In this document: positions 1 to 64,000 of the stretch, one piece after another
How the letters are laid out: the number at the start of each line of letters is the position of its first letter
Numbering within the stretch: position 1 is the first letter of the stretch
Virus record (IMG/VR): IMGVR_UViG_3300045996_002337
Coordinates: 124,001 to 188,000 of that record
DNA length: 64,000 nucleotides
Strand: one strand, 5' to 3'
Made by a program: the position numbers and the translations under genes
Notes under the pieces: generated by a model
Told to the model about the DNA's origin: nothing
The model's database searches: none
The model's input: only the letters and a program-made list of their open reading frames with translations

Positions 1-391
1 CTGCCAGAGCTTCCGCGGACGTGAAGGTCTTCTTCGTCTTGCACGCGATCGAGCCGTCCGCCAGCAGAACCGGCGTGATCATCGAACCATCACGCTTGTC
101 CATCACACGAACGATCCGATTCCAAGGAATCAGGTCGGGCTGCGTGGATTCGTTTTCGCCAACGTTTTGGAACTTGTGAAGGGTTCGCGCTACCACTCGC
201 CCCGTCGAGGTGTCGAAGGTGATACCACGGCATTCTTTGTACCAATCTTCGTGCTCACCGCGGAAGGTGTCTTCGTCTTGGAGCATGTAGCAGATGACGG
301 TCGTGCCGTTGGGCTGCTCAGCCACTCGGAACTGCGAGTTGCCTTCGATGTATGGGAGTAGATCATTGATGTGATTGATAGTTGGAAACAT
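1..391 (-). CDS. rnlA: RNA ligase 1 (T4 Rnl1 family), runs off the left window edge
   Basis: Not in the ORF track; manual translation MFPTINHINDLLPY...ECRGITFD...HKFQNVGE...MDKRDGSMI contains ligase motif I (KxDGS); AAGGA RBS upstream. Confidence 0.85.
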   Translation of the reverse strand, partial: MFPTINHINDLLPYIEGNSQFRVAEQPNGTTVICYMLQDEDTFRGEHEDWYKECRGITFDTSTGRVVARTLHKFQNVGENESTQPDLIPWNRIVRVMDKRDGSMITPVLLADGSIACKTKKTFTSAEALA

Positions 392-400
392 TTTGATTCC

Positions 401-733
401 TTAGGCCACTTCGACTTGTGCTTCGACAAACGCGACATAGTCGGCGTACGGAATCGGCATGATGTCGTCTTGTTGGGTGATCACACACCAACCATTCTTG
501 TTGTAGTTTTGCTTCCTCGAGCACGGATAGAACATGTCGTCTTTCAGAACACCGATCGCTTGCCAGACCGACGGCGCGTCGAAGTCGAAACCGTAGAAGG
601 CCTTGAACTCACCGAAGATCACGAAACCCATTTCGTCGTATCGAACGACGTCTTTTGCCCGCCGCTGACCTTTCTTGCGGGTCGGAAAGCAAGCGGGGAA
701 GACATCACGACCGGCGGGTTTCTTGTCAGACAT
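401..733 (-). CDS. Hypothetical protein
   Basis: 110 aa ORF downstream of the promoter at 763-791. Confidence 0.6.
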   Translation of the reverse strand: MSDKKPAGRDVFPACFPTRKKGQRRAKDVVRYDEMGFVIFGEFKAFYGFDFDAPSVWQAIGVLKDDMFYPCSRKQNYNKNGWCVITQQDDIMPIPYADYVAFVEAQVEVA

Positions 734-762
734 TTCGAGTTCCGTTTTGATTCGATAGATGT

Positions 763-791
763 ATTCTAACTCGAACCTGTATTTCTGTACA
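763..791 (-). promoter_or_regulatory. Sigma70-like promoter TGTACA-N17-TAGAAT
   Basis: Same architecture recurs at several intergenic sites. Confidence 0.6.
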
Positions 792-808
792 TCAAATAAG
801 TGTAACGA

Positions 809-1063
809 TCAGGCTTGAGGTGTAGGCACGAGCCGGTGTGGGAATACGGAGCCTGTCGAGTTTACATCTTGCTCTTCGACCATCACACCATGACGATACA
901 CTTCAACGCGAGTGAAGTTCAACGTAACCTTGTCGCCAAGCTTTCCGTGAAGGATGTTCTTGGCCACCCCGAAGGCGATTTGGTTGTACTCTTCCTTGTC
1001 ACCACCGACGTGAATGAGATACTCGCGACCGAGCACGACATCTTGCATGAATGCGTCTCTCAT
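809..1063 (-). CDS. Hypothetical protein
   Basis: 84 aa ORF, start overlaps the upstream stop. Confidence 0.6.
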   Translation of the reverse strand: MRDAFMQDVVLGREYLIHVGGDKEEYNQIAFGVAKNILHGKLGDKVTLNFTRVEVYRHGVMVEEQDVNSTGSVFPHRLVPTPQA

Positions 1064-1473
1064 TACTTCACCAGCTCGTGAAGCGTGCCATCGGCCTTGC
1101 GACGACGAACTTCAGATTTCGAGATGCCATACTTCGCGGAGATTTCAGCCACCGTGCCAAGCTCGTGCGGCTGCTGATTCGCCTTCAGCTCTTCGAGAAC
1201 GACGGCTTTAGCAGCTTTTCGTTCTTGGTGATCTTCCTTGAAAGCGTAGTCCATCAAGATTTGGAGCTGATGCTTGAAGTTAGCCTTGATATTTTCGAGG
1301 CGCACAATGGCATCCGCTTCGTCTTTGGCATTCAGCTTGGCAGTTTCGAACAGGACTTCATCGTGCGAACCCATCGCAATACACGTGATGATCGTGAGTT
1401 GATCAGGACCAGGGGTAATTGCGCCAGAGATGATGCTCAGCCCACGCAGTGACAGTTCAGTGTTGATTTTCAT
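1063..1473 (-). CDS. Hypothetical protein with possible C-terminal HTH
   Basis: C-terminus GTVAEISAKYGISKSEVRRRK is HTH-like. Confidence 0.55.
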   Translation of the reverse strand: MKINTELSLRGLSIISGAITPGPDQLTIITCIAMGSHDEVLFETAKLNAKDEADAIVRLENIKANFKHQLQILMDYAFKEDHQERKAAKAVVLEELKANQQPHELGTVAEISAKYGISKSEVRRRKADGTLHELVK

Positions 1474-1475
1474 GA

Positions 1476-1817
1476 TCAGGCCTTTTTAACGTAGTGGGCA
1501 GTCATTGCGATCCGGACTTCAGGATTTGCCAATTGAGCGCAAACCGCTTTGAGGCCTTCAGCTGTTTCGTAGAAATAATCGACGATGAACACCCCCTCAA
1601 TCCCGAAGAGGCGGACAGTATCACCAACCCGATAGGAGCCAGTGTTACACGTGTATTCCAGCAGTTCAAGCTGATCCGGCAGAAAGAAATCCACCGTCGA
1701 ATCGGCGATCTGCTCTGCCTTAATCATGTTGAGAGCAAATCCCTTGATACAATATTCGGGAGAGCCACGTTTTCCAGCTTCGCGAACGATTTGGCCGACT
1801 TCGAAGGTGATGTTCAT
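1476..1817 (-). CDS. Hypothetical protein, predicted leaderless, with two VGQ/VGD-x-V beta repeats
   Basis: 113 aa; TATAAT-N6-ATG. Confidence 0.6.
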   Translation of the reverse strand: MNITFEVGQIVREAGKRGSPEYCIKGFALNMIKAEQIADSTVDFFLPDQLELLEYTCNTGSYRVGDTVRLFGIEGVFIVDYFYETAEGLKAVCAQLANPEVRIAMTAHYVKKA

Positions 1818-1823
1818 GAATGA

Positions 1824-1852
1824 ATTATATCCATAACATCACAGGTTGTACA
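1824..1852 (-). promoter_or_regulatory. Promoter TGTACA-N17-TATAAT
   Basis: Seen directly; -10 box ends 6 nt before the ATG. Confidence 0.7.
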
Positions 1853-1855
1853 CAA

Positions 1856-2173
1856 CTATTTTCCTGCTTTTATGCAGGCCAAAAGAAATGTTGCGCGATC
1901 GTCGGCGTTAGCGTCCTTGGTGATCTTAGTTGGGGGCGTCACCTCTTTCTCGCCAATTTGGCAGGTGATTACCCCGTCGAGCTTGCACACAACTGGGTCT
2001 TTTGATTTCTGTGGTGCAATGATCACAGTCTCTGGCGCACGAGGGTAATTAAGATTTGCCTTAATCTCGCATGTGGCCCGCAGTCGCGTTGTGTCGTCAA
2101 TGGTGGATTGGTTCATTGGCTGTGGAGACGAGCACCCCGCCAATGTGAGCAACAGAATCTGGTGAATACGCAT
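1856..2173 (-). CDS. Putative lipoprotein
   Basis: MRIHQILLLTLAGC lipobox; start reassigned to 2173. Confidence 0.6.
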   Translation of the reverse strand: MRIHQILLLTLAGCSSPQPMNQSTIDDTTRLRATCEIKANLNYPRAPETVIIAPQKSKDPVVCKLDGVITCQIGEKEVTPPTKITKDANADDRATFLLACIKAGK

Positions 2174-2177
2174 ATGC

Positions 2178-2330
2178 TTACCCCCAAAAATGTAGGGCAA
2201 GCGTCAACATCAAATTTACAGCAAAAAGCCCGGCAACTGCATGTTGAAGTCGCTTGATCTGTTTTGTCTGCTTTTCATCTACTTTGTTAAGATCTGTTTT
2301 TGTGACCGCGTTGTCACTTAGTATCTTCAT
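2178..2330 (-). CDS. Small membrane protein (50 aa)
   Basis: Manual translation MKILSDNAVTK...AVAGLFAVNLMLTLALHFWG; fills the intergenic gap. Confidence 0.55.
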   Translation of the reverse strand: MKILSDNAVTKTDLNKVDEKQTKQIKRLQHAVAGLFAVNLMLTLALHFWG

Positions 2331-2344
2331 GATGGTAGAAAATC

Positions 2345-3064
2345 CTATTCGTAGACCACCTCTCCCTTTTTCAAGGTTACTGGTGTCTGTTGGTTGATGT
2401 TGATGGGTGTAACTGCCTTACCCGGCTTTTTATATGAAGTGTTTTCGGATAGGCCAGATTCAAACCTCGCGTCTGAGTCTGCGGCAATCTCTGATATCTT
2501 GATCTTAATCGGTTCTGCTTTATTCTTCGATGGAGAAGGAAGTGGGGTACGCACCGGCGTAAATGTCTTCTTAGTGGTTTCCTTCATCAACTTTAAACTT
2601 TCGGCTTGAGGTGTCTTCGGCGCAGGAGGAGGGGCCGGCGTGTAAGTTGGAGTTGGAGGAACTACTGGCTTTTCTGGTGGCAGTGGCGTGGGCTCTTCAA
2701 CCTTCTTCAATGGCACCGCCCCACCCTCATCTTCCCATGTCTCAGTTTGTTGAGGGGTTTGGGTTGGAGTTGGAGGTGTGATTGTTTCTGCTGCAATAGA
2801 CGCACGCGATGCAATTGTCATTTTCTTCTTAAGTGGAGTGAAGAGCCGGCTGTTAACAAGGACCTCCACCCGCACGTCATAGTCATTAGCAGTGAATTCT
2901 TCAGGAATGAATACGTCACTTACCCAGCTGTCACCACTCTTCACAGCGTTAAAGCTGAGGTCGGCGTTGGGCGTTTCAATTACGAAACGCACAATGGGAG
3001 CGGACGAGGAGCCGTTCACATTCACCTTGAACGAAACTTGATTGTGCTTGCCAATTTCTATCAT
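2345..3064 (-). CDS. Proline-rich hypothetical protein, probably virion-associated
   Basis: N-terminal beta-sandwich-like region plus P/T-rich linker; in the structural block. Confidence 0.6.
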   Translation of the reverse strand: MIEIGKHNQVSFKVNVNGSSSAPIVRFVIETPNADLSFNAVKSGDSWVSDVFIPEEFTANDYDVRVEVLVNSRLFTPLKKKMTIASRASIAAETITPPTPTQTPQQTETWEDEGGAVPLKKVEEPTPLPPEKPVVPPTPTYTPAPPPAPKTPQAESLKLMKETTKKTFTPVRTPLPSPSKNKAEPIKIKISEIAADSDARFESGLSENTSYKKPGKAVTPININQQTPVTLKKGEVVYE

Positions 3065-3447
3065 GTTGTGATCTCCAGTTCAGAGATATTTACAGTCACC
3101 AAATCATCATCTGAACTAATTTCAAGATCTGTGACAACTACGAACTCAAAACGCGTGGACATTTCTTGCGTCTCGATTCCTTGAACACCATCCATCTCTA
3201 CGGTAACTGAGACGAACGGCTGCTCCCAGTTTAATGGTGGCTGCTCAAGTTCTGGTGGGCGGTATGTGGCCGGATAGAGCTCAGGTCTAGTAGGGATTGC
3301 CCATCCGCCACCAGCTGGAGGTCGTGTCTCAGTTGGCGGAATATCTGGGCGCGCCTCAAGAATAAGACGCGCAAGCACCTTGGCGCGCTGCGTACCACAG
3401 AACGAATCAATGGTCGTCGTGCCGATGGTGCAGTAATTGATCGCCAC
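3061..3447 (-). CDS. Hypothetical protein
   Basis: 128 aa, coupled to both neighbours. Confidence 0.6.
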   Translation of the reverse strand: MAINYCTIGTTTIDSFCGTQRAKVLARLILEARPDIPPTETRPPAGGGWAIPTRPELYPATYRPPELEQPPLNWEQPFVSVTVEMDGVQGIETQEMSTRFEFVVVTDLEISSDDDLVTVNISELEITT

Positions 3448-3987
3448 TTAGATAGCCTCGTCAGGGTGACTTACCGTCAGATCTTCAGCGAAGCTCTCTG
3501 CCCACCCATTGGTGAAGTCATAACTGAGAGGGTCTGGAGACGACAACATAGCTTGACGGTGCTCTTCAGCTTTAGCAAAGATGAGTTGGTCATGCAACGC
3601 AGTCGCTTGGAAAATTTGAGTGGCAAGTGCTGGTGTCATTGGAACAAAGGTACCCTGCATAGTTTTCCACATAATTCCGGCTGGCATGTTTGCGCCAAAC
3701 ATTACAAGTGCTAACTGCTGGATTCTAGATGTATCGTCGGAGTGAAACCAATTCTCTCCCACCTTTACACCGGCCGACTTACGACGGTCTCGCTCAGCCT
3801 GGATGTCTCTCCAGCAACGAGTGCGAAGCAGTGAATCCATTTCTTGATCAAGCACTTCTTTTGGAGGAATAGGTTCAGAAGAGATGGACACCAGTTCGTC
3901 GTACACCCGCCCCTCGCCCACGGCGGTCGCTTGAACCTCAGGGTGAAATTCAGAAAGCACCTCTACGTAGCTCGGTTTGATTGCCAT
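3448..3987 (-). CDS. DUF4376-like tail fibre-associated protein
   Basis: IQAERDRRKSAGVKVG..WFHSD..SRIQ...WKTM..TFV pattern. Confidence 0.65.
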   Translation of the reverse strand: MAIKPSYVEVLSEFHPEVQATAVGEGRVYDELVSISSEPIPPKEVLDQEMDSLLRTRCWRDIQAERDRRKSAGVKVGENWFHSDDTSRIQQLALVMFGANMPAGIMWKTMQGTFVPMTPALATQIFQATALHDQLIFAKAEEHRQAMLSSPDPLSYDFTNGWAESFAEDLTVSHPDEAI

Positions 3988-4859
3988 TAGATAATCTCCA
4001 AAATTCGGTACTCGGTCACCATCGCGCTTCCGTAGCTACCAGACGTTCCTTGGTTCACCCCCATTGTAACGGCAGCTGTTGAGGTGTTGAGGTGTCCAAG
4101 GCGCGCGCTGAAGGTGATGGCCGCAGTTGAAGGGGCCGTATAAACCGCCTGCATAGCTAGGTTTTGAACACCGACTGCGAAGGTGGCGGCAGTGACCGCC
4201 TGATGTTGAACCACCATGCCGATGCATGTAGTCCCTGCAAACGCAGTAGAAAACAACGATCTAGCGGTGGCTGTGGTGTAGGCGCTGATCGTGAATTGAA
4301 TTACCAAGCTCGACCCTGTGACCAGCGGGGTGAATGACTGAGTCCAAATTTGAAAACCTTCGGTCGCAGTTGGTACAGTTGTTGTTGCCTTACCGGCCAC
4401 AGAGCTCGTCGTTGCATTGATCGGACCAGCTACCGACTGAATAACGCGGGCATATGGGAGCCACGCGCCATTTGAAAAGACCTCAGGCTCCAGCAACGTT
4501 GAATTGTATCGATGCTCACCCACAGAAGGCGTTAACGATCGCTGCGCAGTCGTGCCAACTGGTGGGACAAATCCTTCAGAGCCGGGCATAATGAGGTTTG
4601 GTGCCAAGCCGACCTGATGTCCGTTGATAGTTGTTTCGTTAGCTGTTTGAATGGGCGCAGAAACCAATATCCATGTGGAACCGTTATCTTGCCAAATCGT
4701 GTGGTTCGTGCTGTCGATAAAGAGCCGATTAGTTACGCCTGCTGTGGGGCGATTTGCAAGTGGGCCAGACAGCACGCTACCCACCTGACCTGTTAGGAGG
4801 GGCTCTCCATTAACGTCAGGGGTTTCCAAAAAAGAAAGCTTACCAAGATGGGTTGCCAT
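3987..4859 (-). CDS. Tail fibre/collar-like structural protein
   Basis: PVGTTAQR...GEHRYN motif shared with fibre proteins; C-terminal beta domain. Confidence 0.6.
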   Translation of the reverse strand: MATHLGKLSFLETPDVNGEPLLTGQVGSVLSGPLANRPTAGVTNRLFIDSTNHTIWQDNGSTWILVSAPIQTANETTINGHQVGLAPNLIMPGSEGFVPPVGTTAQRSLTPSVGEHRYNSTLLEPEVFSNGAWLPYARVIQSVAGPINATTSSVAGKATTTVPTATEGFQIWTQSFTPLVTGSSLVIQFTISAYTTATARSLFSTAFAGTTCIGMVVQHQAVTAATFAVGVQNLAMQAVYTAPSTAAITFSARLGHLNTSTAAVTMGVNQGTSGSYGSAMVTEYRILEII

Positions 4860-4895
4860 TATGCCATTGCTCCATTAGAATATGTATAGGCCATG

Positions 4896-7800
4896 TTACG
4901 TCAACTCCACTGTAAGTTCTGCGAGCAGGAAGCTCGAAGCTAGGTTTGATCCCGTGGTGCCCGTGACTCTTCTTGTGACTTCAAACTGGTACAGATTGCC
5001 AGGTGTAAGGCCCATTGCCGTGAGCGTTGAAGTAAAGCTTGCCTGCAGGAAGTTAGCATTAGCGGGGACCGCGATTTCACCAATTTCTTTCGCCGCGGCC
5101 CAGCCCGCAGAACCTGCTGTCATGGCGCTGCCATTTGGAATTTGGCGCGCATAAAGTCTAAAGGCTGCAACAGAAAGTGCCCCCTGTGCGACTTGAGCTC
5201 TTCCATGAAACCTGAACGTAATCGCCCCGCTACCAGTTGGGATCGAGCTAAGAAGGCCGATACCCTGCTCTGTCGTGTTGCTGAACTGTCGAACTGTCAG
5301 TGAAGAGAATGTTGGATCGGAAATGACAGGAGCTGTTGCGTTGATGGCCCAGTCAGCAGTCTGCGGCGTCTCGAGATCGGTTGCAGAATAGCTTCGGCGT
5401 AGACCGACGTTCACCGTTGAAACACCTGAACCGGAGTCTGCTACAGAAATTGCTGCGCCAGTGAAGTTCAGCCGTGTTGCTGCCGTGGTGATTGTCACTC
5501 CGTCCTTTGAGGTAATAACTGAGGACGGAGTGGATCCACCAGCTACAACGCCTAGACCGTTTGCGATTACAACGATTCTCAACGTGCGGCTGTTTCCAAT
5601 AACGGCGACGCGGACAGTGTTTGCATTCGTTAGAACAATTGAATCTGCTGTCACGACCGAGTTATCTGCGGTGTCAAACAGCGTGATGACGACGTTAGTT
5701 GTGCCAAGGTTGTGAGCAAAGTCCTGGTAGTAGCGCGTTCCAGAAATCAGTGTCCAGGTGTTCAAGACCCCTGAAGCTGTTCCTGTTGCGACCGCGCTGT
5801 TGACCCAGTTTGTGCCATTGAATGATAGCAACTGATTTGCGGCCGGGGCTGTCAGTGCAACGTTTGAAAGTTCCCCGAACCCTAGCTTGCGGAAAGCAGG
5901 TGTACCGCCCGCGATTGGTGCAACAAACACCGCGCTTGCTGTTTGAGAAGCCAGGGTAGCCGTGATGGTGCCTGTCGTCGTTACTGGCGACGAAGCTACA
6001 GTGAAAATGCTTGGTAGTGAAAGACCAACGGAAGTAACTCCGGTGTTGCTGATCGTTGGGTTACCTGCCACTCCGGATCCGTTAGCAATTGAGATACCTG
6101 TTCCAGCTGTCAGCGTGCGCGTTGCGGAAGCCCCTGTCCCGGTGACCGCGTACATGCCGGTGGTTGTGGTGGTTGCTAAGGCAGTTAGATCGGAGTCCAG
6201 TGGCTGTGCGTCACTGATACCATATCCAGCTAGAGTTGTTGGGTTAGTTCCACTTGTTACGCGCCCATACTCATCTGTGGTGACCGAGCGATATGTCCCT
6301 GAAGTTCCTACCGCATTTAGTGAAACTGTCGGTGCACCCGCAACACCGTCACCATTGTTGACCGTGATTCCAGATCCACCCGTGATTGCCCGAGTGGTCC
6401 ATGTATCATTGGCGGTTCTAACCGTGATGCCTGTTGTTGTCAGTCCTTCAACTGCCGCCAGATCATTTGCAAGTCCAAGAGTGAGTGTTCCACTGGTCGT
6501 GATCGGAGAGCCAGCAACGGTAATGCCTGCAACTGGCGCCTCCATTGCAACCGATGTAACAGAGCCGGCAGGGAGAACAACAACGCCAGTCATGCCATTA
6601 ACTGATGTGACTGAGTCTGTTGGGGATAGAAGTTCCTGCCAGTTATTGATGTTCGCGGATGGTGACGTACGAAGAATGAACGATTTGTTTAGGTCGGTTC
6701 TAACGGCGACGTCGCCAACTTCAGCAACAAGTGAGATCATCGCCGCCTCACTAGCTACAACAAACGTGTCGCTGATCGCTAGAGCAGGAATCTGCGCCTG
6801 TGAAAGTTTTCCGGTGTTGTCAAGTGTGGCTACGCCGTTAACAGCTCCAAGTTGTGAAGTGGAGACCGCATCCGTAATTTCATAACCCGCCAAGGTTGTT
6901 GGGTTAGTTCCACCTGTTACACGGCCGTACTCATCTGTGGTAACTGAACGATATGTGCCAGCCCCTCCAATTGAGGTAAGGTCAAGAACCACGTTTCCTG
7001 CAATGCCTGCACCATTAGTCAGTGAGAGAGTTGTAGTGGTGATTGAGCGATTGGCCCAAGTATTGGCAGCGGTGCGAACCGCAAAACCAGTTCCGGCCAA
7101 ACCTTCAACTCCCGCTAGGTCGCCAGCAAGTGCGAATGTGATGTTACCACCCACGCCAGCAGGGTTGGTAATGGTGATGCCTGCGGCTGGAGCAACGAGG
7201 GTTCTGATCGCCCATGTGTCTGCGCCCGACCGAACAGGAATGCCCGTTGTTGAAAGCGCCTCGATCGCCGCCAGGTCATTGGCCAGTGCAAAAGTCGGTG
7301 ATCCAGCAATTCCATCTGGATTCGTAATCGTAACGCCAGCTGCCGGGGCAACGAGTGAACGTGTGACTGAAGTTCCCGCACCAGTCACCGCGTAAAAGCC
7401 GGTGCTTCCGATGCCTGACAGCGCGGTAAGATCAGCATTGAGCGGCTGCGCATCCGTGATGCCATAGCCAGTCAAGGTCGTCGGTGCATTGACAATAGCA
7501 GCGTGTGGAACTTCATTCGTGCCAGCAGTCACACGCCCAAATGCATCCGTGGTAACGCTTTGATATGTCCCAGGGGTGCCAATTGTGGTAAGCGCGATGC
7601 TGACGTTACCAGCTACACCATCACCATTTTCTACTGCCAGGTTAGCGTCCGATGTGATGCTACGTGCCACCCATGTGTTCGGCGCAGTTCGTACAGGAAA
7701 ACCCGTTTCAGCGAAGGCGGCAAGAGAGGTAAGTTCAGTGCTGGCCGGCTGAAGACCTTCAACTGCGTGGGTGTGATCCGCACGCGATAGGTTGTTAGAG

Positions 7801-10379
7801 ATACCAGCGGTGTTCGTGCTGTTAGGGCCAATTGAAACAGCCGGTCCGGTACTAAGCGGGTCATCACCGTTCGGCTGGTGACGTGCGGCGTGTGTAAACA
7901 GATTAAATCCGTCGATGAGCCCAACGTTTGTGATGTCGTTGCCACCAAGATTCAAGTCTCCGCTCATCCCACGTGAACCATTCACCAGGAGATACTGGAG
8001 GTGATCATCGTCCGCAAGCCCGAGCAAATCGCCATGGTGTGTGGCGCCTTCAGCCCCAGCAGTTACCCCACCGGTCCTAAAGAACATTGGGCGCACGTCA
8101 ATAATTTCTACGAGGCTATCGACCCCTTGCTGAACCACAACGGCTGCGATAAGTGGCGTAGAGTCTGGCGCGACAAGCGGCGTCGGAAGAGGAGCCAAGA
8201 GGGCCGCCTCAAGTGTGGCGTATTCAGCCTGTGCGTGGGCGATGACGTACGTTTGGTATGGACCCTCAGAGGATTGGTAGATCGAGTGCTTTGCGAAATA
8301 ACCAGGGGTCATCGGAACCAAATCGGTTCCGTTGTCAATCGTGTCGTTGGGAATCGTATTTCGAGGAGTGAAAACCGTAACCCCAGCAACTCGATACCCG
8401 TCCTGCAACATAGGAGCGGTTCTTGCGCCTGGATTTCGCACCATGGTGCCATACATCCACTGACCGGCAGTGACGTCAATTGCCCGCGGTGTCGTTGCAT
8501 TTTCTGTAACGATTGATCCACTAACGTAAACAGTTCCGACGGCCTTGCGCAGGTAGTCTTCAACTTTGTTGCCGTACGAGGAAATATCGATAGAAAGATC
8601 GCCGAGCGCATAAACATCGGTTGCATTAGTCGAGCATCTGCCCAAAATAATGTTTGTTAGACCATCTGGTTCAGCAACGGATGTGGAAATTACGCCATTC
8701 TTATTGACAAAAATGTACGATGCCAAGTTTGGCGCAAGTGGGAGCGTCAGTCCATCCCATGCAACGAGAGTAACCTCTCCATCTTTTCTGAGGTAACCCG
8801 AGCCTCCACCCACTGTAACATTCAAGCCCACCGCACCCGACAATCCGCCGCCCGTTAGAATACCCATAGGCGGGGTTTCGATAATGAGGCCAGTAACGTT
8901 GGTGACGGTTCCTGCTCTAGCGCCAAGATAAAAATCACCAGTCTGAACGTACGCGTTATTTGCGGTGTCAGCAACTGCAAACGTGAACCCAGGGGCGACC
9001 GCGGCATTTAACTTTGAACGTGTTGCTGTACCAAAAATAGCGCCCTGAGCGTCGGGGTGTTCGGCGTGCAGGTCCCAAGTGGTGTTGCTATGGAGTGCGA
9101 CGCCAATAAAATCGCCAATTGCGGGCAGTCCTGCATTTTGAATATGGACGCCCGTGTCCCAACCAGAGATTGCTCCAGCCTTCGCATCAACGCGAGCCCC
9201 ATTTCCAAGATTAACGCCAATGCCAGTCGTCGAATCGCCCTCGACGGCGAATGATTGCAGATCAAGAGAAACATTGGGGCCAAAAACGTGGATGCCCTCA
9301 GAAGGATTCGTACCGCTGCCATACACGTAAAAATTTTCTGCGTTGACGTAGGTCGTGAATTCAGTTGACGTAGAATCAATGTTTAGACCGATACCACCTG
9401 CCTGCTCGGTATCGCAGTACTCAAGATAAACGCTCGAGTCAGCTGTCGTAGATGTGATGTCAAAGCCAATCGATGAGCGCTCGATGCAGACCTTGTGAAG
9501 AATTACGCCATACTCACCAGTGTTGTGAAGCTTAACAGCAATCTGATCGGCAGCCGCCGCATCAGTGACGTTAAGGAACGATAGCGTCGAGAATTCTGAA
9601 AGCGTGAAAACTGGATCAACCGCACCATTCGGCTTGACGTACACCGCGTATTCAGTCTTGCCCGCAACGTGAACATATGGCGGGATAGTGATCGCAGGCT
9701 CTACGTATGTTCCTGGACCAACGTCAATAAGCCAGTGACTTTCAGCTGTTGCCACTCCAACCAAGGACGAGCACGCAGCCGCGATAGAACTAAACTGACC
9801 CGGTTTTGGTGTTGAACGAACCTCAATAACGTTTGATTCGCCGCTCAGGCGTGAATCATTATCAAGCACGACCTTCTGCCAGGTTGCACCAATTGGGGTT
9901 TCGAGCGCTGCAGTAGTTGCGTTGAAACGGAGCATCCCAGGGGTTGGCTCGGGACGCTGGGCGGTCGTGCCAGTTGGAATCGTCGTTGCGCCCTGACCTG
10001 GCAGAATGGTGTTTGGTGCAAGACCAAATGTAATTGGGTTCTTGACCCCGCCATCCGCCAACACAATTTCACCCGCAACACCAGTGGCAATTCGATATGT
10101 AGCGCCTGGAGTGTCAGGAAGATTGCCAGTGTCGACAGCGATGAGCGGCAAGGCTTGAGCATCCTGAGCGCTGAAAGCGTCAGTGATTCCATAACCTGCA
10201 AGTGTCGTTGGATTCTCCGCGGAAGTTACGCGCCCCTTTTCATTTACCGTTACCTTCGTGTATGTACCGGCGCCAACGCCCGATGGTGAAAGCTTTTCAT
10301 CGTTAACTGATCCATCTGCAATATCTGCAGTGTCAATTCCCTTATCAAGGATCTGTTTTCCAGGGATCTGTGTTCTCAC
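4896..10379 (-). CDS. Giant (1827 aa) tail/head fibre protein with beta-helix domain and internal repeats
   Basis: PTGTTAQRP motif, beta-helix onset (FSSIAAA..IDVGPGTYVE), several GTYxxVTxD/NxxGRVT...T(T)LAGY repeats, G/T/A-rich. Confidence 0.75.
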   Translation of the reverse strand: MRTQIPGKQILDKGIDTADIADGSVNDEKLSPSGVGAGTYTKVTVNEKGRVTSAENPTTLAGYGITDAFSAQDAQALPLIAVDTGNLPDTPGATYRIATGVAGEIVLADGGVKNPITFGLAPNTILPGQGATTIPTGTTAQRPEPTPGMLRFNATTAALETPIGATWQKVVLDNDSRLSGESNVIEVRSTPKPGQFSSIAAACSSLVGVATAESHWLIDVGPGTYVEPAITIPPYVHVAGKTEYAVYVKPNGAVDPVFTLSEFSTLSFLNVTDAAAADQIAVKLHNTGEYGVILHKVCIERSSIGFDITSTTADSSVYLEYCDTEQAGGIGLNIDSTSTEFTTYVNAENFYVYGSGTNPSEGIHVFGPNVSLDLQSFAVEGDSTTGIGVNLGNGARVDAKAGAISGWDTGVHIQNAGLPAIGDFIGVALHSNTTWDLHAEHPDAQGAIFGTATRSKLNAAVAPGFTFAVADTANNAYVQTGDFYLGARAGTVTNVTGLIIETPPMGILTGGGLSGAVGLNVTVGGGSGYLRKDGEVTLVAWDGLTLPLAPNLASYIFVNKNGVISTSVAEPDGLTNIILGRCSTNATDVYALGDLSIDISSYGNKVEDYLRKAVGTVYVSGSIVTENATTPRAIDVTAGQWMYGTMVRNPGARTAPMLQDGYRVAGVTVFTPRNTIPNDTIDNGTDLVPMTPGYFAKHSIYQSSEGPYQTYVIAHAQAEYATLEAALLAPLPTPLVAPDSTPLIAAVVVQQGVDSLVEIIDVRPMFFRTGGVTAGAEGATHHGDLLGLADDDHLQYLLVNGSRGMSGDLNLGGNDITNVGLIDGFNLFTHAARHQPNGDDPLSTGPAVSIGPNSTNTAGISNNLSRADHTHAVEGLQPASTELTSLAAFAETGFPVRTAPNTWVARSITSDANLAVENGDGVAGNVSIALTTIGTPGTYQSVTTDAFGRVTAGTNEVPHAAIVNAPTTLTGYGITDAQPLNADLTALSGIGSTGFYAVTGAGTSVTRSLVAPAAGVTITNPDGIAGSPTFALANDLAAIEALSTTGIPVRSGADTWAIRTLVAPAAGITITNPAGVGGNITFALAGDLAGVEGLAGTGFAVRTAANTWANRSITTTTLSLTNGAGIAGNVVLDLTSIGGAGTYRSVTTDEYGRVTGGTNPTTLAGYEITDAVSTSQLGAVNGVATLDNTGKLSQAQIPALAISDTFVVASEAAMISLVAEVGDVAVRTDLNKSFILRTSPSANINNWQELLSPTDSVTSVNGMTGVVVLPAGSVTSVAMEAPVAGITVAGSPITTSGTLTLGLANDLAAVEGLTTTGITVRTANDTWTTRAITGGSGITVNNGDGVAGAPTVSLNAVGTSGTYRSVTTDEYGRVTSGTNPTTLAGYGISDAQPLDSDLTALATTTTTGMYAVTGTGASATRTLTAGTGISIANGSGVAGNPTISNTGVTSVGLSLPSIFTVASSPVTTTGTITATLASQTASAVFVAPIAGGTPAFRKLGFGELSNVALTAPAANQLLSFNGTNWVNSAVATGTASGVLNTWTLISGTRYYQDFAHNLGTTNVVITLFDTADNSVVTADSIVLTNANTVRVAVIGNSRTLRIVVIANGLGVVAGGSTPSSVITSKDGVTITTAATRLNFTGAAISVADSGSGVSTVNVGLRRSYSATDLETPQTADWAINATAPVISDPTFSSLTVRQFSNTTEQGIGLLSSIPTGSGAITFRFHGRAQVAQGALSVAAFRLYARQIPNGSAMTAGSAGWAAAKEIGEIAVPANANFLQASFTSTLTAMGLTPGNLYQFEVTRRVTGTTGSNLASSFLLAELTVELT
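5950..7620 (-). repeat. Coding repeats within the fibre gene (LAAVEGL.TTG..VRT..TW.R; GTYRSVTTDEYGRVT.GTNPTTLAGY)
   Basis: Repeats visible in the translation; degenerate at DNA level. Confidence 0.7.
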
Positions 10380-10391
10380 GTTGTTTCCTTA

Positions 10392-11804
10392 TTACGCCTT
10401 GAAGTAGCTCACGCGAATTTTGTCGCCTGGAGTCAACAGGTACAGCGTTGTAATGATCGTTCCACTTACAGTATAGTCATTGCCTGCCCCGGCATCTTGT
10501 AGTACGCCGTTGATAAAGAGCTCAACTGTTCCAGCTCTTGGGGTATGAGCAAGCACAAACGTGTCGTTTACACCATCGATTGCACCGGTAGGAACCTCGC
10601 CTTTTACGATGTCAGCAACGCGGACGACAGTAGCTGGATTTACTGTAACAACACCCGCTTCGTTGATAGTGACGTCACCAGACAAGGCAACAGTTGCATT
10701 TCCACCGGACGTACCAATAAGCAGGCGGCCGGCAGGGATCGTGACTAGCTTTGGAAGCGTGACGCTTGCATTTACCAGCTGAGTAGTCCCAACCGAGTTA
10801 GTTGAAAGCTGGATCTGTCCAGTTCCGGAAACAGTTGCTGCTCCAGAAATGGTCACATACGATGGAGTTCCTGAGTCACCAATTACGATAAGTTGACCAG
10901 TTGTACCACCTGCAAGCTTACTCAAGCCTAGGGTGCCATCGGCAATGCTCGTTGCGTTGACTGCGCCCTCAACGATGCGGGCGACGCCGGCAGAGTCAAT
11001 CGTGATGTCGCCAGAAATCGTTCTCGGGGTTGCAACATTGGCGCCAGAACCAATGAGCACCTGCCCCTCTGGTAGGTCTGAAAGCTTCAATCCGGCTGGA
11101 CCGACTGTAAGAGATGGGCCATCAAGTGTCAATGCAATTGCATCGGACGAGGCAACGATGCCGCCGTTAGAAGAGACCACATTCAACGTATTGCCGGTTT
11201 TCGCCAGACCTGTTCCAGCCAGGACAACACCTGCGGTTGAGAACTGCGCGAATGGAAGTGGTGTGGTGCCCAGAACGGTGGTACCGGTCGAGGTTAGAAC
11301 CCAACCAGTTCCAGCGTTTGCGTTACCCTCTTCAACGAAGGTGAAGAGCCCTGGAGTTACGTCGGCGGCAGTTGTTGCGTCAGGTGAACGGGTCCATCCA
11401 CCGGCAGCTACAATGTAGATACCGTTTTGAACGCTGTTTGATTGGCCAGCTAGAAGGACGCGATCGCCCACATTGAGGGACACCCCGTCAACTGTCTGCG
11501 TGCCAGACATTGGAATGCTCGTTGTGGCGACAGCACGAACAGAGAGCTTTACATCGAGACCCTGCGCCTGCGCGTCAACATATTCCTTAGTGGCGAGATG
11601 CCCGTTTTGACTAGGAGTTACGCCAGAGATTGGAGTCGTGAATGGGACAGAGCCATCAGACTTGATAAGCAGTGAGCCATCCTGAATTTTGGACAGCAGA
11701 ATACCATCCGGGTTTACCGGATCGGGAAGCGAAATTTGGGCGTTGGTAATCGACAGGTCCTGAACCTGTGTGTTACCGCGAATCTTGGTCAGGGCCATGT
11801 CCAC
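10392..11804 (-). CDS. Virion structural/fibre protein
   Basis: HLATKEYVD and SGTQTVDGVSLNVGDRVLL..Q...QNGIY modules; downstream of a late promoter. Confidence 0.65.
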   Translation of the reverse strand: MDMALTKIRGNTQVQDLSITNAQISLPDPVNPDGILLSKIQDGSLLIKSDGSVPFTTPISGVTPSQNGHLATKEYVDAQAQGLDVKLSVRAVATTSIPMSGTQTVDGVSLNVGDRVLLAGQSNSVQNGIYIVAAGGWTRSPDATTAADVTPGLFTFVEEGNANAGTGWVLTSTGTTVLGTTPLPFAQFSTAGVVLAGTGLAKTGNTLNVVSSNGGIVASSDAIALTLDGPSLTVGPAGLKLSDLPEGQVLIGSGANVATPRTISGDITIDSAGVARIVEGAVNATSIADGTLGLSKLAGGTTGQLIVIGDSGTPSYVTISGAATVSGTGQIQLSTNSVGTTQLVNASVTLPKLVTIPAGRLLIGTSGGNATVALSGDVTINEAGVVTVNPATVVRVADIVKGEVPTGAIDGVNDTFVLAHTPRAGTVELFINGVLQDAGAGNDYTVSGTIITTLYLLTPGDKIRVSYFKA

Positions 11805-11836
11805 CTCTTAAGCGTTTGGTGTTAGCAGGATTGCTA

Positions 11837-11844
11837 TATTTATG
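11837..11844 (-). promoter_or_regulatory. T4-type late promoter CATAAATA
   Basis: One mismatch to T4 TATAAATA, upstream of structural genes; identical copies at 13256, 40520, 44276 and 62085. Confidence 0.6.
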
Positions 11845-11867
11845 AGGTATGGCCCCGCGGACGGGTG

Positions 11868-12527
11868 TTATGCTAGAGCGTAATCTACGACAACATTCAA
11901 GCCATCTGCAATTTGTTCAGGAGAAAGTGCAAATTGAAGCTCAAGTGTCGTGGCCCCGGTTTCAATAAAGTCAACACCACGTTTCTGTCTCACTCCACCG
12001 ATGTATACCGCTGTGCTACCGGGCACGAAGGCTGAAGGTGTTTGAACTAAAGTGTGTGTACCATTTGGTTGAACGGATGTTTGAACGGCTGCGTCAACAA
12101 CCGTAGTTGTCCCACCGCCCTCTCCACTGCCATTGGTCTGTAGGAGATAGTCGATGGCTTCCTTAAAATCAGTGAGCAACGGAAAGCCATTGTGCTGATA
12201 TTGGTTACCAAGACGGAGGAGCGATTCGGCAGTGATCCGGTGATCTACAAGGGTGTCGCTTCCGGAGGATGCCGACCAGGCGCGGGCGGATGTTCCCTCT
12301 TGCCCGCGAACAACAGTAAAGGTATCACCAGAGCGGGCCGTAACGTAGACGATTTCCTGTGCGGTGGCAGATTGATCTTCTAACGTTACAACAAAGAATT
12401 CATTTGCCTGTGGGGTAGGAAACTTTTCACCATGACCAGACAGAACGGTGATGACGGTTGCGTCAATGCTTAGCGGAGCCGCAAGAAGCGAGACCGCGTT
12501 ATTGGTGAAAAGTTGCTTCAGCGCCAT
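11868..12527 (-). CDS. Virion structural protein
   Basis: FTNNAVSLLAAPLS...EIVYVTARSGDTFTVVRGQEGT pattern typical of phage structural proteins. Confidence 0.6.
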   Translation of the reverse strand: MALKQLFTNNAVSLLAAPLSIDATVITVLSGHGEKFPTPQANEFFVVTLEDQSATAQEIVYVTARSGDTFTVVRGQEGTSARAWSASSGSDTLVDHRITAESLLRLGNQYQHNGFPLLTDFKEAIDYLLQTNGSGEGGGTTTVVDAAVQTSVQPNGTHTLVQTPSAFVPGSTAVYIGGVRQKRGVDFIETGATTLELQFALSPEQIADGLNVVVDYALA

Positions 12528-12529
12528 TT

Positions 12530-12739
12530 TTAACCTCGCACCTTACCAGAGTGGCTCGAGATTATCTCTAGAAGCGCGGTCTTAGAATGATCGGTGTTTG
12601 CATGAAAATCTGCTTCAAACATTTTTGCGTTTTTCAACGGGACTAGAACCTTGAGTTCTTCAATTCCGTGTTTTACGGTGTAGGTCTGGTATGCGATCTT
12701 CTCTGCAACTGAATCAATTCCGGAAAGGAGTGATTTCAT
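12530..12739 (-). CDS. Hypothetical protein
   Basis: 69 aa coupled ORF. Confidence 0.55.
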   Translation of the reverse strand: MKSLLSGIDSVAEKIAYQTYTVKHGIEELKVLVPLKNAKMFEADFHANTDHSKTALLEIISSHSGKVRG

Positions 12740-13230
12740 CGTGAACCTCTGTAGTCTGCGTAATAAGCCAGGAAGCGATCGCGAGAAAACAGGTCATTCC
12801 CAATATCGCGCTCAAGGTCGATGATTTGATCAAGGCGCACCATTACACGCTCTTGGGTCTCTGGGTCTTCAGCGACTATTTGGAGGCCCTTGGCCAGTTC
12901 GCCGCGCTTGTGCAACTTAAGGCTCTTGACCGTGACATCTTGTGTCACTCCACTAGCGCGCCAGGTAACCTTGTCGTTTTGTTGCGGCAGTTGAAATTTG
13001 CGCTTAAGCGGGCCGAGGGATCTGAAGACCTTCGGTCCGCTCATGAACTCAACCGATTTGCCGTTGATCTTTGCGATGTCAAAGAAGTAAACGGCGTCAG
13101 AGGGCACCGCCGGGGTGTGCTCAACGTAGACCGCTGGACCTTTATCACGATAATTCGTGTAGGACAGAACTTTGAAGGAAACGCCGTCCTTCGTTTCAAT
13201 GGTATCGCCTTTTAGAGGGACTACAAGCAT
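12736..13230 (-). CDS. Hypothetical protein (late promoter at 13256-13263)
   Basis: 164 aa. Confidence 0.6.
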   Translation of the reverse strand: MLVVPLKGDTIETKDGVSFKVLSYTNYRDKGPAVYVEHTPAVPSDAVYFFDIAKINGKSVEFMSGPKVFRSLGPLKRKFQLPQQNDKVTWRASGVTQDVTVKSLKLHKRGELAKGLQIVAEDPETQERVMVRLDQIIDLERDIGNDLFSRDRFLAYYADYRGSR

Positions 13231-13283
13231 GTGTTCACCAATCTGTGTTTCACCTTATTTATGGCAAGGTGGAGCCAGATTGG

Positions 13284-13481
13284 TTAGTTCGCTTCGTCGA
13301 TTTGACCGTCAACGATATCTGCATCATCCTCGATTTCAAGGTCGGCTTCAAGAAGCTCTTCCTCGATTTCGCGCAAGTAATTCTTGAAGGTGACACGGGT
13401 TGCTCGTGCCAGCGGATCATTGCCTTCCTTCAGCTTCTTGTTGCGCTTACCGTACTTACGGTTGTCGATGTGTTCACCCAT
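13284..13481 (-). CDS. Small protein with basic N-terminus and acidic C-terminus
   Basis: MGEHIDNRKYGKRNKK...IEEELLEADLEIEDD. Confidence 0.55.
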   Translation of the reverse strand: MGEHIDNRKYGKRNKKLKEGNDPLARATRVTFKNYLREIEEELLEADLEIEDDADIVDGQIDEAN

Positions 13482-13507
13482 TTTAGTTTCTCTAGTTTCC
13501 AAGCCAA

Positions 13508-14395
13508 TCACGGCAAGTAAATTCGGGCCCACGGTTGGTTACGGTGGATACAGTAGAGCCCGATCATTTCTTCAGTCACATGACCAAAAAACATCATTTG
13601 AAGCGATCTCGTATTGATAAGAGCGACGTTTTTACCAACAAGATAGTTCTCAAACGCGTTCTTCCTCCATCTGTCGATGATCTTTTTCAAGGTTGATGCT
13701 TTATTATCTACAGAGATTTCATGCTCCGCTAGCGTAAATTCAAGCACTTTCTTTAGTCCCTGCTTATCATGTAGTGAAATGAGTGTTTCAGCAGTTTCAG
13801 TTAAGATGGTTTGGGTGGCAGGGTCTAGGAAGACTGGAATGGGCGCCCGAGACACACCCTTAAACTGCTGAGCCAGCTTCTTCAAGTCGAGGTGCGACCA
13901 CTCTTCAATCGTGGTAACACCTGCAGCCCCAGCATTCCACTTGTTCAATGGCTTACCTGTGATTTTTTTGTAGGTTTCATTGAAGTCCTTGACCTCAGCC
14001 ATGAGCTGCGTGACAGCGGGGTCGCCATCCTTGGAGATTTTGAAGTTGTCCAGTGTGTTCGTTTTCTTGGTGTAGTCGCCACCTTTGACCTCTACGAATT
14101 CCTTACCGTTCATCCAAAGGTCAGTATGCGAATTTTTCCCACCGAGGTGGATATTGTCAAAAAGGAAGTACGCGATCATTTCACCGGGGCCCACGCCATC
14201 GGGCCGGTCGTCGCTGATGATCTTAGCCTCTTGCGGAAATGCCGTAACAAATGCGTTGAAGTTCTTTTGAAAGTTTTTGTGCGTAGCCACCGAAAAATAT
14301 GGGGCCGCAGCTTCTAGCGAAAGGCCGGCGATTCGCGCCTGCTCTATTCTGCCCTGTTCTTTGACCTCAAGGAATTGAGGGTTGAACGAGACCAT
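13508..14395 (-). CDS. Putative PD-(D/E)xK nuclease
   Basis: GPGE...GG...TDLWMNGKEFVEVKG matches the E...D-x9-ExK core. Confidence 0.5.
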   Translation of the reverse strand: MVSFNPQFLEVKEQGRIEQARIAGLSLEAAAPYFSVATHKNFQKNFNAFVTAFPQEAKIISDDRPDGVGPGEMIAYFLFDNIHLGGKNSHTDLWMNGKEFVEVKGGDYTKKTNTLDNFKISKDGDPAVTQLMAEVKDFNETYKKITGKPLNKWNAGAAGVTTIEEWSHLDLKKLAQQFKGVSRAPIPVFLDPATQTILTETAETLISLHDKQGLKKVLEFTLAEHEISVDNKASTLKKIIDRWRKNAFENYLVGKNVALINTRSLQMMFFGHVTEEMIGLYCIHRNQPWARIYLP

Positions 14396-14463
14396 TTACT
14401 GTGTCATTTTATTCTCGCGTGTGGTTCACTTGTTGCAGGTTCTCTTTTGGTTATTTTGAGCGC

Positions 14464-14946
14464 TTATTCGGGAAGTTCCCAAAGCGTATGATTGATTGTA
14501 TCAAGGCGGGTGTTGATAATCGCAGAAACGATGGACCAGTCACCGCCACCAAGCCCACATCCAATCAGTGGATAGTGAACATCAAGACCGAACGGTTTTG
14601 CCATTGCGCTGATCTTTGAGAAGCCCTCATCCAAGGCATCATACGAGGTGTAACGCTTCTTGTCGCGTCCAAAGAACTGCTGGCCCACCACGCTAGCAAT
14701 CCACAAATCAGGCGCCACTTGAGTCCAGACGCAAAGCCCCATGTACGGCCGACCCCCGTCACGCTGGGTGTAGGCAGGTCCAATCATATCGATGTAGTCA
14801 CGGTACATCTGGGGGTAGCGGTCTTTAAGCACTTTTGCAACGCCGCCACCCATTACGCCTTGCGCGTTTACTTGATGGACGATGATGCCGCGTTCGACGG
14901 TGAGAATGTCACCCTTGCAGCGATTTTGCATGGTAGAGTCTTTCAA
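14464..14946 (-). CDS. Macro-domain ADP-ribose hydrolase (Poa1p/TARG1/DarG-like)
   Basis: GDIL...IVHQVNAQGVMGGGVAK...YPLIGCGLGGGDW. Confidence 0.85.
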   Translation of the reverse strand: MKDSTMQNRCKGDILTVERGIIVHQVNAQGVMGGGVAKVLKDRYPQMYRDYIDMIGPAYTQRDGGRPYMGLCVWTQVAPDLWIASVVGQQFFGRDKKRYTSYDALDEGFSKISAMAKPFGLDVHYPLIGCGLGGGDWSIVSAIINTRLDTINHTLWELPE

Positions 14947-15406
14947 TGTTCATGGCTAGAGTTGTGTCGTAATAAAGCTTCTCAAGATCTTTCGCAAGCC
15001 GCTGCTCGAGCGTGTAAACGATGATTTCTTTGACAAGCTTTATCAGCTCCTCGCGGGCGTAGACGCTGCTGTCATCGCACTCTTCTTTTGACAGCTGTTG
15101 CCAATGCGAGACAAAGCTAGCCGCGATGTCCTTGGTGGAAACAGATTCTGGGTACAGGGTGTAGAAGTGACCGTTCTCGTAGCGGGTGACGGCGATCTTC
15201 TTCGCTACGTCTTTGTTAAACTTCATTCCATCTTCACAGATGGAAAACGAGACGCGAATTTTGCGGCCTGAGTCATGACCATTCTCGTCCACTGCGTAGC
15301 CCTCGTCCACCACGTAAAAACAAATCCCGCCGGTATCAGGTATGTAGACCTCCTTCCGCTTTTCATCGAAGCGGAAGGAGTGGAAGTAGCGGTAGAAAGA
15401 GTTCAC
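14909..15406 (-). CDS. Hypothetical protein
   Basis: 165 aa coupled ORF. Confidence 0.6.
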   Translation of the reverse strand: MNSFYRYFHSFRFDEKRKEVYIPDTGGICFYVVDEGYAVDENGHDSGRKIRVSFSICEDGMKFNKDVAKKIAVTRYENGHFYTLYPESVSTKDIAASFVSHWQQLSKEECDDSSVYAREELIKLVKEIIVYTLEQRLAKDLEKLYYDTTLAMNIERLYHAKSLQG

Positions 15407-15585
15407 AGGGTATGTTCTTCCAAGAGATGATATAACTCAAGAAGGTGTTTCTCTGTGGCCTTGATTTCATTAAGAATAAGCTGGTGGGCATGTTCTTTTG
15501 CGGCTTCGGCCGAAATGAAGTCACCCTTCCAGGGTGTCCCTTCGTATCTTACTGGCTTTAAATTTTCAACCACCCAATATGCCAT
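15403..15585 (-). CDS. Hypothetical protein
   Basis: 60 aa coupled ORF. Confidence 0.5.
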   Translation of the reverse strand: MAYWVVENLKPVRYEGTPWKGDFISAEAAKEHAHQLILNEIKATEKHLLELYHLLEEHTL

Positions 15586-15587
15586 GA

Positions 15588-16484
15588 TTACACCGCCATA
15601 TCCATCTTGATTGCAGGCTGAGAAACGTAATTTTCCAGTGCGATGTCAGCCATCGTGAACTTTTCGATGTCGTCGATGTCTGGGTTCAACTTCAGAACTG
15701 GGGGCAGTCCGGGGATGCGAAGCAGCTGCTCACGCGCACCGTCAAGGTGGTTGTTGTAGAGGTGCACGTCGCCCAGATTCATGATCAACCGATCCACAGC
15801 TAGGCCAGCTACTTGGGCGAGCATGTGTGTAAACAGCGCATAAGATGCGATGTTAAACGGAAGCCCGAGCATCGTGTCAACCGAACGCTGGTACATTTGG
15901 CATGAAAGCTTGCCCTTTGCGACGAAGAACTGCGCCATCATATGGCAAGGCGGCAATGCCATTTGATCGAGCTCGCCAGGATTCCAAGCGCTGATGATCA
16001 TGCGCCGGTCGGTGTTGTTCGTCTTCAGCTTCTTGACTAGCTCGAGCAGTTGATCAACCTCTTCTTCAAGGTGCCAAACATGTCCGTCTTTGTCTGGAGT
16101 TGCAACATGGCGACCTGTCCACCAATGACGCCATTGAACGCCATACACGCGACCAAGGTCACCATCGAACCGCGCCTTCGGTTTCCAGTAGTCGGCCTGC
16201 GCGTTGCCCGTCCAGATCGTAACTTTTGATGGATCGCGGGAGCCGTGTAGAATCTCTGCCAGCCGCCGCTCATCGCCCGATCCTTCGATAAACCAAAGTA
16301 GTTCAGACGTAACCGCCTTCCATGCCAGTTTCTTGGTGGTCATGGCAGGGAACCCGGCTTTCAGGTCGATGTCGAGGGTACGGCCGAACAGGGCGCGGGT
16401 GCCCACGCCGGTGCGATCGGTGCGATCATCGCCGTTTTCGAGAATATCTCTAACCAGAGACAAATATTGATTTTCCCAGGTCAT
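15588..16484 (-). CDS. thyA: Thymidylate synthase
   Basis: DRTGVGT, MALPPCH, YQRSVD, GLPFNIASY (Asn, dUMP-specific). Confidence 0.97.
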   Translation of the reverse strand: MTWENQYLSLVRDILENGDDRTDRTGVGTRALFGRTLDIDLKAGFPAMTTKKLAWKAVTSELLWFIEGSGDERRLAEILHGSRDPSKVTIWTGNAQADYWKPKARFDGDLGRVYGVQWRHWWTGRHVATPDKDGHVWHLEEEVDQLLELVKKLKTNNTDRRMIISAWNPGELDQMALPPCHMMAQFFVAKGKLSCQMYQRSVDTMLGLPFNIASYALFTHMLAQVAGLAVDRLIMNLGDVHLYNNHLDGAREQLLRIPGLPPVLKLNPDIDDIEKFTMADIALENYVSQPAIKMDMAV

Positions 16485-17005
16485 ACTTTCACCTTAATAT
16501 ATTTTGAATCTACTGAACTTACGAGCCATACGCCATTTTCAGATTTGAAGAAAATGATGCCGTCGGTAAGCATTTGCGCTGCGTCGATTTCAAATACCGC
16601 AACATCGCCACGGCGCCGACCCCCAACATCTCTTGCCTCTTGTTCTTCGGCGGTGAGGTGAACGTAGTGCCGCTTCATTGGCTTAATGCCAGATTTTTTA
16701 ATTCCCTCGGCCGCGTCCTTTGTCGTACCGTGATACAGCGTCGGTGGTGGAATTGCTTTTGCGAAGGTCAGGCGAACTTGGCTGGTGCTGTGCCCCTGAT
16801 TTGCACGAATCTTCTTGCCATCTTCTGATATGGAATATCGCTGCTTTGGGTCTAGTTCAACGATTGACTTCATTTCAGCAATGGTAAATCCTGCACTTTT
16901 GACAAGGTCTTCCATGGAAGCCCAGCCGTCACGATCTAATTTTAGACCTTTAGCTTCAGGACGGTGTCTTAGCAAGAAGGACAGAAATTTTGATCGTTCA
17001 TTCAT
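16481..17005 (-). CDS. kptA: RNA 2'-phosphotransferase (Tpt1/KptA)
   Basis: SKFLSFLLRH, IRANQGHS, LYHGT, RHYVHL, SENGVWL. Confidence 0.95.
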   Translation of the reverse strand: MNERSKFLSFLLRHRPEAKGLKLDRDGWASMEDLVKSAGFTIAEMKSIVELDPKQRYSISEDGKKIRANQGHSTSQVRLTFAKAIPPPTLYHGTTKDAAEGIKKSGIKPMKRHYVHLTAEEQEARDVGGRRRGDVAVFEIDAAQMLTDGIIFFKSENGVWLVSSVDSKYIKVKV

Positions 17006-17564
17006 TGGTGTATTGTATCAACTCTGACGGTAGAAGTCCACGCGTATGCAGGTCAAGTAGCACCCATGTGACAAGCTTGTGGGTTGAATGAAAGTGGTGC
17101 GTGTCGTTGCCCGTGTCGCGGTTGCCCGCCACATTTAATACATGAATGCGATTTTTGATTATCCAATGAACCACCGGTTTAACCTGCTCATTAAGCCATT
17201 CGTTAGTGTAGTCGCGATCTACTTGGATTCTGAGGAGGGGCTTCTTCGTCTTTTCTGCAAAATTTGCGGTGAGGGTGCACCCAGGTGATGCCAGATTTGA
17301 GGCGATGATAAGTGTACCATCCGACCGCTCTACGTTAACACGCGTACGCGGGGCATAGCTAAATGACGCGTGTTCAGCCAAACCAAAGACATCACGCAGC
17401 CTGAGATTTGGCCCCGTTTGTGTACGATACCCGAGCGGTGCGGTACCGCCAGTTGCAACTCCCATTTCGCGAGCTGCGTGGAGACCGCCTTGGTCTGCAC
17501 CAACCTGACCACCAGAAATCACCTTGAAGAGGCCAACAAAATCAGGTTCGTGAAATGTCAACAT
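16998..17564 (-). CDS. SLOG/putative molybdenum-carrier family nucleotide-binding protein
   Basis: VISGGQVGADQGGL...RTRVNVERSDGTL...LNVAGNR. Confidence 0.8.
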   Translation of the reverse strand: MLTFHEPDFVGLFKVISGGQVGADQGGLHAAREMGVATGGTAPLGYRTQTGPNLRLRDVFGLAEHASFSYAPRTRVNVERSDGTLIIASNLASPGCTLTANFAEKTKKPLLRIQVDRDYTNEWLNEQVKPVVHWIIKNRIHVLNVAGNRDTGNDTHHFHSTHKLVTWVLLDLHTRGLLPSELIQYTNE

Positions 17565-17865
17565 CGCCAGCCCATTGATCAGCTTCTTCCTCGAAGCCGT
17601 GTTTTTCTAAAAGATACTCGTAATCAACAAGCGCGTCATCACTGTGATAATCCACCAACAACCCAAGCAGATCGTTCTGAAGTGCCATGCGTGAGTTCAA
17701 CTCTCGCCATCTGGAATTGTTAGATCGTACATGCATGATCCATATCATTGGGATCAAGAAGAAGGCATCATGGAGGTGGGCTCCGAAGATCGCCCAAAGC
17801 ATGAGTCCGAAGCTCGCCCCAAGCAGGAGATTGATCAACCTAAATGACCAAGCATCTGCTCGCAT
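17542..17865 (-). CDS. Membrane protein
   Basis: Two hydrophobic segments at the N-terminus. Confidence 0.55.
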   Translation of the reverse strand: MRADAWSFRLINLLLGASFGLMLWAIFGAHLHDAFFLIPMIWIMHVRSNNSRWRELNSRMALQNDLLGLLVDYHSDDALVDYEYLLEKHGFEEEADQWAGDVDISRT

Positions 17866-18719
17866 TAGAGCCCCTCAACGGTCTTATAGAGGTCGATGAT
17901 TTTCTGCCGCTCGATATCTTCTGGTCTGTTGAAGATTGGATTGAGCTTGATAAACATGTCCATTCGATTGTTCGAGGGCCGGTTAAACTCCTGCAGCCAA
18001 CCGTAGTAACCTTTGCTTGCCACCTTCAATCGATGAAGTGGATTAAAACCTGCCGGCACCCGCACCACCAGTTTTTCTCCAAGGAAGTCCTCGACTTTCA
18101 CCCAGGTCCCAGTGATCAGGTCAATTGCATCCACATCCATCGCGATTTCGACATCACCAACCTGAAGCCCGGCGCTGAAGAGGTTGTTTTGATTATCCAA
18201 CCCTCTAACCTTATGGAAAGACGATTGAATGGTCACGTGAACGGTAACGGGTCTGCCGTCACTAGCGACATACTTTCCTACATACCCACTTGGGGTGCCA
18301 CGTGGAATGTCGACAGTGGTGTTCGTGCCATCAGCCCTTTGAAATTCTGCACGAAACCCACGATAGGCAGTTCGCAGATCGACATTGACTTCATGTGCGG
18401 CAAAATCAAAATTGCTGTTTTGGCCATTCGGGGCTGACCTGTTCGCCTGACGAAATTCATCAGCCCAGTGGCCTGCATATTTGAATGTGCTTGAAGAGCC
18501 AGGCGAAGATGGACGTGAAACCGGCTCGCGGTAGCCGCCGTCAATCTTTTCCCAGGCGGCCTTGATTTCCTTGAACTTTGCTTCGTTGCCGGTCTCACGG
18601 TCCGGGTGATATCGCTGGGCGAGCTTACGGTAAGCATCTTTGGCTACCTGCACGTCACAGTTGGTGGAAACGCCGAGAACGGTAAATGGATTCATACTTT
18701 TTGGGTGGGTGTTAAACAC
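17865..18719 (-). CDS. dnaJ: J-domain co-chaperone (DnaJ/CbpA-like, no Zn finger)
   Basis: AYRKLAQRYHPDR...KFKEIKAAW; DnaJ C-terminal-like region. Confidence 0.85.
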   Translation of the reverse strand: MFNTHPKSMNPFTVLGVSTNCDVQVAKDAYRKLAQRYHPDRETGNEAKFKEIKAAWEKIDGGYREPVSRPSSPGSSSTFKYAGHWADEFRQANRSAPNGQNSNFDFAAHEVNVDLRTAYRGFRAEFQRADGTNTTVDIPRGTPSGYVGKYVASDGRPVTVHVTIQSSFHKVRGLDNQNNLFSAGLQVGDVEIAMDVDAIDLITGTWVKVEDFLGEKLVVRVPAGFNPLHRLKVASKGYYGWLQEFNRPSNNRMDMFIKLNPIFNRPEDIERQKIIDLYKTVEGL

Positions 18720-19089
18720 CGCCCTTGATGATTGGACGGTCCTTCTCTTCTTTGGAATCTACGTTGGAATCTACGTAGCGGACGAATTCGAAGTCATACC
18801 ATGACCAATCCACGTTCCATGCACGCTCGATGTTGCACAGTTCGTAGATGGCAATCTTACCGCTTTGCATCTCAACAGGAACCTGTATACCGAGCGTATT
18901 TGGGCAACCAAGTTCGTGCCACATAACCGCAATGCTAGATGTACGGAAGTGCTTTTTTGGTCCTTCTGCGGTGTTGTTAGGCGGAGAATACTCTTTAGGT
19001 TTAACAATCTGCTTAGCAAAATGCAAACTGACAACCAACGCAACAAGGACTACCGTCAGCAGAAGAAGGAGAAAAAAGGTGACCATCAT
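18712..19089 (-). CDS. Membrane-anchored hypothetical protein
   Basis: N-terminal TM helix. Confidence 0.55.
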   Translation of the reverse strand: MMVTFFLLLLLTVVLVALVVSLHFAKQIVKPKEYSPPNNTAEGPKKHFRTSSIAVMWHELGCPNTLGIQVPVEMQSGKIAIYELCNIERAWNVDWSWYDFEFVRYVDSNVDSKEEKDRPIIKGGV

Positions 19090-19343
19090 TTTGCAGTCAG
19101 CGTCGTGCCACAGATGATACAGAAGCGAGCGTCATAGGGATAGCCTTTGTGGTCTTGGAAAACCTCGTGCTTACAGTTGCGTCTTGCAAGCTCGCGCATA
19201 ATTTCAAGTCGCTGCAGCACGTCACGAGTATCATGAATTTCCTGACCCAGCGTTTTAAGCCTTGCCTTTAGAACTTCTTGCTCTTCCGTCAACCTACGAA
19301 CCGGTCGTGGGTTTTCTTCATCCGTATAGCCAATTATGGTCAT
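19086..19343 (-). CDS. Small coiled-coil protein with CxH...CxxC Zn-binding end
   Basis: CKH...CIICG. Confidence 0.55.
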   Translation of the reverse strand: MTIIGYTDEENPRPVRRLTEEQEVLKARLKTLGQEIHDTRDVLQRLEIMRELARRNCKHEVFQDHKGYPYDARFCIICGTTLTAK

Positions 19344-19402
19344 CTTGTTCTCCGTATGTAGACGGGGCGGACTTGAACGTCTCTTCTCCCTGAAGGTATT
19401 TA

Positions 19403-19433
19403 CACTAGAAGCGGTTCAAGCCCGCTTCTAGTG
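19403..19433. terminator. 12-bp hairpin downstream of gp52
   Basis: cactagaagcgg/ccgcttctagtg. Confidence 0.6.
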
Positions 19434-19445
19434 ACCACTTGAAGA

Positions 19446-20846
19446 TTACTCTTCAGCGTCAAGTACGTTTTCTTCGTACTTGAATGCCTTCAATTCCCGC
19501 TTGTACATATCGTTCGCGGTATCGGACTCGAGCGTAGCGTAGTAAGTCTTCGATTCACCAAGCTTTTTCTCCAGCTCGGCGATCTTGTCCTTCGTCAGGT
19601 TCCAGATCGGCATGCCCAAGAGTTTGTCATAGTCAGCGAACTTTTCGCTCAGCAAAAGCGCAATCAGTTCCTTCTTCGACGTATCACGGAAGAGCTTGAC
19701 GTTTGCGAGATAGAAACGAATGAATCGAATCTGTTCGCTCATCCAGCGAATTGCTTCCGCCGTATCGCTCATGAGCTTTTGGCGACGCTTCTCATAGAAG
19801 CTGAGCCGCCAAACAGTGTACATCGTAATGATGTCTTCCGCGGACTCGAACCGTTGGAGCACGCCTTCAGCGTTCCAGAGGGTGAAGTTTTCGGACTCGC
19901 GGGCGACAAGCTTGAACTTTTGATACAACTGATCTTCAGACATCGCGGTCGTAGAACGCGGAACCGTCACCTTGAAGCAGAAGCTTTGCTCAGTCGACGA
20001 GTCTTCATAGTCCTTGATAACTTCTTCTTCCTCAAGACGGTTGAGGATTGCCTTGTAGTCATCAAGGAAGCGACCAACCGGCAGCTCGGTGATCATGATT
20101 GTGGTGGAGTTCACAACCTCAAGCTTGCCGGTCGTGACGATCTGTCCATTTTCATTACGAGAGACCGAGCCTTTGAAGCCGCCGAGGGCCCGGAACCAAG
20201 GGACGAGGGTGCCAGGAACCAGCTTCTTACCATCCAGAACCTTGAGTGTGGCATCACGAACATGCATCGGATGATAAGGCTTGATCTCGACGCTGTGGCC
20301 AGTACCGATGCCTGTGGCGCCGTTAATCAAGGCGAGCGGGAGAATCGGGAGGTAGAATTTTGGCTCGATCTTTTCGCCGTCAACGATGTGGTGCTCGAGA
20401 ATGATGTCATCCTCTTTCTTGCACAGCATGCGGAAGTTCTCAGAGAGCTTCGTCTTGATGTAGCGACCAGCACCAGGATCACGCGTAAGGCGCGAACCGA
20501 ATTGGCCCTTCGGGCTGAAGAGGTTCATGTTGTTCGAGCCAGCGTACTTCACTGCAGCGAGGCCGGCAAGAGTCGACTCCATCGAGCCAGTGCCGTGGTG
20601 GTAGTCGGTGAGTTCCGCGATCGAGGCTGCAAGTCGCGCAACGACGTGAAAGTTGGCGTTCTCACCCTTCAGGTACGTGCCGTAGATGGCCTTACGCTGC
20701 GATGGTTTGAGACCGTCAATTCCAGGAATCGAACGAACGTTGTCGTAAAGCGAGAACGTTTTGAACGCAGAGTTGAAGAAGTTGCGTGCGCTGATCGATT
20801 GCGTCGTCGTGGAGCCGTGCTTTGAAACGATGTTGATTTTCTTCAT
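19446..20846 (-). CDS. 52: DNA topoisomerase II medium subunit (T4 gp52/GyrA-ParC-like)
   Basis: RSIPGIDGLKPSQRK, YHHG, GQFGSR, GAGRYI (catalytic Tyr), NGATGIGTG; start reassigned to MKKINI. Confidence 0.95.
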   Translation of the reverse strand: MKKINIVSKHGSTTTQSISARNFFNSAFKTFSLYDNVRSIPGIDGLKPSQRKAIYGTYLKGENANFHVVARLAASIAELTDYHHGTGSMESTLAGLAAVKYAGSNNMNLFSPKGQFGSRLTRDPGAGRYIKTKLSENFRMLCKKEDDIILEHHIVDGEKIEPKFYLPILPLALINGATGIGTGHSVEIKPYHPMHVRDATLKVLDGKKLVPGTLVPWFRALGGFKGSVSRNENGQIVTTGKLEVVNSTTIMITELPVGRFLDDYKAILNRLEEEEVIKDYEDSSTEQSFCFKVTVPRSTTAMSEDQLYQKFKLVARESENFTLWNAEGVLQRFESAEDIITMYTVWRLSFYEKRRQKLMSDTAEAIRWMSEQIRFIRFYLANVKLFRDTSKKELIALLLSEKFADYDKLLGMPIWNLTKDKIAELEKKLGESKTYYATLESDTANDMYKRELKAFKYEENVLDAEE

Positions 20847-20871
20847 AGGTCTATTATACACCAGTTTTCAG

Positions 20872-21111
20872 TTATCGTGTTGCGTTAAGGGGACGCCACG
20901 GGCTTTTACCAAGCCGAAGACGATTGTAGCGGACTGTGGCTCGCATCCAAAATAGCGCCCGCCCGTTCATTTCTTCAGTCGGCTCGTTACCAGTGAGAAT
21001 AGAATAGTTTATCCCGTCTGATACCGCCGCCATCATGATGTCATGCGCGAGCAAGGCGCACTTCTTTGCCAGCTTGCGCCGTTCCCAACCACGAATAAGT
21101 TTAGTGATCAT
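20872..21111 (-). CDS. Hypothetical protein between the topoisomerase subunits
   Basis: ATGA overlap with the gp39 stop gives MITKLIRGW... Confidence 0.55.
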   Translation of the reverse strand: MITKLIRGWERRKLAKKCALLAHDIMMAAVSDGINYSILTGNEPTEEMNGRALFWMRATVRYNRLRLGKSPWRPLNATR

Positions 21112-23072
21112 TCTGCGCTCTTCACGATGAATTCTTCGAAGTCGGCTGCGGGAGTTTCCAGCCATGCCTTGCGATCGTCAGCACGTTGACCATTGAACGC
21201 GAGGTCAATTGCGTCCTTGTCATCTTCATCTTCCATCGTGACCTTGAAGAGATATGTGTCCAGATTTTGAAGGAACTTGGCGAACTCCTTCGTCTCCCAC
21301 TGCGAGAGGCCTTTGTAGTACTCATGCGCCCAACCGCGGAGCTTGACGCCTTCGGACTCTTCCCAATCGTGGAAGTCGCGTTCAGTGAAGAACTCAAGAT
21401 TCGGCTTGCCCTTCATTCGAACAACCACCACGGGGGTGCGAAGGATGTGGATGAAACCCATCTTGAACAGCTCAGGCCAGAACGTGTCGATCATGTTCAT
21501 CAGCAGACCACAGATGTGGAAGCCGTCTACGTCGGCGTCAGATGCAATCGCGAGCTTGCCGAAGCGCAGCTCAGCGAGTGACTTCACAGGCACACCAATT
21601 TGGAGGCCGATGATCGTGAGAATCTTTTGGATCTCGTTCGGTTCGACCTTCTTGCCTGCTTGTTCTTTTTCCTTCTTCTTGTCGAGACCCAACACACGGG
21701 TGATTTCCTTTTCACGCACGTTCAGCGGCTTACCCTTGAGAGGGAAAGAGGCGATGTATGGGTTGGAACCACGGCCACCTTGTACGGACTTGGCAGCAGA
21801 ATCACCCTCAGCCAGGAAGAGTACGCACTTGTGACGTTGCGTCCGTTCCATCGCGTCAGAAAACTTGTCCACCTTACGAGGATCAGATTTCGTTTGCTCC
21901 TTGCCGGCCTTACGCAGTTCCTTTTGGAGTTCGGCGTTGGCTTTCGCTTCGGCCCAATCAAGGATGGACTGAATGATCTCGGTCTTGAGCAGCTTCTGAA
22001 TGAACTTGTCAGAGACAGTCCAGGACGTCTTCCACTCGCTCGGCAGAGAAATCATGTTCTCCTTCGTCTGCGAGGAAAAACGCGGGCGGTTCACGTTTGC
22101 GCTGATATAGATGCGCATGTGACCGCGGATGTCACCTGGTGAAACGTCGACCTTGTGCTTTTTCTTGATGATCGTGCGGAGTTCATCGACGATCTGGTTG
22201 ATCGCGTACTTGACGTGCTCGCCACCTTGGTACGTTTCGACAGAGTTCACGAAGCTGATCTGCTCGAACCCATCGGACTTGGAGATGCCGACCTTCCAGT
22301 CGGGGGTCTCGTCGTAGACATATTCGTCGGCGTACATCGCGATGTAGTCATCGAAGTTGCGGGTCATGATCCGCTCGCCGTTCACGTAGAACTTGACCTT
22401 CGGGTTCGTGGCGGCCGCGTCCACGACCTTCTTGATCATACGCAGCTTGTGATCTTCGTCGAGACCCTTCAGCTTGAAGAACTCGTAGTCGGGGGTGAAG
22501 GTGATCTTCGTGTGGTTCTTGTCGTGATCACGAATCTTCGGTTCGCTGCGTTCGCGCATGCCGTTGAAGAACTCTTGGCGGAAGAGCTTCTTGCCATCAC
22601 ATGACTCGATCTTGAAGGACGTCGAGAGCACGTTCGTGAGCGTGGAACCGACGCCGTTGGTGCCGATAAGCTGCTGATCTTCTTCGTCGTTGAAGTTGGA
22701 GCCGGCGCGGAGGTTCGAGAACACCGTTTCTGCGATGTACTTGCCGGTCTGCGGGTGGAGCTGAACGGGGATGCCGCGGCCGTTGTCGGTCACCGAGATG
22801 GTGCCATCGTCGTTGATTTCAACGCGAATGGCGTCGAGAACATCTGGTGCACGACGGCTTTCGTCGATCGCGTTGTCGAGAATTTCAGAGAAGATCTTGA
22901 TGAAGGCAGGGATCACGCTGATCTGCTTGCGAACCATCTTCTTGGTTTCGGTGTCGTAGACCCACTGATCTGCGGTCTCAAGCGCGGTCGAACCCGCGTA
23001 CATGCCAGTACGTTTGCGGATGTGTTCGATTTCGTCGAGAACTTGGTAGGTTTGAGCGATGTGTTTTGTCAT
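21108..23072 (-). CDS. 39: DNA topoisomerase II large subunit (gp39+60 unsplit; GyrB/ParE-like)
   Basis: EHIRKRTGMYAG, EILDNAIDE, DNGRGIP, GTNGVGS, LAEGDSA, DADVDG, YYKGL. Confidence 0.96.
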   Translation of the reverse strand: MTKHIAQTYQVLDEIEHIRKRTGMYAGSTALETADQWVYDTETKKMVRKQISVIPAFIKIFSEILDNAIDESRRAPDVLDAIRVEINDDGTISVTDNGRGIPVQLHPQTGKYIAETVFSNLRAGSNFNDEEDQQLIGTNGVGSTLTNVLSTSFKIESCDGKKLFRQEFFNGMRERSEPKIRDHDKNHTKITFTPDYEFFKLKGLDEDHKLRMIKKVVDAAATNPKVKFYVNGERIMTRNFDDYIAMYADEYVYDETPDWKVGISKSDGFEQISFVNSVETYQGGEHVKYAINQIVDELRTIIKKKHKVDVSPGDIRGHMRIYISANVNRPRFSSQTKENMISLPSEWKTSWTVSDKFIQKLLKTEIIQSILDWAEAKANAELQKELRKAGKEQTKSDPRKVDKFSDAMERTQRHKCVLFLAEGDSAAKSVQGGRGSNPYIASFPLKGKPLNVREKEITRVLGLDKKKEKEQAGKKVEPNEIQKILTIIGLQIGVPVKSLAELRFGKLAIASDADVDGFHICGLLMNMIDTFWPELFKMGFIHILRTPVVVVRMKGKPNLEFFTERDFHDWEESEGVKLRGWAHEYYKGLSQWETKEFAKFLQNLDTYLFKVTMEDEDDKDAIDLAFNGQRADDRKAWLETPAADFEEFIVKSAE

Positions 23073-23078
23073 GTGTTA

Positions 23079-23107
23079 ATTATACAACGTTTCAACCTGT
23101 GCGTACA
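23079..23107 (-). promoter_or_regulatory. Promoter TGTACG-N17-TATAAT (leaderless geometry)
   Basis: Seen directly. Confidence 0.7.
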
Positions 23108-23121
23108 ATGAGATTTTTAGG

Positions 23122-23328
23122 TCACTGGCAGATGAGAACAATCTCAGGATTCACCTCATGAAACGTGATGAGCTGCCCGCAGAGAGATTCACCCGCGTAT
23201 TCATACAGCTTGCCAGCACGCACCACAAAGTTGTAGTCGAGGACAGGGCTGCCTGGTGTCACCGTGATCTTCGCCACAACTTCACCTGACCAATTGTAGA
23301 GCTCGATCATTTTGATTCTCATAGTCAT
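23122..23328 (-). CDS. Small hypothetical protein
   Basis: ATGA-coupled start MTMRIKMIELYNW. Confidence 0.5.
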   Translation of the reverse strand: MTMRIKMIELYNWSGEVVAKITVTPGSPVLDYNFVVRAGKLYEYAGESLCGQLITFHEVNPEIVLICQ

Positions 23329-23519
23329 TCCTGATTGTAAAAGCATTCGGCCCGCGCCAACCAACCTGCCCATGCCATATAGGTGTCATCAGCGATGAAT
23401 GCAGGCATGTCAGAATGATCCGTAGTCCTTTCATCAGTGGTCGTGTCGAACTCATTCTTTTTAGCCCAAATGATGAACTTAATACGTTCACCAAAGATTT
23501 GTGCTTTTTCCATGATCAT
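23325..23519 (-). CDS. Small hypothetical protein
   Basis: 64 aa coupled ORF. Confidence 0.5.
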   Translation of the reverse strand: MIMEKAQIFGERIKFIIWAKKNEFDTTTDERTTDHSDMPAFIADDTYMAWAGWLARAECFYNQE

Positions 23520-23803
23520 TCCTTAATAGCTTTGAGTGCATTCATAGCCTGAATCACTTCAGCTTCTTGCATAGGATCCCAGTTACCTGCATCGCCTGAC
23601 TGAATCAGACTGATGTAATGCTGGGTCATGTCATCCAATGCTTTGGTAAGCATTTCAATCTTGGTATCTGCCTTCAATGCCAATTCAGCAGCAGCATGGC
23701 GAGCTTCTTTGTGACCGGTCTTGTAGCAAATACGTTCTTGAAAGCTGTTGTAATGATTGATATCACCGCAACTCAGATTCATGATTTGATCGTGGTAAGA
23801 CAT
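23516..23803 (-). CDS. Hypothetical protein
   Basis: MSYHDQIMNL with AAGGA RBS; promoter at 23842-23870. Confidence 0.55.
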   Translation of the reverse strand: MSYHDQIMNLSCGDINHYNSFQERICYKTGHKEARHAAAELALKADTKIEMLTKALDDMTQHYISLIQSGDAGNWDPMQEAEVIQAMNALKAIKE

Positions 23804-23841
23804 GGTTATTCCTTTGTGGCAGTTGCCGTGTTGATAGATGC

Positions 23842-23870
23842 ATTGTACACCGCTCTCACTAAGAAGTACA
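23842..23870 (-). promoter_or_regulatory. Promoter TGTACT-N17-TACAAT
   Basis: Seen directly. Confidence 0.6.
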
Positions 23871-23877
23871 CATAAAA

Positions 23878-23898
23878 AAGCCCTCACGAGGAGGGCTT
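23878..23898 (-). terminator. Intrinsic terminator
   Basis: aagccctc/gagggctt stem followed by a T-run on the minus strand. Confidence 0.65.
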
Positions 23899-23919
23899 GA
23901 AATATAAGCGTTGAATTTC

Positions 23920-24213
23920 TTAGAAGCGTTGGCGATCGCAGTAGCGGCGTGAGTTCACACGTCGGCAGTCGTCATAACGGCGACGTGCATCTTCATAGCG
24001 GCGATCCTCGCGGTTACGGTCGACTTCAGAGCCGATCAGACCACCGATGACTGCACCAGCGGCTGTTGCACCAACTGAGCCACCGCCGATCACGTTACCT
24101 GCTACACCACCAATGGCTGCGCCAGAGAAGATGCGTTGGTCGCGGTCGGACATACCAGCACAGCCGGTGAGGGTTGCAACTGCGAGAGCTGCTGAAACAA
24201 TTAGGGCGCGCAT
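23920..24213 (-). CDS. Glycine-zipper outer-membrane lipoprotein
   Basis: LTGC lipobox; GAAIGGVAGNVIGG..GAVIGGLIG. Confidence 0.8.
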   Translation of the reverse strand: MRALIVSAALAVATLTGCAGMSDRDQRIFSGAAIGGVAGNVIGGGSVGATAAGAVIGGLIGSEVDRNREDRRYEDARRRYDDCRRVNSRRYCDRQRF

Positions 24214-24223
24214 ACGTTACTCC

Positions 24224-24565
24224 TTACTTTTGGTCAAGCTGGCCAGTTGAGCCATCGCTGTTTGGGCGAGTGGTAGACTGGTCACCCGATGTAGTGGCAT
24301 CCTTACCAGCCTGTGGAATTTCGGCGGCGCCGTCTTTCACGGCGTCAGCGCCACGTTCAACGCCTTGCTTAATGTCCGTTGAGACAGACGCGGGCGTATC
24401 TTCCTGACCGTTGAAATAAAACCAACCGCCGATGGCGAGCGCGATAGCAACGATAATTGCAACCACGCCGACGCCAGCACCAGCTGAACCAGAACCTTCA
24501 GTTACGACCGTTGTTTCACGAACTACACGGTCTCCATTTTCATCATAATCGTACTTTTTAACCAT
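24224..24565 (-). CDS. Single-pass membrane protein (paralog A)
   Basis: YDYDENGDRVVRET plus TM helix and low-complexity tail. Confidence 0.65.
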   Translation of the reverse strand: MVKKYDYDENGDRVVRETTVVTEGSGSAGAGVGVVAIIVAIALAIGGWFYFNGQEDTPASVSTDIKQGVERGADAVKDGAAEIPQAGKDATTSGDQSTTRPNSDGSTGQLDQK

Positions 24566-24577
24566 GGATTACTCCTC

Positions 24578-24955
24578 CTAGTTTACTGAACTTGCCGCAG
24601 GTTCCAACGGGGGAACGGGTGGTGTAGTCGCTGCCTTTGCGGCTTCTGCAGCTTCTTTTGCCGAACGTGCGGCGTCTTCTGCCGCCCTTCGTGCCTCTTC
24701 CACTCCGGGATCAGGCGTGACAATTACCGGCGGAGGTGTCTCAACCGGTGTTGGTACGATGATTTGTGGAAGTGGATCTGGTGGGGCAAGTTGCGTTTGA
24801 GGTTCTTGCTTTACTAGAAACAAGAAGCCGATTAACGCAAAAACTGCGACGATTAGAATCGCCACGATTGCGCCCGTGTTATCTGATTTTGAAGACGTGC
24901 TAGTGCGCGTTTCACGCACTACTACACGGTCGTCGTCATCGTAGTGCATAGTCAT
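24578..24955 (-). CDS. Single-pass membrane protein with Pro-rich tail (paralog B)
   Basis: HYDDDDRVVVRET plus TM helix. Confidence 0.65.
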   Translation of the reverse strand: MTMHYDDDDRVVVRETRTSTSSKSDNTGAIVAILIVAVFALIGFLFLVKQEPQTQLAPPDPLPQIIVPTPVETPPPVIVTPDPGVEEARRAAEDAARSAKEAAEAAKAATTPPVPPLEPAASSVN

Positions 24956-25015
24956 CTCCTAAGTAGCTGCACATCTGCAGCGGCGTCAAATAAATTGACT
25001 ACCTAAGATATGTAT

Positions 25016-25044
25016 AGCGATCTGCCTCTTTTAGGCAGATCGCT
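25016..25044. terminator. Perfect 12-bp hairpin next to a late-like promoter (TATACATA)
   Basis: agcgatctgcct/aggcagatcgct. Confidence 0.55.
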
Positions 25045-25064
25045 TGCGCTGAAATAAGTAAATT

Positions 25065-25238
25065 TTACTTACGTACGCAGGTGAGGAGGATCACTGAACC
25101 TCCGCCCAAATTCTCCCGAATTTGAGTTTTTGCTGCTTCGCACGTTTCTTTTGAGTTGTGCTCATGTTCAAAAGCGACAGGCCTTGCGGACCCACCTGGC
25201 GCACTAACCAGGATTACCGCGTAGAGGATGAAGATCAT
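25065..25238 (-). CDS. Small exported protein (57 aa)
   Basis: Manual translation MIFILYAVILVSAPGG...SKETCEAAK...LTCVRK; ATGA-coupled. Confidence 0.6.
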   Translation of the reverse strand: MIFILYAVILVSAPGGSARPVAFEHEHNSKETCEAAKTQIRENLGGGSVILLTCVRK

Positions 25239-25738
25239 ACGAGGCGGTATCCTTTGATGATGTTGATAAAGTTGAATTCTGGGCTGTCAGCATCATACCT
25301 GATTGCGCCAACCACCTCACCAAGGCTGTCCTTCTGATAGTGAGTGTATGACTCACGGTCGGCCCCACCGCCCACGCCACCATAACCGGGGGTGCGGTCG
25401 TATTCAACATCGAAGTACTGCTTAGGCACAACAACACCGACTGCAGTTGCCGCACCACCCAAGCTAACTTCATCTTCATAAAAGATCGAGAGCGGGAGTC
25501 CGAAGAGCACGGCGAAGGGCACGAGGCGTTCATGAAGACTGATCACCCCACCAGAGTTCAGCGCGTTGAGGATGATGATCGTCTTGTTCTTTTCTGCCCA
25601 ATCTGCGTACTTCTGCCGGGCCGGTCCAGCTTGACGCGTGGCGTACAGCTCGCTCACGATGTGGGCCGTCTGCAGACCGCATTGAAGAGGACTCAGGTAA
25701 AGACCTGCGACGAAAGAGTAGAGGCGAAGATCATCCAT
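25235..25738 (-). CDS. Peptidyl-tRNA hydrolase 2-like protein
   Basis: LSPLQCGLQTAH...W..NKTIIIL...FYED...ATAVGV resembles the PTH2 fold. Confidence 0.55.
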   Translation of the reverse strand: MDDLRLYSFVAGLYLSPLQCGLQTAHIVSELYATRQAGPARQKYADWAEKNKTIIILNALNSGGVISLHERLVPFAVLFGLPLSIFYEDEVSLGGAATAVGVVVPKQYFDVEYDRTPGYGGVGGGADRESYTHYQKDSLGEVVGAIRYDADSPEFNFINIIKGYRLV

Positions 25739-25740
25739 GT

Positions 25741-27150
25741 TTAATCCTTATATTCGGCTTTGAAGGTGTACAACTTTCCTTCATTATACCACGTTTTGAG
25801 CTGATTGAGCACCTCTTCTTTCGACAACGGTGGCAACGTCATTAGTGGAACTTCAATGCCGGAGTTTGACACGTGAAACGTGCGGTGATAGTAGTCGTTG
25901 TGCCGTGGTGATTTTGGGCCGGTGATAGAGAGCTTTGTATCTGTGTAGCGGACCAGCTCAAATGGATACTCGTAGTTGCTACGTTCGGCCCCATAGGGGT
26001 AGAACAAGCCTTTGCAGTCATATGACTGATAACTCGATGGTTGCCATAGCCCGGTTTCTGTTTGCACGGCGAAGAAGAACGGGCATTCGTCGGCATCGTC
26101 ATAGCCTTTGTAGATCCACATGCTTTCACGATTGGAACGATGCTTGTCCTCGTGTACCTTCTTGATGAGTGTGTGAAACAACTCCTGCGAAAGTGGAGTC
26201 TTGACCCAGTGCATCACAGCTTTCTTGTCGGTAGATGCAGAGATGAAGTCGATGTTATAGGTGCTGTTTGCAGCAGCTCTCATCTCTCGGCCATTGATGT
26301 ATTTGAGGGCTTCCTCGGTCGACATCGATCCCTTCTCGACAATGTTCGCAACCTTGATGTCACGGTAGAGAAGGACCTCATGTTCAGAATCGACAGCGTG
26401 ATATTGAATCGGCGCGTTGATTACGTATTGTGCTTCAGAGCCTTCATGGCGCTTGATATCGCCGACGTTCGAGGTGAAAACGACTGGATCGAAGCCAACA
26501 TAATCCTCGTACACCTGGCTCTTCGAGGTGAACCAGTATCGGCCAAGATACGTCGTCTCGAGTCCATTGGTCAGCACGACTTTATCACCCGGCCCAAACT
26601 TCGACTTCTCCAGGCCGGCCAGTGGCTTGATCGTTTCAGCAGCGAGTCGAGCGGTCTTGTACTCCTCGCTCGACTCGTGAATGAGAATGTTGTTTGCCCC
26701 ATCACGGCCCCAGCAGCACTTGCCGGGGATCACACCGCCTTCATTGATGCCAACCAGACGAATGATCGTCATCAGGTTCTGTGCCTGAATCTCGAGTTCG
26801 AACCCGCGCGGGTCCTCGATTCGGAAGACAACGTTGCCACCACCATAGTACGTGCGCTTGATGTCGTCGGTGACCTTGAAGCCTTCAGCGAGCTCGTTGT
26901 TGATCAGCTTCGCCTGAAGTGCCGGTACTCCATGTGGGAAACCGTGCTTGGCCCAGGAGTCAACTGTCGTCTGCCGTTTGCGGCCTTGTGCGTTGTCCTC
27001 ATGAGGCGTCGCAAATCCGAGTGGAACAGCGTATACGACGTTGCTCAATTGCCCCGTTTTCGAATCGTAGTCATATGACGCCATTTGCTGGCGAAAGCCG
27101 ACATACAGCTTCGAAAAAACCTTCATTCCCACGTTTTGTTCGTATTTCAT
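25741..27150 (-). CDS. Large hypothetical protein
   Basis: About 470 aa; start reassigned to MKYEQ. Confidence 0.65.
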   Translation of the reverse strand: MKYEQNVGMKVFSKLYVGFRQQMASYDYDSKTGQLSNVVYAVPLGFATPHEDNAQGRKRQTTVDSWAKHGFPHGVPALQAKLINNELAEGFKVTDDIKRTYYGGGNVVFRIEDPRGFELEIQAQNLMTIIRLVGINEGGVIPGKCCWGRDGANNILIHESSEEYKTARLAAETIKPLAGLEKSKFGPGDKVVLTNGLETTYLGRYWFTSKSQVYEDYVGFDPVVFTSNVGDIKRHEGSEAQYVINAPIQYHAVDSEHEVLLYRDIKVANIVEKGSMSTEEALKYINGREMRAAANSTYNIDFISASTDKKAVMHWVKTPLSQELFHTLIKKVHEDKHRSNRESMWIYKGYDDADECPFFFAVQTETGLWQPSSYQSYDCKGLFYPYGAERSNYEYPFELVRYTDTKLSITGPKSPRHNDYYHRTFHVSNSGIEVPLMTLPPLSKEEVLNQLKTWYNEGKLYTFKAEYKD

Positions 27151-27160
27151 ATGGTGAAAA

Positions 27161-27319
27161 TCACTTAGGTTGACAAGCCACACCACCACGCTGGTAATGA
27201 GCAGGTGTACACGGTTCCATGAATTTTTTCACGGGCTGACTAGCACAGGTTGAAAGAACCGCAAGCGCAACTGCTGCGATCACGAACGAAAGCCAAACAG
27301 GAAATTTTGGTGGACACAT
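27161..27319 (-). CDS. Small secreted/lipoprotein-like peptide (52 aa)
   Basis: Manual translation MCPPKFPVWLSFVIAAVALAVLSTC...; AGGAG RBS. Confidence 0.55.
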   Translation of the reverse strand: MCPPKFPVWLSFVIAAVALAVLSTCASQPVKKFMEPCTPAHYQRGGVACQPK

Positions 27320-27355
27320 TACTTTTTCTCCTCGCACGCGATTTTATAGCATTAG

Positions 27356-27405
27356 TTGACAAATAGCGGTTAACTCATTATAACCATTGACAAATAAGAA
27401 GTACA
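27356..27405. promoter_or_regulatory. Overlapping bidirectional promoter: plus TTGACA-N17-TATAAC; minus TGTACT-N17-TATAAT
   Basis: Both -10 boxes use the TTATAA palindrome. Confidence 0.6.
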
Positions 27406-27420
27406 TAGGCCCGGGCAACA

Positions 27421-27447
27421 AAAAGCCCAGGCTTGACCTGGGCTTTT
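27421..27447. terminator. Bidirectional intrinsic terminator
   Basis: aaaagcccagg-cttga-cctgggctttt. Confidence 0.8.
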
Positions 27448-27538
27448 TTGGTTCGACTTACTGTCGCTTCGCGCGATCCTTAAGTATTTCCCTCGCCTCT
27501 ATCATGGCAGCCACTGTCTCCTCATTTGGTGAATCGGA

Positions 27539-27877
27539 TCACAAAATCTTTGGGGCGGCACAAACTACGCCACCGTGCTTGACGGCGTTGAGGATGTCAC
27601 GGACACGTTCAGCACCGACGTCGGACATGGCGCAGGCCAGCGGCGTCGCCCCATCGAGCATGGGGTGTGGCTGCCGTAGCCACATAGCCGCCTCTTCATC
27701 AGACTCGAAGGTGTCACGTGCCATCGCGTCAAGCTCGAGTAGGCGCAGCATGCGGTCCATTCCCAAGACATCCGCTTGGCTTTTCTTTTGACGCCATCTA
27801 CCGAGAAGATATCCTGCCCCACCAGCTAGTAAAATCGGGATGAAGAATCCAAACACATAGTGGGCATTTTCCATCAT
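27539..27877 (-). CDS. Xre/MbcA/ParS-type antitoxin C-terminal domain (DUF2384) with an N-terminal TM helix
   Basis: ARDTFESDEEAAMWLRQPHPMLDGATPL...GAERVRDILNAVKHG. Confidence 0.8.
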   Translation of the reverse strand: MMENAHYVFGFFIPILLAGGAGYLLGRWRQKKSQADVLGMDRMLRLLELDAMARDTFESDEEAAMWLRQPHPMLDGATPLACAMSDVGAERVRDILNAVKHGGVVCAAPKIL

Positions 27878-28353
27878 GACTTTTCACCAGTGCGTCTATC
27901 TTCACCCTTCCATTTCAGACGTTCGATTTCAGTCACTCTTGCACGTAGCTCGCTGGTAGAGAAGCTGTGCTTGCGGGTGTTGAAGTAAAACTCCATGTGC
28001 GTGAGGTCGTGCCCCGTGAACGGCTTGCCCTTGTATTCGTCACCCAAAATTCGAACGTCAATGGGGTACGCCAAAAGAATATCAAGAAGGTCCTTCTCAG
28101 TCGCGTACACGACGATTTCGTCAACATACTTGCAGGCCTCGAGTTGCACAAAGCGCTCGAAGACTGACTGGACTGGCTTGTTCTTTTCCGGCCGATCAAT
28201 CGTTGGATCCGTCTGCAGCCCCACAATGAGGAAGTCGCACTGACGCCTTGCTTCACGAAGCATCATGATGTGACCTGCATGGAAGAGGTCGAAGCAAGAT
28301 GCGGTGAAGCCGGTTCTTACGTGTTCAGCTGGGCGTTCCGATAATTTCGCCAT
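27874..28353 (-). CDS. Cytidylyltransferase (TagD/RfaE-II-like)
   Basis: GFTASCFDLFHAGH (HxGH), LIVGL, ER...CKYVDEI, GDEY. Confidence 0.88.
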   Translation of the reverse strand: MAKLSERPAEHVRTGFTASCFDLFHAGHIMMLREARRQCDFLIVGLQTDPTIDRPEKNKPVQSVFERFVQLEACKYVDEIVVYATEKDLLDILLAYPIDVRILGDEYKGKPFTGHDLTHMEFYFNTRKHSFSTSELRARVTEIERLKWKGEDRRTGEKS

Positions 28354-29057
28354 TTGATTCCCTGTTCAATATGTTGAATTGCCTTGTTCACGTCATCACC
28401 TGGAACTTGAAGATCCCATCGCGTAACGTTTGACCATGCTCGTTCTTCACCAGTGATGGAAAGGAGACGGTTGGTGTGAATATGAATAAGCTTCTCGGCC
28501 GCATCATGCATGTCCATTGATGTCAGCAGCGCAGAAACGTTCTGTGAGGATTTGGCGATATTGTGAAGCGCATTACGAATGTCCAGCGCGGTTCGGCGGT
28601 TCAGCCGGGCGATGCGCTCTGATTCAACGGTGTGTACGTAGATCTTGAAGATTTCCCATCCATTGTCTCTACACAGCTGCTCGTACATCTCGAGACCCTT
28701 CGGTTCCAAGATCACGATCGGCGCCCTGTCACCGTGCATCTTACCTTGCATTTCTTTATGCGTCACGCCGTAACGAACGCCCTGAAATGTGATGAGCTCT
28801 GCGAACTCACCGTTCTTTTCCATTGCCAACGATTGCTCAACGCTAATGAAGTTGTAGTCAACTCCTTCCACCTCACCATCGCGCCGCGCACGTGTAGTGG
28901 TGCTGACGATGCGCGAGAACATTGGCTCGAACTGATAGGCCTGCCCTCGCTTTGCCACGGCAGCAGGATCCGGTTTCGTCATCGCATCAAGCAGGTACGA
29001 CTTGCCAGAGCACGTAGGGGCCGTCATTGTGACGAGAGTAGGTTTGTCAAATTTCAT
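28317..29057 (-). CDS. gmk: Guanylate kinase-like NMP kinase
   Basis: APTCSGKS, STTTRARRDGEVEGVDYNF, GVRYG. Confidence 0.75.
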   Translation of the reverse strand: MKFDKPTLVTMTAPTCSGKSYLLDAMTKPDPAAVAKRGQAYQFEPMFSRIVSTTTRARRDGEVEGVDYNFISVEQSLAMEKNGEFAELITFQGVRYGVTHKEMQGKMHGDRAPIVILEPKGLEMYEQLCRDNGWEIFKIYVHTVESERIARLNRRTALDIRNALHNIAKSSQNVSALLTSMDMHDAAEKLIHIHTNRLLSITGEERAWSNVTRWDLQVPGDDVNKAIQHIEQGIKWRNYRNAQLNT

Positions 29058-29104
29058 GATGCAATTATACCAAAGTTAGATCTTGTTACAAATGAGTCGT
29101 AGGT

Positions 29105-30238
29105 TCAACAGAAGGCATTGTAAAACTCCAATCTATTCTTCCCAGCTCTCTTAGCGCAGTACATCGCCTTGTCAGCCTTATCACGCAGGTCGTTAATGTC
29201 TCCAGAATCATCAGGATAAATGGCGACACCAATGCTGGCGCCAATCTTGATGTTGCGCTCTCCAATTGGAACCCGCACTATCTCAATCATTGCCTGACCA
29301 ATCTCATGAATCGCCTTCAGGTCATGGGCTTCTCCAAGGATCGCGATAAATTCATCACCGCCAATGCGGGCGACAGTGTCAGTGTTTCGTACGACCCCTG
29401 ACAATCTGTCAGCAACTTCCTTCAGAACTTCGTCACCTACACCATGGCCGTAGGTGTCATTCACTGCCTTAAACCCGTCGAGATCAATAAACATAACAGC
29501 AACCTTATCACCAACTCGCTTTGCGTGAAGCGCCGCCATTTGAAGGCGGTCCTCAGCAACCCGAACTGAGGGCAATCCCGTAAGGTGGTCCTTACGGGCA
29601 AGTTGTTCAAGCTCAAGCTTTTGTTGATCCACAATTTCACGCTGTGATAAAAGTAGATCTCGCTGCTCAGCCACTTGATCAAGAAGATCGATGACCGTCC
29701 GCTGAAAGCGACTAACAGACACGAGTGTAATAAACGGCACTGCAACCGCAATCGCGAGAAAATTCAACCACCCTGACGGGCTTGCCACATGTTCAGCCAG
29801 ATTGAACGGGGGTTGAATCCATCCATTCATGAAGCAGATGCCAGCCGAAACCATTGAGGCGGCGGCCAGGACAGTAATTACAACGCTGGCTTCATGCGAG
29901 TACAGCATGCACACCAAGAACGTGCTGAACGCGACCCAAAAGAAACCAGTCCCCGTCATACCAAGAGAAAAAATCCCTGACAGCCCTAGCGTCATCGAGA
30001 AGATGATCAGCCCAATTGCCATGAAGTTGAAGCTAAGCTTGTTACGGGCAAGGGCAACAACGATGGTCGACAAGAAGAGGATGAAATGCAAGATCAGCTG
30101 TGTGTGCCAGCCAATATCAACCCCGCGCCAAATAATGATGGGTGCGTCAATGACCGCGAGGATGGCCGCCCCCACCCACACCTGTTTTACAAATCGGTGT
30201 TTGCTCTCTCGCAGCTTCGTGTGGGTGGTTGTCGTCAT
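29105..30238 (-). CDS. Membrane-bound diguanylate cyclase
   Basis: About 5-6 TM helices, coiled coil, DHLTGL, FIDLDGFKAVNDTYGH.VGD, RNTD I-site, GGDEF. Confidence 0.93.
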   Translation of the reverse strand: MTTTTHTKLRESKHRFVKQVWVGAAILAVIDAPIIIWRGVDIGWHTQLILHFILFLSTIVVALARNKLSFNFMAIGLIIFSMTLGLSGIFSLGMTGTGFFWVAFSTFLVCMLYSHEASVVITVLAAASMVSAGICFMNGWIQPPFNLAEHVASPSGWLNFLAIAVAVPFITLVSVSRFQRTVIDLLDQVAEQRDLLLSQREIVDQQKLELEQLARKDHLTGLPSVRVAEDRLQMAALHAKRVGDKVAVMFIDLDGFKAVNDTYGHGVGDEVLKEVADRLSGVVRNTDTVARIGGDEFIAILGEAHDLKAIHEIGQAMIEIVRVPIGERNIKIGASIGVAIYPDDSGDINDLRDKADKAMYCAKRAGKNRLEFYNAFC

Positions 30239-30252
30239 CGCTTTCTTACGCT

Positions 30253-31467
30253 TTATTCAATGTCTGGCTGGGTATCACCTGCGAGAAATTTTCGAACTTG
30301 TGCTAGGGTTGAGTTAACGCAAGGTTGCATGTCCGTGTACACGTATCGCCCGCAGCGACCGATGAAGTGAATGCCATCCGCCCTGGCCCGCTCACGGTAT
30401 TTCTTGTAGAGCTCACGGTTCGGGTCAACAGCATGAGACGTCTTCACTGGATAGTAGCGCTCCATGCTGTTGTCCTTGTAGTCGCACGGCTCTTCGATGG
30501 TAAGCGTCGTCCAGTGCGGATTGCCGCCGTGCCCCGGCAGCTGCTTCCACTCGGTGGCGCGGGTGTGCGGACCATCATGTGTGAAGTTGACGACTGGAGC
30601 GGAGAGCGCTTTCGGCAGCGGCACGCTGTACGTGTGGCACTTGATCGACCGCCAAGGTAGCTCGCCCATGTCGCAGTTGTAGTACGTGTCGATCGGCTCG
30701 GACGTGAAGACGGCGTCGAAGTTCACGTTGTCCCATTCGCGGTCGATGACGCATGGATACGAGTACGTCGCACCGTATTGCGGCAGTTGCTTCCGCTCGG
30801 TGCTGAGCTTGAGCGTGATGTTCGGGTGATCGAAGATGCGCTTGAACATCGCCGTGTACCCATCCTTTGGCAAGCACTGGTGCTTGTCCTTCGGGAAGTA
30901 GTAGGGGTCGTAGTCGCTCTTCGTGGGAATTCGTGCAGCCACAGATGTGGGCAAATCACTCAAATCCATGCCCCACATCTTCTTGGTGTAGGGCGCGAAG
31001 AACAGCTCGCAAAGCTCCTTGCCAACCGATGCCTCAACGTGCTGGCGCGAGTTGGTGATCTTGTCGTGCTTCACCAACTTTTTCTCAAAGAACTCCGTAA
31101 ACTGCCAGTCATCGAGGTAGTTCGGTCCATACGCGGCGACGATTTCATTCCCGAAAACCGTCTCAATGGTGCCTCGGTTGATTGGAAGCGGAACGTGCTG
31201 ACCATCTGGAAGCTGCGCGTGAACCCAGTGCTTGTACGGCAGCCACTCGGTGAAACGCGAAGCCCATTCCTGGGCGACGTCGTTGCTTCCGTGCCAGAGA
31301 TGGGGGCCATACTTATGCACCCGAATTCCATGCTCATTCACGAAATCATACGCGTTACCAGCGATGTGGTTGCGTTTGTCAATCACAAGCACCTCCCACC
31401 CTGCTTCTGCTAGCTCACGAGCAACAACTGCGCCGGCAAAACCAGCGCCAACAACCAAAGCTTTCAT
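30253..31467 (-). CDS. glf: UDP-galactopyranose mutase
   Basis: GAGFAG FAD motif, HIAGNAYD, HKYGPH, RYYP, GRCGRYVYTDM. Confidence 0.92.
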   Translation of the reverse strand: MKALVVGAGFAGAVVARELAEAGWEVLVIDKRNHIAGNAYDFVNEHGIRVHKYGPHLWHGSNDVAQEWASRFTEWLPYKHWVHAQLPDGQHVPLPINRGTIETVFGNEIVAAYGPNYLDDWQFTEFFEKKLVKHDKITNSRQHVEASVGKELCELFFAPYTKKMWGMDLSDLPTSVAARIPTKSDYDPYYFPKDKHQCLPKDGYTAMFKRIFDHPNITLKLSTERKQLPQYGATYSYPCVIDREWDNVNFDAVFTSEPIDTYYNCDMGELPWRSIKCHTYSVPLPKALSAPVVNFTHDGPHTRATEWKQLPGHGGNPHWTTLTIEEPCDYKDNSMERYYPVKTSHAVDPNRELYKKYRERARADGIHFIGRCGRYVYTDMQPCVNSTLAQVRKFLAGDTQPDIE

Positions 31468-31736
31468 TCTTTTCCCTTGTAAATGTGAATTGCGAAAGGA
31501 ACCTCATCGTTACAACTGATTTCCCAGAAGGCCACAAATCGCTGGGCCTTCATGTTGTATGTATGCTCAAGAACGTGCAACGAATAGCTGACATTGGTCG
31601 GGACGAGGCCCTTCAAAACCCCATGCCAAAACGATGCCAAATGCGATTCTTGTATATCGCGATATGGGCAGCCCGCAACATGGGTTTCGTAAAACTCAAG
31701 CAGAGCTTCAATTTGTTCTGGGGTGATATCGGTCAT
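31464..31736 (-). CDS. Hypothetical protein
   Basis: 90 aa, coupled between the glycosyltransferase and glf. Confidence 0.55.
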   Translation of the reverse strand: MTDITPEQIEALLEFYETHVAGCPYRDIQESHLASFWHGVLKGLVPTNVSYSLHVLEHTYNMKAQRFVAFWEISCNDEVPFAIHIYKGKE

Positions 31737-32917
31737 TTGTCAGCTTCCAAAATGGCGCGCAGTTCTTCCTTCTGCAGATCTTTGCTGAGGTGGTGCGTCT
31801 TGTACAGCGCGACCTTCTGTGCATCTGCAATGTCACGAAGCTCTTCATCGCTGAGGTTCACGAGATCGCTTGCCTTCAGGCCGTAGTACTCGTACTCGGC
31901 GCCGTAGTAGACACGCAGCTCCTTCTCTTCACCAATGAGGATAGATCCTGCATCAGCACACTGCAGAGGACGAGCGCGCCACCAGCCGGACCCAGCATGT
32001 TCGTAACCAGGCATCAAGCAGCCCCAGTCACGTGTGATGATTTCCACCATCTGATCTTCAGTCAGGCGTTTCTGTGTTTCAGCTTTCGACCCGTAAAGGT
32101 CAACAGCCCAACCACCGATCGTGCCTTCTTCGTCGTTCTTCGGGTTGCCCGTGTAGCCTTGCTTCTTCAGCCACTTCTGGGTCTTCGATTGAACGAGGGA
32201 GGCGAAGTTGAAGCGACGTTCCTTTTCAGGCAAACGAATCATTTTATAAATCGCAGCTGCATCGTCACCAAAGTTCAGCGTTGATTTCCAAGTCGGATCT
32301 TCCGAACCTTCATGAATCAAATCACCGATCTTTCGGTTGCGGTGGTACGGGTTCGGGTTGTAGACGAAGAGGCGGTCGCGTGGATAGGCGATCTTGTCGA
32401 ACAACAGGTGAGGACCGTAGTTCTCGTCGTCACCAACGTGCTCAGTGCGGAAGGCGCTGATCAGCATGCGATTCTTCATCGCGGTGATCGTAGCAATCGC
32501 GGCCATGAACTTGTCCTCATACGGCTGCACGACCTCGAGCGTCTTCTTGTTCACGTCGAGAATGAACTGCGCGAAGAGCTCATTCGGCTTCCCATCGCAC
32601 TTTGCCACGCCCTTGAACAGGTCAGGAACTTGCCAGTCATCGAACGCGAGGATGCACTTGGGATGTTGACTGATTGCCCAGAGGCCCTCGTAAACGGTGG
32701 TTGCCACGAGCTGACGAGGACCGGCAATGAACACGATGACTTCATCGTAGCCGCTCAGGTCTTCGCCGAGTGTGACTTGACGCTGCTCAACCTCGTGACC
32801 CATGTCAACGAGGCAGTTGAACAGAGAGTAGTGCGAAGGCACCACCTTCAAGTTTTGACGAAGGTAGAACTTGCGGGTGCACTGATTTTTGTTGAAGCCG
32901 GTGATGAGAATTTTCAT
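31733..32917 (-). CDS. GT-B glycosyltransferase resembling T4 DNA beta-glucosyltransferase
   Basis: MKILI...VVPS...LFNCLVDMGHEV...YDEVIVF and RARPLQCADAGSILI align by eye to T4 BGT. Confidence 0.65.
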   Translation of the reverse strand: MKILITGFNKNQCTRKFYLRQNLKVVPSHYSLFNCLVDMGHEVEQRQVTLGEDLSGYDEVIVFIAGPRQLVATTVYEGLWAISQHPKCILAFDDWQVPDLFKGVAKCDGKPNELFAQFILDVNKKTLEVVQPYEDKFMAAIATITAMKNRMLISAFRTEHVGDDENYGPHLLFDKIAYPRDRLFVYNPNPYHRNRKIGDLIHEGSEDPTWKSTLNFGDDAAAIYKMIRLPEKERRFNFASLVQSKTQKWLKKQGYTGNPKNDEEGTIGGWAVDLYGSKAETQKRLTEDQMVEIITRDWGCLMPGYEHAGSGWWRARPLQCADAGSILIGEEKELRVYYGAEYEYYGLKASDLVNLSDEELRDIADAQKVALYKTHHLSKDLQKEELRAILEADK

Positions 32918-33114
32918 TTGTTACCTAGTCGTTTGAGAAGTTCTTCACGGATGCCGTCTTGGTCGAACTCATACTTATTCGCGTGAAACCTGCAGTAAGG
33001 ATCATAGTGGTTGCAAGCCACAAATGTTTCAAACAGATCAATCAGCGCAGAATCTGAAAGAGCTTTCAGCTCTTCAAGGGACATCTGGTGATGATTGAAC
33101 ATCAGAAAAACCAA
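32914..33114 (-). CDS. Small hypothetical protein
   Basis: 66 aa coupled ORF. Confidence 0.5.
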   Translation of the reverse strand: MVFLMFNHHQMSLEELKALSDSALIDLFETFVACNHYDPYCRFHANKYEFDQDGIREELLKRLGNK

Positions 33115-33314
33115 CCCATGAATGAACCAAGTGGTGGAATGAAGATGCCGACCACGCGCACGATGCCAATGCCCGTGGAAAGCGCGTCAGACATGCCGAT
33201 AAGATCAGCGATGTTCAGGCACCACCCGACGATACCAAGCACCGCTAGCGTTAGCCAAAACAAAAGCGCCACAAGGCCAATTTTTTCATAGCGCCGCAAT
33301 CCAGTTCGCTTCAT
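33102..33314 (-). CDS. Small membrane protein
   Basis: Two hydrophobic helices. Confidence 0.6.
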   Translation of the reverse strand: MKRTGLRRYEKIGLVALLFWLTLAVLGIVGWCLNIADLIGMSDALSTGIGIVRVVGIFIPPLGSFMGWFF

Positions 33315-33385
33315 TTTCTTCCTTAAGGATGTTATGAGGTCTATTGTAACCCGACTTTGCCAGAGCCGATACCATATTTTATAGG

Positions 33386-33892
33386 TCAGAGCGCCCGTTT
33401 AAGTTCATCAATCAACGCGTACGGCTCTTTCGATTTGAACCGTTTTGCGAATTGGGGGTGATAGACCTTCACGTACTCAGATGTAGGAGCGTTGCGCCGC
33501 ACCCACATCTCGGCTTTGCCGCCGAGACAAATGATCGCTGGTTTACCGGCCATCAGATCCTGCACATAAACAGGGTCAAGCGTGGTCCCGTCTGCAAGTT
33601 CAGCGTTAAACCACACCAACTTTTCTTCCTCTATGCCCGCCTCGACAAGTTGCTTGTTGAGCCACAGGCTCGAGTTCTTTGTGCTGTAAAAGGGGGTGTG
33701 ATGGTAACCTGCAGTTGTTGGTCTACCTGGCCCGGGCGTGTCACCAATTACGATCGCCTTCGTTAAACCATTGTACTGTCGGTGCAGGGCCCGCAGGTAT
33801 ATATGCTTGCGAATCTGCAGCTGATCACGAATGCCCTTCTGAATTTCTGGTGTCAACTTGTCGAACGCCGCCCCAAAAATACTAGCGCCCAT
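33386..33892 (-). CDS. Uracil-DNA glycosylase superfamily protein (family 4-like)
   Basis: IVIGDTPG...PF...SS.WL...WFNA...ICLG.KA...YHPQF..R. Confidence 0.65.
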   Translation of the reverse strand: MGASIFGAAFDKLTPEIQKGIRDQLQIRKHIYLRALHRQYNGLTKAIVIGDTPGPGRPTTAGYHHTPFYSTKNSSLWLNKQLVEAGIEEEKLVWFNAELADGTTLDPVYVQDLMAGKPAIICLGGKAEMWVRRNAPTSEYVKVYHPQFAKRFKSKEPYALIDELKRAL

Positions 33893-34595
33893 TTTTTGCT
33901 CCAAGGGTGGTCATGCCAATGTTGAAAGAGGACAAGCTCGTGTTGATCGTGGCCCGCTTCGAGATAGCTTTTTCTTCAGAGCGAGGGTCATCGTTGATCG
34001 AGAGCTTCACGAAATCATGAAGACGATCATATTCGGCGTCCTCAACCCCCAATGTGGTCTTCGCGGCGGGGCGAAGCTCTTCCTTGATGATGTCGGCCTT
34101 CTTGCAGATCTGCCGCTGGAGCTCTTGGCATTCCTCAACAATTGCGGCGATCAAAGTTTTGAGGTCGGTGATCTCGTCGAGGTTAAAGTACGCGGAAGAA
34201 TACTCATTATCCAAGTACTTGATTTCATTGGGTGTGAGCTCGTGATTTTTGATTTGGTGTTCGGGAGCGAGCGACACACTGATGCCGTATTGGGCAAGGT
34301 GATCGCGTACGATTTGTCCGCTGCCAATGAAATCCAACACACGGTACATGCCTGCGAAGCTGTCAAGGAGGGCCTCCATGCGGCCCTTCGAGTTGGGCGT
34401 GGGCCAGCCGCCACCCAAATAATAAAGCGCGTCGACGGCTTTCTTCACATCTGCGTGTGAGACGCCTGCTGAATAAACGGCGATGTCAGTGAGCGCGCGG
34501 TACTGGCTATAGTGCTCAGTAATTTCTGCGCGAATCGCAACCGCCGTTTTGATCAGGCCGAGCGCCTCTTCAGCTTTCGCAACGAGTTTAGTCAT
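33882..34595 (-). CDS. Helical hypothetical protein
   Basis: MTKLVAK start with GGAG RBS. Confidence 0.6.
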   Translation of the reverse strand: MTKLVAKAEEALGLIKTAVAIRAEITEHYSQYRALTDIAVYSAGVSHADVKKAVDALYYLGGGWPTPNSKGRMEALLDSFAGMYRVLDFIGSGQIVRDHLAQYGISVSLAPEHQIKNHELTPNEIKYLDNEYSSAYFNLDEITDLKTLIAAIVEECQELQRQICKKADIIKEELRPAAKTTLGVEDAEYDRLHDFVKLSINDDPRSEEKAISKRATINTSLSSFNIGMTTLGAKNGR

Positions 34596-34644
34596 TGTGG
34601 CTCCAGTAAAAGAACATTCTAACACCTGTTGCCACAATTGTACA

Positions 34645-34860
34645 CTATCGCCTAATCAGATCCTGCGCAGCCACGTCAATCTTCAGGAGGTGAAGCTTTT
34701 CACAAAGCTCCTCGTCGCTGTGTATGTAAAGGAACTTGTCGGCGAGCAGTTCGTGCTTTGGATCCGCGTGATGGTAAATGAACGTGATATAGCCCTGGCT
34801 CTGACTCTCGTTCAACAGGCTCCGAATCCCGTGGGGATTTGAGATGGCGATGACCTTCAT
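34645..34860 (-). CDS. Hypothetical protein
   Basis: 71 aa. Confidence 0.5.
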   Translation of the reverse strand: MKVIAISNPHGIRSLLNESQSQGYITFIYHHADPKHELLADKFLYIHSDEELCEKLHLLKIDVAAQDLIRR

Positions 34861-35282
34861 AGCGGCTTGTCATTGACGAGGACGTCGACTTCGAACTTTT
34901 TCTGTTCCATGTCGTAGTAGAAAATGTTCACTGCGTCGATGCGTGCATTCGTGCTGTAACCACCGTCGGTGGTGTCCCGCTGGACGAAGCTGTCGCGAAA
35001 TTGATCGATGGCCTTTTTATCCATGCCAAGCTCAGAGAGGTGCTGCTCCAATGCTTGCTCCTCAAGGCGCCGATCGTAGAGCCCAGAGTACTCTGGGGTG
35101 CGCATGAACGCCAGGCCATAGAGGTGACCCTTCATCTCGTTGAACTGCAGACGCGGCTTGTAGAAGCACGACTCCGTCGAATAGGCATCTGCATCGCCAT
35201 GCATGAAGCCCACCTCGATCTCGTACACGTCCTTATAGGTAGGAAGCTCGACCTCTTTCCCAATCGTGAGCTTAACGGTCAT
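34857..35282 (-). CDS. Hypothetical protein
   Basis: MTVKLTIG start. Confidence 0.55.
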   Translation of the reverse strand: MTVKLTIGKEVELPTYKDVYEIEVGFMHGDADAYSTESCFYKPRLQFNEMKGHLYGLAFMRTPEYSGLYDRRLEEQALEQHLSELGMDKKAIDQFRDSFVQRDTTDGGYSTNARIDAVNIFYYDMEQKKFEVDVLVNDKPL

Positions 35283-35859
35283 GGAGCGCCTCGCTAAGAA
35301 TTTCATCCCTGCTTCGGAAACTGCCGTCTCTTGCGGTGACACAGATCATTCTCTTATCGAGGATGATTGACCTGTTAAAGGCAGCGACGAAGAGCTCCTG
35401 TTCATCACGACGCTTTGTATCATCAAAGCTTTCACCATCTGAAACGAAGTGCTTGCTGCGGTCAAAATCCTCAACGAGAAGAATGAGGCGAACGAGAGAA
35501 TCATTTAATTGGTGTACGCGCTCAAGCTCGAAGACGTAGTCGCCTGAGTAGCCGCGATAGAGAGGTGCGTAGACTGCTTCACCAAGATGCCAGCGGTCAA
35601 AGATGATGCTCGCACCTGACTGCGCAAGGATCATCGAGTGTGAAAAGCTGGCGCGCTGGTAGAGGTACGCCCCATTACGTGATTGACCTTGACCTTCAAA
35701 TTCCTTGTTCCACCGCTCGGCCGCCTCCTCGTAAACCTTCAGAATTTCTGGTTTGCCGAAATGAATGACCTGGAAGAAGCCTTCGCGCTGCTTAATTCCG
35801 TCGATGAGTGTTGACTTACCGAGACGGTCAAGCCCCTCAATTGCATATACTGATGGCAT
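35272..35859 (-). CDS. Thymidylate kinase-like dNMP kinase
   Basis: IEGLDRLGKST P-loop, FDRWHLGEAVY. Confidence 0.8.
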   Translation of the reverse strand: MPSVYAIEGLDRLGKSTLIDGIKQREGFFQVIHFGKPEILKVYEEAAERWNKEFEGQGQSRNGAYLYQRASFSHSMILAQSGASIIFDRWHLGEAVYAPLYRGYSGDYVFELERVHQLNDSLVRLILLVEDFDRSKHFVSDGESFDDTKRRDEQELFVAAFNRSIILDKRMICVTARDGSFRSRDEILSEALHDR

Positions 35860-36149
35860 TAAACCTCCAAAATAATTTGATAACGATTCAAGATTGCAAC
35901 GGTCCGCTCGGAGTCGTCCACCTGAGTAACATGGAGGTCAACGTCATCGGCCGCCCTCGCCTGAAAATCCTTATCGGTGATCTGCTCAATGGTGCCCATG
36001 AGCTTCATCGACGCGCGCTGGTATGTGCCTGGACCGAGGCGCGTCACATACAGCATCGCTGAGATTACCTGAAGTTCCTCAACGGTCATTCGAAGAGTGA
36101 ACTCACCCTCTCCGGCTGGCTCGTCATATTCACGTGAGCAGATATTCAT
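35859..36149 (-). CDS. Hypothetical protein
   Basis: 96 aa coupled ORF. Confidence 0.55.
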   Translation of the reverse strand: MNICSREYDEPAGEGEFTLRMTVEELQVISAMLYVTRLGPGTYQRASMKLMGTIEQITDKDFQARAADDVDLHVTQVDDSERTVAILNRYQIILEV

Positions 36150-36346
36150 TGCTTTGTCTTAGGTGTGTTTGCAAGGAGTGATTGTAACACGCGGTGCTGT
36201 GGGACGTCGATCTTTTCCCGTTCAACAAACAGGGCGCCGTCGTACAGCATTGGCTGGCCAATGAACGTAGACCAGTCATGGTTGAGTGATTCCGCGTTGA
36301 ACGTTGCATGCATCGCGGAACGACGAGCAGTGCGTGATTTCATCAA
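36146..36346 (-). CDS. Hypothetical protein
   Basis: 66 aa coupled ORF. Confidence 0.5.
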   Translation of the reverse strand: MMKSRTARRSAMHATFNAESLNHDWSTFIGQPMLYDGALFVEREKIDVPQHRVLQSLLANTPKTKQ

Positions 36347-37416
36347 ATGAATCCCGGGCCGCGTTTGCGACGTTGATTGTCGCTAGGTTGCTGGCAAAAG
36401 AGCTCTGCCAGAGTAACGCGCGTCTTGCCTTCTGGCACCTGCCCCTTGCCAGTTTCCTTGATGATTACTTCCGCTTCCGAGACGGTCAGAGGCCGAAATT
36501 CAACGACGTCAAAACAGCGGCCGGGCCGCATGAGAGCCGGGTCGATATCTGAGATGTTCGGCAGGTTGGTCGAGAAGATCATCTTCTTGTCGGAAGCCGA
36601 GATCAGACCATCCGACACGTTCAGAAATTTGTGCATCATGGTGTTGCCGTCTGCGCGTGATTGGAGGAACGCGTCTGCATCTTCCATCACGAGAAAGCGA
36701 CTGTCATCATCAATGAAGCCAGCGAACAGACCGTCGTCCATCATCACCTTCTCATCGTACGCGACCTTTGCATTTCCACCGGAGCGGTGGATCAGGTTCT
36801 TGATGAAGGTCGTCTTGCCAGTTCCCGGTGGGCCAATCAAGATCAGGACGCTGGCATCCGAATTCAGGTAATCGTCGATGTAGTCGATCAGGTTCTTCTG
36901 GATCCACGGATACGCACCGTTGATGGCCGGGCGGTAGTTCAGTGGAACGCGAATCGTATCACCTCGGGTGGAGTAGACCCACTCGATCAGGCTTTGGGCC
37001 CGCCGGAAATGTTCGTCAAAGCAACTAACCCACCGCTTAACCCACTCCATATCCCCGATATGCTCAACTGCAAGTTTGCCACGGGAGTGAGTGATGCGAA
37101 GAATTCCAGAGCTTTCAACGATCACCACACGCTGGGCGGAGTAGAAGGTGAATTTCTTCGCGCGATCAGGAACCCACTCTGCGAGAGAGAAACCTGCCGG
37201 TACGAGCCAGGTAACGTCGATCTGGATCGTAGCGGCACCACTCAGGTGCCGCTGGCGAAGGACATCCGCCAGAACCCATTCCTCTGAGCCGTAAACGCCG
37301 AGCACGACTTCGTTTCGTTCGACTGTTCTCGGCGCAAAAATGTGGGCGTCGTCCATTGCAGTGTCGTGCTGCTCAGGCAGCGACTCGAAATAATCTTGAT
37401 GGGCTGAATAGTTCAT
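36343..37416 (-). CDS. AAA+ ATPase (BCS1-like)
   Basis: GPPGTGKT, LVMEDAD, LNVSDG, FSTN...DPALMRPGRCFD. Confidence 0.88.
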   Translation of the reverse strand: MNYSAHQDYFESLPEQHDTAMDDAHIFAPRTVERNEVVLGVYGSEEWVLADVLRQRHLSGAATIQIDVTWLVPAGFSLAEWVPDRAKKFTFYSAQRVVIVESSGILRITHSRGKLAVEHIGDMEWVKRWVSCFDEHFRRAQSLIEWVYSTRGDTIRVPLNYRPAINGAYPWIQKNLIDYIDDYLNSDASVLILIGPPGTGKTTFIKNLIHRSGGNAKVAYDEKVMMDDGLFAGFIDDDSRFLVMEDADAFLQSRADGNTMMHKFLNVSDGLISASDKKMIFSTNLPNISDIDPALMRPGRCFDVVEFRPLTVSEAEVIIKETGKGQVPEGKTRVTLAELFCQQPSDNQRRKRGPGFI

Positions 37417-37434
37417 AATGAGATTATAACTCGT

Positions 37435-39186
37435 TTAATTATCACCAAGCTGCGAAGTGAAGGATGTTTTGAACTCGTCTGCCCAGGCGTTCGTCTTCGA
37501 GGTCCAGAGCCGCTGAATGCCGGCGTCCAAACAGTACGTGGTGGCCCAATCCGTTGCTGAACGTACGGAACGTCCGGCGCCCTGCGTAACCTTCATCAGC
37601 GCGGTCAGTGAGTAGATGTCAGGGTACACGTTCAGGATATGTGCAACCCGCTTGTCGCCGAGTGATCCGAACGGGGCTTTACACAGAATCTGAAAGCGAG
37701 AAAGATCCCCTGGCAAGTCAATACCTTCAAAGCCTGATGGCGTCAGCAGAACAGCCGGCCCTCGTGTGTACGCCTTAAACTCCTCAAGCACATCAGCCAA
37801 CTTCTCGCCACGTTGCTGTTCAAACACCCGGTAGTTTCCGCCCATTTGGCGAAGCGTTTCGGAAACCGATTGAACGATCACAAAAGACGGAGCTAGAATG
37901 ATGCCACGTTCCCCCTTCTTCGTATGGTGATCCACAATTTGATAGACGGAAGCACACAGCTTTTTAATGGTGGCCGGGTCCTTCATGGTCGTGTAGTTTA
38001 ACGCCTGCGTCTTGAAAAAGATAACCTTCTTGTTTTCTGGCGGAAACTGCGGATCAAGCTTGATGAACTTTGTTTCACCTGGCAGCGTCATCGTTCGCTT
38101 AGCAAATACGTCGCTGATTGTCGCTGACATGAGGAGATTGTGATCCGCGTTGTCGAGGGCCTCGAACATGTCACCAACAAAGATCGGCTTGACAGAGACT
38201 TCGTGCTCATGTTGCCCCTTCTTGGTGTCCTTTGCTTTGTGCTCGAACACGTGCGGATAACCAAAGATGATCAGGTCGTCGATCTTGCAACCGAGGTTGT
38301 AGTACTTCTTTGAAAGCTTTGAAAGCGTAAGGTACTTCTTGTGATTGCGATTGTTGCGATCAGCTTCACGGGCAGCTGCCTCCGAGATTTGCTTGTACGT
38401 GGCATGCAGCGTCTGGAGGTACGCCATGTACGTTTGGTCAGTGATCTTACCAGCGATCAGGTGTTCGCGAATTGTCTTCAGGTTCTTGAAGATGTCCGTG
38501 TTACCGACTGATAGTTGCTCACTGATTTCCTCGGCGAACTGGGCCAGCCGCTTCTCGGAGAAGAAGATGGCGTTGTGCTCAACGAACAGATCATTAATGA
38601 GGTGCGCTTCGTCAAACACACAGACGGACCGCTTTTCCATCGGGTGAGTAGAGTACATACGATCGAGAAAGTACCACGAGTAGTTCGTGATCAGGTGCCG
38701 TGAGCTGTTCTTCTTCGACCGTGAACGTTTGTACTCGCAGGAATCGCAGTGTGCCTGGATGATGGAGTCCATTGCCTGCTTTTGAAACATCACGATCGAG
38801 CATGACTCAGCGTTCTGCGGTTCCTCGGGCACCGACAGGGCAGAACACTCGTAGTTACCGGCACCTTTGATGATGTGGAAGATGTTGTCGTCAGGCGCCG
38901 AATCATCTACGAAAGTGTCATGATACTGGTGCGCAAGCACGTTCGTCGCTGTGAGGAGAAAGGAAGCGCCTGCCGATGTGCCAGGATGCTTAACTGTGTG
39001 GATCACATCTGCCACAATTGCACCAATGATCGACTTACCAGTTCCGGTTGGAGCGGACAGAATCACATTCTTCACCTTCTCATCGAGAAAGGCAATGAGA
39101 ATTTTGTCAATGTGTTCAACCTGGCGATCACGCGGTTTGAACCCGATGCGATCATAGGCTTCTAGAATTTGTTTTTCGTATCTCAT
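37435..39186 (-). CDS. dinG: DinG/YoaA-family SF2 helicase
   Basis: APTGTGKS, DEAH, MSAT, EGIDLPG, QGAGRSVRS. Confidence 0.88.
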   Translation of the reverse strand: MRYEKQILEAYDRIGFKPRDRQVEHIDKILIAFLDEKVKNVILSAPTGTGKSIIGAIVADVIHTVKHPGTSAGASFLLTATNVLAHQYHDTFVDDSAPDDNIFHIIKGAGNYECSALSVPEEPQNAESCSIVMFQKQAMDSIIQAHCDSCEYKRSRSKKNSSRHLITNYSWYFLDRMYSTHPMEKRSVCVFDEAHLINDLFVEHNAIFFSEKRLAQFAEEISEQLSVGNTDIFKNLKTIREHLIAGKITDQTYMAYLQTLHATYKQISEAAAREADRNNRNHKKYLTLSKLSKKYYNLGCKIDDLIIFGYPHVFEHKAKDTKKGQHEHEVSVKPIFVGDMFEALDNADHNLLMSATISDVFAKRTMTLPGETKFIKLDPQFPPENKKVIFFKTQALNYTTMKDPATIKKLCASVYQIVDHHTKKGERGIILAPSFVIVQSVSETLRQMGGNYRVFEQQRGEKLADVLEEFKAYTRGPAVLLTPSGFEGIDLPGDLSRFQILCKAPFGSLGDKRVAHILNVYPDIYSLTALMKVTQGAGRSVRSATDWATTYCLDAGIQRLWTSKTNAWADEFKTSFTSQLGDN

Positions 39187-39497
39187 AGACCCTTCATGAG
39201 GTCACGCAGGACCTCATCGTCGATTTCTTTGGCGATTTCAGTTGACAGTTTGGACAGGATTTCTTTCTCGGCCTCAGCCCATGACTTTCGTGGACCTTTC
39301 CACTTGTGCATGTGCCCGCACTGCTCTAGATACATTTTACCGATGACGCGTTCCGAGTCTGGCACCATGAGAGATTCAATGGCCATTCGCCTGGCACGGT
39401 GCATGGCCATTTGCGTGTCTTCGCTTGGGCGATTGTTCCGATCGTTAAGTACCTCGGCGGTCTCCAACATCAGCTTTTCAAAACGCGTCATCGTCAT
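39183..39497 (-). CDS. Hypothetical protein
   Basis: MTMTRFEK start. Confidence 0.5.
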   Translation of the reverse strand: MTMTRFEKLMLETAEVLNDRNNRPSEDTQMAMHRARRMAIESLMVPDSERVIGKMYLEQCGHMHKWKGPRKSWAEAEKEILSKLSTEIAKEIDDEVLRDLMKGL

Positions 39498-39499
39498 TC

Positions 39500-40465
39500 T
39501 CAGTCCTCTTGGCCAAACAGGGCGTGCATGGCTTCTTCGTCTTTTCCAAGCAAGGCTTTCACACACGTCTGCCAGTACGGTGAGAGCATGGCAAAGGCAC
39601 CAACTGCTTCAAAGTCAAAGTCGTCAGGAGCGCCTGCAGCCTGCCACGCTGCCTCAACACCTGCAAGGCCAGTAAGAATTTCGTCGTCGAAACGATCCAT
39701 TGGAATCATCTCAAGGTCAAATGCCTTCTCGTTGGCGATGATCTTTTCGGCCATCTCAAAGTGACGATCATAGATGTGCATCGAGCCAGCGTTGTGGAAA
39801 TAATGACCAAGGCCCAGATCAGGATACATTTCCTTCAGCTGCACCTGCATGCACTCTTGAAGCATTGTAAACTGAAACACGTCGTTTGTAAACCCGAGAA
39901 TGATGTCATTCGAGCGCATGTTACAGATCATGTGCAGCTTGTTCTCGCGAATGAACCAGTGCAGGGTCAAGGTGCACGGAACGTCCTTGTTGCCATCGTG
40001 ACGGTCGGCCGGCATGTGGATGTTCATGATGGCCTGGCGGGAATCCTTGTCCTTCTTCAGGAGCTCAACGGTGCTGTTCCATTGTGACAGCCCAGACACG
40101 TTCATTCGCTCATCATGGCCAAAAAGGCGGTGACCGTAGTTGGAGTTGATCGTGCCCTTTTCGTAACCTGCGACGTCACCCGAGTTCGTGATGTTCGCCC
40201 AGAACTTTGAGTAAGGGAGGATGCCCTTCGGGTCGTTTGAACCTGTGAGGTACCAGATGAACTCACCAAGGAGGTACTTTGTGTTCGTGTTACGCTCAGG
40301 AAATGTAATCACCCGATTACGCGCGGACTGCAGGGTGATGTTGTAGTTCAGCAGCTCTCTGGTGGTTGTACCACGGGGATGAGCAACCATCCCGTACTCC
40401 ATCAGCTGGGCCAGGCAGGTGCGAAAATCGTTGTTGAGATAACCTGTTTGAATGTGTTCTGTCAT
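39500..40465 (-). CDS. 42: dCMP hydroxymethylase-like (T4 gp42 family)
   Basis: TS fold with DVPCT, MRSNDIILGFTND (Asp, dCMP-specific), GSMHIYDRH. Confidence 0.8.
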   Translation of the reverse strand: MTEHIQTGYLNNDFRTCLAQLMEYGMVAHPRGTTTRELLNYNITLQSARNRVITFPERNTNTKYLLGEFIWYLTGSNDPKGILPYSKFWANITNSGDVAGYEKGTINSNYGHRLFGHDERMNVSGLSQWNSTVELLKKDKDSRQAIMNIHMPADRHDGNKDVPCTLTLHWFIRENKLHMICNMRSNDIILGFTNDVFQFTMLQECMQVQLKEMYPDLGLGHYFHNAGSMHIYDRHFEMAEKIIANEKAFDLEMIPMDRFDDEILTGLAGVEAAWQAAGAPDDFDFEAVGAFAMLSPYWQTCVKALLGKDEEAMHALFGQED

Positions 40466-40519
40466 GAGTTCTCCTTCTTGAATGTTCAATTGTAACTTAT
40501 TGGGAACCTGCCCAAGATC

Positions 40520-40527
40520 CATAAATA
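40520..40527 (+). promoter_or_regulatory. Late promoter CATAAATA
   Basis: 34 nt upstream of the fibre gene. Confidence 0.6.
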
Positions 40528-40561
40528 GGTTGGTAAGCTTACCTGTCACAGGACGACGAAA

Positions 40562-42280
40562 ATGATCAAACATCTCGCGGGCGGCGCAGTCATTAACTAC
40601 GGACCAACCCTCCCTTCTTCAGCGGAAGCCATCGACGGCTCCCTTTTCTACAAGTCAACAGGTGCCGATACCGGCCTCTATCTTTTCAGCTTTACGCAGG
40701 ATTCATCCACCACGATCGTGGGTGATCAGGTTGCGCAGAACTGGACTGCAGTTGCATCGCCTTCGCTCTTCGTGAGCAAGAAGGGTGATGAAATGACCGG
40801 GGCATTGACAGTTTCCACGCCGAACGTTGGTACCTTTGGTTCTGGTGCTGGTAGCATCATTCTAAACAACACCACTGGCACGACAAACTCACGCGCAGGT
40901 GCCATTCAATGGGTCTTCACGGGATCGACAAACGTTTCTGCCCAGATCGATACCGTCGTTGGAGCCACCAACAGCAAAGGCACCCTCTCCTTCTCGACCC
41001 GTGGAACATCTGGCATCATTGCTGAGCGGATGAAGATCGATGAAACCGGTGTTTACATCGGCACTGGCAAGGTCTGGCACTCTGAAAACGATGGGGCTGG
41101 TTCCGGTCTTGACGCTGACCTGCTTGACGGACAAAGCTCGGCCTTCTTCCAAAATGCCTCGAACATTACCGCTGGTACGTTAGATGTATCACGGCTACCG
41201 TTCACCCCTGTTCAACAGGGCGGAGGCGGGAACCAAACCGGAAGCAAGGTCTACATCGGCTGGTTAAACACGGCCCAGCTTGGTCTACAGGTTGATACGA
41301 CAAACTTCGGCTCCTCATGGCCTATCAGCGTCTCGGGTTCATCGTCAACTTCGAACTACTCCAACACCTCGGGCACCGCCACAAACGCAACTGACGCGAC
41401 GTCTGCTCGCTACCTCCGTGCGGGTGCAGGTGCTGCTGCGACAAATATGGCGTTCAACTGGGAAGCTCGTCCAGGCACACCAACATATGTTTGGGGCTCA
41501 GATGGCGTTGCTAACCACTACGTTTGGTCGCCATCGACAATGACGGTGGGTGCTGCGACGAACGCAACCAACGCGTCGAACGCGTCGAACGCGACCTTCC
41601 TTCGTCAAGGCGGAAATGCTGGCGGAACTGCAATGTCATTCCACTGGTCCGGTCAAGACGTCAACCCAACGTGGATTTGGGGCGGTTCCGACGGTGTCAA
41701 CCATTACGTCTATAGCCCATTTAGAGTTGTAAACGCCGCGACTAGTGGCTCTTACGGGTGGACTGGCGTAAACAACTTCTATTCGAATCAGAACACTGGA
41801 GGATCGGGCCAGGCCGCAATTATTGCCTCTGCGGACCTTGTCGGCCGAGGCGGCATTATCAAGTTCTCTAACTTGTCACAGGCTGTTAACGTTGGCATGG
41901 ATTCTGACAACGTCTTCCGCATCGGTGGACATTCATGGGGTGCAAACCGCATGCAGCTTGATGCGTCTGGTAACGTTACCTTCTCTGGAAACGTAACTGC
42001 ATTCTCTGACGCCCGGTTGAAGTCTGACGTTGTCCTGATCAGCTCTGCCCTCGACAAGGTAGATGCTCTTCGCGGCGTTACCTTCACTCAGACCGAAAGC
42101 GAACAGCGCTCGACTGGTCTTATCGCTCAAGAGCTGCAATTAGTGCTCCCTGAGGCAGTGCATGAGAACGAAGATGGTTATCTCTCTGTTGCGTACGGCA
42201 ACTTAGCAGGTCTTTTCGTCGAGGCCATTAAGGAACTTCGAGCTGAAATTACAGACCTGAAGGCACAACTCGGAAAGTAA
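40562..42280 (+). CDS. Tail fibre with C-terminal S74 intramolecular chaperone
   Basis: GSGLDADLLDG, FSDARLK...LRGV..F...GLIAQE...PEAV...VAYG...EAIKEL. Confidence 0.88.
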   Translation: MIKHLAGGAVINYGPTLPSSAEAIDGSLFYKSTGADTGLYLFSFTQDSSTTIVGDQVAQNWTAVASPSLFVSKKGDEMTGALTVSTPNVGTFGSGAGSIILNNTTGTTNSRAGAIQWVFTGSTNVSAQIDTVVGATNSKGTLSFSTRGTSGIIAERMKIDETGVYIGTGKVWHSENDGAGSGLDADLLDGQSSAFFQNASNITAGTLDVSRLPFTPVQQGGGGNQTGSKVYIGWLNTAQLGLQVDTTNFGSSWPISVSGSSSTSNYSNTSGTATNATDATSARYLRAGAGAAATNMAFNWEARPGTPTYVWGSDGVANHYVWSPSTMTVGAATNATNASNASNATFLRQGGNAGGTAMSFHWSGQDVNPTWIWGGSDGVNHYVYSPFRVVNAATSGSYGWTGVNNFYSNQNTGGSGQAAIIASADLVGRGGIIKFSNLSQAVNVGMDSDNVFRIGGHSWGANRMQLDASGNVTFSGNVTAFSDARLKSDVVLISSALDKVDALRGVTFTQTESEQRSTGLIAQELQLVLPEAVHENEDGYLSVAYGNLAGLFVEAIKELRAEITDLKAQLGK

Positions 42281-42283
42281 ACC

Positions 42284-42919
42284 ATGGCCATCAAAAATTC
42301 TGGTCCGCTAAGCTTAACAGAAATTCAGGCAGAGTACGGTGGTTCTGCGCCTATCTCGCTGAGTGAGTACTACTCTGGTGGCGGGCAGGTTCCTTCGCCG
42401 GCCCCAACAAGCGCCTATCAAATCGGTGGGGCGATTCCTACCTCAGGCGCGATCCGAATGGGCAGCTTCTACGGTACATCGAAAATTACGAACTTCGTCG
42501 TCGGACGATATGCGATGGCAGTGGATAGAATTACGCACTATCGCGTAGATCCAAATGGTGAGATTGGCGTTGTTGCGTCTACAAGTTGGAACACAAACAT
42601 TTGGAACCAAATCATACGGCTCCCCGCGGTTTCTTTCGCGGGTGGTACAGCTTCGGCTTTTTCATATCCCGCAATGGGTGAACGTTTGCCAGGGGCCATT
42701 ACCATAGTGCATCAACCAACCCAGGCTCAACCGTACATTGAATTTGTTGTAAACGATGATGGCCCACCTGGCGCCTCGCAGTTGATAGTGCAAGTCACAA
42801 TTAACGGAGTTGTCGGTGGACCCCTGTACACGGGCCCATTCAGGGGTGGAATGCAGGGAAATCAACCATCTGTTTATGGAATTTTCGCGTCTGATGAAAC
42901 GCCACCAGCGCCGTTCTAA
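42284..42919 (+). CDS. Tail fibre-associated protein
   Basis: SGPLSLTEIQAEYGG..PISLSEYY motif typically follows S74 fibres. Confidence 0.6.
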   Translation: MAIKNSGPLSLTEIQAEYGGSAPISLSEYYSGGGQVPSPAPTSAYQIGGAIPTSGAIRMGSFYGTSKITNFVVGRYAMAVDRITHYRVDPNGEIGVVASTSWNTNIWNQIIRLPAVSFAGGTASAFSYPAMGERLPGAITIVHQPTQAQPYIEFVVNDDGPPGASQLIVQVTINGVVGGPLYTGPFRGGMQGNQPSVYGIFASDETPPAPF

Positions 42920-42920
42920 T

Positions 42921-42949
42921 AACAAAGGGCTCCTTAGGAGCCCTTTGTT
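42921..42949. terminator. Bidirectional terminator between convergent genes
   Basis: aacaaagggctcc-tta-ggagccctttgtt. Confidence 0.85.
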
Positions 42950-42963
42950 TTATTGGTGAACTT

Positions 42964-43320
42964 TCACGACATTCCTTCTTTGATTTCGAAGGTGATGCCC
43001 CACCCGTATTCTGTTTCGACATCCGCGAGATAGAATTCATTCTCGATCGTGTCGAAGAACTTCTTCAGGTTTTCACTATCGAGTGTGATCGTCCAGTCAA
43101 GAAAATCATTCCGCTTGTACTTTCCACCCGCTGTCTTTGCGCTGTTTCTCACGACGCGATTGAACTGACGCTCCTCGCGACTGTCAACTGATGGATAATC
43201 AGAGTAGTAGCCCTTCAGAGTGATGGGACCCGAAAATGAACCAATTTTCTCTGCAGTTTTGGCGCTGTTCACTTCAACCGATTTTCCAGCGGCTTCATTC
43301 AACAGTTCATTAATCTTCAT
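42964..43320 (-). CDS. Putative internal head protein
   Basis: MKINELLNE N-terminus resembles a capsid-targeting propeptide. Confidence 0.5.
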   Translation of the reverse strand: MKINELLNEAAGKSVEVNSAKTAEKIGSFSGPITLKGYYSDYPSVDSREERQFNRVVRNSAKTAGGKYKRNDFLDWTITLDSENLKKFFDTIENEFYLADVETEYGWGITFEIKEGMS

Positions 43321-44213
43321 TTGTATTGCTCCAGTTCAGGCGGAACTTCCAGCCCTTGTTCTTTTAGGTCGTCCATCGTGTTCTTGAAGATGGTCGATGC
43401 GTCTTTTCGTTTCCGAATGATATTTACGATCTGCTCAACTGACATCACGTCCTTTGCCTTCACACCTTTCCCAAACATCAGCGAGGCAGCTTGATCTGGG
43501 TCGGTGATTGGGTCTGAGCTTGGATCAAACTTGTGATCCAGCCCCATTCTTTTTAGCTCAGCAGAAACTTCTTCAGCTGTTGCCTTGGCAAGGTTCTTGG
43601 TTCGTCCCTTGCCATCCTTGCGCATTGGACGCACCTTAAAGAGTCGCTCAAGCCCAACGTCTGCCTTGAAGGAGCGTCGAACCCGAATCACTGGCTCTCC
43701 ATCCTCAGGGTCCTTGACCTCTAGGTCCTTGCCAGGTTCGAAGATCTGCTTCATCATGTTCACGAAGAGCAGGGACCGAACGGCACCTTTGTACTTAGAA
43801 TCGGGTGCTGAGTGAAATGAGAATTTCGCCCACTTCTTTGAGGGGACAAACATCAGGTCAACTTGTACCTTCCGATCACCGGGGACCGGGACTGCAAAGG
43901 AGAAAACACCAGCACCGGCTCGGTGAATTTCGTCCGTGCCAGTTGCGTCGAGCATCTTCTGAATCACTGCCTCACGATCTACTGAACCTTCCTCAACCGC
44001 GATGTCAATGTCACCGGAGTCCTGTTGCTTTCCAGCAAGGGTCTTCTCAGTGGACCCAATAAGACTGGTTTTGATCTCATCGAGATCCAGCCCAGCATGC
44101 TTCGCCACAAATTTGAGCGCCGACTTGATATCATTCGCGCTCGCCCGGGTCGTGCCCATGTGGGCGGTAGATTTACCGCTGGACTTAGCCTCGAAAAGCT
44201 GTTTCAACTTCAT
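43317..44213 (-). CDS. Pol-beta superfamily nucleotidyltransferase
   Basis: LIGS...SGDIDIAV...VQVDLM; MKLKQLFE N-terminus; CTAAATA upstream. Confidence 0.75.
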   Translation of the reverse strand: MKLKQLFEAKSSGKSTAHMGTTRASANDIKSALKFVAKHAGLDLDEIKTSLIGSTEKTLAGKQQDSGDIDIAVEEGSVDREAVIQKMLDATGTDEIHRAGAGVFSFAVPVPGDRKVQVDLMFVPSKKWAKFSFHSAPDSKYKGAVRSLLFVNMMKQIFEPGKDLEVKDPEDGEPVIRVRRSFKADVGLERLFKVRPMRKDGKGRTKNLAKATAEEVSAELKRMGLDHKFDPSSDPITDPDQAASLMFGKGVKAKDVMSVEQIVNIIRKRKDASTIFKNTMDDLKEQGLEVPPELEQYK

Positions 44214-44251
44214 ATGTCTATTTTAACCTTAGGCAAAATTTTGTACACCTC

Positions 44252-44283
44252 TATTTAGAGAACCTGGCCGCTAACCATAAATA
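44252..44283. promoter_or_regulatory. Divergent late promoters (minus CTAAATA 44252-44258; plus CATAAATA 44276-44283)
   Basis: T4-late-like boxes on both strands. Confidence 0.55.
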
Positions 44284-44313
44284 CAGCACGACATCCCTGG
44301 AAGTAAAAAGACC

Positions 44314-46272
44314 ATGCTTATTGATCGCCCACAAATTGTAGAAAACTCCACTATCGTAAACACGACAGTAGCTTCAGGAACAGCCTTCCCCGCCCAACCA
44401 TCAGCCGGCGAGCTGTTCTACTTGACAACAGGTGAAGTAGGACTTTACTCGTACAGCGGCACGGTTTGGCTTCTTTCTGCCACGAACGCGGCCCTGACTG
44501 CCCACATTGCAGATGAGACAAAGCACCTTTCGGCTGCGCAGAACACTCTCCTTGACGGGGTAACAGTCACCAGTGCTGAACTCAACACGATTCCAGCCCT
44601 AACTACTCGTGTAACTGATGTCGAAACAGATCTTGACGGCCATATAACCAATCAAGCGGTTCACCTTACAGCAGCGCAGAACACGCTTCTTGACGGGCTC
44701 TCGGCGTCTCTAACCGCAGCCGAGTTGAACCATGTAGTTGGCGTAACCTCGCCGATCCAAGCTCAGCTTAACGCAATTGTCCAGGTGAATAACCAACAGG
44801 GCACTGACATCATTGACCTGCAAGATGCAGCATCCGGTGGAGCGGCCGCTGTGCAGGAAGAGCTCGACACCCACGTTGCCGACCAGACTGTTCACTTGAC
44901 CGCAGCACAGAACACCTTTCTAGATGGCGTTACAGTCACGGCCGCAGAAGTGAACTTTCTTTCAGGTGTCACTTCATCCGTTCAGACGCAACTTACGACA
45001 ACCGCAGGTGCCGTGGCTGGGTTGGGAACGAGCAAGCTAAGCGTCGACGGCACAAACGCAATGGCAGCAAATCTAAATGCTGGCAACTTTCGAATCATCA
45101 ACCTTGCAGCTCCTACGGCGCAAACTGACGCGGTCACCAAAGAGTACGTGGACAACTTTGTTCAAGGCCTGCACTGGGTTGGTTCAGCAAGGGCAGCAAC
45201 AACCGCGAACATCACGCTATCCGGTCTTCAGACTGTCGACGGCGTGGTGCTTGCAGTTGCAGATCGCGTGCTCGTCAAGGACCAGACGACTACATCACAG
45301 AACGGTGTGTGGCTTGCGGCGGCTGGAGCTTGGTCTCGCGCCACCGACTACAACACGACTGTAGAGGTTTCAAACTCAGCAGTGTTCGTTCTAGAGGGCA
45401 CTGTCAATTTGAAATCTACATGGGTACAGACATCGACATCTCCGGTAATTGGAACTGACCCGATCGTTTTTACCGCCTTCTCGGGACCAACGATCAACAC
45501 CGCAGGGGCGGGTGTTCAGTTCATTTCCACCGGTCACGTTGCCCTAGATCTTTATACTGGCGGCGGGCTCATGCTCACGTCAAACGGCACCGCTGCTGAT
45601 GCGAGCAACCCAGATTCTAAGTTGGCCCTCACAAACATCGGAACTGCGGGCACATATCGCTCAGTGACAGTCGATGCAAAGGGGCGAGTTAGCGCTGGGA
45701 CAAACCCGACGACAATTGCCGGTTACGGCTTGACTGACGCTGTTTCAAAAGCGGGCGACACCATGACCGGCCCGCTCGCTGTTAATGGACGTGTTTCAAT
45801 CACGAACACGACTGGCACACAGTATCTGCTCATGGGTAACCAAGATGCTGGAGGTCTCAACAAACCAGGCATGGTGGTTGCCACCGATGGTAGCATCCGA
45901 ATTGGACAAGGCACTTCATGGACAGGCAACGGTGGAACCTTCACAGCTGGGTTGTCTGTTACCAACGGAGTCGTAACAGACAGCTCTGGAAATGAGCTTG
46001 GCTGGAAGAACATTCCGCCAGTCGGAGCATGGACGGCTGGAGCGTGCTTCGTAACCACGACAAACCAGAACATTGACACAACCCCAGCTGGCACTGTCTA
46101 TTCGATCTATAACAACTCAGCGGTGTCGATCACAATTACGCCTATCAGCGGCGTGGTTCTTTACCTTGGTGGTACGGCCTCTGTCGGCGTGCGTACTCTT
46201 CTTCCGCATGGCTACGCCACGATTTGGTTTAGAACGACGGGTGAAGCTGTGATCAACGGGAACGTAACGTGA
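44314..46272 (+). CDS. Fibre/structural protein with three HLxAAQNTxLDG repeats
   Basis: Repeats, DAVTKEYVD, and LSGLQTVDGV and GTYRSVT modules shared with genes at 4.9-11.8 kb. Confidence 0.7.
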   Translation: MLIDRPQIVENSTIVNTTVASGTAFPAQPSAGELFYLTTGEVGLYSYSGTVWLLSATNAALTAHIADETKHLSAAQNTLLDGVTVTSAELNTIPALTTRVTDVETDLDGHITNQAVHLTAAQNTLLDGLSASLTAAELNHVVGVTSPIQAQLNAIVQVNNQQGTDIIDLQDAASGGAAAVQEELDTHVADQTVHLTAAQNTFLDGVTVTAAEVNFLSGVTSSVQTQLTTTAGAVAGLGTSKLSVDGTNAMAANLNAGNFRIINLAAPTAQTDAVTKEYVDNFVQGLHWVGSARAATTANITLSGLQTVDGVVLAVADRVLVKDQTTTSQNGVWLAAAGAWSRATDYNTTVEVSNSAVFVLEGTVNLKSTWVQTSTSPVIGTDPIVFTAFSGPTINTAGAGVQFISTGHVALDLYTGGGLMLTSNGTAADASNPDSKLALTNIGTAGTYRSVTVDAKGRVSAGTNPTTIAGYGLTDAVSKAGDTMTGPLAVNGRVSITNTTGTQYLLMGNQDAGGLNKPGMVVATDGSIRIGQGTSWTGNGGTFTAGLSVTNGVVTDSSGNELGWKNIPPVGAWTAGACFVTTTNQNIDTTPAGTVYSIYNNSAVSITITPISGVVLYLGGTASVGVRTLLPHGYATIWFRTTGEAVINGNVT

Positions 46273-47060
46273 TTCGATCGCAAGTTTACAGCAAGCAGCA
46301 CATGGGCCTTGGGCTCAGTGACGGTTCTTCAGCGGCTAACGCTGGCGGGTCCGCGCTTCAAATCAAGCAACGTACAGGCACCACCACAAATGGCCTGTAC
46401 TGGATCAAGCCGCCAAATGGACCTGCGGAGCAGGTGTGGTGTGACATGAACACGGCTGGTGGTGGATGGATTTTGATTGCGCGAACTCACCCTTCGTTCT
46501 CTCCAACGATGGGAACCTTTGGTTGGAACTCGTCAACGCTGATTGGTGGAGCCACTACATTCGGCGCCGGTTATCACCTAGGTCTAAAGCGCTTGACTGA
46601 TGCAGGTTTTTTATTCAACTCGTTCATTTATGGCAATCAACGAGACATCGTAAGCAACGAATGGGGTCCTTTCGTTTATCAGGTTGGGATTTATACGCCG
46701 ATTTCATTCATGGGAAACATAGATCCACCCGAGCGCTTAAACGAACGGTCGACGGTCAAAATGGATTTGAACGTGTATGGGAGCTCTGCATTTCCTCCCA
46801 TGCAGCAATACATGAGTCCTAGAGAAACGACAACAACGAATGAGAATTTATTCAACATGCGAGATGTTACCCCATCATCGGGATATGGTATTTCCCCAGT
46901 TGGCATGTTAACAGGTTACTGTAATTCTGCGGGGGTGCCATGGTATGCAGGCGCATTCTGCAATGGGGCGACCTTAAGCGGCAATGACTGGGTGCAGGGT
47001 GGGTCCTCATTAGTTACGAACATGGGCGGTACGAGTCAAGTGATGCTCATGGTCCGGTAA
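46269..47060 (+). CDS. Fibrinogen-like (FReD/lectin) domain protein
   Basis: NGLYWIKP...QVWCDMNTAGGGWILIAR. Confidence 0.75.
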   Translation: MIRSQVYSKQHMGLGLSDGSSAANAGGSALQIKQRTGTTTNGLYWIKPPNGPAEQVWCDMNTAGGGWILIARTHPSFSPTMGTFGWNSSTLIGGATTFGAGYHLGLKRLTDAGFLFNSFIYGNQRDIVSNEWGPFVYQVGIYTPISFMGNIDPPERLNERSTVKMDLNVYGSSAFPPMQQYMSPRETTTTNENLFNMRDVTPSSGYGISPVGMLTGYCNSAGVPWYAGAFCNGATLSGNDWVQGGSSLVTNMGGTSQVMLMVR

Positions 47061-47063
47061 CGG

Positions 47064-47089
47064 AAAAGGGTTCCTCACGGAACCCTTTT
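47064..47089. terminator. Bidirectional terminator
   Basis: aaaagggttcc-tcac-ggaaccctttt. Confidence 0.85.
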
Positions 47090-47129
47090 TCTTATTTGTC
47101 AACTAATGCTATAATTGTTGCGCGCTGTG

Positions 47130-48620
47130 TTATGACAGTGTCACAGCATGACCCCAAAGCCCATCGATGTGATCTACGACAGCTACTGCGTCGTCCTCAT
47201 CGAGCGTGCGGCCAAGATACGGCTTGTACTTCAGGACAAGAGCGCGGTCGTCCTTAGGCGTTCCGATACCAGTAACCGCGATCTGCGGAACGTAGTTGAT
47301 TCGCTCCATGGACCGAGCCAGAGAATTACGGAGGTTTTGGTATCCCACATCGTCGTGAATCTCACTTACGAATGCGCTCGGATCTTCTTCTTCCTCGTCA
47401 TCTGGGTAATTCACCTTGACCGAGAACATCTTCATGTCTCGGATGACCTTCGGTGAAAGATACTGCGCCACGAAGCTGTCGTCGCGGTGCTCAAACGCTG
47501 CTTCCTTGACGGCATCCTGCCAACGCTTTCCAATTAGCTGGGGGAACCATTCACGGTCCTCATCCGTTGGATTTTCGCAGATGCGTTTCACGTCCATGAG
47601 AATGTTAAAGCCGAGGGCATACGGGTTAATGCCGCTGTACCAGCGCTTCGTGTACTCAGGTTGATAGATGACACCGCTGTGGTAGTTCAAGAACGAAATG
47701 AAGGCGTCAGGTGAAAGGAACCCCTTCTCCTCCAACCGGGTCATGATGTAGTAGTGTGTGAAGGTTGCAAAGCCTTCGTTCAGGTTCTTCGTCTGCCCCT
47801 GCGGGTAGAAGTATTGATTCACCTTGTACACGATCCGAAGAATTTCACGCTTCCACTGGGGCAGAGTAGACGAGTTCTTCATGATAAAGTAGAGAAGATT
47901 CTCTTCTTCCTCGATCTGGTCATCCTCATCATGATCAGAAAGGTCAACTTCCTTGAAGCTTGTTTTCTTCAAGATGATGTCCAGCTCACGCTGCTTAGCC
48001 TCTTCATCATCGAGCAGCTTCTTCAGTCGAGATTCCTCGCTCAACTTGGGCTGGTGCTTCCGCTTGAACTTGTCAACGCCGTGAGGGGCAATCGCGTGGG
48101 CAGCATCAAGAACTTCCTCGACCTCTTCCTCACCGTACCGGTCTTCGCATTGACGAATGTAATCGCGCGCGAAGATCATGTAGTCAACGATGGAGCCTGC
48201 ATTTGTCCACTGCTTGAAGCACTCGTTGTTCTTGAACACAGCGTTATGGCCGATGGCCGCGTGCGCAATCACCATCGTCTGCATGAGCATGTCGTTTTCC
48301 TCCATGAGGTACGAAATGCACGGGTTCGTGTTGATCACGATTTCATATGCAAGGCCTTGGTGGCCTTTCTCATAAGCGCGCGAGCTCTTGAGAAAGTCCT
48401 TACCAAAGGACCAGTGGTTGTAGTGGATCGGAAGACCGATTGAGCTGTACGCATCGAGCATCTGCTCAGCGGAGATGATTTCGATGGAGTTAGGGTAGAA
48501 GTCCACGCCGGGCTTCAGTTCCATCTCCTCCTCTGCAATCTTCTCAATCTCCTTATACATCCTCGCAATCAGATCTGGGGTCCAATCGGTACGTGATGTG
48601 ACATAGAGCGGTTCAGTCAT
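47130..48620 (-). CDS. ycgB: SpoVR/YcgB family protein
   Basis: GLPIHYNHWSFGK, LAYEIVIN, AHAAIGH, YFYPQGQTK..NEGFA, NPYALGF. Confidence 0.93.
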   Translation of the reverse strand: MTEPLYVTSRTDWTPDLIARMYKEIEKIAEEEMELKPGVDFYPNSIEIISAEQMLDAYSSIGLPIHYNHWSFGKDFLKSSRAYEKGHQGLAYEIVINTNPCISYLMEENDMLMQTMVIAHAAIGHNAVFKNNECFKQWTNAGSIVDYMIFARDYIRQCEDRYGEEEVEEVLDAAHAIAPHGVDKFKRKHQPKLSEESRLKKLLDDEEAKQRELDIILKKTSFKEVDLSDHDEDDQIEEEENLLYFIMKNSSTLPQWKREILRIVYKVNQYFYPQGQTKNLNEGFATFTHYYIMTRLEEKGFLSPDAFISFLNYHSGVIYQPEYTKRWYSGINPYALGFNILMDVKRICENPTDEDREWFPQLIGKRWQDAVKEAAFEHRDDSFVAQYLSPKVIRDMKMFSVKVNYPDDEEEEDPSAFVSEIHDDVGYQNLRNSLARSMERINYVPQIAVTGIGTPKDDRALVLKYKPYLGRTLDEDDAVAVVDHIDGLWGHAVTLS

Positions 48621-49978
48621 TTCTTACCTTTCTTCTTTCCATACAGCGACTTGAAGGCATCGAATACCTGCGCCTCATCAGCAATTTTAACACAAGCCAG
48701 CTTACGGTTAGTGTTAGAAATTGACATCATGACGTTCCACAGAGTGGGTGAACCGCCAAACGAAGCTGCAAAGTTTTGACCGACTTGAACATACACGGCA
48801 TGTCGCACCTTTGCGAGGAGGCCCTTAGTTTCAATTTCATCAATCACGTTTGCGTTATCATTGTCCCAGTTGTCACCGTCACCAGCATACGACAGGTAAA
48901 TGTTTGTCTGATTCGCATCATACCGTGACTTGATGATGTCATGCATCATTGCCCAGGCTGGTGAGACCGTCGTGCCACCACTCAAGCGCGTGGTGAAAAA
49001 CTCCTCTTCAGAGAGCTCGTGCGGCTCGTCAGTGTGAGCGATGAAGATCAGGTCAGTCGTCGGGTACTTACGCTTAATGAAGGCGTACTGTAGAGAGAAG
49101 AACTTGCGCGCCATCCGCTTCTTATCTTCATCCATCGACCCTGAAACGTCCATGATCATGCCAAGCACGGCGTCTGACGCCTTTACTTGAACCTTCTCAG
49201 ATTTACGGTAACGAAGATCAACATCCTCAAAAATCGGCATTGACGAGACCTTCTGCTTCAGCTCAGCGATGCGCAGCGCAACTTCCTGAACGCGAAGTGC
49301 CCATGCATCTACGCCTGCCTCATGCTCATGATCGTCGGCCATGAGCTCAGCCAGCTCAGCCTCAAGCTCAGCAAGTTCATCACGTGAGTCCTTTGTAAGA
49401 GCCAGTCGCCGCGCCTTTGAGTGCTTGAAGGACCGAATTACTGAAAGTTGCCCTGGGTTGCCGACCTTTTGGAAGCCTGCCCGTTGCATCTTGAATTCTG
49501 GCAGGTCCTTCTCGTGCGTTTCCTTCAGGTCTGGTAGTTCGCAGTCCTCAAAGAACACGTCAAAGAACTCAGAGCGCGAGATGTTGACGATGAAGTCATC
49601 TTCACCTTCTTCACCAGGGCCATTGCCGTTTCCACGACCACCTGATCCTCCGCTAGGGTTGATTGGAAATTCATCTCCCTTCAGCCAGTGATCGTTGCCA
49701 ATCAGGACGATTTCGCGCTCACCAATGTTTGGGTCGTAATGAAATGTCGGTTCGCTCAATGCGTGCCGCGCAACTTTAACCGGGTTCGTGTAGTTGCCGG
49801 CCCCCTGAGGGCCACCGGCTTTGCCCACGCCGCCAGCATCGATGTCTTCAGGCTTCGCATTCTTAATCGAATCCTTGACGCGCTTCAGCAACTTCTGTCG
49901 GTTATTCAGCGACTTTCCACGACCAGTCTTACGTCGATCGACGAAGATAAAGGTCGTGGAGGTAGGAGTGGTAGCCAT
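48617..49978 (-). CDS. yeaH: YeaH/YhbH (UPF0229) vWA protein
   Basis: KSLNNRQK, LSEPTF, MDVSGSM, SGGT, GDGDNW. Confidence 0.92.
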   Translation of the reverse strand: MATTPTSTTFIFVDRRKTGRGKSLNNRQKLLKRVKDSIKNAKPEDIDAGGVGKAGGPQGAGNYTNPVKVARHALSEPTFHYDPNIGEREIVLIGNDHWLKGDEFPINPSGGSGGRGNGNGPGEEGEDDFIVNISRSEFFDVFFEDCELPDLKETHEKDLPEFKMQRAGFQKVGNPGQLSVIRSFKHSKARRLALTKDSRDELAELEAELAELMADDHEHEAGVDAWALRVQEVALRIAELKQKVSSMPIFEDVDLRYRKSEKVQVKASDAVLGMIMDVSGSMDEDKKRMARKFFSLQYAFIKRKYPTTDLIFIAHTDEPHELSEEEFFTTRLSGGTTVSPAWAMMHDIIKSRYDANQTNIYLSYAGDGDNWDNDNANVIDEIETKGLLAKVRHAVYVQVGQNFAASFGGSPTLWNVMMSISNTNRKLACVKIADEAQVFDAFKSLYGKKKGKK

Positions 49979-49998
49979 TCCTAACCTCCTTTAGTTAA

Positions 49999-51963
49999 TT
50001 ACGACGACTTACGGTTGTTGGAAAACCAATTGACCAAGATTTGAACTTGGTGTGGGGTGTAACCCTTTTCAACCATACGCTCAACAAAACCGCGGTGCTT
50101 CTCTTCGGTTTCCTTGTCTTGCTTTGGACCGAAGGCAATCACTGGCATGATTTGCTCAGTGGCAGCGAACATGCGCTTTTCGATGACCGTCTTGATCTTT
50201 TCGTACTGGTCCCAGCGAGGCGACTTGCCTTCGTTCTTCGCCTTGTGACGGAGAACATAGTGCACGATGTCATTGCGGAAGTCCTTCGCGTTTGTAATCG
50301 CGGCGGCCTTTTCAATTTCCTCAAGCTTCTGATTCAGCGTGTCGCGGTTGAGAAGCTGATGTGTTTCGGGATCACGGGTCTGTTCATCATCGATCCATGC
50401 TGCAGCGAACTGAACATAACGTTCGAACATGTTCTGACCGAACGAGCTGTACGACTCAAGGTAGGCGGTGCGCAGTTCTTTCTCGAGGAACTCGAAATAG
50501 CGCGGTTGCAGGTGCGACTTGATGAAGTCAACGTAGCGCGTGAACTTCTCTTCAGGGAGAGCCTCCTTCTTGATCGCCTCTTCGATGACATACATCAGGT
50601 CGATCGGGTTCGCTTGGAACTCCTCTGGACGAAGGTCAAAGACCGACGACAGAACCTTGAAGGCAAAACGGGTCGACATGCCGTTCATTCCTTCATCAAC
50701 GCCAGCTGCATCGCGATACTCTTCGTACGGCTTGGCGTTCGGCATCGTGTCCTTAACGTTCTCGCCGTTGTACACACGAAGCTTGGCGTAGATCGTCGAG
50801 TTTTCCGGTTCCTTGAGACGCGTCAGAATCATCCACTGCGCAAGCATCTTCAACGTGCCGGGGGCGATCGGTGCCTTGCTGAGGCTGGAGCCGCTCAGCA
50901 TCTTCTCGTAGATCTTGATCTCCTCGTTCACGCGCAGGCAGTACGGCACATCAACGATAAAGACGCGGTCCAAGAAAGCTTCGTTCGTCTTGTTGTTCTT
51001 GAACGCGAACCATTCAGATTCGTTCGAGTGGGCGCAGATGATGCCGGTGTAAGGCATCGCGGGGATGGCTTCCGTGCCGTTGTAGTTGTGTTCTTGCGTT
51101 GCCATCAGGAGCGGGTTAAGCGTCTTGATGTTCGCCTTGAACATTTCAGCGAAGTCCATCAGGCCTTGGTTCGTGCGGTTCAAGCCACCGCTGTACGAGT
51201 ACGAGTACGGGTGATTCTGCGGGAACTTCTCCAGCTTGCGCAGGTCTGTCTTGCCGATCAGGACCGAAACGTCTTGGTTGTTCTCATCGCCTGGCTCGAC
51301 CTTCATGACGCCGATTTGGCGATCCTTATTAGGCCACAGCTTTACGACCGAGAAGCGGGTGATGTCGCCACCGAATTCCTGCAGCTTTTGCTGAGCCCAG
51401 CCAGAGAGAACAGTTTGGCCGATCAGGTTGCGCGGAATGCCGATTTCATTGACGAGCGCCATGTGATCTGCATCGTACTTGTCGAACAGGCCGAGCGGGC
51501 TTTCAAAGACTGGCGAGGTGGCCAGCTCAGGGTCCTTTTCGCTTGCATCGTGCAGCACGTAGATGGGGTGCTTCTCCATCAGCGATTTCAGGCGTTCGAC
51601 GAGTGAGGACTTACCACCACCGACTGGACCCTTGAGGTACAGGATCTGCTTGGATTCTTCCAGGCCGGCCGACGCGTGGCGGAAGTAGGCGGCAATGCGT
51701 TCGATGGTGTCTTCCATGCCGTGGAAGTCGTCGAAGCCTTGGTAAAGGCGGACCTTCTTGTTCGAGTGAATGCGCGAAAGGCGCGGATCCTCAGAGGTGT
51801 CAACGATGCGTGCATCGCCAATTGCTGCAACCATGCGCTCTGCAGCGGTTGCGTAGGCCATCTGGTCCGTCTTGCAGAGGTCCAGATATTGATCGAGGGT
51901 TAGAACCTCGGGCTTGGAAAACTTCTTCTCGAAAGAAGCCTTGAGAGATGACAAGGTGCTCAT
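49999..51963 (-). CDS. prkA: PrkA/YeaG AAA+ ATPase/serine kinase
   Basis: LEESKQILYLKGPVGGGKSS, EPGDENNQD, NQGLMDFAEMFK, AHSNESEW, PYCLR. Confidence 0.95.
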   Translation of the reverse strand: MSTLSSLKASFEKKFSKPEVLTLDQYLDLCKTDQMAYATAAERMVAAIGDARIVDTSEDPRLSRIHSNKKVRLYQGFDDFHGMEDTIERIAAYFRHASAGLEESKQILYLKGPVGGGKSSLVERLKSLMEKHPIYVLHDASEKDPELATSPVFESPLGLFDKYDADHMALVNEIGIPRNLIGQTVLSGWAQQKLQEFGGDITRFSVVKLWPNKDRQIGVMKVEPGDENNQDVSVLIGKTDLRKLEKFPQNHPYSYSYSGGLNRTNQGLMDFAEMFKANIKTLNPLLMATQEHNYNGTEAIPAMPYTGIICAHSNESEWFAFKNNKTNEAFLDRVFIVDVPYCLRVNEEIKIYEKMLSGSSLSKAPIAPGTLKMLAQWMILTRLKEPENSTIYAKLRVYNGENVKDTMPNAKPYEEYRDAAGVDEGMNGMSTRFAFKVLSSVFDLRPEEFQANPIDLMYVIEEAIKKEALPEEKFTRYVDFIKSHLQPRYFEFLEKELRTAYLESYSSFGQNMFERYVQFAAAWIDDEQTRDPETHQLLNRDTLNQKLEEIEKAAAITNAKDFRNDIVHYVLRHKAKNEGKSPRWDQYEKIKTVIEKRMFAATEQIMPVIAFGPKQDKETEEKHRGFVERMVEKGYTPHQVQILVNWFSNNRKSS

Positions 51964-52007
51964 TAGAATCCCCTTTAAAAATGGGTTGACGAGTCTGCTA
52001 TTTGCGG

Positions 52008-52014
52008 TATTTAG
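52008..52014 (-). promoter_or_regulatory. Late-type promoter CTAAATA upstream of prkA
   Basis: Same box at 44252 and 62813. Confidence 0.45.
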
Positions 52015-52031
52015 AGAGTAATGGAAAGCGT

Positions 52032-52451
52032 TTAGGTTTGCTCGCCCTCCGAAACATGGTCAAGATGGAACATTTGTCCATGAACGACGGCGCTCGTTTC
52101 AATGACGAGGTTGCGGTAAAGAATTTTCTTCGCGATCAACTTGGCGCCAGCCTTGACCGCAAGAGTACCCTCAACTCGAATTACATCACACACGAGGTTG
52201 CCGGTGATGATGACGTTTGTGACAGTGACGTCTAGCGCCCGGTCAAAAGATGGAGCACTCAGCTTGCCATTGACAACCAGGGTGGTTTTAGTATCCACCT
52301 TACCATCCTCGGCAGGGATCGTTGAGATAACCTGCGCTGCGACTTCTCCGTCGATAACGAAGGTGCCGTTACGGGCGAGCGTGATGTCACCAGTAATTTT
52401 GGTACCAGCGCCAATCAGCGAATCAAAACCGCGGGGGCGAAAAATGCTCAT
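52032..52451 (-). CDS. Bactofilin (polymer-forming cytoskeletal protein)
   Basis: SLIGAGTKITGDI...IDGEV...V.GNL....EG.L......L....VI...AVVHGQM beta-solenoid. Confidence 0.8.
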   Translation of the reverse strand: MSIFRPRGFDSLIGAGTKITGDITLARNGTFVIDGEVAAQVISTIPAEDGKVDTKTTLVVNGKLSAPSFDRALDVTVTNVIITGNLVCDVIRVEGTLAVKAGAKLIAKKILYRNLVIETSAVVHGQMFHLDHVSEGEQT

Positions 52452-53011
52452 CGTGCTCTCTTCAAAGTAATAAACGTAAAGTGGATGCCGTCATCAGTTT
52501 GTTGACGGTCGCTCATTTCGGTAAGATACCATTTTACACCAATTTTCGCCTGTTGGAGGACAAATAGCTTCCAGGCGCTCAGGTCGAAGGGCAAAATAAC
52601 ATCGCCACCAGAGTTTTCATCGACGAGTGTCAAGTAAATTTCATCGACCATCTTCAGCTCCAACGCCTGCGCATAGACGTTGGCGCCACCAATGAGCCAG
52701 ACATCTGGTGCGGTGCGCCCAAGGCATGCCTGTGATGCCTGAACCCAATCGAAACTGGAGATGATGTCGATCTTGTCACCTGACTTCCCGCGAATTTCAC
52801 CGTAAGGTTTCCGAGTCATCACGATGTTTCGACGGTTTGGGAGACCATTTGGTCTCCCGAGAGATTCGAAGGTGTTCCATCCCATGACAACTGTGCCGCC
52901 AGTCGTGAGCTCCTTGAACCGTGCCATGTCCCCGGGAATCTTCCACGGCAGACGACCATCTTTCCAACCAATCGCGTTGCCGCGATCGACCGCCACGATC
53001 ATCTTCAGCAT
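52448..53011 (-). CDS. folA: Dihydrofolate reductase
   Basis: IVAVDRGNAIG...LPWKIPGDMARFKELT...VVMG..T.ESL..LPNRRNIV..IGGA. Confidence 0.95.
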   Translation of the reverse strand: MLKMIVAVDRGNAIGWKDGRLPWKIPGDMARFKELTTGGTVVMGWNTFESLGRPNGLPNRRNIVMTRKPYGEIRGKSGDKIDIISSFDWVQASQACLGRTAPDVWLIGGANVYAQALELKMVDEIYLTLVDENSGGDVILPFDLSAWKLFVLQQAKIGVKWYLTEMSDRQQTDDGIHFTFITLKRAR

Positions 53012-53268
53012 TCGATAAGCTCCTTTAGATTTTCAACCGGTGGGATGGGGCCACGTGAAAAACGGCTGTAGAAAAGATCAGTGCACGACTTTGGGCCGAT
53101 GTAATCATAGTTGACGTAGTAGTCTGGTACTGGAAGTTCTCGATCTTTCATCGCTTCCATGCTATATTTCAGCGCCTCAGCTTCAGTTCTGAACGTCAAG
53201 TATCCGCTGATTCTTGAACCCCAGCCCCGCTCATATTCAACACGCTCTATAACGTAAACAATCTTCAC
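53005..53268 (-). CDS. Hypothetical protein
   Basis: 87 aa coupled ORF. Confidence 0.55.
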   Translation of the reverse strand: MKIVYVIERVEYERGWGSRISGYLTFRTEAEALKYSMEAMKDRELPVPDYYVNYDYIGPKSCTDLFYSRFSRGPIPPVENLKELIEC

Positions 53269-53942
53269 GGTTGTTCCAATGTTTCCTGCTTTGGCTCATA
53301 TGCGTTCATGATGTGCTCAATCAGCTGCAATTGGTTGATCAGTTGCAACTTGATGTTCTCGAACACGCCTTCTTGGTCAGGGAACCGACGACGGGCAAGC
53401 TTGATACGGTGCAGGAACTCTTCGACGGTTTCTTTGATGTAGCGCTCAAGGCGAGCTGGCTTGAACACACCAAACATCGTTGCAACGTTGTTTGCGCGGT
53501 CACCCGCTTTCACGACCGCGGTGTCTTCATCCGCGAAGATGGTATCAAGGCTGTAATCTGGGTTCTTGATGCCCATGATTTCCTTAGACAGCTTGCGAAC
53601 TTTTTCGGCGATCTGATCACCCCAAAGCTGCGAAACTTCTTCAAGCGAGACGTAGTGCTTTTGCTTCGTTTCTTTATCAGTGCGCGGGTCTTCAACTGCG
53701 TCGTGAAGGAACACGAGGATATAAACCGTCACCGGGTTGCGGATGTGCCGGTGCAAGGTGCGAAGGTCGTGAAAGATGCTCAACTGGTGGATGAACTCCG
53801 GTTCACCGCCGTTGCGCAGTCCGTCGTGGTGGGCTGCGCCATATTCCATGGCTTCGAGGACCTTGAAATAACGGTGATCAGACTCCGCCATTCCAAGAAG
53901 CCAGTAGCGGGCGGCGATCATCAGCTTTTCGTATTTGGTCAT
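53265..53942 (-). CDS. HD-domain (p)ppGpp hydrolase-like protein (SpoT/Mesh1-type)
   Basis: AHHDGLR.GGEPEFIH...LHDAVED...VKAGDRANN. Confidence 0.75.
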   Translation of the reverse strand: MTKYEKLMIAARYWLLGMAESDHRYFKVLEAMEYGAAHHDGLRNGGEPEFIHQLSIFHDLRTLHRHIRNPVTVYILVFLHDAVEDPRTDKETKQKHYVSLEEVSQLWGDQIAEKVRKLSKEIMGIKNPDYSLDTIFADEDTAVVKAGDRANNVATMFGVFKPARLERYIKETVEEFLHRIKLARRRFPDQEGVFENIKLQLINQLQLIEHIMNAYEPKQETLEQP

Positions 53943-53968
53943 AAGTTTATTATAACACAAAAGCGCGA

Positions 53969-54763
53969 TTAGCCCTGAACGATTGGCGCACCTTTAAACA
54001 GCGCCGCTACACCATCAGGTTGCTTAGACAGCCAGATGTCAAGCTGATCGATAAATGATCGTTCGACAGGTCCAGTTGGCCGGTGCTTTTCCGGAATCTT
54101 CGCGAGTTGATCTTCAGTCAGCATGCGTTCTTCGCGAACCCGGCGAGCGAACGTGCCGCGCTTGAAGAAATACGGATAGTCGTTGAAGTTGATCCCCACC
54201 TTGAAAAGCATCTCCTGCATCTCAGGTCCGCTCTTGTGCTGCAGTTCCTTGTGCGAGAACATAGATTGGGCCGCCATGGAGATGGCGTTCTTCGTTGCAT
54301 CCTGCTGGCGCCAAAGCACGCAGTTGTAGGCCTCAACGAGGTTAGGAACCACGAAGGCCCGAGCATCGAAGATTGGAAGCTGATCGGCCTTCTCAGGCAG
54401 GTGGAACTCGAGCTGCTTGTTGAAGTACGCGGTGGCGTAGGAAGCGCACAGCGACTCCATCTTCTGGATGCGCCCGTTGAACGGGTAGTCAGCGCTGGAG
54501 AACGAGTCCTCGTAGAAAACGAGGGTGATTTCATCCGACTGAGTGTAACCAACGATGGAACCCATGCGGTCAACCAGCGCCTTCATCGTCTCCACCATGA
54601 GGGCGCTCAGCCGTGTATCATATGGCCGCTTGAGCCCCTTGGTGAAGGTGTGAAAGGACTTGCCATCCAGTCGCACGATCAGCGGTTGTCCCTTGAATGC
54701 TTTTCGCGAGGTCGTAACGGCCTCGTAAGATTTCATCCGATCACCTAGGTCGTCCATGCTCAT
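53969..54763 (-). CDS. thg1: tRNA(His) guanylyltransferase Thg1-like 3'-5' polymerase
   Basis: RMKSYE, RLDGKSFH, YTQSDEI, FDARAF, WRQQDA.KNAIS. Confidence 0.92.
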   Translation of the reverse strand: MSMDDLGDRMKSYEAVTTSRKAFKGQPLIVRLDGKSFHTFTKGLKRPYDTRLSALMVETMKALVDRMGSIVGYTQSDEITLVFYEDSFSSADYPFNGRIQKMESLCASYATAYFNKQLEFHLPEKADQLPIFDARAFVVPNLVEAYNCVLWRQQDATKNAISMAAQSMFSHKELQHKSGPEMQEMLFKVGINFNDYPYFFKRGTFARRVREERMLTEDQLAKIPEKHRPTGPVERSFIDQLDIWLSKQPDGVAALFKGAPIVQG

Positions 54764-55005
54764 TTCTCCACTCCACATTTAATGCCCACTGCGGCGATTC
54801 CGGCAGTGCCATTCCATTCATTTCTGATTTTTGGGGCCAATCCACCACCTTCAGATACTAGGTAAACGTAGCCGTCGTAGCAAACTTCATTAAGATTGAT
54901 AACAGGCCTGGCAGCCGCCACCTTTGTTACCAGGTGCGCATCTTCATTTTTCTGACCACACGCCACTAGCATCAGAGCTGCAACCACAGAAATTACGCGT
55001 TTCAT
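54760..55005 (-). CDS. Putative lipoprotein
   Basis: MKRVISVVAALMLVAC. Confidence 0.6.
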   Translation of the reverse strand: MKRVISVVAALMLVACGQKNEDAHLVTKVAAARPVINLNEVCYDGYVYLVSEGGGLAPKIRNEWNGTAGIAAVGIKCGVEK

Positions 55006-55499
55006 GATTTCACTTGCTTGATAAGTTGAACCAACTCCATGATCAACCACACCTTTGGTGCAAACCAGACCAAGAGAAATTCCTTGAGGTGGGCCATCGT
55101 GATGATGAAACCCACAGTCATTCCGAGAAGGCCCGTGGCTACTGCAAAAATTCGTTGGCCGGCCCACTGATCAGCGAAATCGTTCTCGGCATTTTGCACG
55201 TTCTTGAAGCCGTATCGATAGGCAATCATAAAGAACCCGATGAAGAACGCAAGACCAAGAAGAATCAGCCCAGTGTTGTAAGCGCGACCGAAGGCCACGT
55301 ACTGGAAGGCGATTTCAGGGATTTCCTGCGCAACGGCTTTGCCACCTTCGACAGCGAAGTCGGTTGCCTTCGAGACGGCAGACCCGACTGAAGCAAAGAT
55401 AGCATCGGCCCGACCGAGGAGCTCAGCCTGCATTGGGGAGAGACCCGAAGCCGGGGCAGAGGCGGCAACAGCCGCGGCGGCAGCTACGTCAGACATCAC
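55002..55499 (-). CDS. Membrane protein
   Basis: 2-3 TM helices. Confidence 0.6.
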   Translation of the reverse strand: MMSDVAAAAAVAASAPASGLSPMQAELLGRADAIFASVGSAVSKATDFAVEGGKAVAQEIPEIAFQYVAFGRAYNTGLILLGLAFFIGFFMIAYRYGFKNVQNAENDFADQWAGQRIFAVATGLLGMTVGFIITMAHLKEFLLVWFAPKVWLIMELVQLIKQVKS

Positions 55500-55822
55500 T
55501 TACCTTTCACCGTTTGTTCGAGACCTTGCATCGCATCGATGAGATCAGAAATTCGATCAAAATCTTGGCCGCTCAAGCCATAAAAATGTTGAGCGCAGAG
55601 CTCGATGACAACTCCGAGAGTGATTCGCTCATTTGCCTGCGGGCTTTCAAGCGCTTCCTTCAGCCAAACTTCACGTTCAGCATCTGTGAGCTCTGAAAAA
55701 TTGGGAGTTTTTGCTGGCGCAGACTGCTCGTATTGCAAGATAAGCTCATCGAGCTGGTCGGCGAAACACGCGACCTCGGGAACAGACCCAACGAGGTCAT
55801 AGTGAATAGTCAAAATGGTCAT
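55496..55822 (-). CDS. Hypothetical protein
   Basis: MTILTIHYD start with AGGA RBS. Confidence 0.5.
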   Translation of the reverse strand: MTILTIHYDLVGSVPEVACFADQLDELILQYEQSAPAKTPNFSELTDAEREVWLKEALESPQANERITLGVVIELCAQHFYGLSGQDFDRISDLIDAMQGLEQTVKGK

Positions 55823-55823
55823 C

Positions 55824-56150
55824 TTAGTCCTTGAGCTCAAGGCCGTGGCGCTCAGCCAGGTCGGTGCGGCGCTGATGAAAGTCGATGAACTTACCATCGA
55901 CGCGATATACCCAATCACCGGAGAGCGGGTTGCCGCGAGGGGTGAGACCATACTCACGTTGAACAGCGTGAAGTTGATCGTCGGCGACCGCGTTGTAGCA
56001 GTCATCAGCAAATTTGGTGAGTGTGATTTTCATGTTCCTATTATAACTAACCGGGACAGGTTGTACAACGGAAAATTGTAACGGGTTTGGCTGTTTGCAC
56101 TGATGCGAAGAATGGCCGCCCTGAAGGCAGCGAACGCAGATTTTCGTCAT
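55824..56150 (-). CDS. Protein with N-terminal CCHC zinc knuckle; nested in-frame start at 56033
   Basis: CVRCLQGGHSSHQC; internal promoter at 56040-56067. Confidence 0.55.
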   Translation of the reverse strand: MTKICVRCLQGGHSSHQCKQPNPLQFSVVQPVPVSYNRNMKITLTKFADDCYNAVADDQLHAVQREYGLTPRGNPLSGDWVYRVDGKFIDFHQRRTDLAERHGLELKD

Positions 56151-56197
56151 GCCATTTTCTCCTACAGATCAGCTTGCAGTTGGGTGTTCATAGATGT

Positions 56198-56226
56198 ATT
56201 ATACATCGTGAACCTGCGTTTGTACA
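56198..56226 (-). promoter_or_regulatory. Promoter TGTACA-N17-TATAAT
   Basis: Seen directly. Confidence 0.7.
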
Positions 56227-56394
56227 TCAATGTCTAGTAGAAGTGGGTGGCAAGATTGGAGCGTTCTTCTTGCGCGCGATGGCGTCGAACACCATTCGCT
56301 CGAGTTTACGCAGTTCCTTGTCGGTCAAATCCTCAAATGGAATCAATCCGTTCAGGGCAAGCTGAATACGTTCAGCGCTTTTCAGTTTCTTCAT
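56227..56394 (-). CDS. Small basic protein (55 aa)
   Basis: Manual translation MKKLKSAERIQLALNG... Confidence 0.5.
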   Translation of the reverse strand: MKKLKSAERIQLALNGLIPFEDLTDKELRKLERMVFDAIARKKNAPILPPTSTRH

Positions 56395-56665
56395 TTGCGG
56401 CTCTCTTTGCGGCTCGTTTTTCCATGATCGGGCCTTCGAGGTTATCAGCCACGAAGTCGGCGAAGGAGTGTAGAAGCTTGCGCGTAGCTTCTGGACCCAT
56501 CATTTCCGTGCCGCACGACCACTTCTCATGATTGTAGTGAAAGGACAGCTGTCCAAAACCGCAGCCCTTCCAACTCCAATCAAAGTAAGCACTGGCTGAA
56601 TGCACACCCTCGCAGGTAGGAGGGTTGTCCTTCATTGATGCAGAAAATAGGTCATTGATAAACAT
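56372..56665 (-). CDS. Hypothetical protein
   Basis: About 97 aa. Confidence 0.5.
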   Translation of the reverse strand: MFINDLFSASMKDNPPTCEGVHSASAYFDWSWKGCGFGQLSFHYNHEKWSCGTEMMGPEATRKLLHSFADFVADNLEGPIMEKRAAKRAANEETEKR

Positions 56666-57206
56666 TCCAATCAAAAGTTGAACCAAAAACGGGTGGCGTG
56701 CCAGCTCTCAAATCATCTCGAGCGCGCATCAGCATGTGTCCAAGCCAATTCGTTCCTCGCCACTGCGACTTGTCAAAGATTCGCTCATCTAGATGCTCCA
56801 AACCGACACCCCATTTCGTGTCGAGCGGTGAAGCTTCTACGATGATTTTATCACATGTCGAGAGCAAAAGATCACGCTCTTTAGCGTTCTGTTCAAATTT
56901 CGCGTAGACGCCTGGATACGTTAAATCGCGGGCGGCGCCGTCCCATACTGCGTCCGAGTAACCTTGAATTGAACGGCCAATGGCTTTCTGTTTGCGAGGA
57001 TCTGAAGTTGCCATAACACGCGTCGCGGCGTCTGCATCCTTAAACAGATCAGCCTTGACGCGCATCATGTATTGCTCTGACGTGTTGTACCGCTCAAAAG
57101 CACCGTCAATCTCAGCTTGCGCGGTAAATCCGATCTTCGCCCAATTGGAGAGGATGCCGCCCCAAAAGTAGACGCCAGTCTCGGTTTCAAGTTCCCATGT
57201 TTTCAT
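56652..57206 (-). CDS. NADAR (YbiA-like) hydrolase
   Basis: LSNW, SEQYMM..KA.LF.D, PRKQKAIGR, AKFEQN, EASPLD..WGVG, NWLG..LM. Confidence 0.92.
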   Translation of the reverse strand: MKTWELETETGVYFWGGILSNWAKIGFTAQAEIDGAFERYNTSEQYMMRVKADLFKDADAATRVMATSDPRKQKAIGRSIQGYSDAVWDGAARDLTYPGVYAKFEQNAKERDLLLSTCDKIIVEASPLDTKWGVGLEHLDERIFDKSQWRGTNWLGHMLMRARDDLRAGTPPVFGSTFDWNVYQ

Positions 57207-57224
57207 CTTTTCTTTCTCTTTCAA

Positions 57225-57248
57225 GAAGAGGCTCCTAGGAGCCTCTTC
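57225..57248. terminator. Hairpin downstream of Ro60
   Basis: gaagaggctc(c)/(g)gagcctcttc. Confidence 0.55.
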
Positions 57249-57252
57249 ACCT

Positions 57253-58881
57253 TTACAGGTTGGCGATGATCTGCGGTGCAGCTGAGTCGAAGCCTGCAAT
57301 GTCCAGCATCCCACCGTCCTTCGGATCAGCGATCGTGAATTCCGATACCGAGGTACCGATCACGATGGACTTCGCGAAGACGCCCGCCTTCTGACGGTAC
57401 TTCTTCAGTGCCTGCACTGGGGCTTGGCCGCCGGCGTAGGTTTCATTGTCCGTGATGATGACGAACTTGTCGACCGGGATGTTGTGCGCCGTAGCGTACT
57501 CGAAGGTCTTCGCGCAATCGGTTGAACCACCGGACCAGTGCATGTCACGCATTGCCTTGAGCGCTGCGTCGAGGCGCATCGTCGGGCTGATCATCAGCGG
57601 CTCGATGTTGTGCTTGAAGCCAACGATGAAGTGGTTCGGCTGGTTACGAACTGCTGCCATCGCCATCACTGCCGCAACTTCCGCTGCATAGAGGTTCGGC
57701 GAACCGTTGACCGTTGCCCCCGTCATCGAACCAGAGATGTCCACACCGACCATGTAGTTCTCGTCAGTGGTCTTCGACGTTGCGAAGGCTGCGTAGAACG
57801 CGTCATCGAGAGCCGACACGATCTTCTGGTCCGGAGACCAGGTCATCGAGCCACGTTCGCCATGACCAGCCGAGTACTGCTTCATCGCCTGCAGGATCGT
57901 GATCGGGTGAACACGACCGCGCTTCAGCGCTTCGGTATCGAGGAGCTTCGACACGACCAGCTTCGAGCCTTCCGACATCGGAGCAATCACGCCGTGAGAC
58001 GTCAGAGCACCGAGCTTACGGATCAGAGCCGTCATGCCCATGTTACGCGCGAGCGCGAACAGAACATCCTTGTCCTTCAGGAACTGCGTTGGCACCATTT
58101 CCCACGTGAGCAGGTCAGAGCCTTCGATCAGCTTGAGAACGGTCTTCTTGTCGTCAGCACGCTTCAGGTACTCGAAGTCAACGAGGACTTGCGGAACAGC
58201 GGCACCTTCTGGCAGCTCGCCCTTCACGGAGTAACGGAAGAGGTTCGATTGGATTTCAGACGATGGCTTGACGTGCGCCAGACGCAGAACGTCACGGTGC
58301 GCCCAGCCATTACGCTGCTGGTACTTCAGGAGCTGAACTGCCAGCTTGTCGACCGTCTTCGTGGTGTACCATGCGGCAACGCCACGCTTTGCAGCTGCGT
58401 TCCACTTGCCCAGCGAGTCGAGGATCGAGACGAACAGGAACAGCCACGTACCCGTACGAGCGACCTTTGGAAGGGCTTCGTACGCAGCTGCAACAGTCTG
58501 TGGGTCGCCGTAGACAGCAGCAATGGCCAGGGCTACAACGGCTGGGTCGTTCTTCGGTGCACGGCCCGCCAGCGAGTACTCGACGACGCGAGCAACCACA
58601 CGGAGACCATCTTCCTTCAGACACTTCTTGACGGTGTCGAACGACTTCGCGGTCGTTTCCTTCGCACCGACGTAGTAACCAGCTGATTCAGAACCGATCA
58701 TGAGGAAGCGGTCAAGCACGCCCCAATGGTCCATCGTGAACGTGAAGCCGCCCGCGTTGTTCAGCTTCATGTCAGCTTCGCGGCCAGGAATTGGCTGAGT
58801 CTGTGGCGTCGACACCTTGGCGGTGACCTTTGCCTTCGTGGAAGTCGAGGACGCGTGGTTCGTGTAGTTCGAAGATGACAT
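57253..58881 (-). CDS. rsr: Ro60/TROVE RNA-binding protein with vWA domain
   Basis: NNAGG, LDRFL.IGSE..YY, RTGT.LF.F, KYQQRNGW.HRD.LR..H, LIRKLG, DISGSM, TDNET, AGFD. Confidence 0.95.
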   Translation of the reverse strand: MSSSNYTNHASSTSTKAKVTAKVSTPQTQPIPGREADMKLNNAGGFTFTMDHWGVLDRFLMIGSESAGYYVGAKETTAKSFDTVKKCLKEDGLRVVARVVEYSLAGRAPKNDPAVVALAIAAVYGDPQTVAAAYEALPKVARTGTWLFLFVSILDSLGKWNAAAKRGVAAWYTTKTVDKLAVQLLKYQQRNGWAHRDVLRLAHVKPSSEIQSNLFRYSVKGELPEGAAVPQVLVDFEYLKRADDKKTVLKLIEGSDLLTWEMVPTQFLKDKDVLFALARNMGMTALIRKLGALTSHGVIAPMSEGSKLVVSKLLDTEALKRGRVHPITILQAMKQYSAGHGERGSMTWSPDQKIVSALDDAFYAAFATSKTTDENYMVGVDISGSMTGATVNGSPNLYAAEVAAVMAMAAVRNQPNHFIVGFKHNIEPLMISPTMRLDAALKAMRDMHWSGGSTDCAKTFEYATAHNIPVDKFVIITDNETYAGGQAPVQALKKYRQKAGVFAKSIVIGTSVSEFTIADPKDGGMLDIAGFDSAAPQIIANL

Positions 58882-58925
58882 GGTATTTCCTTTCAACGTT
58901 ACGGCTGCGCATGCAGCAAAAGAGA

Positions 58926-59235
58926 TCAACTCACTGACAAACAAAAGATGCAATTGGAACTTCAGGCCTCACTCTACGCTCAAAATTCCTTACGGCATGA
59001 GTTTCGAGTGCTCCCTACATCGGGCTTATTTCTGGGTGCGCCGATGACCTGCAAGGTTACGGTCCTTGAACAACAGCGAATTTTCGGATCGCTGCAATCT
59101 TATCCATCGTATCGCATGATGGCGGGCGTCTGATTTTCAGGCTTCTCTTTCAACTCGCGAAGAAAGATCAGATTCTCGGATTACAGAGTCACATGTAGTG
59201 GATAACCAATACGCGACGGTTTGTCAGTGGGTTGA
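58926..59235 (-). ncRNA. Candidate structured ncRNA (Ro60-associated) in the rsr leader
   Basis: 16/17-bp terminal helix plus nested helices; no credible ORF over most of it. Confidence 0.5.
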
Positions 59236-59442
59236 GTTTGAATTAGACCTAGAGAAAAGAGCGACAAATGATGGTGACGAAGTGGAGGTTCTGCTTTCGC
59301 TTTGCTCCGATGTTCCCAAAGGGAACCCTTTTCAGTTTGAAGATAATCGTCGACCGTTCGGTCACTTAGTTCTTTGCAGACCTTGTTAAGCTGGTCTGCT
59401 AATTGCGCTACAAGTTCTGTTGCAGCATCAATTTATATATGT

Positions 59443-59471
59443 ATTGTAAGCAGTTTGTGCGCGTTTGGACA
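59443..59471 (-). promoter_or_regulatory. Promoter TGTCCA-N17-TACAAT, followed by late-like TATAAATT
   Basis: Seen directly; defines a leader of about 550 nt. Confidence 0.6.
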
Positions 59472-59485
59472 CCTTTTTACGTAGG

Positions 59486-60031
59486 TTAAAGGTCCCTGGC
59501 GTAAAACAGGCCGTTAACCATTGCAAAGGTCTTTGTGTCGTCCTTTGGGAAAAGAGGGATTCCACGACCATCAAGACACGCAAGTGAATGATAGAAGTAC
59601 TTTTCTTCCTGACTTGTCTGCGGATCCATTACAACGATCCATTCGTGGATGTCCACGTCGCCGAAACGGCCGACAATTTCTTCAGAGCAGTCAGCTACCT
59701 CTGAGATACCCGCGACGCCGAGCGTCTCAAGTGCCTGCGCATGTTCTTCTGTTCCAACTTTAATCTCGCCGTTGCTAAGCGCATCATCAAGGTTGTTGAT
59801 GCCGAGTCGCATGTGTTCGGCTTCAAGATCTTCTTGTGTGATCACGGTTCCAAGATAAACCGCGGCAAGAGTAATGCTCGCGTAGTACGTGATGATCCCA
59901 AGCGGAATTAGAAAGATCGTGTACCAGAATGGAAGATTGAAGACGACAAGCAGGGTCGCAAGAACCATGCCAAGTGCCCACGTCTTTCGAACCCGCTCCA
60001 TCGTGGAGACAATACGCTGTTGTACGTTCAT
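59486..60031 (-). CDS. Membrane-anchored hypothetical protein
   Basis: Two TM helices plus acidic domain. Confidence 0.6.
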   Translation of the reverse strand: MNVQQRIVSTMERVRKTWALGMVLATLLVVFNLPFWYTIFLIPLGIITYYASITLAAVYLGTVITQEDLEAEHMRLGINNLDDALSNGEIKVGTEEHAQALETLGVAGISEVADCSEEIVGRFGDVDIHEWIVVMDPQTSQEEKYFYHSLACLDGRGIPLFPKDDTKTFAMVNGLFYARDL

Positions 60032-60047
60032 GATTTCCAATCGTTGT

Positions 60048-60209
60048 TTACCACACACCAATCACGTGCAACAGGACGATGCTGTTAAGCACGAGAGCGA
60101 TCATCGCACACACGGTCCTGATCACCTCCATGCGGTGGCTCCAGAGCTTTTTTCGCTTTCGCTCTGAAGCCTTCTCCGCTTTTTCCTGCTCAGTCATCGC
60201 CCGTGTCAT
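60048..60209 (-). CDS. Small membrane protein (53 aa)
   Basis: Manual translation MTRAMTEQEK...VCAMIALVLNSIVLLHVIGVW. Confidence 0.55.
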   Translation of the reverse strand: MTRAMTEQEKAEKASERKRKKLWSHRMEVIRTVCAMIALVLNSIVLLHVIGVW

Positions 60210-60802
60210 TAGTGCCCTCTTGCACGGATGTCATCCCAAACACGCGAATGTGTTGGAATAAAACCACACAGGTATTCCATCTGGCACGCGAGAACGTTTC
60301 GGTTCTCGAGAATCAGCGCTTCAGCCCAGTTCGGGGCGTACGGCACGTACAGGAGCTTCATGCCACATTCTTCCAGAAGCTGGTCATCCTTGTCATGGTT
60401 GCAGTCAAGGCACGCTGTGACAACGTTGGTCCACACGTCCTTGCCGCCGCGAGAAGTCGGGATCACGTGGTCGCGAGACAAGTGAGAATCACGGAACAGT
60501 CGGCCACAGTAAGCGCACAGCATGCGGTCACGGCGGAACAGTTCCGGGTTCGTCAGGGTCGGCGTCTTGTTCATCCGCTTTGCGGCACCTGGCGACTTTC
60601 CCTTGATAGCGATAATCGGAGCAGTTGTGATTCGCGACTGCGTGCCAGTCAAGCGGTTATCTCCACCACGGAAAAGAATGTCGCCCTCGCCTTCACCAAG
60701 CTGCCATGCAACAAGGTTCTTGGCGTGGTAAACGATTGCGTCCTGGTGGGAGCACCATTCCTTCGGTTGGCCCGAAGCGTCGAGTGTCAAAATTCTGCTC
60801 AT
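60209..60802 (-). CDS. HNH endonuclease
   Basis: RRDRMLCAYCG...DHVIPTSRGG...NVVTAC..CN..K. Confidence 0.9.
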   Translation of the reverse strand: MSRILTLDASGQPKEWCSHQDAIVYHAKNLVAWQLGEGEGDILFRGGDNRLTGTQSRITTAPIIAIKGKSPGAAKRMNKTPTLTNPELFRRDRMLCAYCGRLFRDSHLSRDHVIPTSRGGKDVWTNVVTACLDCNHDKDDQLLEECGMKLLYVPYAPNWAEALILENRNVLACQMEYLCGFIPTHSRVWDDIRARGH

Positions 60803-61254
60803 GATTTCCTCAAGATTTCTTCTAAGCGTTCCACGTATTTCACGTGGTCCTTGCGACCTTTTTGTTTGAAACTATCTAACGACATCCAAGTTGTGAACTC
60901 TGTCTCGTCACACCACTTGTCAAAGTCATACTTGTCCATGATCTCAACACCAAACACCGCGAGATCATAGGTGCCAGAATGAAGGGTCACCCTTTCATCT
61001 GCAATCTCAAACAACGGAAGACGCATGTTCCGTTGTTTGAAGCCAAGTTCTTCTTCAGCTTCACGAATCGCCGCCTGGAGCTTTGTCTCGCCTGGCTCGA
61101 TTTTCCCTTTCGAGATCATCGGACGTGGCCCGCCGAAACGGGGATCTGAGCTGACCATCATCAAATAACGGTATTGACCGTCATCTGCCTTCATGTAGGG
61201 GATGAGACCTGCTCGAGCCCGTTTTTCGTATCCAGTTTCGTCAATGTTGTGCAT
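60799..61254 (-). CDS. Nudix hydrolase
   Basis: Nudix box GKIEPGETKLQAAIREAEEELG; TATAAT-N6-ATG. Confidence 0.88.
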   Translation of the reverse strand: MHNIDETGYEKRARAGLIPYMKADDGQYRYLMMVSSDPRFGGPRPMISKGKIEPGETKLQAAIREAEEELGFKQRNMRLPLFEIADERVTLHSGTYDLAVFGVEIMDKYDFDKWCDETEFTTWMSLDSFKQKGRKDHVKYVERLEEILRKS

Positions 61255-61260
61255 GAAGCA

Positions 61261-61289
61261 ATTATAACCTGAAAAACCCGCTCTGTAAA
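61261..61289 (-). promoter_or_regulatory. Promoter TTTACA-N17-TATAAT
   Basis: Near-consensus sigma70. Confidence 0.75.
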
Positions 61290-61295
61290 CAAAAA

Positions 61296-61323
61296 CGGGG
61301 TCCTGCTTGTGAACAGGACCCCG
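61296..61323 (-). terminator. Intrinsic terminator
   Basis: cggggtcctg/caggaccccg followed by T5. Confidence 0.75.
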
Positions 61324-61426
61324 ACTTGCTATTAAGAGTGCTGTTCTTTTTAACGTAAGCGCGCGTCCATGCCCCAGGCATGAAACCCGGTGCATACCTC
61401 ATTCAATTTGATTGTTGGTTGTGTGT

Positions 61427-61561
61427 TCATACAGCGAAGATAAAGCGAAGAAATAAAACGTCAAGAACAATGGAATTCGGGATATCATCTTCAGGGATGG
61501 CGTCTACGTATTCGAGACCAAAAGACAGACCTTGGATGAGAGAAAGTGATGCGAGTGTCAT
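61427..61561 (-). CDS. Small hypothetical protein (44 aa)
   Basis: Manual translation MTLASLSLIQGLSFGLEYV... Confidence 0.45.
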   Translation of the reverse strand: MTLASLSLIQGLSFGLEYVDAIPEDDIPNSIVLDVLFLRFIFAV

Positions 61562-61599
61562 ATGCGTTCCAAAAGAAGGATCGTAACTTCTACTCTTAT

Positions 61600-61746
61600 T
61601 TATTCGTGCCGCCTTTCAGGTCCAACGTAACCCGGGTCAGGGCGCTTACGCCTAAACCCCGGCTTGGTACGCATGTAACCTACCAAGAGGACAACCCCGA
61701 CCACGGCAATGACGCCAATTGCGCAGATGACGCCGAGCGTGTTCAT
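61600..61746 (-). CDS. 48-aa membrane microprotein ending in YVGPERR
   Basis: Manual translation MNTLGVICAIGVIAVVGVVLLVGYMRTKPGFRRKRPDPGYVGPERRHE. Confidence 0.6.
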   Translation of the reverse strand: MNTLGVICAIGVIAVVGVVLLVGYMRTKPGFRRKRPDPGYVGPERRHE

Positions 61747-61748
61747 GA

Positions 61749-62051
61749 TTACTTTTTCTTGCGCGAACGAGTCTTGGCCTTCTTCGCGGCCGCGTGCTCG
61801 ATCTTGGCTTCATCAACTTCAGCAGCTGCGTTAATTGCTTCAACTGAATCTACACCAGATGTTTTCTCAGCCACCTCTTGCTTCACTTCGGCCCTATCGA
61901 GCTTTTTGTCAGCAGCTTCTTCTTCCTTGTCGTGCTTAATTTTTTCTTCAAGCTCGTCTTTTGCGGCTTCATACTTCGTCTCTACATTCGTCAGAAACGA
62001 TTTGAACCATGCCTTGATTCTTGCAAAGAACTTACGAATTGCTTCCATCAT
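61749..62051 (-). CDS. Highly charged small protein (late promoter at 62085-62092)
   Basis: Amphipathic N-terminus, K/E-rich. Confidence 0.55.
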   Translation of the reverse strand: MMEAIRKFFARIKAWFKSFLTNVETKYEAAKDELEEKIKHDKEEEAADKKLDRAEVKQEVAEKTSGVDSVEAINAAAEVDEAKIEHAAAKKAKTRSRKKK

Positions 62052-62095
62052 CTTCTCCTTTATGCCAGGACAACTGGCTTGCACTATTTATGCCT

Positions 62096-62782
62096 TCACT
62101 TTGGAAGGCGTCGATTTTCAGGTAGTACGTCACGGAAATAAATTTCAGTGCTGATGTTCAAAGTTTCACCTTTGATCGAATCTAACTCCTGCGGGGTTGG
62201 AACACGGTTCAAGGAAACGGTAATGTACCCCGAGAACTGTCCGTAGTACGGTGGCAGACTTGTTCTACAGACATACGGAAACCTGTTTCCTAGCCCAGGA
62301 AACAACGATGCATTACCACCCTCGTTATACGCCGAGCAGGCAAACTCGCCATTGATGACCCCGACAATGCTCTCGTTGTTCTTCTCGTCAGACGTAAAGA
62401 GAGGAATGCCACCGTAGCGTCCATTGAACAGCGTCTCTAGCTGGCGCTGCACTGATGCATCATCAGAGTACCATTGAATCGGCAAGCGCCGGTTGTTTCG
62501 AATGTCCGCGTTCAGAACCGTGATTGCAATCACCGCATCATCGACATCAACCAAATGTTTGATTCGCGCCTTAGATGTATCTGACATGGTGAATGTCGTT
62601 ACTTGAGGCGTGTCACCTTCTGGCCCATTGACAATGTAATTGACAATCACCGTGCGGTTTTCAAAGATGGTGTAGCCGATCAGTGCCACTAGAGCGGCAA
62701 AGGTCCAAATCGCCACGTTCTTCAACGAGATGACGCGAATTACCTTTGCCGCAAGTGAGAACAGCCGGTCTTGAATGGCCAT
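62096..62782 (-). CDS. T4 holin T-like protein (paralog 1)
   Basis: Single TM plus periplasmic GAF-like domain ending CRTSLPP..GQFSGYITV...L..I. Confidence 0.5.
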   Translation of the reverse strand: MAIQDRLFSLAAKVIRVISLKNVAIWTFAALVALIGYTIFENRTVIVNYIVNGPEGDTPQVTTFTMSDTSKARIKHLVDVDDAVIAITVLNADIRNNRRLPIQWYSDDASVQRQLETLFNGRYGGIPLFTSDEKNNESIVGVINGEFACSAYNEGGNASLFPGLGNRFPYVCRTSLPPYYGQFSGYITVSLNRVPTPQELDSIKGETLNISTEIYFRDVLPENRRLPK

Positions 62783-62854
62783 TGCGTTTTCCCTAGATTT
62801 TTTCTGTCAACCTATTTAGGACAATGACCTCCAACCGTGACACTTACATTGGTG

Positions 62855-63643
62855 TCATTGGGGCTTTTTTGTGACGTCGTTTAGATAAATTTCTACCGCC
62901 AAACGTGAGACTTCTAGTCGAATCGTGTCCAATTCTTGCTTTGTTAGCTGCTGACTCATCCCCACCGAAACGAAGCCGACAAACTGCCCCACGAATGGAG
63001 GGATCGCTAAGCGACAAATCGTGGGCAGTTTGCCGGCCAAGTCAGGTGCAAAACGAAAATAGATGGTGTCCTTGTAGTTGTCACACTTGAATTCATTTCC
63101 CAGGATAGCAACCATTTGAGCCGTGTTTTTTGCGTCATAATCAAACACCGCACGAGGCAAAGAAAGGGCAGATGTTATCTCTGGCGTGATAGCGACTGAG
63201 GCGTCATCGATGTAGTAGTAACGTACGACCCTGCGATTTTTCTTAAGGTCAACCTCAGAGACGCTTACGAAGGAAACGTTTGTTGATTTTGCTAAATTTT
63301 GGAGTGCTGTTTTGCTCGCCTCAGATAATTCCCAGGATGTGACGACTGGCTCGGCGGCGATGGGTGGTTGCACGAGCTTCTCGACGATGGTGAGCCGATT
63401 CTCATATAGCGAGAATAAAATCAACCCAATAATGGTGAGAAGACCGATGAGCGCAACCCGCTTGAACGTAAGCGTATCAATCAGGTCCTCAATGAAGGTT
63501 AAAACCTTTTCCTTGTCTACTTTTGGCGCGGCTGGGGCAGGAGTGGCCTCTGGTTCTGGCGAAGGTTTTGGGGCGGGAAGTTGATCTCCTTCCATTTCGG
63601 GTGCCCGAACTTCTTGATCGCTGAGAGATTTTTTGCTAGGCAT
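62855..63643 (-). CDS. T4 holin T-like protein (paralog 2)
   Basis: Same architecture; YENR, NRR, CRLAIPP..GQFVGFVSV. Confidence 0.5.
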   Translation of the reverse strand: MPSKKSLSDQEVRAPEMEGDQLPAPKPSPEPEATPAPAAPKVDKEKVLTFIEDLIDTLTFKRVALIGLLTIIGLILFSLYENRLTIVEKLVQPPIAAEPVVTSWELSEASKTALQNLAKSTNVSFVSVSEVDLKKNRRVVRYYYIDDASVAITPEITSALSLPRAVFDYDAKNTAQMVAILGNEFKCDNYKDTIYFRFAPDLAGKLPTICRLAIPPFVGQFVGFVSVGMSQQLTKQELDTIRLEVSRLAVEIYLNDVTKKPQ

Positions 63644-64000
63644 GAATTGAACTCCTTGATAGCATTATCAGGTACATCGGCAGCTGCGATGAGAATAGAT
63701 TGGGTTGCCTTTGTTTCTACGGGATAATCCTGCCAAAGATACGTAAGAGCGGGGATGCGTGCTGGTTGATATACTTTTTCAAATTCTGTCTCCGTTATGG
63801 GAATCATTAGGATGCGTTCGGCCATGCTTTGCCCTAGTTCTTGAAATAGCCGTACAGGGGAACCGCCGACAATTAACATCGCGTCAACTTCACCCGTTAG
63901 AACCAGAAGAATGCTTTCTTCTGGAAGGCGGTCAACTTGAAGCCACTTGATGTTTAGCGCATTTCTGATGGTGTTGGCGGTAAACCACATTCCAGACCCA
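63517..64000 (-). CDS. TAXI-family TRAP solute-binding protein, C-terminal part (runs off the window)
   Basis: GSG...G.VDAM..VGG.P...IP..TY......T......L...GHPKWKEI. Confidence 0.6.
   Translation of the reverse strand, partial: GSGMWFTANTIRNALNIKWLQVDRLPEESILLVLTGEVDAMLIVGGSPVRLFQELGQSMAERILMIPITETEFEKVYQPARIPALTYLWQDYPVETKATQSILIAAADVPDNAIKEFNSCLAKNLSAIKKFGHPKWKEINFPPQNLRQNQRPLLPQPRQK

Follow-up and report, generated by a model that had tools for sequence, protein, structure and literature searches.

A divergent bactofilin encoded beside a PrkA cassette in an uncultured jumbo phage

Bactofilins are regarded as a cellular cytoskeletal family, bacterial and archaeal, while the cytoskeletons known from phages are tubulin- or actin-like. 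The tubulins PhuZ and TubZ and the phage actin-like proteins are the precedent for phage-encoded polymer formers of jumbo phages, but the PhuZ/TubZ fold is unrelated and nucleotide dependent, whereas a phage bactofilin polymer would be static, nonpolar, and nucleotide independent. In many bacteria, bactofilins scaffold peptidoglycan enzymes, and their published membrane-targeting sequence (MTS; MFSKQAKS in BacA, with a global consensus of MFSKKKK) inserts its N-terminal hydrophobic residues into the bilayer while two lysines touch lipid head groups (PMC12448750).

A second described system, the YeaG/PrkA-YeaH-YcgB operon of Proteobacteria, also bears on this locus. YeaG, YeaH, and YcgB act in one pathway, show conserved cofitness, and are linked to nitrogen and amino-acid starvation (bioRxiv 10.1101/072470). 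YeaG has been reported to be a casein-phosphorylating kinase, and for PrkA of Bacillus subtilis, a Lon-like, ATP-dependent protease activity on unknown substrates has been reported (PMC9512850). The B. subtilis prkA gene has yhbF and yhbH as its neighbors (PMC9512850), and the product of yhbF is the bactofilin BacF (PMC13649987), so that the order is bactofilin, prkA, DUF444 gene. BacE and BacF (yhbE and yhbF) are chromosomally encoded, are longer than the phage protein described here, and are reported to take part in flagellar assembly and motility. No publication in the searchable literature reports a functional link between bactofilin and PrkA in B. subtilis.

Identity, anatomy, and family of the phage protein

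The window (the whole stretch of 64,000 nucleotides that was analyzed) corresponds to bases 124001 to 188000 of a 349,660-bp IMG/VR virus record with a CheckV completeness of ~97%. The record carries phage structural genes, a split topoisomerase II, a helicase, and similar genes, which bears out the first-pass annotation's view of the protein as phage encoded. The deposited isolate closest in protein identity is the Ralstonia jumbo phage RsoM2USA (343.8 kb), whose topoisomerase II is 48% identical and whose PrkA is 52.6% identical; at the nucleotide level, the 8-kb region had no megablast relative among 50,697 phage records. Seven percent of sampled sequence words were present in one wastewater DNA run, and the sampled words were present in 0 RNA runs. 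A metagenome-assembled genome holding one relative (L008) is labeled Acinetobacter, but this label was not trusted as a host assignment, the contig being 51% GC and phage-like.

The gene under study and the parts of its product are as follows.

52032..52451, minus strand: bactofilin coding sequence, an ATG-to-TAA ORF of 139 amino acids plus the TAA stop; PF04519, fold match to 6rib and 2n3d
52428..52451, minus strand: residues 1 to 8, MSIFRPRG, a cationic and hydrophobic MTS-like peptide (close-family consensus, M[ST][IL]FRSRGFD)
52065..52427, minus strand: residues 9 to 129, predicted beta-helical core (model strands at residues 11 to 129)
52035..52064, minus strand: residues 130 to 139, LDHVSEGEQT, a predicted flexible acidic tail (pLDDT of 56 in the last block)

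Judged by sequence and predicted fold, the product is a true but divergent bactofilin. It matched the Pfam Bactofilin profile PF04519 (DUF583) with 32.2 bits (E value of 1.3e-7) over positions 1 to 97 of 98. The margin over the gathering cutoff of 27.9 bits is thin, since cellular bactofilins from 121 sampled Pseudomonadota genomes scored 65 to 96 bits, compared with 26 to 32 bits for phage-type proteins. All 24 close homologues matched PF04519 and no other Pfam family. Identity to cellular bactofilins is ~25%. In hhalign, the phage-family profile (A1) aligned over the whole domain with one built from 16 canonical bactofilins (A2) (probability of 95.8%, E value of 8.3e-9, 106 aligned columns). 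Searched against PDB sequences, A2 found BacA (1.8e-26) and TtBac (1.7e-19); A1 alone reached no bactofilin there, its top match being the C-terminal beta-helix of MinC (E value of 0.059). PHROGs, PADLOC, and NCBIfam gave no match for the phage protein, and PHROGs gave none for canonical bactofilins either.

The AlphaFold2 model of the 139-residue protein (pLDDT of 87.2, pTM of 0.80) agrees with this assignment. Foldseek placed TtBac 6rib first, though weakly (E value of 0.012). Structural realignment gave a Z score of 14.7 and an rmsd of 1.4 Å over 99 of 101 residues for the Thermus thermophilus bactofilin 6rib, a Z score of 13.1 and an rmsd of 2.0 Å over 101 of 103 residues for Caulobacter crescentus BacA 2n3d, and a Z score of 12.6 for 6ria. 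A scan of 48,161 representative PDB chains, run independently of Foldseek, ranked two bactofilins first and second, followed by tapirin (Z score of 11.1) and then by all other chains at 8.7 or less. The first-pass annotation had read a bactofilin-type beta-solenoid from the sequence and had named a Pfam HMM search and an AlphaFold model as checks; both were run and both gave bactofilin, and no other beta-helix family came out ahead.

Compared with the canonical bactofilins BacA (2n3d) and TtBac (6rib and 6ria), the phage protein has the same predicted single-domain beta-helix (rmsd of 1.4 to 2.0 Å over ~100 residues), the same glycine and hydrophobic repeats, a first strand of the xIDSLIG form, and a short hydrophobic and basic peptide at the N terminus. 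It differs in its low identity, in a score just over the Pfam threshold, and in two insertions in the core, at about residues 41 to 56 and 64 to 74, which appear as gaps in the hhalign alignment.

The peptide MSIFRPRG lies directly before the first core strand, FDSLIG, and canonical cores likewise open with an xIDTLIG or xIDSLIG strand, sometimes straight after an MFSRKSK peptide. Its I3/F4 and R5/R7 pairs are one residue out of register with the MFSKKKK consensus. Among 153 full-length family members, the segment preceding the core has a median length of 9 residues, with means of 2.6 basic and 0.28 acidic residues, and the peptide grades from MSIFRSRG through MKNPFKRTG and MFNKKLK to MFSKKK in distant members. 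Because the family peptides are short, are cationic, and grade into the canonical MFSKKK, it is reasonable to call MSIFRPRG "MTS-like," as the first-pass annotation had done for MSIFRPR.

At the other end of the core, V123 (in SAVVHG) aligns with F130 of BacA (GAFFQG) and F105 of TtBac (GAVFVG), the interface phenylalanine whose mutation abolishes polymerization. The equivalent position holds Val, Ile, or Met, or else Leu, in the phage family, compared with Phe in BacA and TtBac, and it is mostly Ile in canonical proteobacterial bactofilins (GAxING). The position at this C-terminal interface stays hydrophobic, with Val in place of Phe; on alignment, V123 is compatible with end-on stacking but is no proof of it.

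The tail motif, HLDHVSEGE, begins at H129, the final core residue, and H129, L130, D131, V133, S134, and E137 were invariant in 24 close sequences. In its strict form, the motif was present in 56 of the 153 family members, very distant ones included. It is a family-specific feature, since the tails of canonical bactofilins are variable and often proline rich, whereas that of the phage protein is short and conserved.

The family is sizeable and, apparently, an undescribed, phage-only branch of the bactofilins. A word search found 24 relatives at 43 to 61% identity; contigs of 57 to 375 kb carry several of these. An exhaustive profile search of 1.84 billion representatives returned 185, 98, and 21 proteins at E values of ≤1e-3, ≤1e-10, and ≤1e-30, respectively; the family thus comprises ~185 clusters at 50% identity, and nearly all members have 120 to 150 residues. 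In the ESM Atlas, the protein adjoins a Bactofilin cluster of 104 members, of which 86% are viral, and IMG automatic annotation labels some family members "CcmA (bactofilin family)." An exact-peptide-word scan of IMG/VR found no relative, though a PrkA-anchored scan (described below) later showed many there. The same type of scan, run with the family alignment against 185,579 species genomes, found no relative, and tblastn with the window protein against the 50,697 phage records gave no match. Neither PHROGs, nor those deposited phage genomes, nor the literature that could be searched yielded a counterpart of the phage branch, and no paper in that literature links bactofilins to phage genomes or to PrkA.

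Genomic setting in the window and across phages

The bactofilin gene lies between a dihydrofolate reductase (DHFR) gene and a three-gene PrkA cassette, all on the same strand.

52448..53011, minus strand: DHFR (PF00186, E value of 1.6e-34)
51964..52031, minus strand: bactofilin-PrkA spacer of 68 nt, with a −10-like element and a GGGG Shine-Dalgarno sequence before the PrkA ATG
52007-52014, minus strand: −10-like element CTAAATAC, within this spacer
49999..51963, minus strand: PrkA/YeaG AAA+ protein (kinase or Lon-like protease) of 654 amino acids (PF08298 and PF06798)
48617..49978, minus strand: YeaH/YhbH (DUF444), with the vWA-type DxSxS motif DVSGS (PF04285, E value of 8e-113)
47130..48620, minus strand: SpoVR/YcgB (PF04293, E value of 7.9e-139)

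The three cassette genes resemble the proteobacterial operon in being full length, orthologue grade, and in the usual order; PrkA scored 975 bits against the YeaG equivalog model of NCBIfam (PRK15455; cutoff, 576). Upstream on the same strand are an 87-amino-acid ORF, an HD-domain protein weakly similar to the hydrolase region of RelA/SpoT, a Thg1-like tRNA-His guanylyltransferase, an NADAR protein, and a Ro60/TROVE-vWA protein. By its annotated gene content, the locus is an island of host-physiology, stress, and RNA-repair genes rather than a replication or morphogenesis neighborhood.

The TGA stop codon of the DHFR gene overlaps the bactofilin start codon (ATGA, 52448-52451), which agrees with the coupling to DHFR noted in the first-pass annotation; the placement directly upstream of the prkA module was also correct, the PrkA start lying 68 nt downstream. 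A −10-like element (TAAATA, TAAAATA, TAGAAT, or TATAAT) was present in 27 of 33 nonredundant homologous spacers, mostly 28 to 73 nt before the PrkA ATG, compared with 1.9% of same-length stretches inside the PrkA coding sequence. On this basis, the PrkA cassette is probably transcribed from a promoter of its own, and the bactofilin gene is probably coupled translationally to the gene that precedes it instead. In B. subtilis, too, the bactofilin gene closes one unit and prkA apparently has its own promoter. CTAAATAY was considered as a phage-wide promoter motif and dropped, its single occurrence in 64 kb matching chance expectation.

To place the locus among its relatives, we read 14 contexts on phage-like contigs, ranging from 61% identity down to members recognized only at an E value of 1e-7 and including two tail-less members. 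The order bactofilin-PrkA-DUF444-SpoVR was found in all 14, with a 342-amino-acid ORF between bactofilin and PrkA in one. The DHFR gene immediately preceded bactofilin in 11 of the 14; small ORFs intervened in two (L083 and L088, one each), and DHFR was absent in one (L005). The ATGA overlap with the DHFR stop was present in the window and in 8 of these contexts. In several IMG/VR loci, DHFR lay 0.2 to 2.4 kb from bactofilin, which was still next to PrkA.

A PrkA-anchored survey gave 378 PrkA-encoding stretches in IMG/VR, of which the best 80 were taken and their flanks scanned with HMMs. Among these best 80 of 378, there were 30 assessable loci whose PrkA was at least 68% identical to that of the window, and 26 of them had a family bactofilin ahead of PrkA on the same strand; after removal of identical loci, it was directly upstream in 22 of 25, and the three distinct loci remaining had no bactofilin in the scanned flanks. 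The bactofilin-to-PrkA distance in this clade was 21 to 275 nt. Among the loci of the same 80 whose PrkA was 55 to 60% identical, bactofilin was present in 1 of 49, with DHFR between the two genes. RsoM2USA and a 635-kb megaphage have the PrkA cassette and no bactofilin, and none of 50 cellular PrkA loci had a bactofilin within 5 kb. A bactofilin ahead of the cassette is thus specific to one phage PrkA clade, unlike the situation in cellular operons and RsoM2USA; gene 31 of RsoM2USA, upstream of its PrkA, was considered as a bactofilin relative and proved unrelated (hhalign probability of 0.1%).

Within that clade, the bactofilin gene almost always has a fixed address between DHFR and the PrkA-YeaH-SpoVR cassette. 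In this respect, the phage bactofilin differs from canonical bactofilins, which have no such fixed phage cassette around them. Bactofilin-positive contigs range from 27 to 62% GC, which points to a broad phage group, and genes have been gained or lost around the bactofilin-PrkA pair. PrkA is 71 to 88% identical among the relatives and is far better conserved than the bactofilin. Since phages of one lineage share their gene order by descent, its conservation says less about function here than it would across bacteria.

Possible functions of the phage bactofilin

Near-invariant adjacency through sequence divergence and local gene insertions suggests that the bactofilin works with the cassette, and the independent yhbF(bacF)-prkA-yhbH arrangement of B. 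subtilis supports the idea of a partnership, although with no bactofilin at the 50 other cellular PrkA loci, the B. subtilis adjacency may be a coincidence. We put the probability at about 0.5 that the protein acts as a membrane-associated polymeric scaffold working with the phage PrkA starvation-signaling cassette, a reading that draws on gene order and on analogy with cellular bactofilins. The jumbo phage would make the divergent bactofilin during infection, its translation coupled to that of the upstream gene (DHFR here). By analogy, the protein would stack end to end into nucleotide-independent polymers, and arrays of the short cationic N-terminal peptide would tether these polymers to the cytoplasmic side of the host membrane. 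The polymer could then be a localization platform, or a substrate or regulator, of the YeaG/PrkA-YeaH-YcgB/SpoVR cassette.

In many members, contact with the cassette might be made through the invariant acidic tail HLDHVSEGE. Ser134-x-x-Glu137 is a possible phospho-acceptor for an acidophilic, casein-phosphorylating kinase such as YeaG; equally possibly, the tail may mark the protein for a Lon-like protease as a degron or may bind the vWA site of YeaH (DVSGS) as an acidic ligand. Against such contact, the tail is missing in many members that still lie beside PrkA. Cofolding of PrkA (alignment A3) with bactofilin (A1) gave an ipSAE of 0.00 in both runs (mark, 0.32) and is evidence neither way. 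Counting against any partnership with the cassette are the PrkA cassettes that have no bactofilin (48 of 49 in the more distant IMG/VR group, three loci inside the clade itself, RsoM2USA, the megaphage, and the 50 cellular loci), the promoter-like element in most spacers, and a translational coupling that is directed upstream, away from PrkA. We hold only tentatively the more specific proposal that a large, uncultured jumbo-phage clade builds a membrane bactofilin polymer as a dedicated platform, or as a phospho-acceptor or degron substrate, of the phage YeaG/PrkA-YeaH-YcgB proteins.

The first-pass annotation had instead favored a different phage cytoskeleton that organizes the replication or assembly site or that hijacks host bactofilin. 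The former idea, an autonomous analogue of PhuZ that places replication or assembly sites and has nothing to do with the PrkA cassette, gains from the bactofilin fold and from the positioning of ParABS that cellular bactofilins reportedly carry out in Myxococcus. The genome also has no tubulin (0 PF00091 matches across all 349,660 bp, while control genomes matched in 13 of 14 cases), and RsoM2USA has neither tubulin nor a shell (PMC8504454), so another organizer could help large phages. The surroundings speak otherwise: no connection of the gene with replication or assembly genes was found, and it lies away from replication, packaging, and morphogenesis genes in an island (Ro60, NADAR, Thg1, and SpoT-like HD) that suggests a takeover of host physiology rather than a PhuZ-like spindle. 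No ParB- or PadC-like partner was seen nearby, bactofilin has been lost in three members of the clade, and the closest isolate, RsoM2USA, has none, all of which makes such an organizer unlikely. Slightly less likely still is an effector of host morphogenesis that co-polymerizes with or caps host bactofilin, or recruits cell wall enzymes, and so blocks division or reshapes the cell through a long latent period. The scaffolding of peptidoglycan enzymes by bactofilins and the hydrophobic end-on interface residue would fit this, as would the presence of bactofilin in 55 of the 121 sampled Pseudomonadota genomes; over half of those genomes have none, however. The single M23 peptidase of the genome is ~97 kb distant. 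Nothing was found in support of the hijack, and with the low identity and Pfam scores relative to cellular bactofilins, co-polymerization with them is at most possible.

The overlap with DHFR and its frequent position directly before bactofilin raise another explanation, in which the beta-helix tethers or assembles phage dNTP synthesis enzymes and its adjacency to PrkA is merely inherited. The promoter-like element that parts bactofilin from PrkA is in keeping with it, but where DHFR is absent, separated, or up to 2.4 kb off, the adjacency to PrkA stays; thymidylate synthase is 12 kb distant within the window, and bactofilins are not known to bind metabolic enzymes of the DHFR kind. We consider a DHFR partnership improbable. 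Beta-helices are common in phage fibers, and the protein could in principle be a nonpolymerizing beta-helix, either a small virion or tail-fiber-like protein or a soluble adaptor with a helix-capping tail. The canonical bactofilin profile weakly matches the phage tail-fiber protein 9cuy (E value of 6e-4), tapirin and adhesin beta-helices come next after the bactofilins in structural similarity (Z score of 11), and tail-fiber-like genes lie 5 to 11 kb off. Those genes are on the opposite strand, however, whereas the bactofilin gene sits within a metabolic block; the protein has just 139 residues and no PHROG structural match, its cationic MTS-like N terminus is typical of cytoplasmic bactofilins, and in the structural search, the other beta-helices all scored clearly below the bactofilins. 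This last explanation is very improbable.

Implications for viral cytoskeletons and the PrkA pathway

The analysis brings to light a sizeable phage-borne branch of the bactofilins, characterized by a distinctive tail and a constant genomic position. If the more specific proposal above, of a dedicated platform or substrate, is true, bactofilin cytoskeletons would gain their first viral example, the widespread, enigmatic YeaG/PrkA-YeaH-YcgB starvation pathway would gain its first known physical partner, and the yhbF(bacF)-prkA-yhbH arrangement of B. subtilis would reflect the same partnership, which is reason to reexamine the bacF-prkA neighborhood there. The biochemistry of the PrkA cassette is disputed (kinase or Lon-like protease), and a small, expressible candidate partner would make the question testable. 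Even if the link is inherited gene order alone, the locus places a known fold in a new ecological niche. The phage bactofilin thus offers a tractable handle both on viral cytoskeletons and on the obscure PrkA/YeaG pathway.

Constraint and a putative promoter at the bactofilin-PrkA junction

Across the phage clade defined by its PrkA proteins, PrkA (49999-51963, -) is unusually conserved, with 71 to 88% identity in alignment A3, and identity to proteobacterial YeaG is still 55 to 58%. In the bactofilin adjoining it (52032-52451, -; alignment A1), divergence reaches the limit of detection. Judged from these alignments, PrkA and the neighboring bactofilin are under very different constraints.

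The following spacer separates the two genes:

51964-52031: bactofilin-PrkA spacer with a -10-like A/T element; homologous spacers in related loci L002-L123

The -10-like element (TAAATA, TAAAATA, TAGAAT, or TATAAT) was present in 27 of 33 bactofilin-PrkA spacers, compared with 1.9% of control windows, mostly 28 to 73 nt upstream of the PrkA ATG. This element is probably a conserved promoter of the PrkA cassette. The window contains the exact word CTAAATAY only once.

Related loci with and without the bactofilin

A 36.6-kb contig with 51% GC (L008, NZ_JAZQPV010000081.1) encodes a PrkA 86% identical to that of the window, with a bactofilin in front. Its source label is an "Acinetobacter sp." metagenome-assembled genome (MAG), but the contig appears to be a related jumbo-phage fragment placed in a bacterial bin, and the label is therefore unsafe as a host call. 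The bactofilin is absent from three distinct IMG/VR members of the same PrkA clade (L118/L121, L120, and L114). In L118/L121, a 199-aa open reading frame (ORF) instead of the bactofilin separates DHFR from PrkA, and DHFR abuts PrkA in L120. As natural losses, these loci could serve for comparison.

Candidate virion genes and the M23 peptidase domain

Several candidate virion genes were found in the window, and a peptidase domain was located elsewhere in the virus record (G000:C1, own coordinates):

4896-10379, -: 1,827-aa protein
10392-11804, -: 470-aa protein
40562-47060, +: tail-fiber-like block, on the strand opposite to the cassette, with a 572-aa protein (Peptidase_S74, endosialidase chaperone, domain at the C terminus), a 652-aa ORF without family, and an ORF of 263 aa that weakly matches fibrinogen-C
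G000:C1:78724-79035, outside the window: M23 peptidase domain (L087), inside a 537-aa frame

The 1,827-aa and 470-aa proteins, which repeatedly matched phage structural, head-decoration, and tail-fiber PHROGs, are probably large virion proteins. The 40562-47060 block looks like tail fibers. It directly adjoins the cassette at its SpoVR end, and a strong hairpin at the junction (47062-47091) resembles a bidirectional terminator. In bacteria, bactofilins classically have M23 enzymes as clients. The M23 domain is the only one in the genome, ~97 kb from the bactofilin, and nothing in this genome connects the two genes.

Genes upstream of DHFR

Four features lie upstream of DHFR or near Thg1:

53265-53960, -: 231-aa HD-domain protein (PF01966, weak match)
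54760-55167, -: ORF with an internal start, product MKRVISVVAALMLVACGQ..., with lipoprotein signal peptide and lipobox
56652-57314, -: NADAR-domain protein, upstream of Thg1
57253-58953, -: Ro60/TROVE protein with a vWA domain, upstream of Thg1

Most related contigs also carry Ro60 upstream of the cassette. Within the 64-kb window, no Y-RNA or other Rfam family reached the gathering score, and no tRNA was found. The internal-start product of 54760-55167 begins with a typical lipobox-containing lipoprotein signal peptide and would be a small phage lipoprotein, encoded just upstream of Thg1; the ORF overlaps a predicted membrane protein at 55002-55499.

Related contigs carry a homologue of the HD gene at the same position, as an ORF of 220 to 235 aa between Thg1 and DHFR. 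The top NCBIfam match of the 231-aa protein is the hydrolase region of RelA/SpoT (E value of 2.8e-7, scoring far under the cutoff), and the protein may act as a small hydrolase of the alarmone (p)ppGpp. Such an activity would suit a starvation-response takeover island adjoining the YeaG cassette.

What the first reader, a model, noticed from the sequence alone, without database searches (positions are those of the whole stretch)
58882..59436. Roughly 310-nt multi-branched RNA in the 550-nt leader of Ro60
Seen on the minus strand: a 16/17-bp terminal helix (59219-59235 with 58926-58942), extended by GCGUAUUGG/CCAAUUGC (59206-14/58950-57). It encloses UUAUCCA/UGGAUAA (59199-205/59100-06), a CAGCGA hairpin (59074-94), a CAAGG hairpin (59052-68), and a CAGGUC/GGCCUG domain with AUCGG/CCGAU, CACUC/GAGUG and a CC-GUAA-GG GNRA loop. 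It has its own early-type promoter plus a late-like box. Established: bacterial Ro60 (Rsr) works with adjacent Y RNAs, typically about 100-130 nt. Inference: this is an unusually large Y-like RNA or an autoregulatory Ro60-binding leader. I could not match it to tRNA, tmRNA, RNase P or intron consensus sequences.
Basis: partly seen in the sequence, partly recalled or inferred. Interest (0 to 1): 0.8.

Follow-up and report, generated by a model that had tools for sequence, protein, structure and literature searches.

The report
Tandem Y RNAs upstream of Ro60
The 600-base untranslated stretch in front of a giant phage's Ro60 gene encodes two Y-type RNAs (Ro60's classic RNA partners), one of normal size and one three times larger with a new conserved domain, plus a small copy of the Ro60-binding stem beside the ribosome-binding site.

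Summary
Its terminal helix, the extension of that helix and its internal hairpins are kept by compensatory changes in 48 distinct relatives. Every relative lies directly upstream of a Ro60 gene at least 53% identical to this one, on phage-like contigs up to 376 kb.

The RNA is Y-like. Its closing stems carry the Y RNA signature: a lower stem, a bulged C in an invariant CCG, U-U-G opposite, a 9-bp upper stem, and UUAUC opening the loop. The spacing matches human Y4.

A second, canonical-size Y RNA lies just upstream (59365-59261). A model built on its relatives finds the same RNA next to cellular Ro60 genes in many phyla, and Rfam's nematode stem-bulge (Y-homologue) family nearly reaches threshold on it. 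A 5-bp hairpin (58917-58904) repeats the same CCG/UUG junction in permuted form about 10 nt before the Shine-Dalgarno sequence, which suggests feedback control.

The large RNA's roughly 250-nt inner domain is not tRNA-like and matches no Rfam family. Verdict: a new variant of a known kind. Binding, processing and the partner of the large domain are untested.

The parts
59434..59449 (-). Promoter-like box TTACAATACATATATA: a -10-like TACAAT followed by a conserved CATATATA. Probable start of the leader transcript.
   Evidence: Conserved in the closest relatives L002, L003 and L029. Only one similar site elsewhere in the window. No canonical -35, and not found by the sigma-70 scan. That this is a promoter is an inference.
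59376..59426 (-). Two 5' hairpins of the leader: GCUGCAA/UUGUAGC (59426-59407) and GCAGACC/GGUCUGC (59399-59376).
   Evidence: Read. Both stems change compensatorily in L002 and L029 (alignment). They are present only in the closest relatives.
59261..59365 (-). Y RNA 1, canonical size (105 nt). Lower stem GUGAC (59365-61) / GUCGC (59265-61). Bulged C at 59360. G.U and A.U pairs next. Upper stem GGU(C)GACGA (59355-47) / UCGUCACC (59280-73). UUAUC at 59346-42. Loop with hairpin GGUUCCC/GGGAAC.
   Evidence: Model R1, built from 12 relatives, matches exactly these ends: 13.9 bits, E 0.005 on the leader with filters off. Family structure counts: 87.5% paired, covariation 0.58 against 0.22, 0 of 500 shuffles. 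Rfam RF01656 scores 37.0 bits on the L021 homologue against a gathering score of 38.
58926..59236 (-). It has Y-type closing stems and a roughly 250-nt multi-branched inner domain.
   Evidence: nhmmer family of 71 loci and 48 distinct versions, all upstream of Ro60. Helix tests.
59217..59235 (-). Y RNA 2 lower stem (P1), 5' strand, plus the junction. UCAAC 59235-31, CACUGACAAAC 59229-19, bulged C 59218, G 59217. Partner strand is 58943-58926 (U, GUUUGUCAGUG, GUUGA).
   Evidence: Closing C.G pair in 41 of 41 distinct sequences. P1 is 79% paired against 53% shuffled. Cross-locus duplex test.
59201..59214 (-). Y RNA 2 upper stem (P2), 5' strand GCG-U-AUUGG (59214-06), followed by the UUAUC loop motif (59205-01). 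The 3' strand is CCAAU-UGC (58957-50), followed by the unpaired AUCUU and then UU (58949-43).
   Evidence: The top five pairs are paired in 33-41 of 41 distinct sequences, with G.C/A.U and U.G/U.A/C.G exchanges. The pattern ACCG-N8-10-GRTTATC occurs 3 times in the window against 0.06 expected. Two of the three are these modules.
59129..59172 (-). P4 helix UCUGAU/AUCAGA, enclosing the near-invariant 20-nt block 59159-59140. In most relatives the block forms a GUU-GAAA-GAC tetraloop mini-hairpin with an AA/AA internal loop.
   Evidence: P4 self -9.1 against cross -5.65 kcal/mol in 12 loci. The block is conserved in the alignments. The window itself has G instead of C at one mini-hairpin position.
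59104..59122 (-). P5 hairpin CCAUC/GAUGG, followed by the conserved GAUAA(G) linker (59104-59100).
   Evidence: Different stems at the same place: CCGC/GCGG in L011, CCAUU/AAUGG in L025. Judged by eye, no statistics.
59019..59094 (-). Three hairpins. Ha is CAGCGA/UCGCUG (59094-74). Hb is CAAGG/CCUUG (59068-52). Hc is AUCGG/CCGAU (59045-19), followed by the conserved GUAGG. Relatives have 2-4 such hairpins, separated by GAUAGUUGC-like linkers.
   Evidence: RNAalifold recovers all three. 14 of 15 pairs have compensatory changes. Covariation 0.67 against 0.27, 0 of 500 shuffles. Copy-number variation.
58958..59016 (-). Variable arm P7: AGG/CCU, CACUC/GAGUG, CUCA/UGAG and the CC-GUAA-GG tip. It is followed by the conserved single-stranded GAAGUU (consensus GAAUCU).
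   Evidence: The closing helix covaries: self -6.06 against cross -3.13 kcal/mol in 24 loci. Arm length ranges from 22 to about 86 nt in relatives.
58902..58921 (-). Hairpin 3: UUUU-GCUGC-AUGC-GCAGC-CG. It is a loop-capped copy of the Y lower stem with the same UUYG / CCG junction. It lies 8 nt upstream of the Shine-Dalgarno GAAAGGAAA (58894-85) and 21 nt upstream of the AUG (58881).
   Evidence: Found in 31 distinct relatives. Five pairs, of which three covary (C.G/U.A; G.C/A.U; C.G/U.A/A.U/G.C). 92.9% paired against 70.6% shuffled.
57253..58881 (-). Ro60 (Rsr) gene, 542 aa.
   Evidence: Pfam TROVE plus vWA_Ro60, 2e-50. PDB 2NVO (D. radiodurans Rsr) 3e-102 and 1YVP (Xenopus Ro60) 6e-96.

Best explanation
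The Ro60 leader is a small operon of non-coding RNAs: two Y RNAs in tandem, then a short operator-like hairpin, then the Ro60 coding sequence.

Shown:
- Both RNAs close with the Y RNA architecture. The 5' and 3' ends pair into a lower stem. The stem ends in a C.G pair followed by a single bulged C, a G.U pair and extra unpaired bases on the 3' strand. A roughly 9-bp upper stem follows, then the UUAUC motif that opens the loop.
- This architecture, and the inner helices of the large RNA, are maintained by compensatory substitutions.
- The element is always next to Ro60.

Inferred:
- The RNAs are transcribed with, or just ahead of, Ro60 from the conserved box at 59449-59434 and are cut out of the precursor. 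Mycobacterium smegmatis YrlA and YrlB are made this way.
- Ro60 binds each lower stem on its outer surface.
- Y RNA 1 (105 nt) acts as the usual gate or tether.
- Y RNA 2 replaces the short loop, or the tRNA-like module of YrlA, with a roughly 250-nt, 6-7-helix domain. This domain includes an invariant GAAA-tetraloop hairpin and a row of hairpins. I propose it is the effector-binding module. It would dock Ro60 onto a partner peculiar to this phage clade: a host exoribonuclease such as PNPase, or a phage protein.
- The setting fits RNA surveillance or repair during infection. The neighbours are Thg1-like, NADAR and Nudix genes.
- Hairpin 3 presents the same Ro60 site with its CCG strand running into the Shine-Dalgarno sequence. 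Excess free Ro60 could therefore repress its own translation.
For: Conservation and linkage:
- Iterative nhmmer finds the element in 71 loci and 48 distinct versions. All lie upstream of Ro60 at 53% identity or more.
- Six of six true elements found by a Ro60-blind 15-mer scan sit next to Ro60.

Y architecture:
- CCG-N8-10-GGUUAUC occurs twice per leader in most loci and in none of about 110 unrelated loci.
- It has the same motif and spacing as the human Y4 5' arm quoted in PMC7012775.
- The lower stem, bulged C and UUAUC are the published hallmarks of Y and sbRNAs (PMC4726728; 10.1101/312249).

Covariation:
- Y RNA 1.
- Y RNA 2, P1 and P2.
- Ha, Hb and Hc. P4. P7. Hairpin 3.

Independent link to Ro60:
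- Model R1, built only from phage Y RNA 1 sequences, hits the same strand directly upstream of cellular Ro60 genes in Gemmatimonadota, Acidimicrobiales, Myxococcota, Abditibacteriaceae, Deinococcus and Mesorhizobium. That is 19 hits, all on the + strand.
- It gives 26 further metagenome hits, all on the + strand.
- Rfam RF01656 (nematode sbRNA) passes its gathering score on three of those bacterial RNAs. It scores 37.0 and 30.4 bits on phage Y RNA 1 of L021 and L036.

Strand: conserved G.U pairs fit only the Ro60 strand.

The Ro60 protein is canonical.
Against: - There are no expression data. Transcript ends, processing and stability are unknown.
- No intrinsic terminator separates the RNAs from Ro60.
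- No Rfam family reaches even E = 10 on the window itself.
- R1 matches the window's Y RNA 1 only weakly, at 13.9 bits.
- Y RNA 2 is about three times the usual Y RNA size. Its stems could not be scored with a covariance model because of the large insert.
- The upper stem lacks the GUG/CAC motif of vertebrate Y RNAs.
- Ro60 binding and the identity of any effector are pure inference.
- The operator role of hairpin 3 rests on motif recurrence and position only.
Confidence: 0.75

Rival explanations
1. Purely cis-acting leader. The Y-like modules are never released. They serve only as Ro60-binding sites in the Ro60 mRNA, for autoregulation of translation or stability. No free RNA acts in trans.
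For: - No terminator or recognisable processing signal lies between the modules and the coding sequence.
- Three copies of the Ro60-site junction sit in one leader, the last about 10 nt from the Shine-Dalgarno sequence.
- The position directly upstream is constant.
Against: - Cellular and phage relatives of Y RNA 1 occur in variable numbers, from 1 to 9, and sometimes downstream of Ro60. That is typical of separate RNA genes.
- Experimentally characterised Y RNAs in the same position are processed, stable RNAs (PMC4201824).
- An autoregulatory site would not need a conserved 250-nt multi-helix domain.
Confidence: 0.15
2. A structured leader unrelated to Ro60 binding, such as a riboswitch, a thermosensor, an mRNA-stabilising element or another large structured RNA class. 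It happens to be linked to Ro60 in this phage clade.
For: - The inner domain (P4, the GAAA hairpin, Ha-Hc, P7) has no counterpart in known Y RNAs and no Rfam match.
- It is large and multi-branched, like some ligand- or protein-binding leaders.
Against: - The closing stems carry every sequence hallmark of the Ro60 site.
- The same stems without the large domain are found next to Ro60 genes across phyla.
- Rfam models for ROOL, GOLLD, OLE, HEARO, raiA, tRNA, tmRNA, RNase P and introns give no match.
Confidence: 0.05
3. Not an RNA element: a chance fold, or an unannotated small protein gene.
For: Short ORFs of 55-63 aa exist on the opposite strand. Some relatives have ORFs of 90-115 aa overlapping the region.
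Against: - No ORF of 40 aa or more lies on the RNA strand between 58912 and 59428.
- Conservation takes the form of paired compensatory changes and variable-length arms, not codons.
- Conserved G.U pairs are strand-specific.
Confidence: 0.01

Closest known systems
Metazoan Y RNAs and nematode stem-bulge RNAs (Rfam RF00019 and RF01656)
   Same: - Lower stem with a single bulged C in ...CCG(A).
- U-U-G on the opposite strand, with extra unpaired bases there.
- Upper stem of about 9 bp.
- UUAUC opening the loop.
- The same CCG-N9-GGUUAUC spacing as human Y4.
- RF01656 aligns end to end with the phage Y RNA 1 of L021, at 37.0 bits against a cut-off of 38.
   Different: - Encoded in a phage, in the leader of the Ro60 gene, rather than as Pol III genes.
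- No GUG/CAC upper-stem motif.
- No oligo-U tail.
- The window's own copies fall below every Rfam threshold.
- Y RNA 2 is 311 nt against 100 +/- 20 nt.
Bacterial Y RNAs: YrlA, YrlB and D. radiodurans Yrn1 (Chen et al. 2014, PMC4201824; Wang et al. 2018, 10.1101/312249)
   Same: - Encoded next to rsr on the same strand, often in pairs, and processed from one precursor in M. smegmatis.
- Modular design: a Ro60-binding stem plus an effector module.
- A 5' motif resembling GNCGAA or GGUCCGA.
- The actinophage and cellular loci I fetched show the same GGGCCG(A/G)-N8-GGUUAUC arm.
   Different: The effector module of Y RNA 2 is not tRNA-like. ARAGORN finds no T- or D-arm and the Rfam tRNA model does not match. 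Instead it is a roughly 250-nt domain of 6-7 helices with its own invariant motifs, restricted to one Ro60 clade.
Thermus phage phiLo Yrl1 and Yrl2 (PMC12135203)
   Same: Two Y-like RNAs directly upstream of a phage Ro60 gene. Stem, bulge and stem with a CGAA-type motif. Shown there to bind the phage Ro60 and host PNPase.
   Different: - The phiLo Ro60 is only distantly related to this one: E 5e-5 against 1e-96 to 1e-102 for Xenopus and Deinococcus Ro60.
- The phiLo RNAs were described as Y-sized stem-bulge-stem RNAs.
- No large multi-branched module and no hairpin beside the ribosome-binding site is mentioned in the passages of that paper I searched.
Autoregulatory mRNA operators that mimic a protein's primary RNA target (for example ribosomal-protein operators; from general knowledge)
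   Same: Hairpin 3 reproduces the Ro60-site junction of the Y RNAs and sits beside the Shine-Dalgarno sequence. This is the layout expected for translational feedback by target mimicry.
   Different: No such regulation has been reported for Ro60 in the papers I could search. It is untested here. The hairpin is a circularly permuted site that lacks the upper stem.

Membership tests
Y RNA (Ro60-associated RNAs in the broad sense, including sbRNA-like small bacterial Y RNAs) | Encoded adjacent to a Ro60/Rsr gene (prokaryotic members) | tested here: met
   Both modules lie 21-485 nt upstream of Ro60 on the same strand. The same holds in 71 loci. Six of six elements found without reference to Ro60 are also adjacent to it.
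Y RNA (broad sense) | The 5' and 3' ends pair into a long stem made of lower and upper parts | tested here: met
   Y RNA 1: 16 pairs, 87.5% paired, covariation 0.58 against 0.22. Y RNA 2: self -36.9 against cross -18.3 kcal/mol, and P1 79% paired against 53% shuffled.
Y RNA (broad sense) | Ro60 site in the lower stem: a conserved 5' strand (..CCGA-like), a single bulged C, and unpaired bases on the opposite strand (PMC4726728; PMC4201824) | tested here: met
   CCG is invariant. The C.G pair before the bulge is present in 41 of 41 distinct sequences. U-U-Y-G lies opposite, with 3-6 extra bases on the 3' strand. This is a match at the sequence and secondary-structure level only.
Y RNA (broad sense) | UUAUC motif at the start of the loop (PMC4726728) | tested here: met
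   GGUUAUC or GAUUAUC at 59346-42 and 59205-01, near-invariant in the family.
Y RNA (broad sense) | Size about 100 +/- 20 nt | tested here: not met
   Y RNA 1 is 105 nt and meets this. Y RNA 2, the finding itself, is 311 nt here and 258-457 nt in relatives.
Y RNA (broad sense) | Score above the curated threshold of an Rfam Y-type model (RF00019, RF01656) | tested here: not met
   No hit in the window even at E = 10. Relatives L021 and L036 reach 37.0 and 30.4 bits against a gathering score of 38. Related bacterial RNAs pass.
Y RNA (broad sense) | Physical binding by Ro60 | not testable with these tools
   Needs EMSA, RIP or a structure.
YrlA (tRNA-like bacterial Y RNA) | Effector module with conserved T- and D-arms folding like tRNA | tested here: not met
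   - ARAGORN finds nothing in the window.
- The Rfam tRNA model does not hit the leader of the window or of 9 relatives, even in E-value mode.
- It does hit probable YrlA-type RNAs of 120-140 nt next to cellular Ro60.
- Some Hb loops read NUCGAAN, but this is not conserved. The window has ACCGUAA.
Large structured bacterial and phage RNAs (ROOL, GOLLD, OLE, HEARO, raiA), RNase P, tmRNA, group I and II introns, riboswitches | Match to the family covariance model | tested here: not met
   Zero matches at gathering score over the whole window. Only noise at E up to 10 on the leader.

The most novel reading that the evidence does not exclude
Two linked novelties remain open.

(1) Y RNA 2 may be the founding member of a 'giant Y RNA' class. 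Its conserved roughly 250-nt domain would recruit an effector not yet known for Ro60, building a new phage-encoded RNA-surveillance or repair particle.

(2) Hairpin 3 may be a Ro60 operator, a permuted mimic of the Y RNA lower stem beside the Shine-Dalgarno sequence. That would be the first translational autoregulation described for Ro60. It may be widespread, because several cellular and actinophage Ro60 leaders show a similar hairpin ending in ...C-CG(G/A), in Myxococcota overlapping the GGAG itself.
Probability: 0.35. Interest if true: 0.78.

Novelty: new variant of a known kind. Interest (0 to 1): 0.66.

Why it matters
Y RNAs are thought to work as modular adaptors. A constant stem holds Ro60, and a variable module chooses the partner: PNPase in Deinococcus, an unknown tRNA-binding factor for YrlA. 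Few effector modules are known.

This phage clade offers a third, much larger and strongly conserved module, with 48 natural variants already available for structure modelling. It sits beside a minimal Y RNA in the same transcript unit, which makes a built-in comparison.

The phage stems are also closer to animal Y RNAs and sbRNAs than the stems of the published bacterial YrlA family were thought to be. They share the bulged C, the spacing and the UUAUC motif. That bears on the debated common origin of Y RNAs.

The hairpin beside the ribosome-binding site gives a directly testable hypothesis for how Ro60 levels are matched to Y RNA levels.

Practically, the small covariance model built here finds unannotated Y RNAs next to Ro60 genes in many phyla and in metagenomes.

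Tried and rejected
- **Rfam on the window and leader.** Gathering and E-value modes gave only noise: a CRISPR-DR63-like hairpin at 59309-59342 and a few lncRNA and miRNA fragments.
- **Rfam as a positive control on three actinophage Ro60 loci.** No Y-type family was detected although Y-like arms are visible by eye. R1 also found nothing there. A blank in Rfam is therefore weak evidence against Y RNA nature.
- **blastn of the leader against 50,697 phage records.** No match. The closest cultured-phage Ro60 proteins are below 40% identity.
- **MAFFT alignment of the whole large RNA.** It produced 711 mostly gapped columns, useless for structure. I replaced it with anchored per-helix tests.
- **RNAalifold on the P3-P5 region.** It found only the invariant mini-hairpin, because of misalignment.
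- **A 15-mer scan of viral contigs.** About 112 of 118 hits were chance matches.
Inconclusive, because my anchors were unreliable: self -2.8 against cross -2.4 kcal/mol.
- **Enrichment test for hairpin-3-like operators before cellular Ro60 genes.** Not significant. The background in GC-rich genomes is 17-33% of control ORFs.
- **A pairing seen only in the window.** UCUUUC with GAAAGA, inside P4, is absent from relatives and was dropped.
- **A possible long-range pairing.** GUGAC after UUAUC with GUUAC before Hc was considered but overlaps Hc and is inconsistent between loci.
- **The upstream 191-aa protein.** No Pfam or PHROG family, and no convincing ESM Atlas lead.
- **A covariance model of the full 311-nt RNA.** Not attempted, because it exceeds the tool's calibration limit.
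Full report
**Setting**

The window is part of IMGVR_UViG_3300045996_002337, a 349,660-bp phage-like contig.
- On the minus strand, 57253-58881 encodes a 542-aa Ro60. It has TROVE plus vWA_Ro60 domains at 2e-50. It matches D. radiodurans Rsr 2NVO at 3e-102 and Xenopus Ro60 1YVP at 6e-96.
- The preceding ORF (191 aa, no family) ends at 59486. That leaves a 604-nt gap, 58882-59485.
- No ORF of 40 aa or more lies on the RNA strand between 58912 and 59428.
- Neighbours include NADAR, HNH, Nudix and a Thg1-like enzyme.

**1. The observation**

The free MFE fold recovers the terminal helix, z = -2.8.

The decisive evidence is comparative.
- Ro60-guided retrieval gave 38 viral loci.
- Iterative nhmmer, seeded with the window's leader alone, converged on a homologous element in 33 of 36 usable loci.
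- Adding genome and metagenome scans gives 71 loci and 48 distinct versions.
- All are upstream of a Ro60 at least 53% identical to this one. Several sit on contigs of 257-376 kb.
- A Ro60-blind 15-mer scan found six true copies, all next to Ro60.

**2. Helices of the 311-nt RNA (59236-58926)**

P1 and P2:
- The 5' and 3' arms of the same locus pair at a mean of -36.9 kcal/mol. Arms from different loci pair at -18.3. The own partner is best in 21 of 26 loci, although the sequences differ completely.
- In 41 distinct sequences P1 is 79% paired against 53% shuffled.
- The top five pairs of P2 are almost always paired, with G.C/A.U and U.G/U.A/C.G exchanges.

Inside:
- P4 (59172-67 / 59134-29) covaries: -9.1 against -5.65 kcal/mol. 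It encloses a near-invariant 20-nt block that forms a GAAA-tetraloop mini-hairpin in most relatives.
- Hairpins Ha, Hb and Hc are recovered by RNAalifold, with 14 of 15 pairs showing compensatory changes. 84% of cells are paired against 61% shuffled. Covariation is 0.67 against 0.27, reached by 0 of 500 shuffles, and slid controls stay at or below 0.18.
- Relatives carry two to four such hairpins, separated by GAUAGUUGC-like linkers.
- A variable arm (P7) is closed by the bases right after GGUGUA and right before GAAU: -6.06 against -3.13 kcal/mol.

- CAGGUC/GGCCUG competes with P7 and is absent from several relatives.
- UUAUCCA/UGGAUAA joins two near-invariant motifs. It shows one compensatory case and at least five disruptive ones.

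A fold constrained to the supported helices is near-optimal: -99.2 against -103.8 kcal/mol.

**3. What it is**

The junction between P1 and P2 is invariant.
- On the 5' strand, N-C-C-G. On the 3' strand, U-U-Y-G-N'.
- The first C pairs with the G in 41 of 41 distinct sequences. That leaves one bulged C, then a G.U pair, with 3-6 extra bases on the 3' strand.
- P2 ends in GG/CC and is followed by UUAUC.

These are the published hallmarks of Y RNAs and nematode sbRNAs. [quoted passage not shown] 10.1101/312249 describes the modular design. PMC4201824 describes a 5' motif resembling GGUCCGA or GNCGAA.

The human Y4 5' arm, as printed in PMC7012775, has the same CCG-N9-GGUUAUC spacing.

**4.

The pattern CCG-N8-10-GGUUAUC occurs twice per leader in most loci. 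It occurs three times in the window against 0.06 expected. It occurs in none of about 110 unrelated loci.

The upstream copy is the 5' arm of a complete, canonical-size Y RNA at 59365-59261.
- Its parts are lower stem GUGAC/GUCGC, bulged C 59360, upper stem GGU(C)GACGA/UCGUCACC, and UUAUC.
- In relatives its core is 54-137 nt.
- On 12 minimal members the structure is 87.5% paired, against 69% shuffled. Eight of nine upper-stem pairs change on both sides. Covariation is 0.58 against 0.22, reached by 0 of 500 shuffles.

The covariance model R1 built from those 12 members gave the following:
- It finds the RNA in non-seed phage loci.
- It matches the window at exactly 59261-59365, at 13.9 bits and E 0.005 on the leader.
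- It also hits directly upstream of, and on the same strand as, cellular Ro60 genes in at least eight phyla or orders. That is 19 hits, all on the + strand.
- In 41 further metagenome loci it gives 26 hits, all on the + strand.

Rfam's nematode sbRNA family RF01656 passes its own gathering score on three of those bacterial RNAs. It aligns end to end with phage Y RNA 1 of L021 at 37.0 bits against a cut-off of 38 (E 6e-4), and of L036 at 30.4 bits.

The two phage modules share even the UUGG/CCGA top of the upper stem, so they are paralogues. The large one has gained a roughly 250-nt insert in its loop.

**5. Hairpin 3**

Between Y RNA 2 and the ribosome-binding site lies UUUU-GCUGC-AUGC-GCAGC-CG (58921-58902).
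- It occurs in 31 distinct versions. Three of its five pairs covary, and it is 92.9% paired against 70.6% shuffled.
- Its flanks are again U-U-Y-G and C-C-G. It is a Y lower stem capped by a loop, with the CCG strand running into the Shine-Dalgarno sequence 4-10 nt downstream.
- Similar hairpins are visible in front of several cellular and actinophage Ro60 genes. In Myxococcota the form is GCCCG...CGGGC-CGGAG, where GGAG is the ribosome-binding site.
- My crude enrichment test was not significant against GC-rich background.

**6. Mechanism**

Shown:
- structure
- conservation
- linkage to Ro60
- identity of the stem signature with Y RNAs

Inferred:
- Co-transcription with Ro60. No terminator lies in between, and a promoter-like box at 59449-34 is conserved in close relatives.
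- Processing, as shown for M. smegmatis YrlA and YrlB.
- Ro60 binding to each lower stem.
- Effector recruitment by the large domain.
- Feedback through hairpin 3.

**7. Comparison with known families**

- It works like, and by its stems belongs to, the Y RNA family in the broad sense.
- It is not YrlA. No tRNA-like arms are found.
- It matches none of the large RNA classes in Rfam.
- The closest phage precedent is Yrl1 and Yrl2 of Thermus phage phiLo. That phage's Ro60 is only distantly related.
- Loci whose Ro60 is below 50% identical lack the large domain but keep small Y modules, sometimes in arrays of up to nine.

**8. Caveats**

- There are no expression or binding data.
- The window's own modules are below Rfam thresholds.
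- Rfam failed as a positive control on actinophage loci.
A few anchors in those counts were misregistered.

**Verdict**

The region is richer than described: a tandem pair of Y RNAs plus an operator-like hairpin. The large RNA is a new variant of a known kind.

Noticed in passing
L253, L257, L252, L225, L233 (metagenome loci), upstream of Ro60: Ro60 genes that are below 50% identical to the window's carry tandem arrays of the CCG-N8-10-GGUUAUC Y-like unit. There are up to 8 copies in L253 and 9 in L257. Many are confirmed by model R1, all on the Ro60 strand.
   Followed up: partly
L162, L167, L170, L171, L173, L168, L158: 10-25 nt upstream of the Ro60 start codons: Cellular (Myxococcota, Nocardia) and Streptomyces-phage Ro60 leaders have a hairpin ending in ...GGGC-CG(G/A) right at the Shine-Dalgarno sequence. 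L162 reads GCCCG..CGGGC-CGGAG-N8-AUG. It resembles hairpin 3 of the window and may be a general Ro60 operator. The enrichment test was not significant.
   Followed up: partly
L171 2207-2337, L165 2298-2362, L163 1094-1163: Rfam family RF01656 (nematode sRNA ceN72-3/ceN74-2, an sbRNA and Y RNA homologue) passes its gathering score on bacterial RNAs directly upstream of Ro60 genes. This is a cross-kingdom match that annotation pipelines would mislabel.
   Followed up: partly
L162, L167, L170, L175, L176, L178: Cellular Ro60 genes of Myxococcota and Deinococcales sit inside dense tRNA gene arrays. Some 'tRNA' matches are 120-140 nt long and are probably YrlA-type tRNA-like Y RNAs.
   Followed up: no
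window 53969-54778 (-), 56652-57314 (-), 60209-60802 (-), 60799-61395 (-): The Ro60 locus is flanked by a Thg1-like tRNA 5'-end repair enzyme, a NADAR-domain protein, an HNH endonuclease and a Nudix hydrolase. This looks like an RNA or nucleotide repair neighbourhood.
   Followed up: no
window 48617-51963 (-): A PrkA-type AAA/serine kinase (654 aa) and a DUF444 protein (453 aa) lie side by side. This is a bacterial stress-module pair that is unusual in a phage genome.
   Followed up: no
window 59486-60061 (-); L019, L021, L025 and others upstream of the RNA: A protein family of about 190 aa with no Pfam or PHROG match precedes the Y RNAs in most loci, often as two or three tandem paralogues. 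It is a candidate partner for the large RNA.
   Followed up: partly
L014 2750-2954, L015 2625-2951, L012: In one sub-clade about 200 nt, containing an ORF of 108-115 aa, are inserted between Y RNA 2 and hairpin 3. The hairpin stays next to the Ro60 ribosome-binding site.
   Followed up: no
window 3990-4009 (-): A third match to ACCG-N-GATTATC lies at the junction of two ORFs, far from Ro60. R1 does not support it, so it is probably chance.
   Followed up: partly
L160 (NZ_JAZQPV010000081.1, 'Acinetobacter sp.' MAG) and L161 (Oscillatoriales MAG): Two contigs binned into bacterial MAGs carry the complete phage-type element with Ro60 at 75% and 70% identity. They are most likely phage contigs mis-binned or prophage-derived, so they are weak host hints.
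   Followed up: no
window 62096-62782 (-) and 62855-63643 (-): Two adjacent paralogous genes both match phrog_31287, of unknown function.
   Followed up: no
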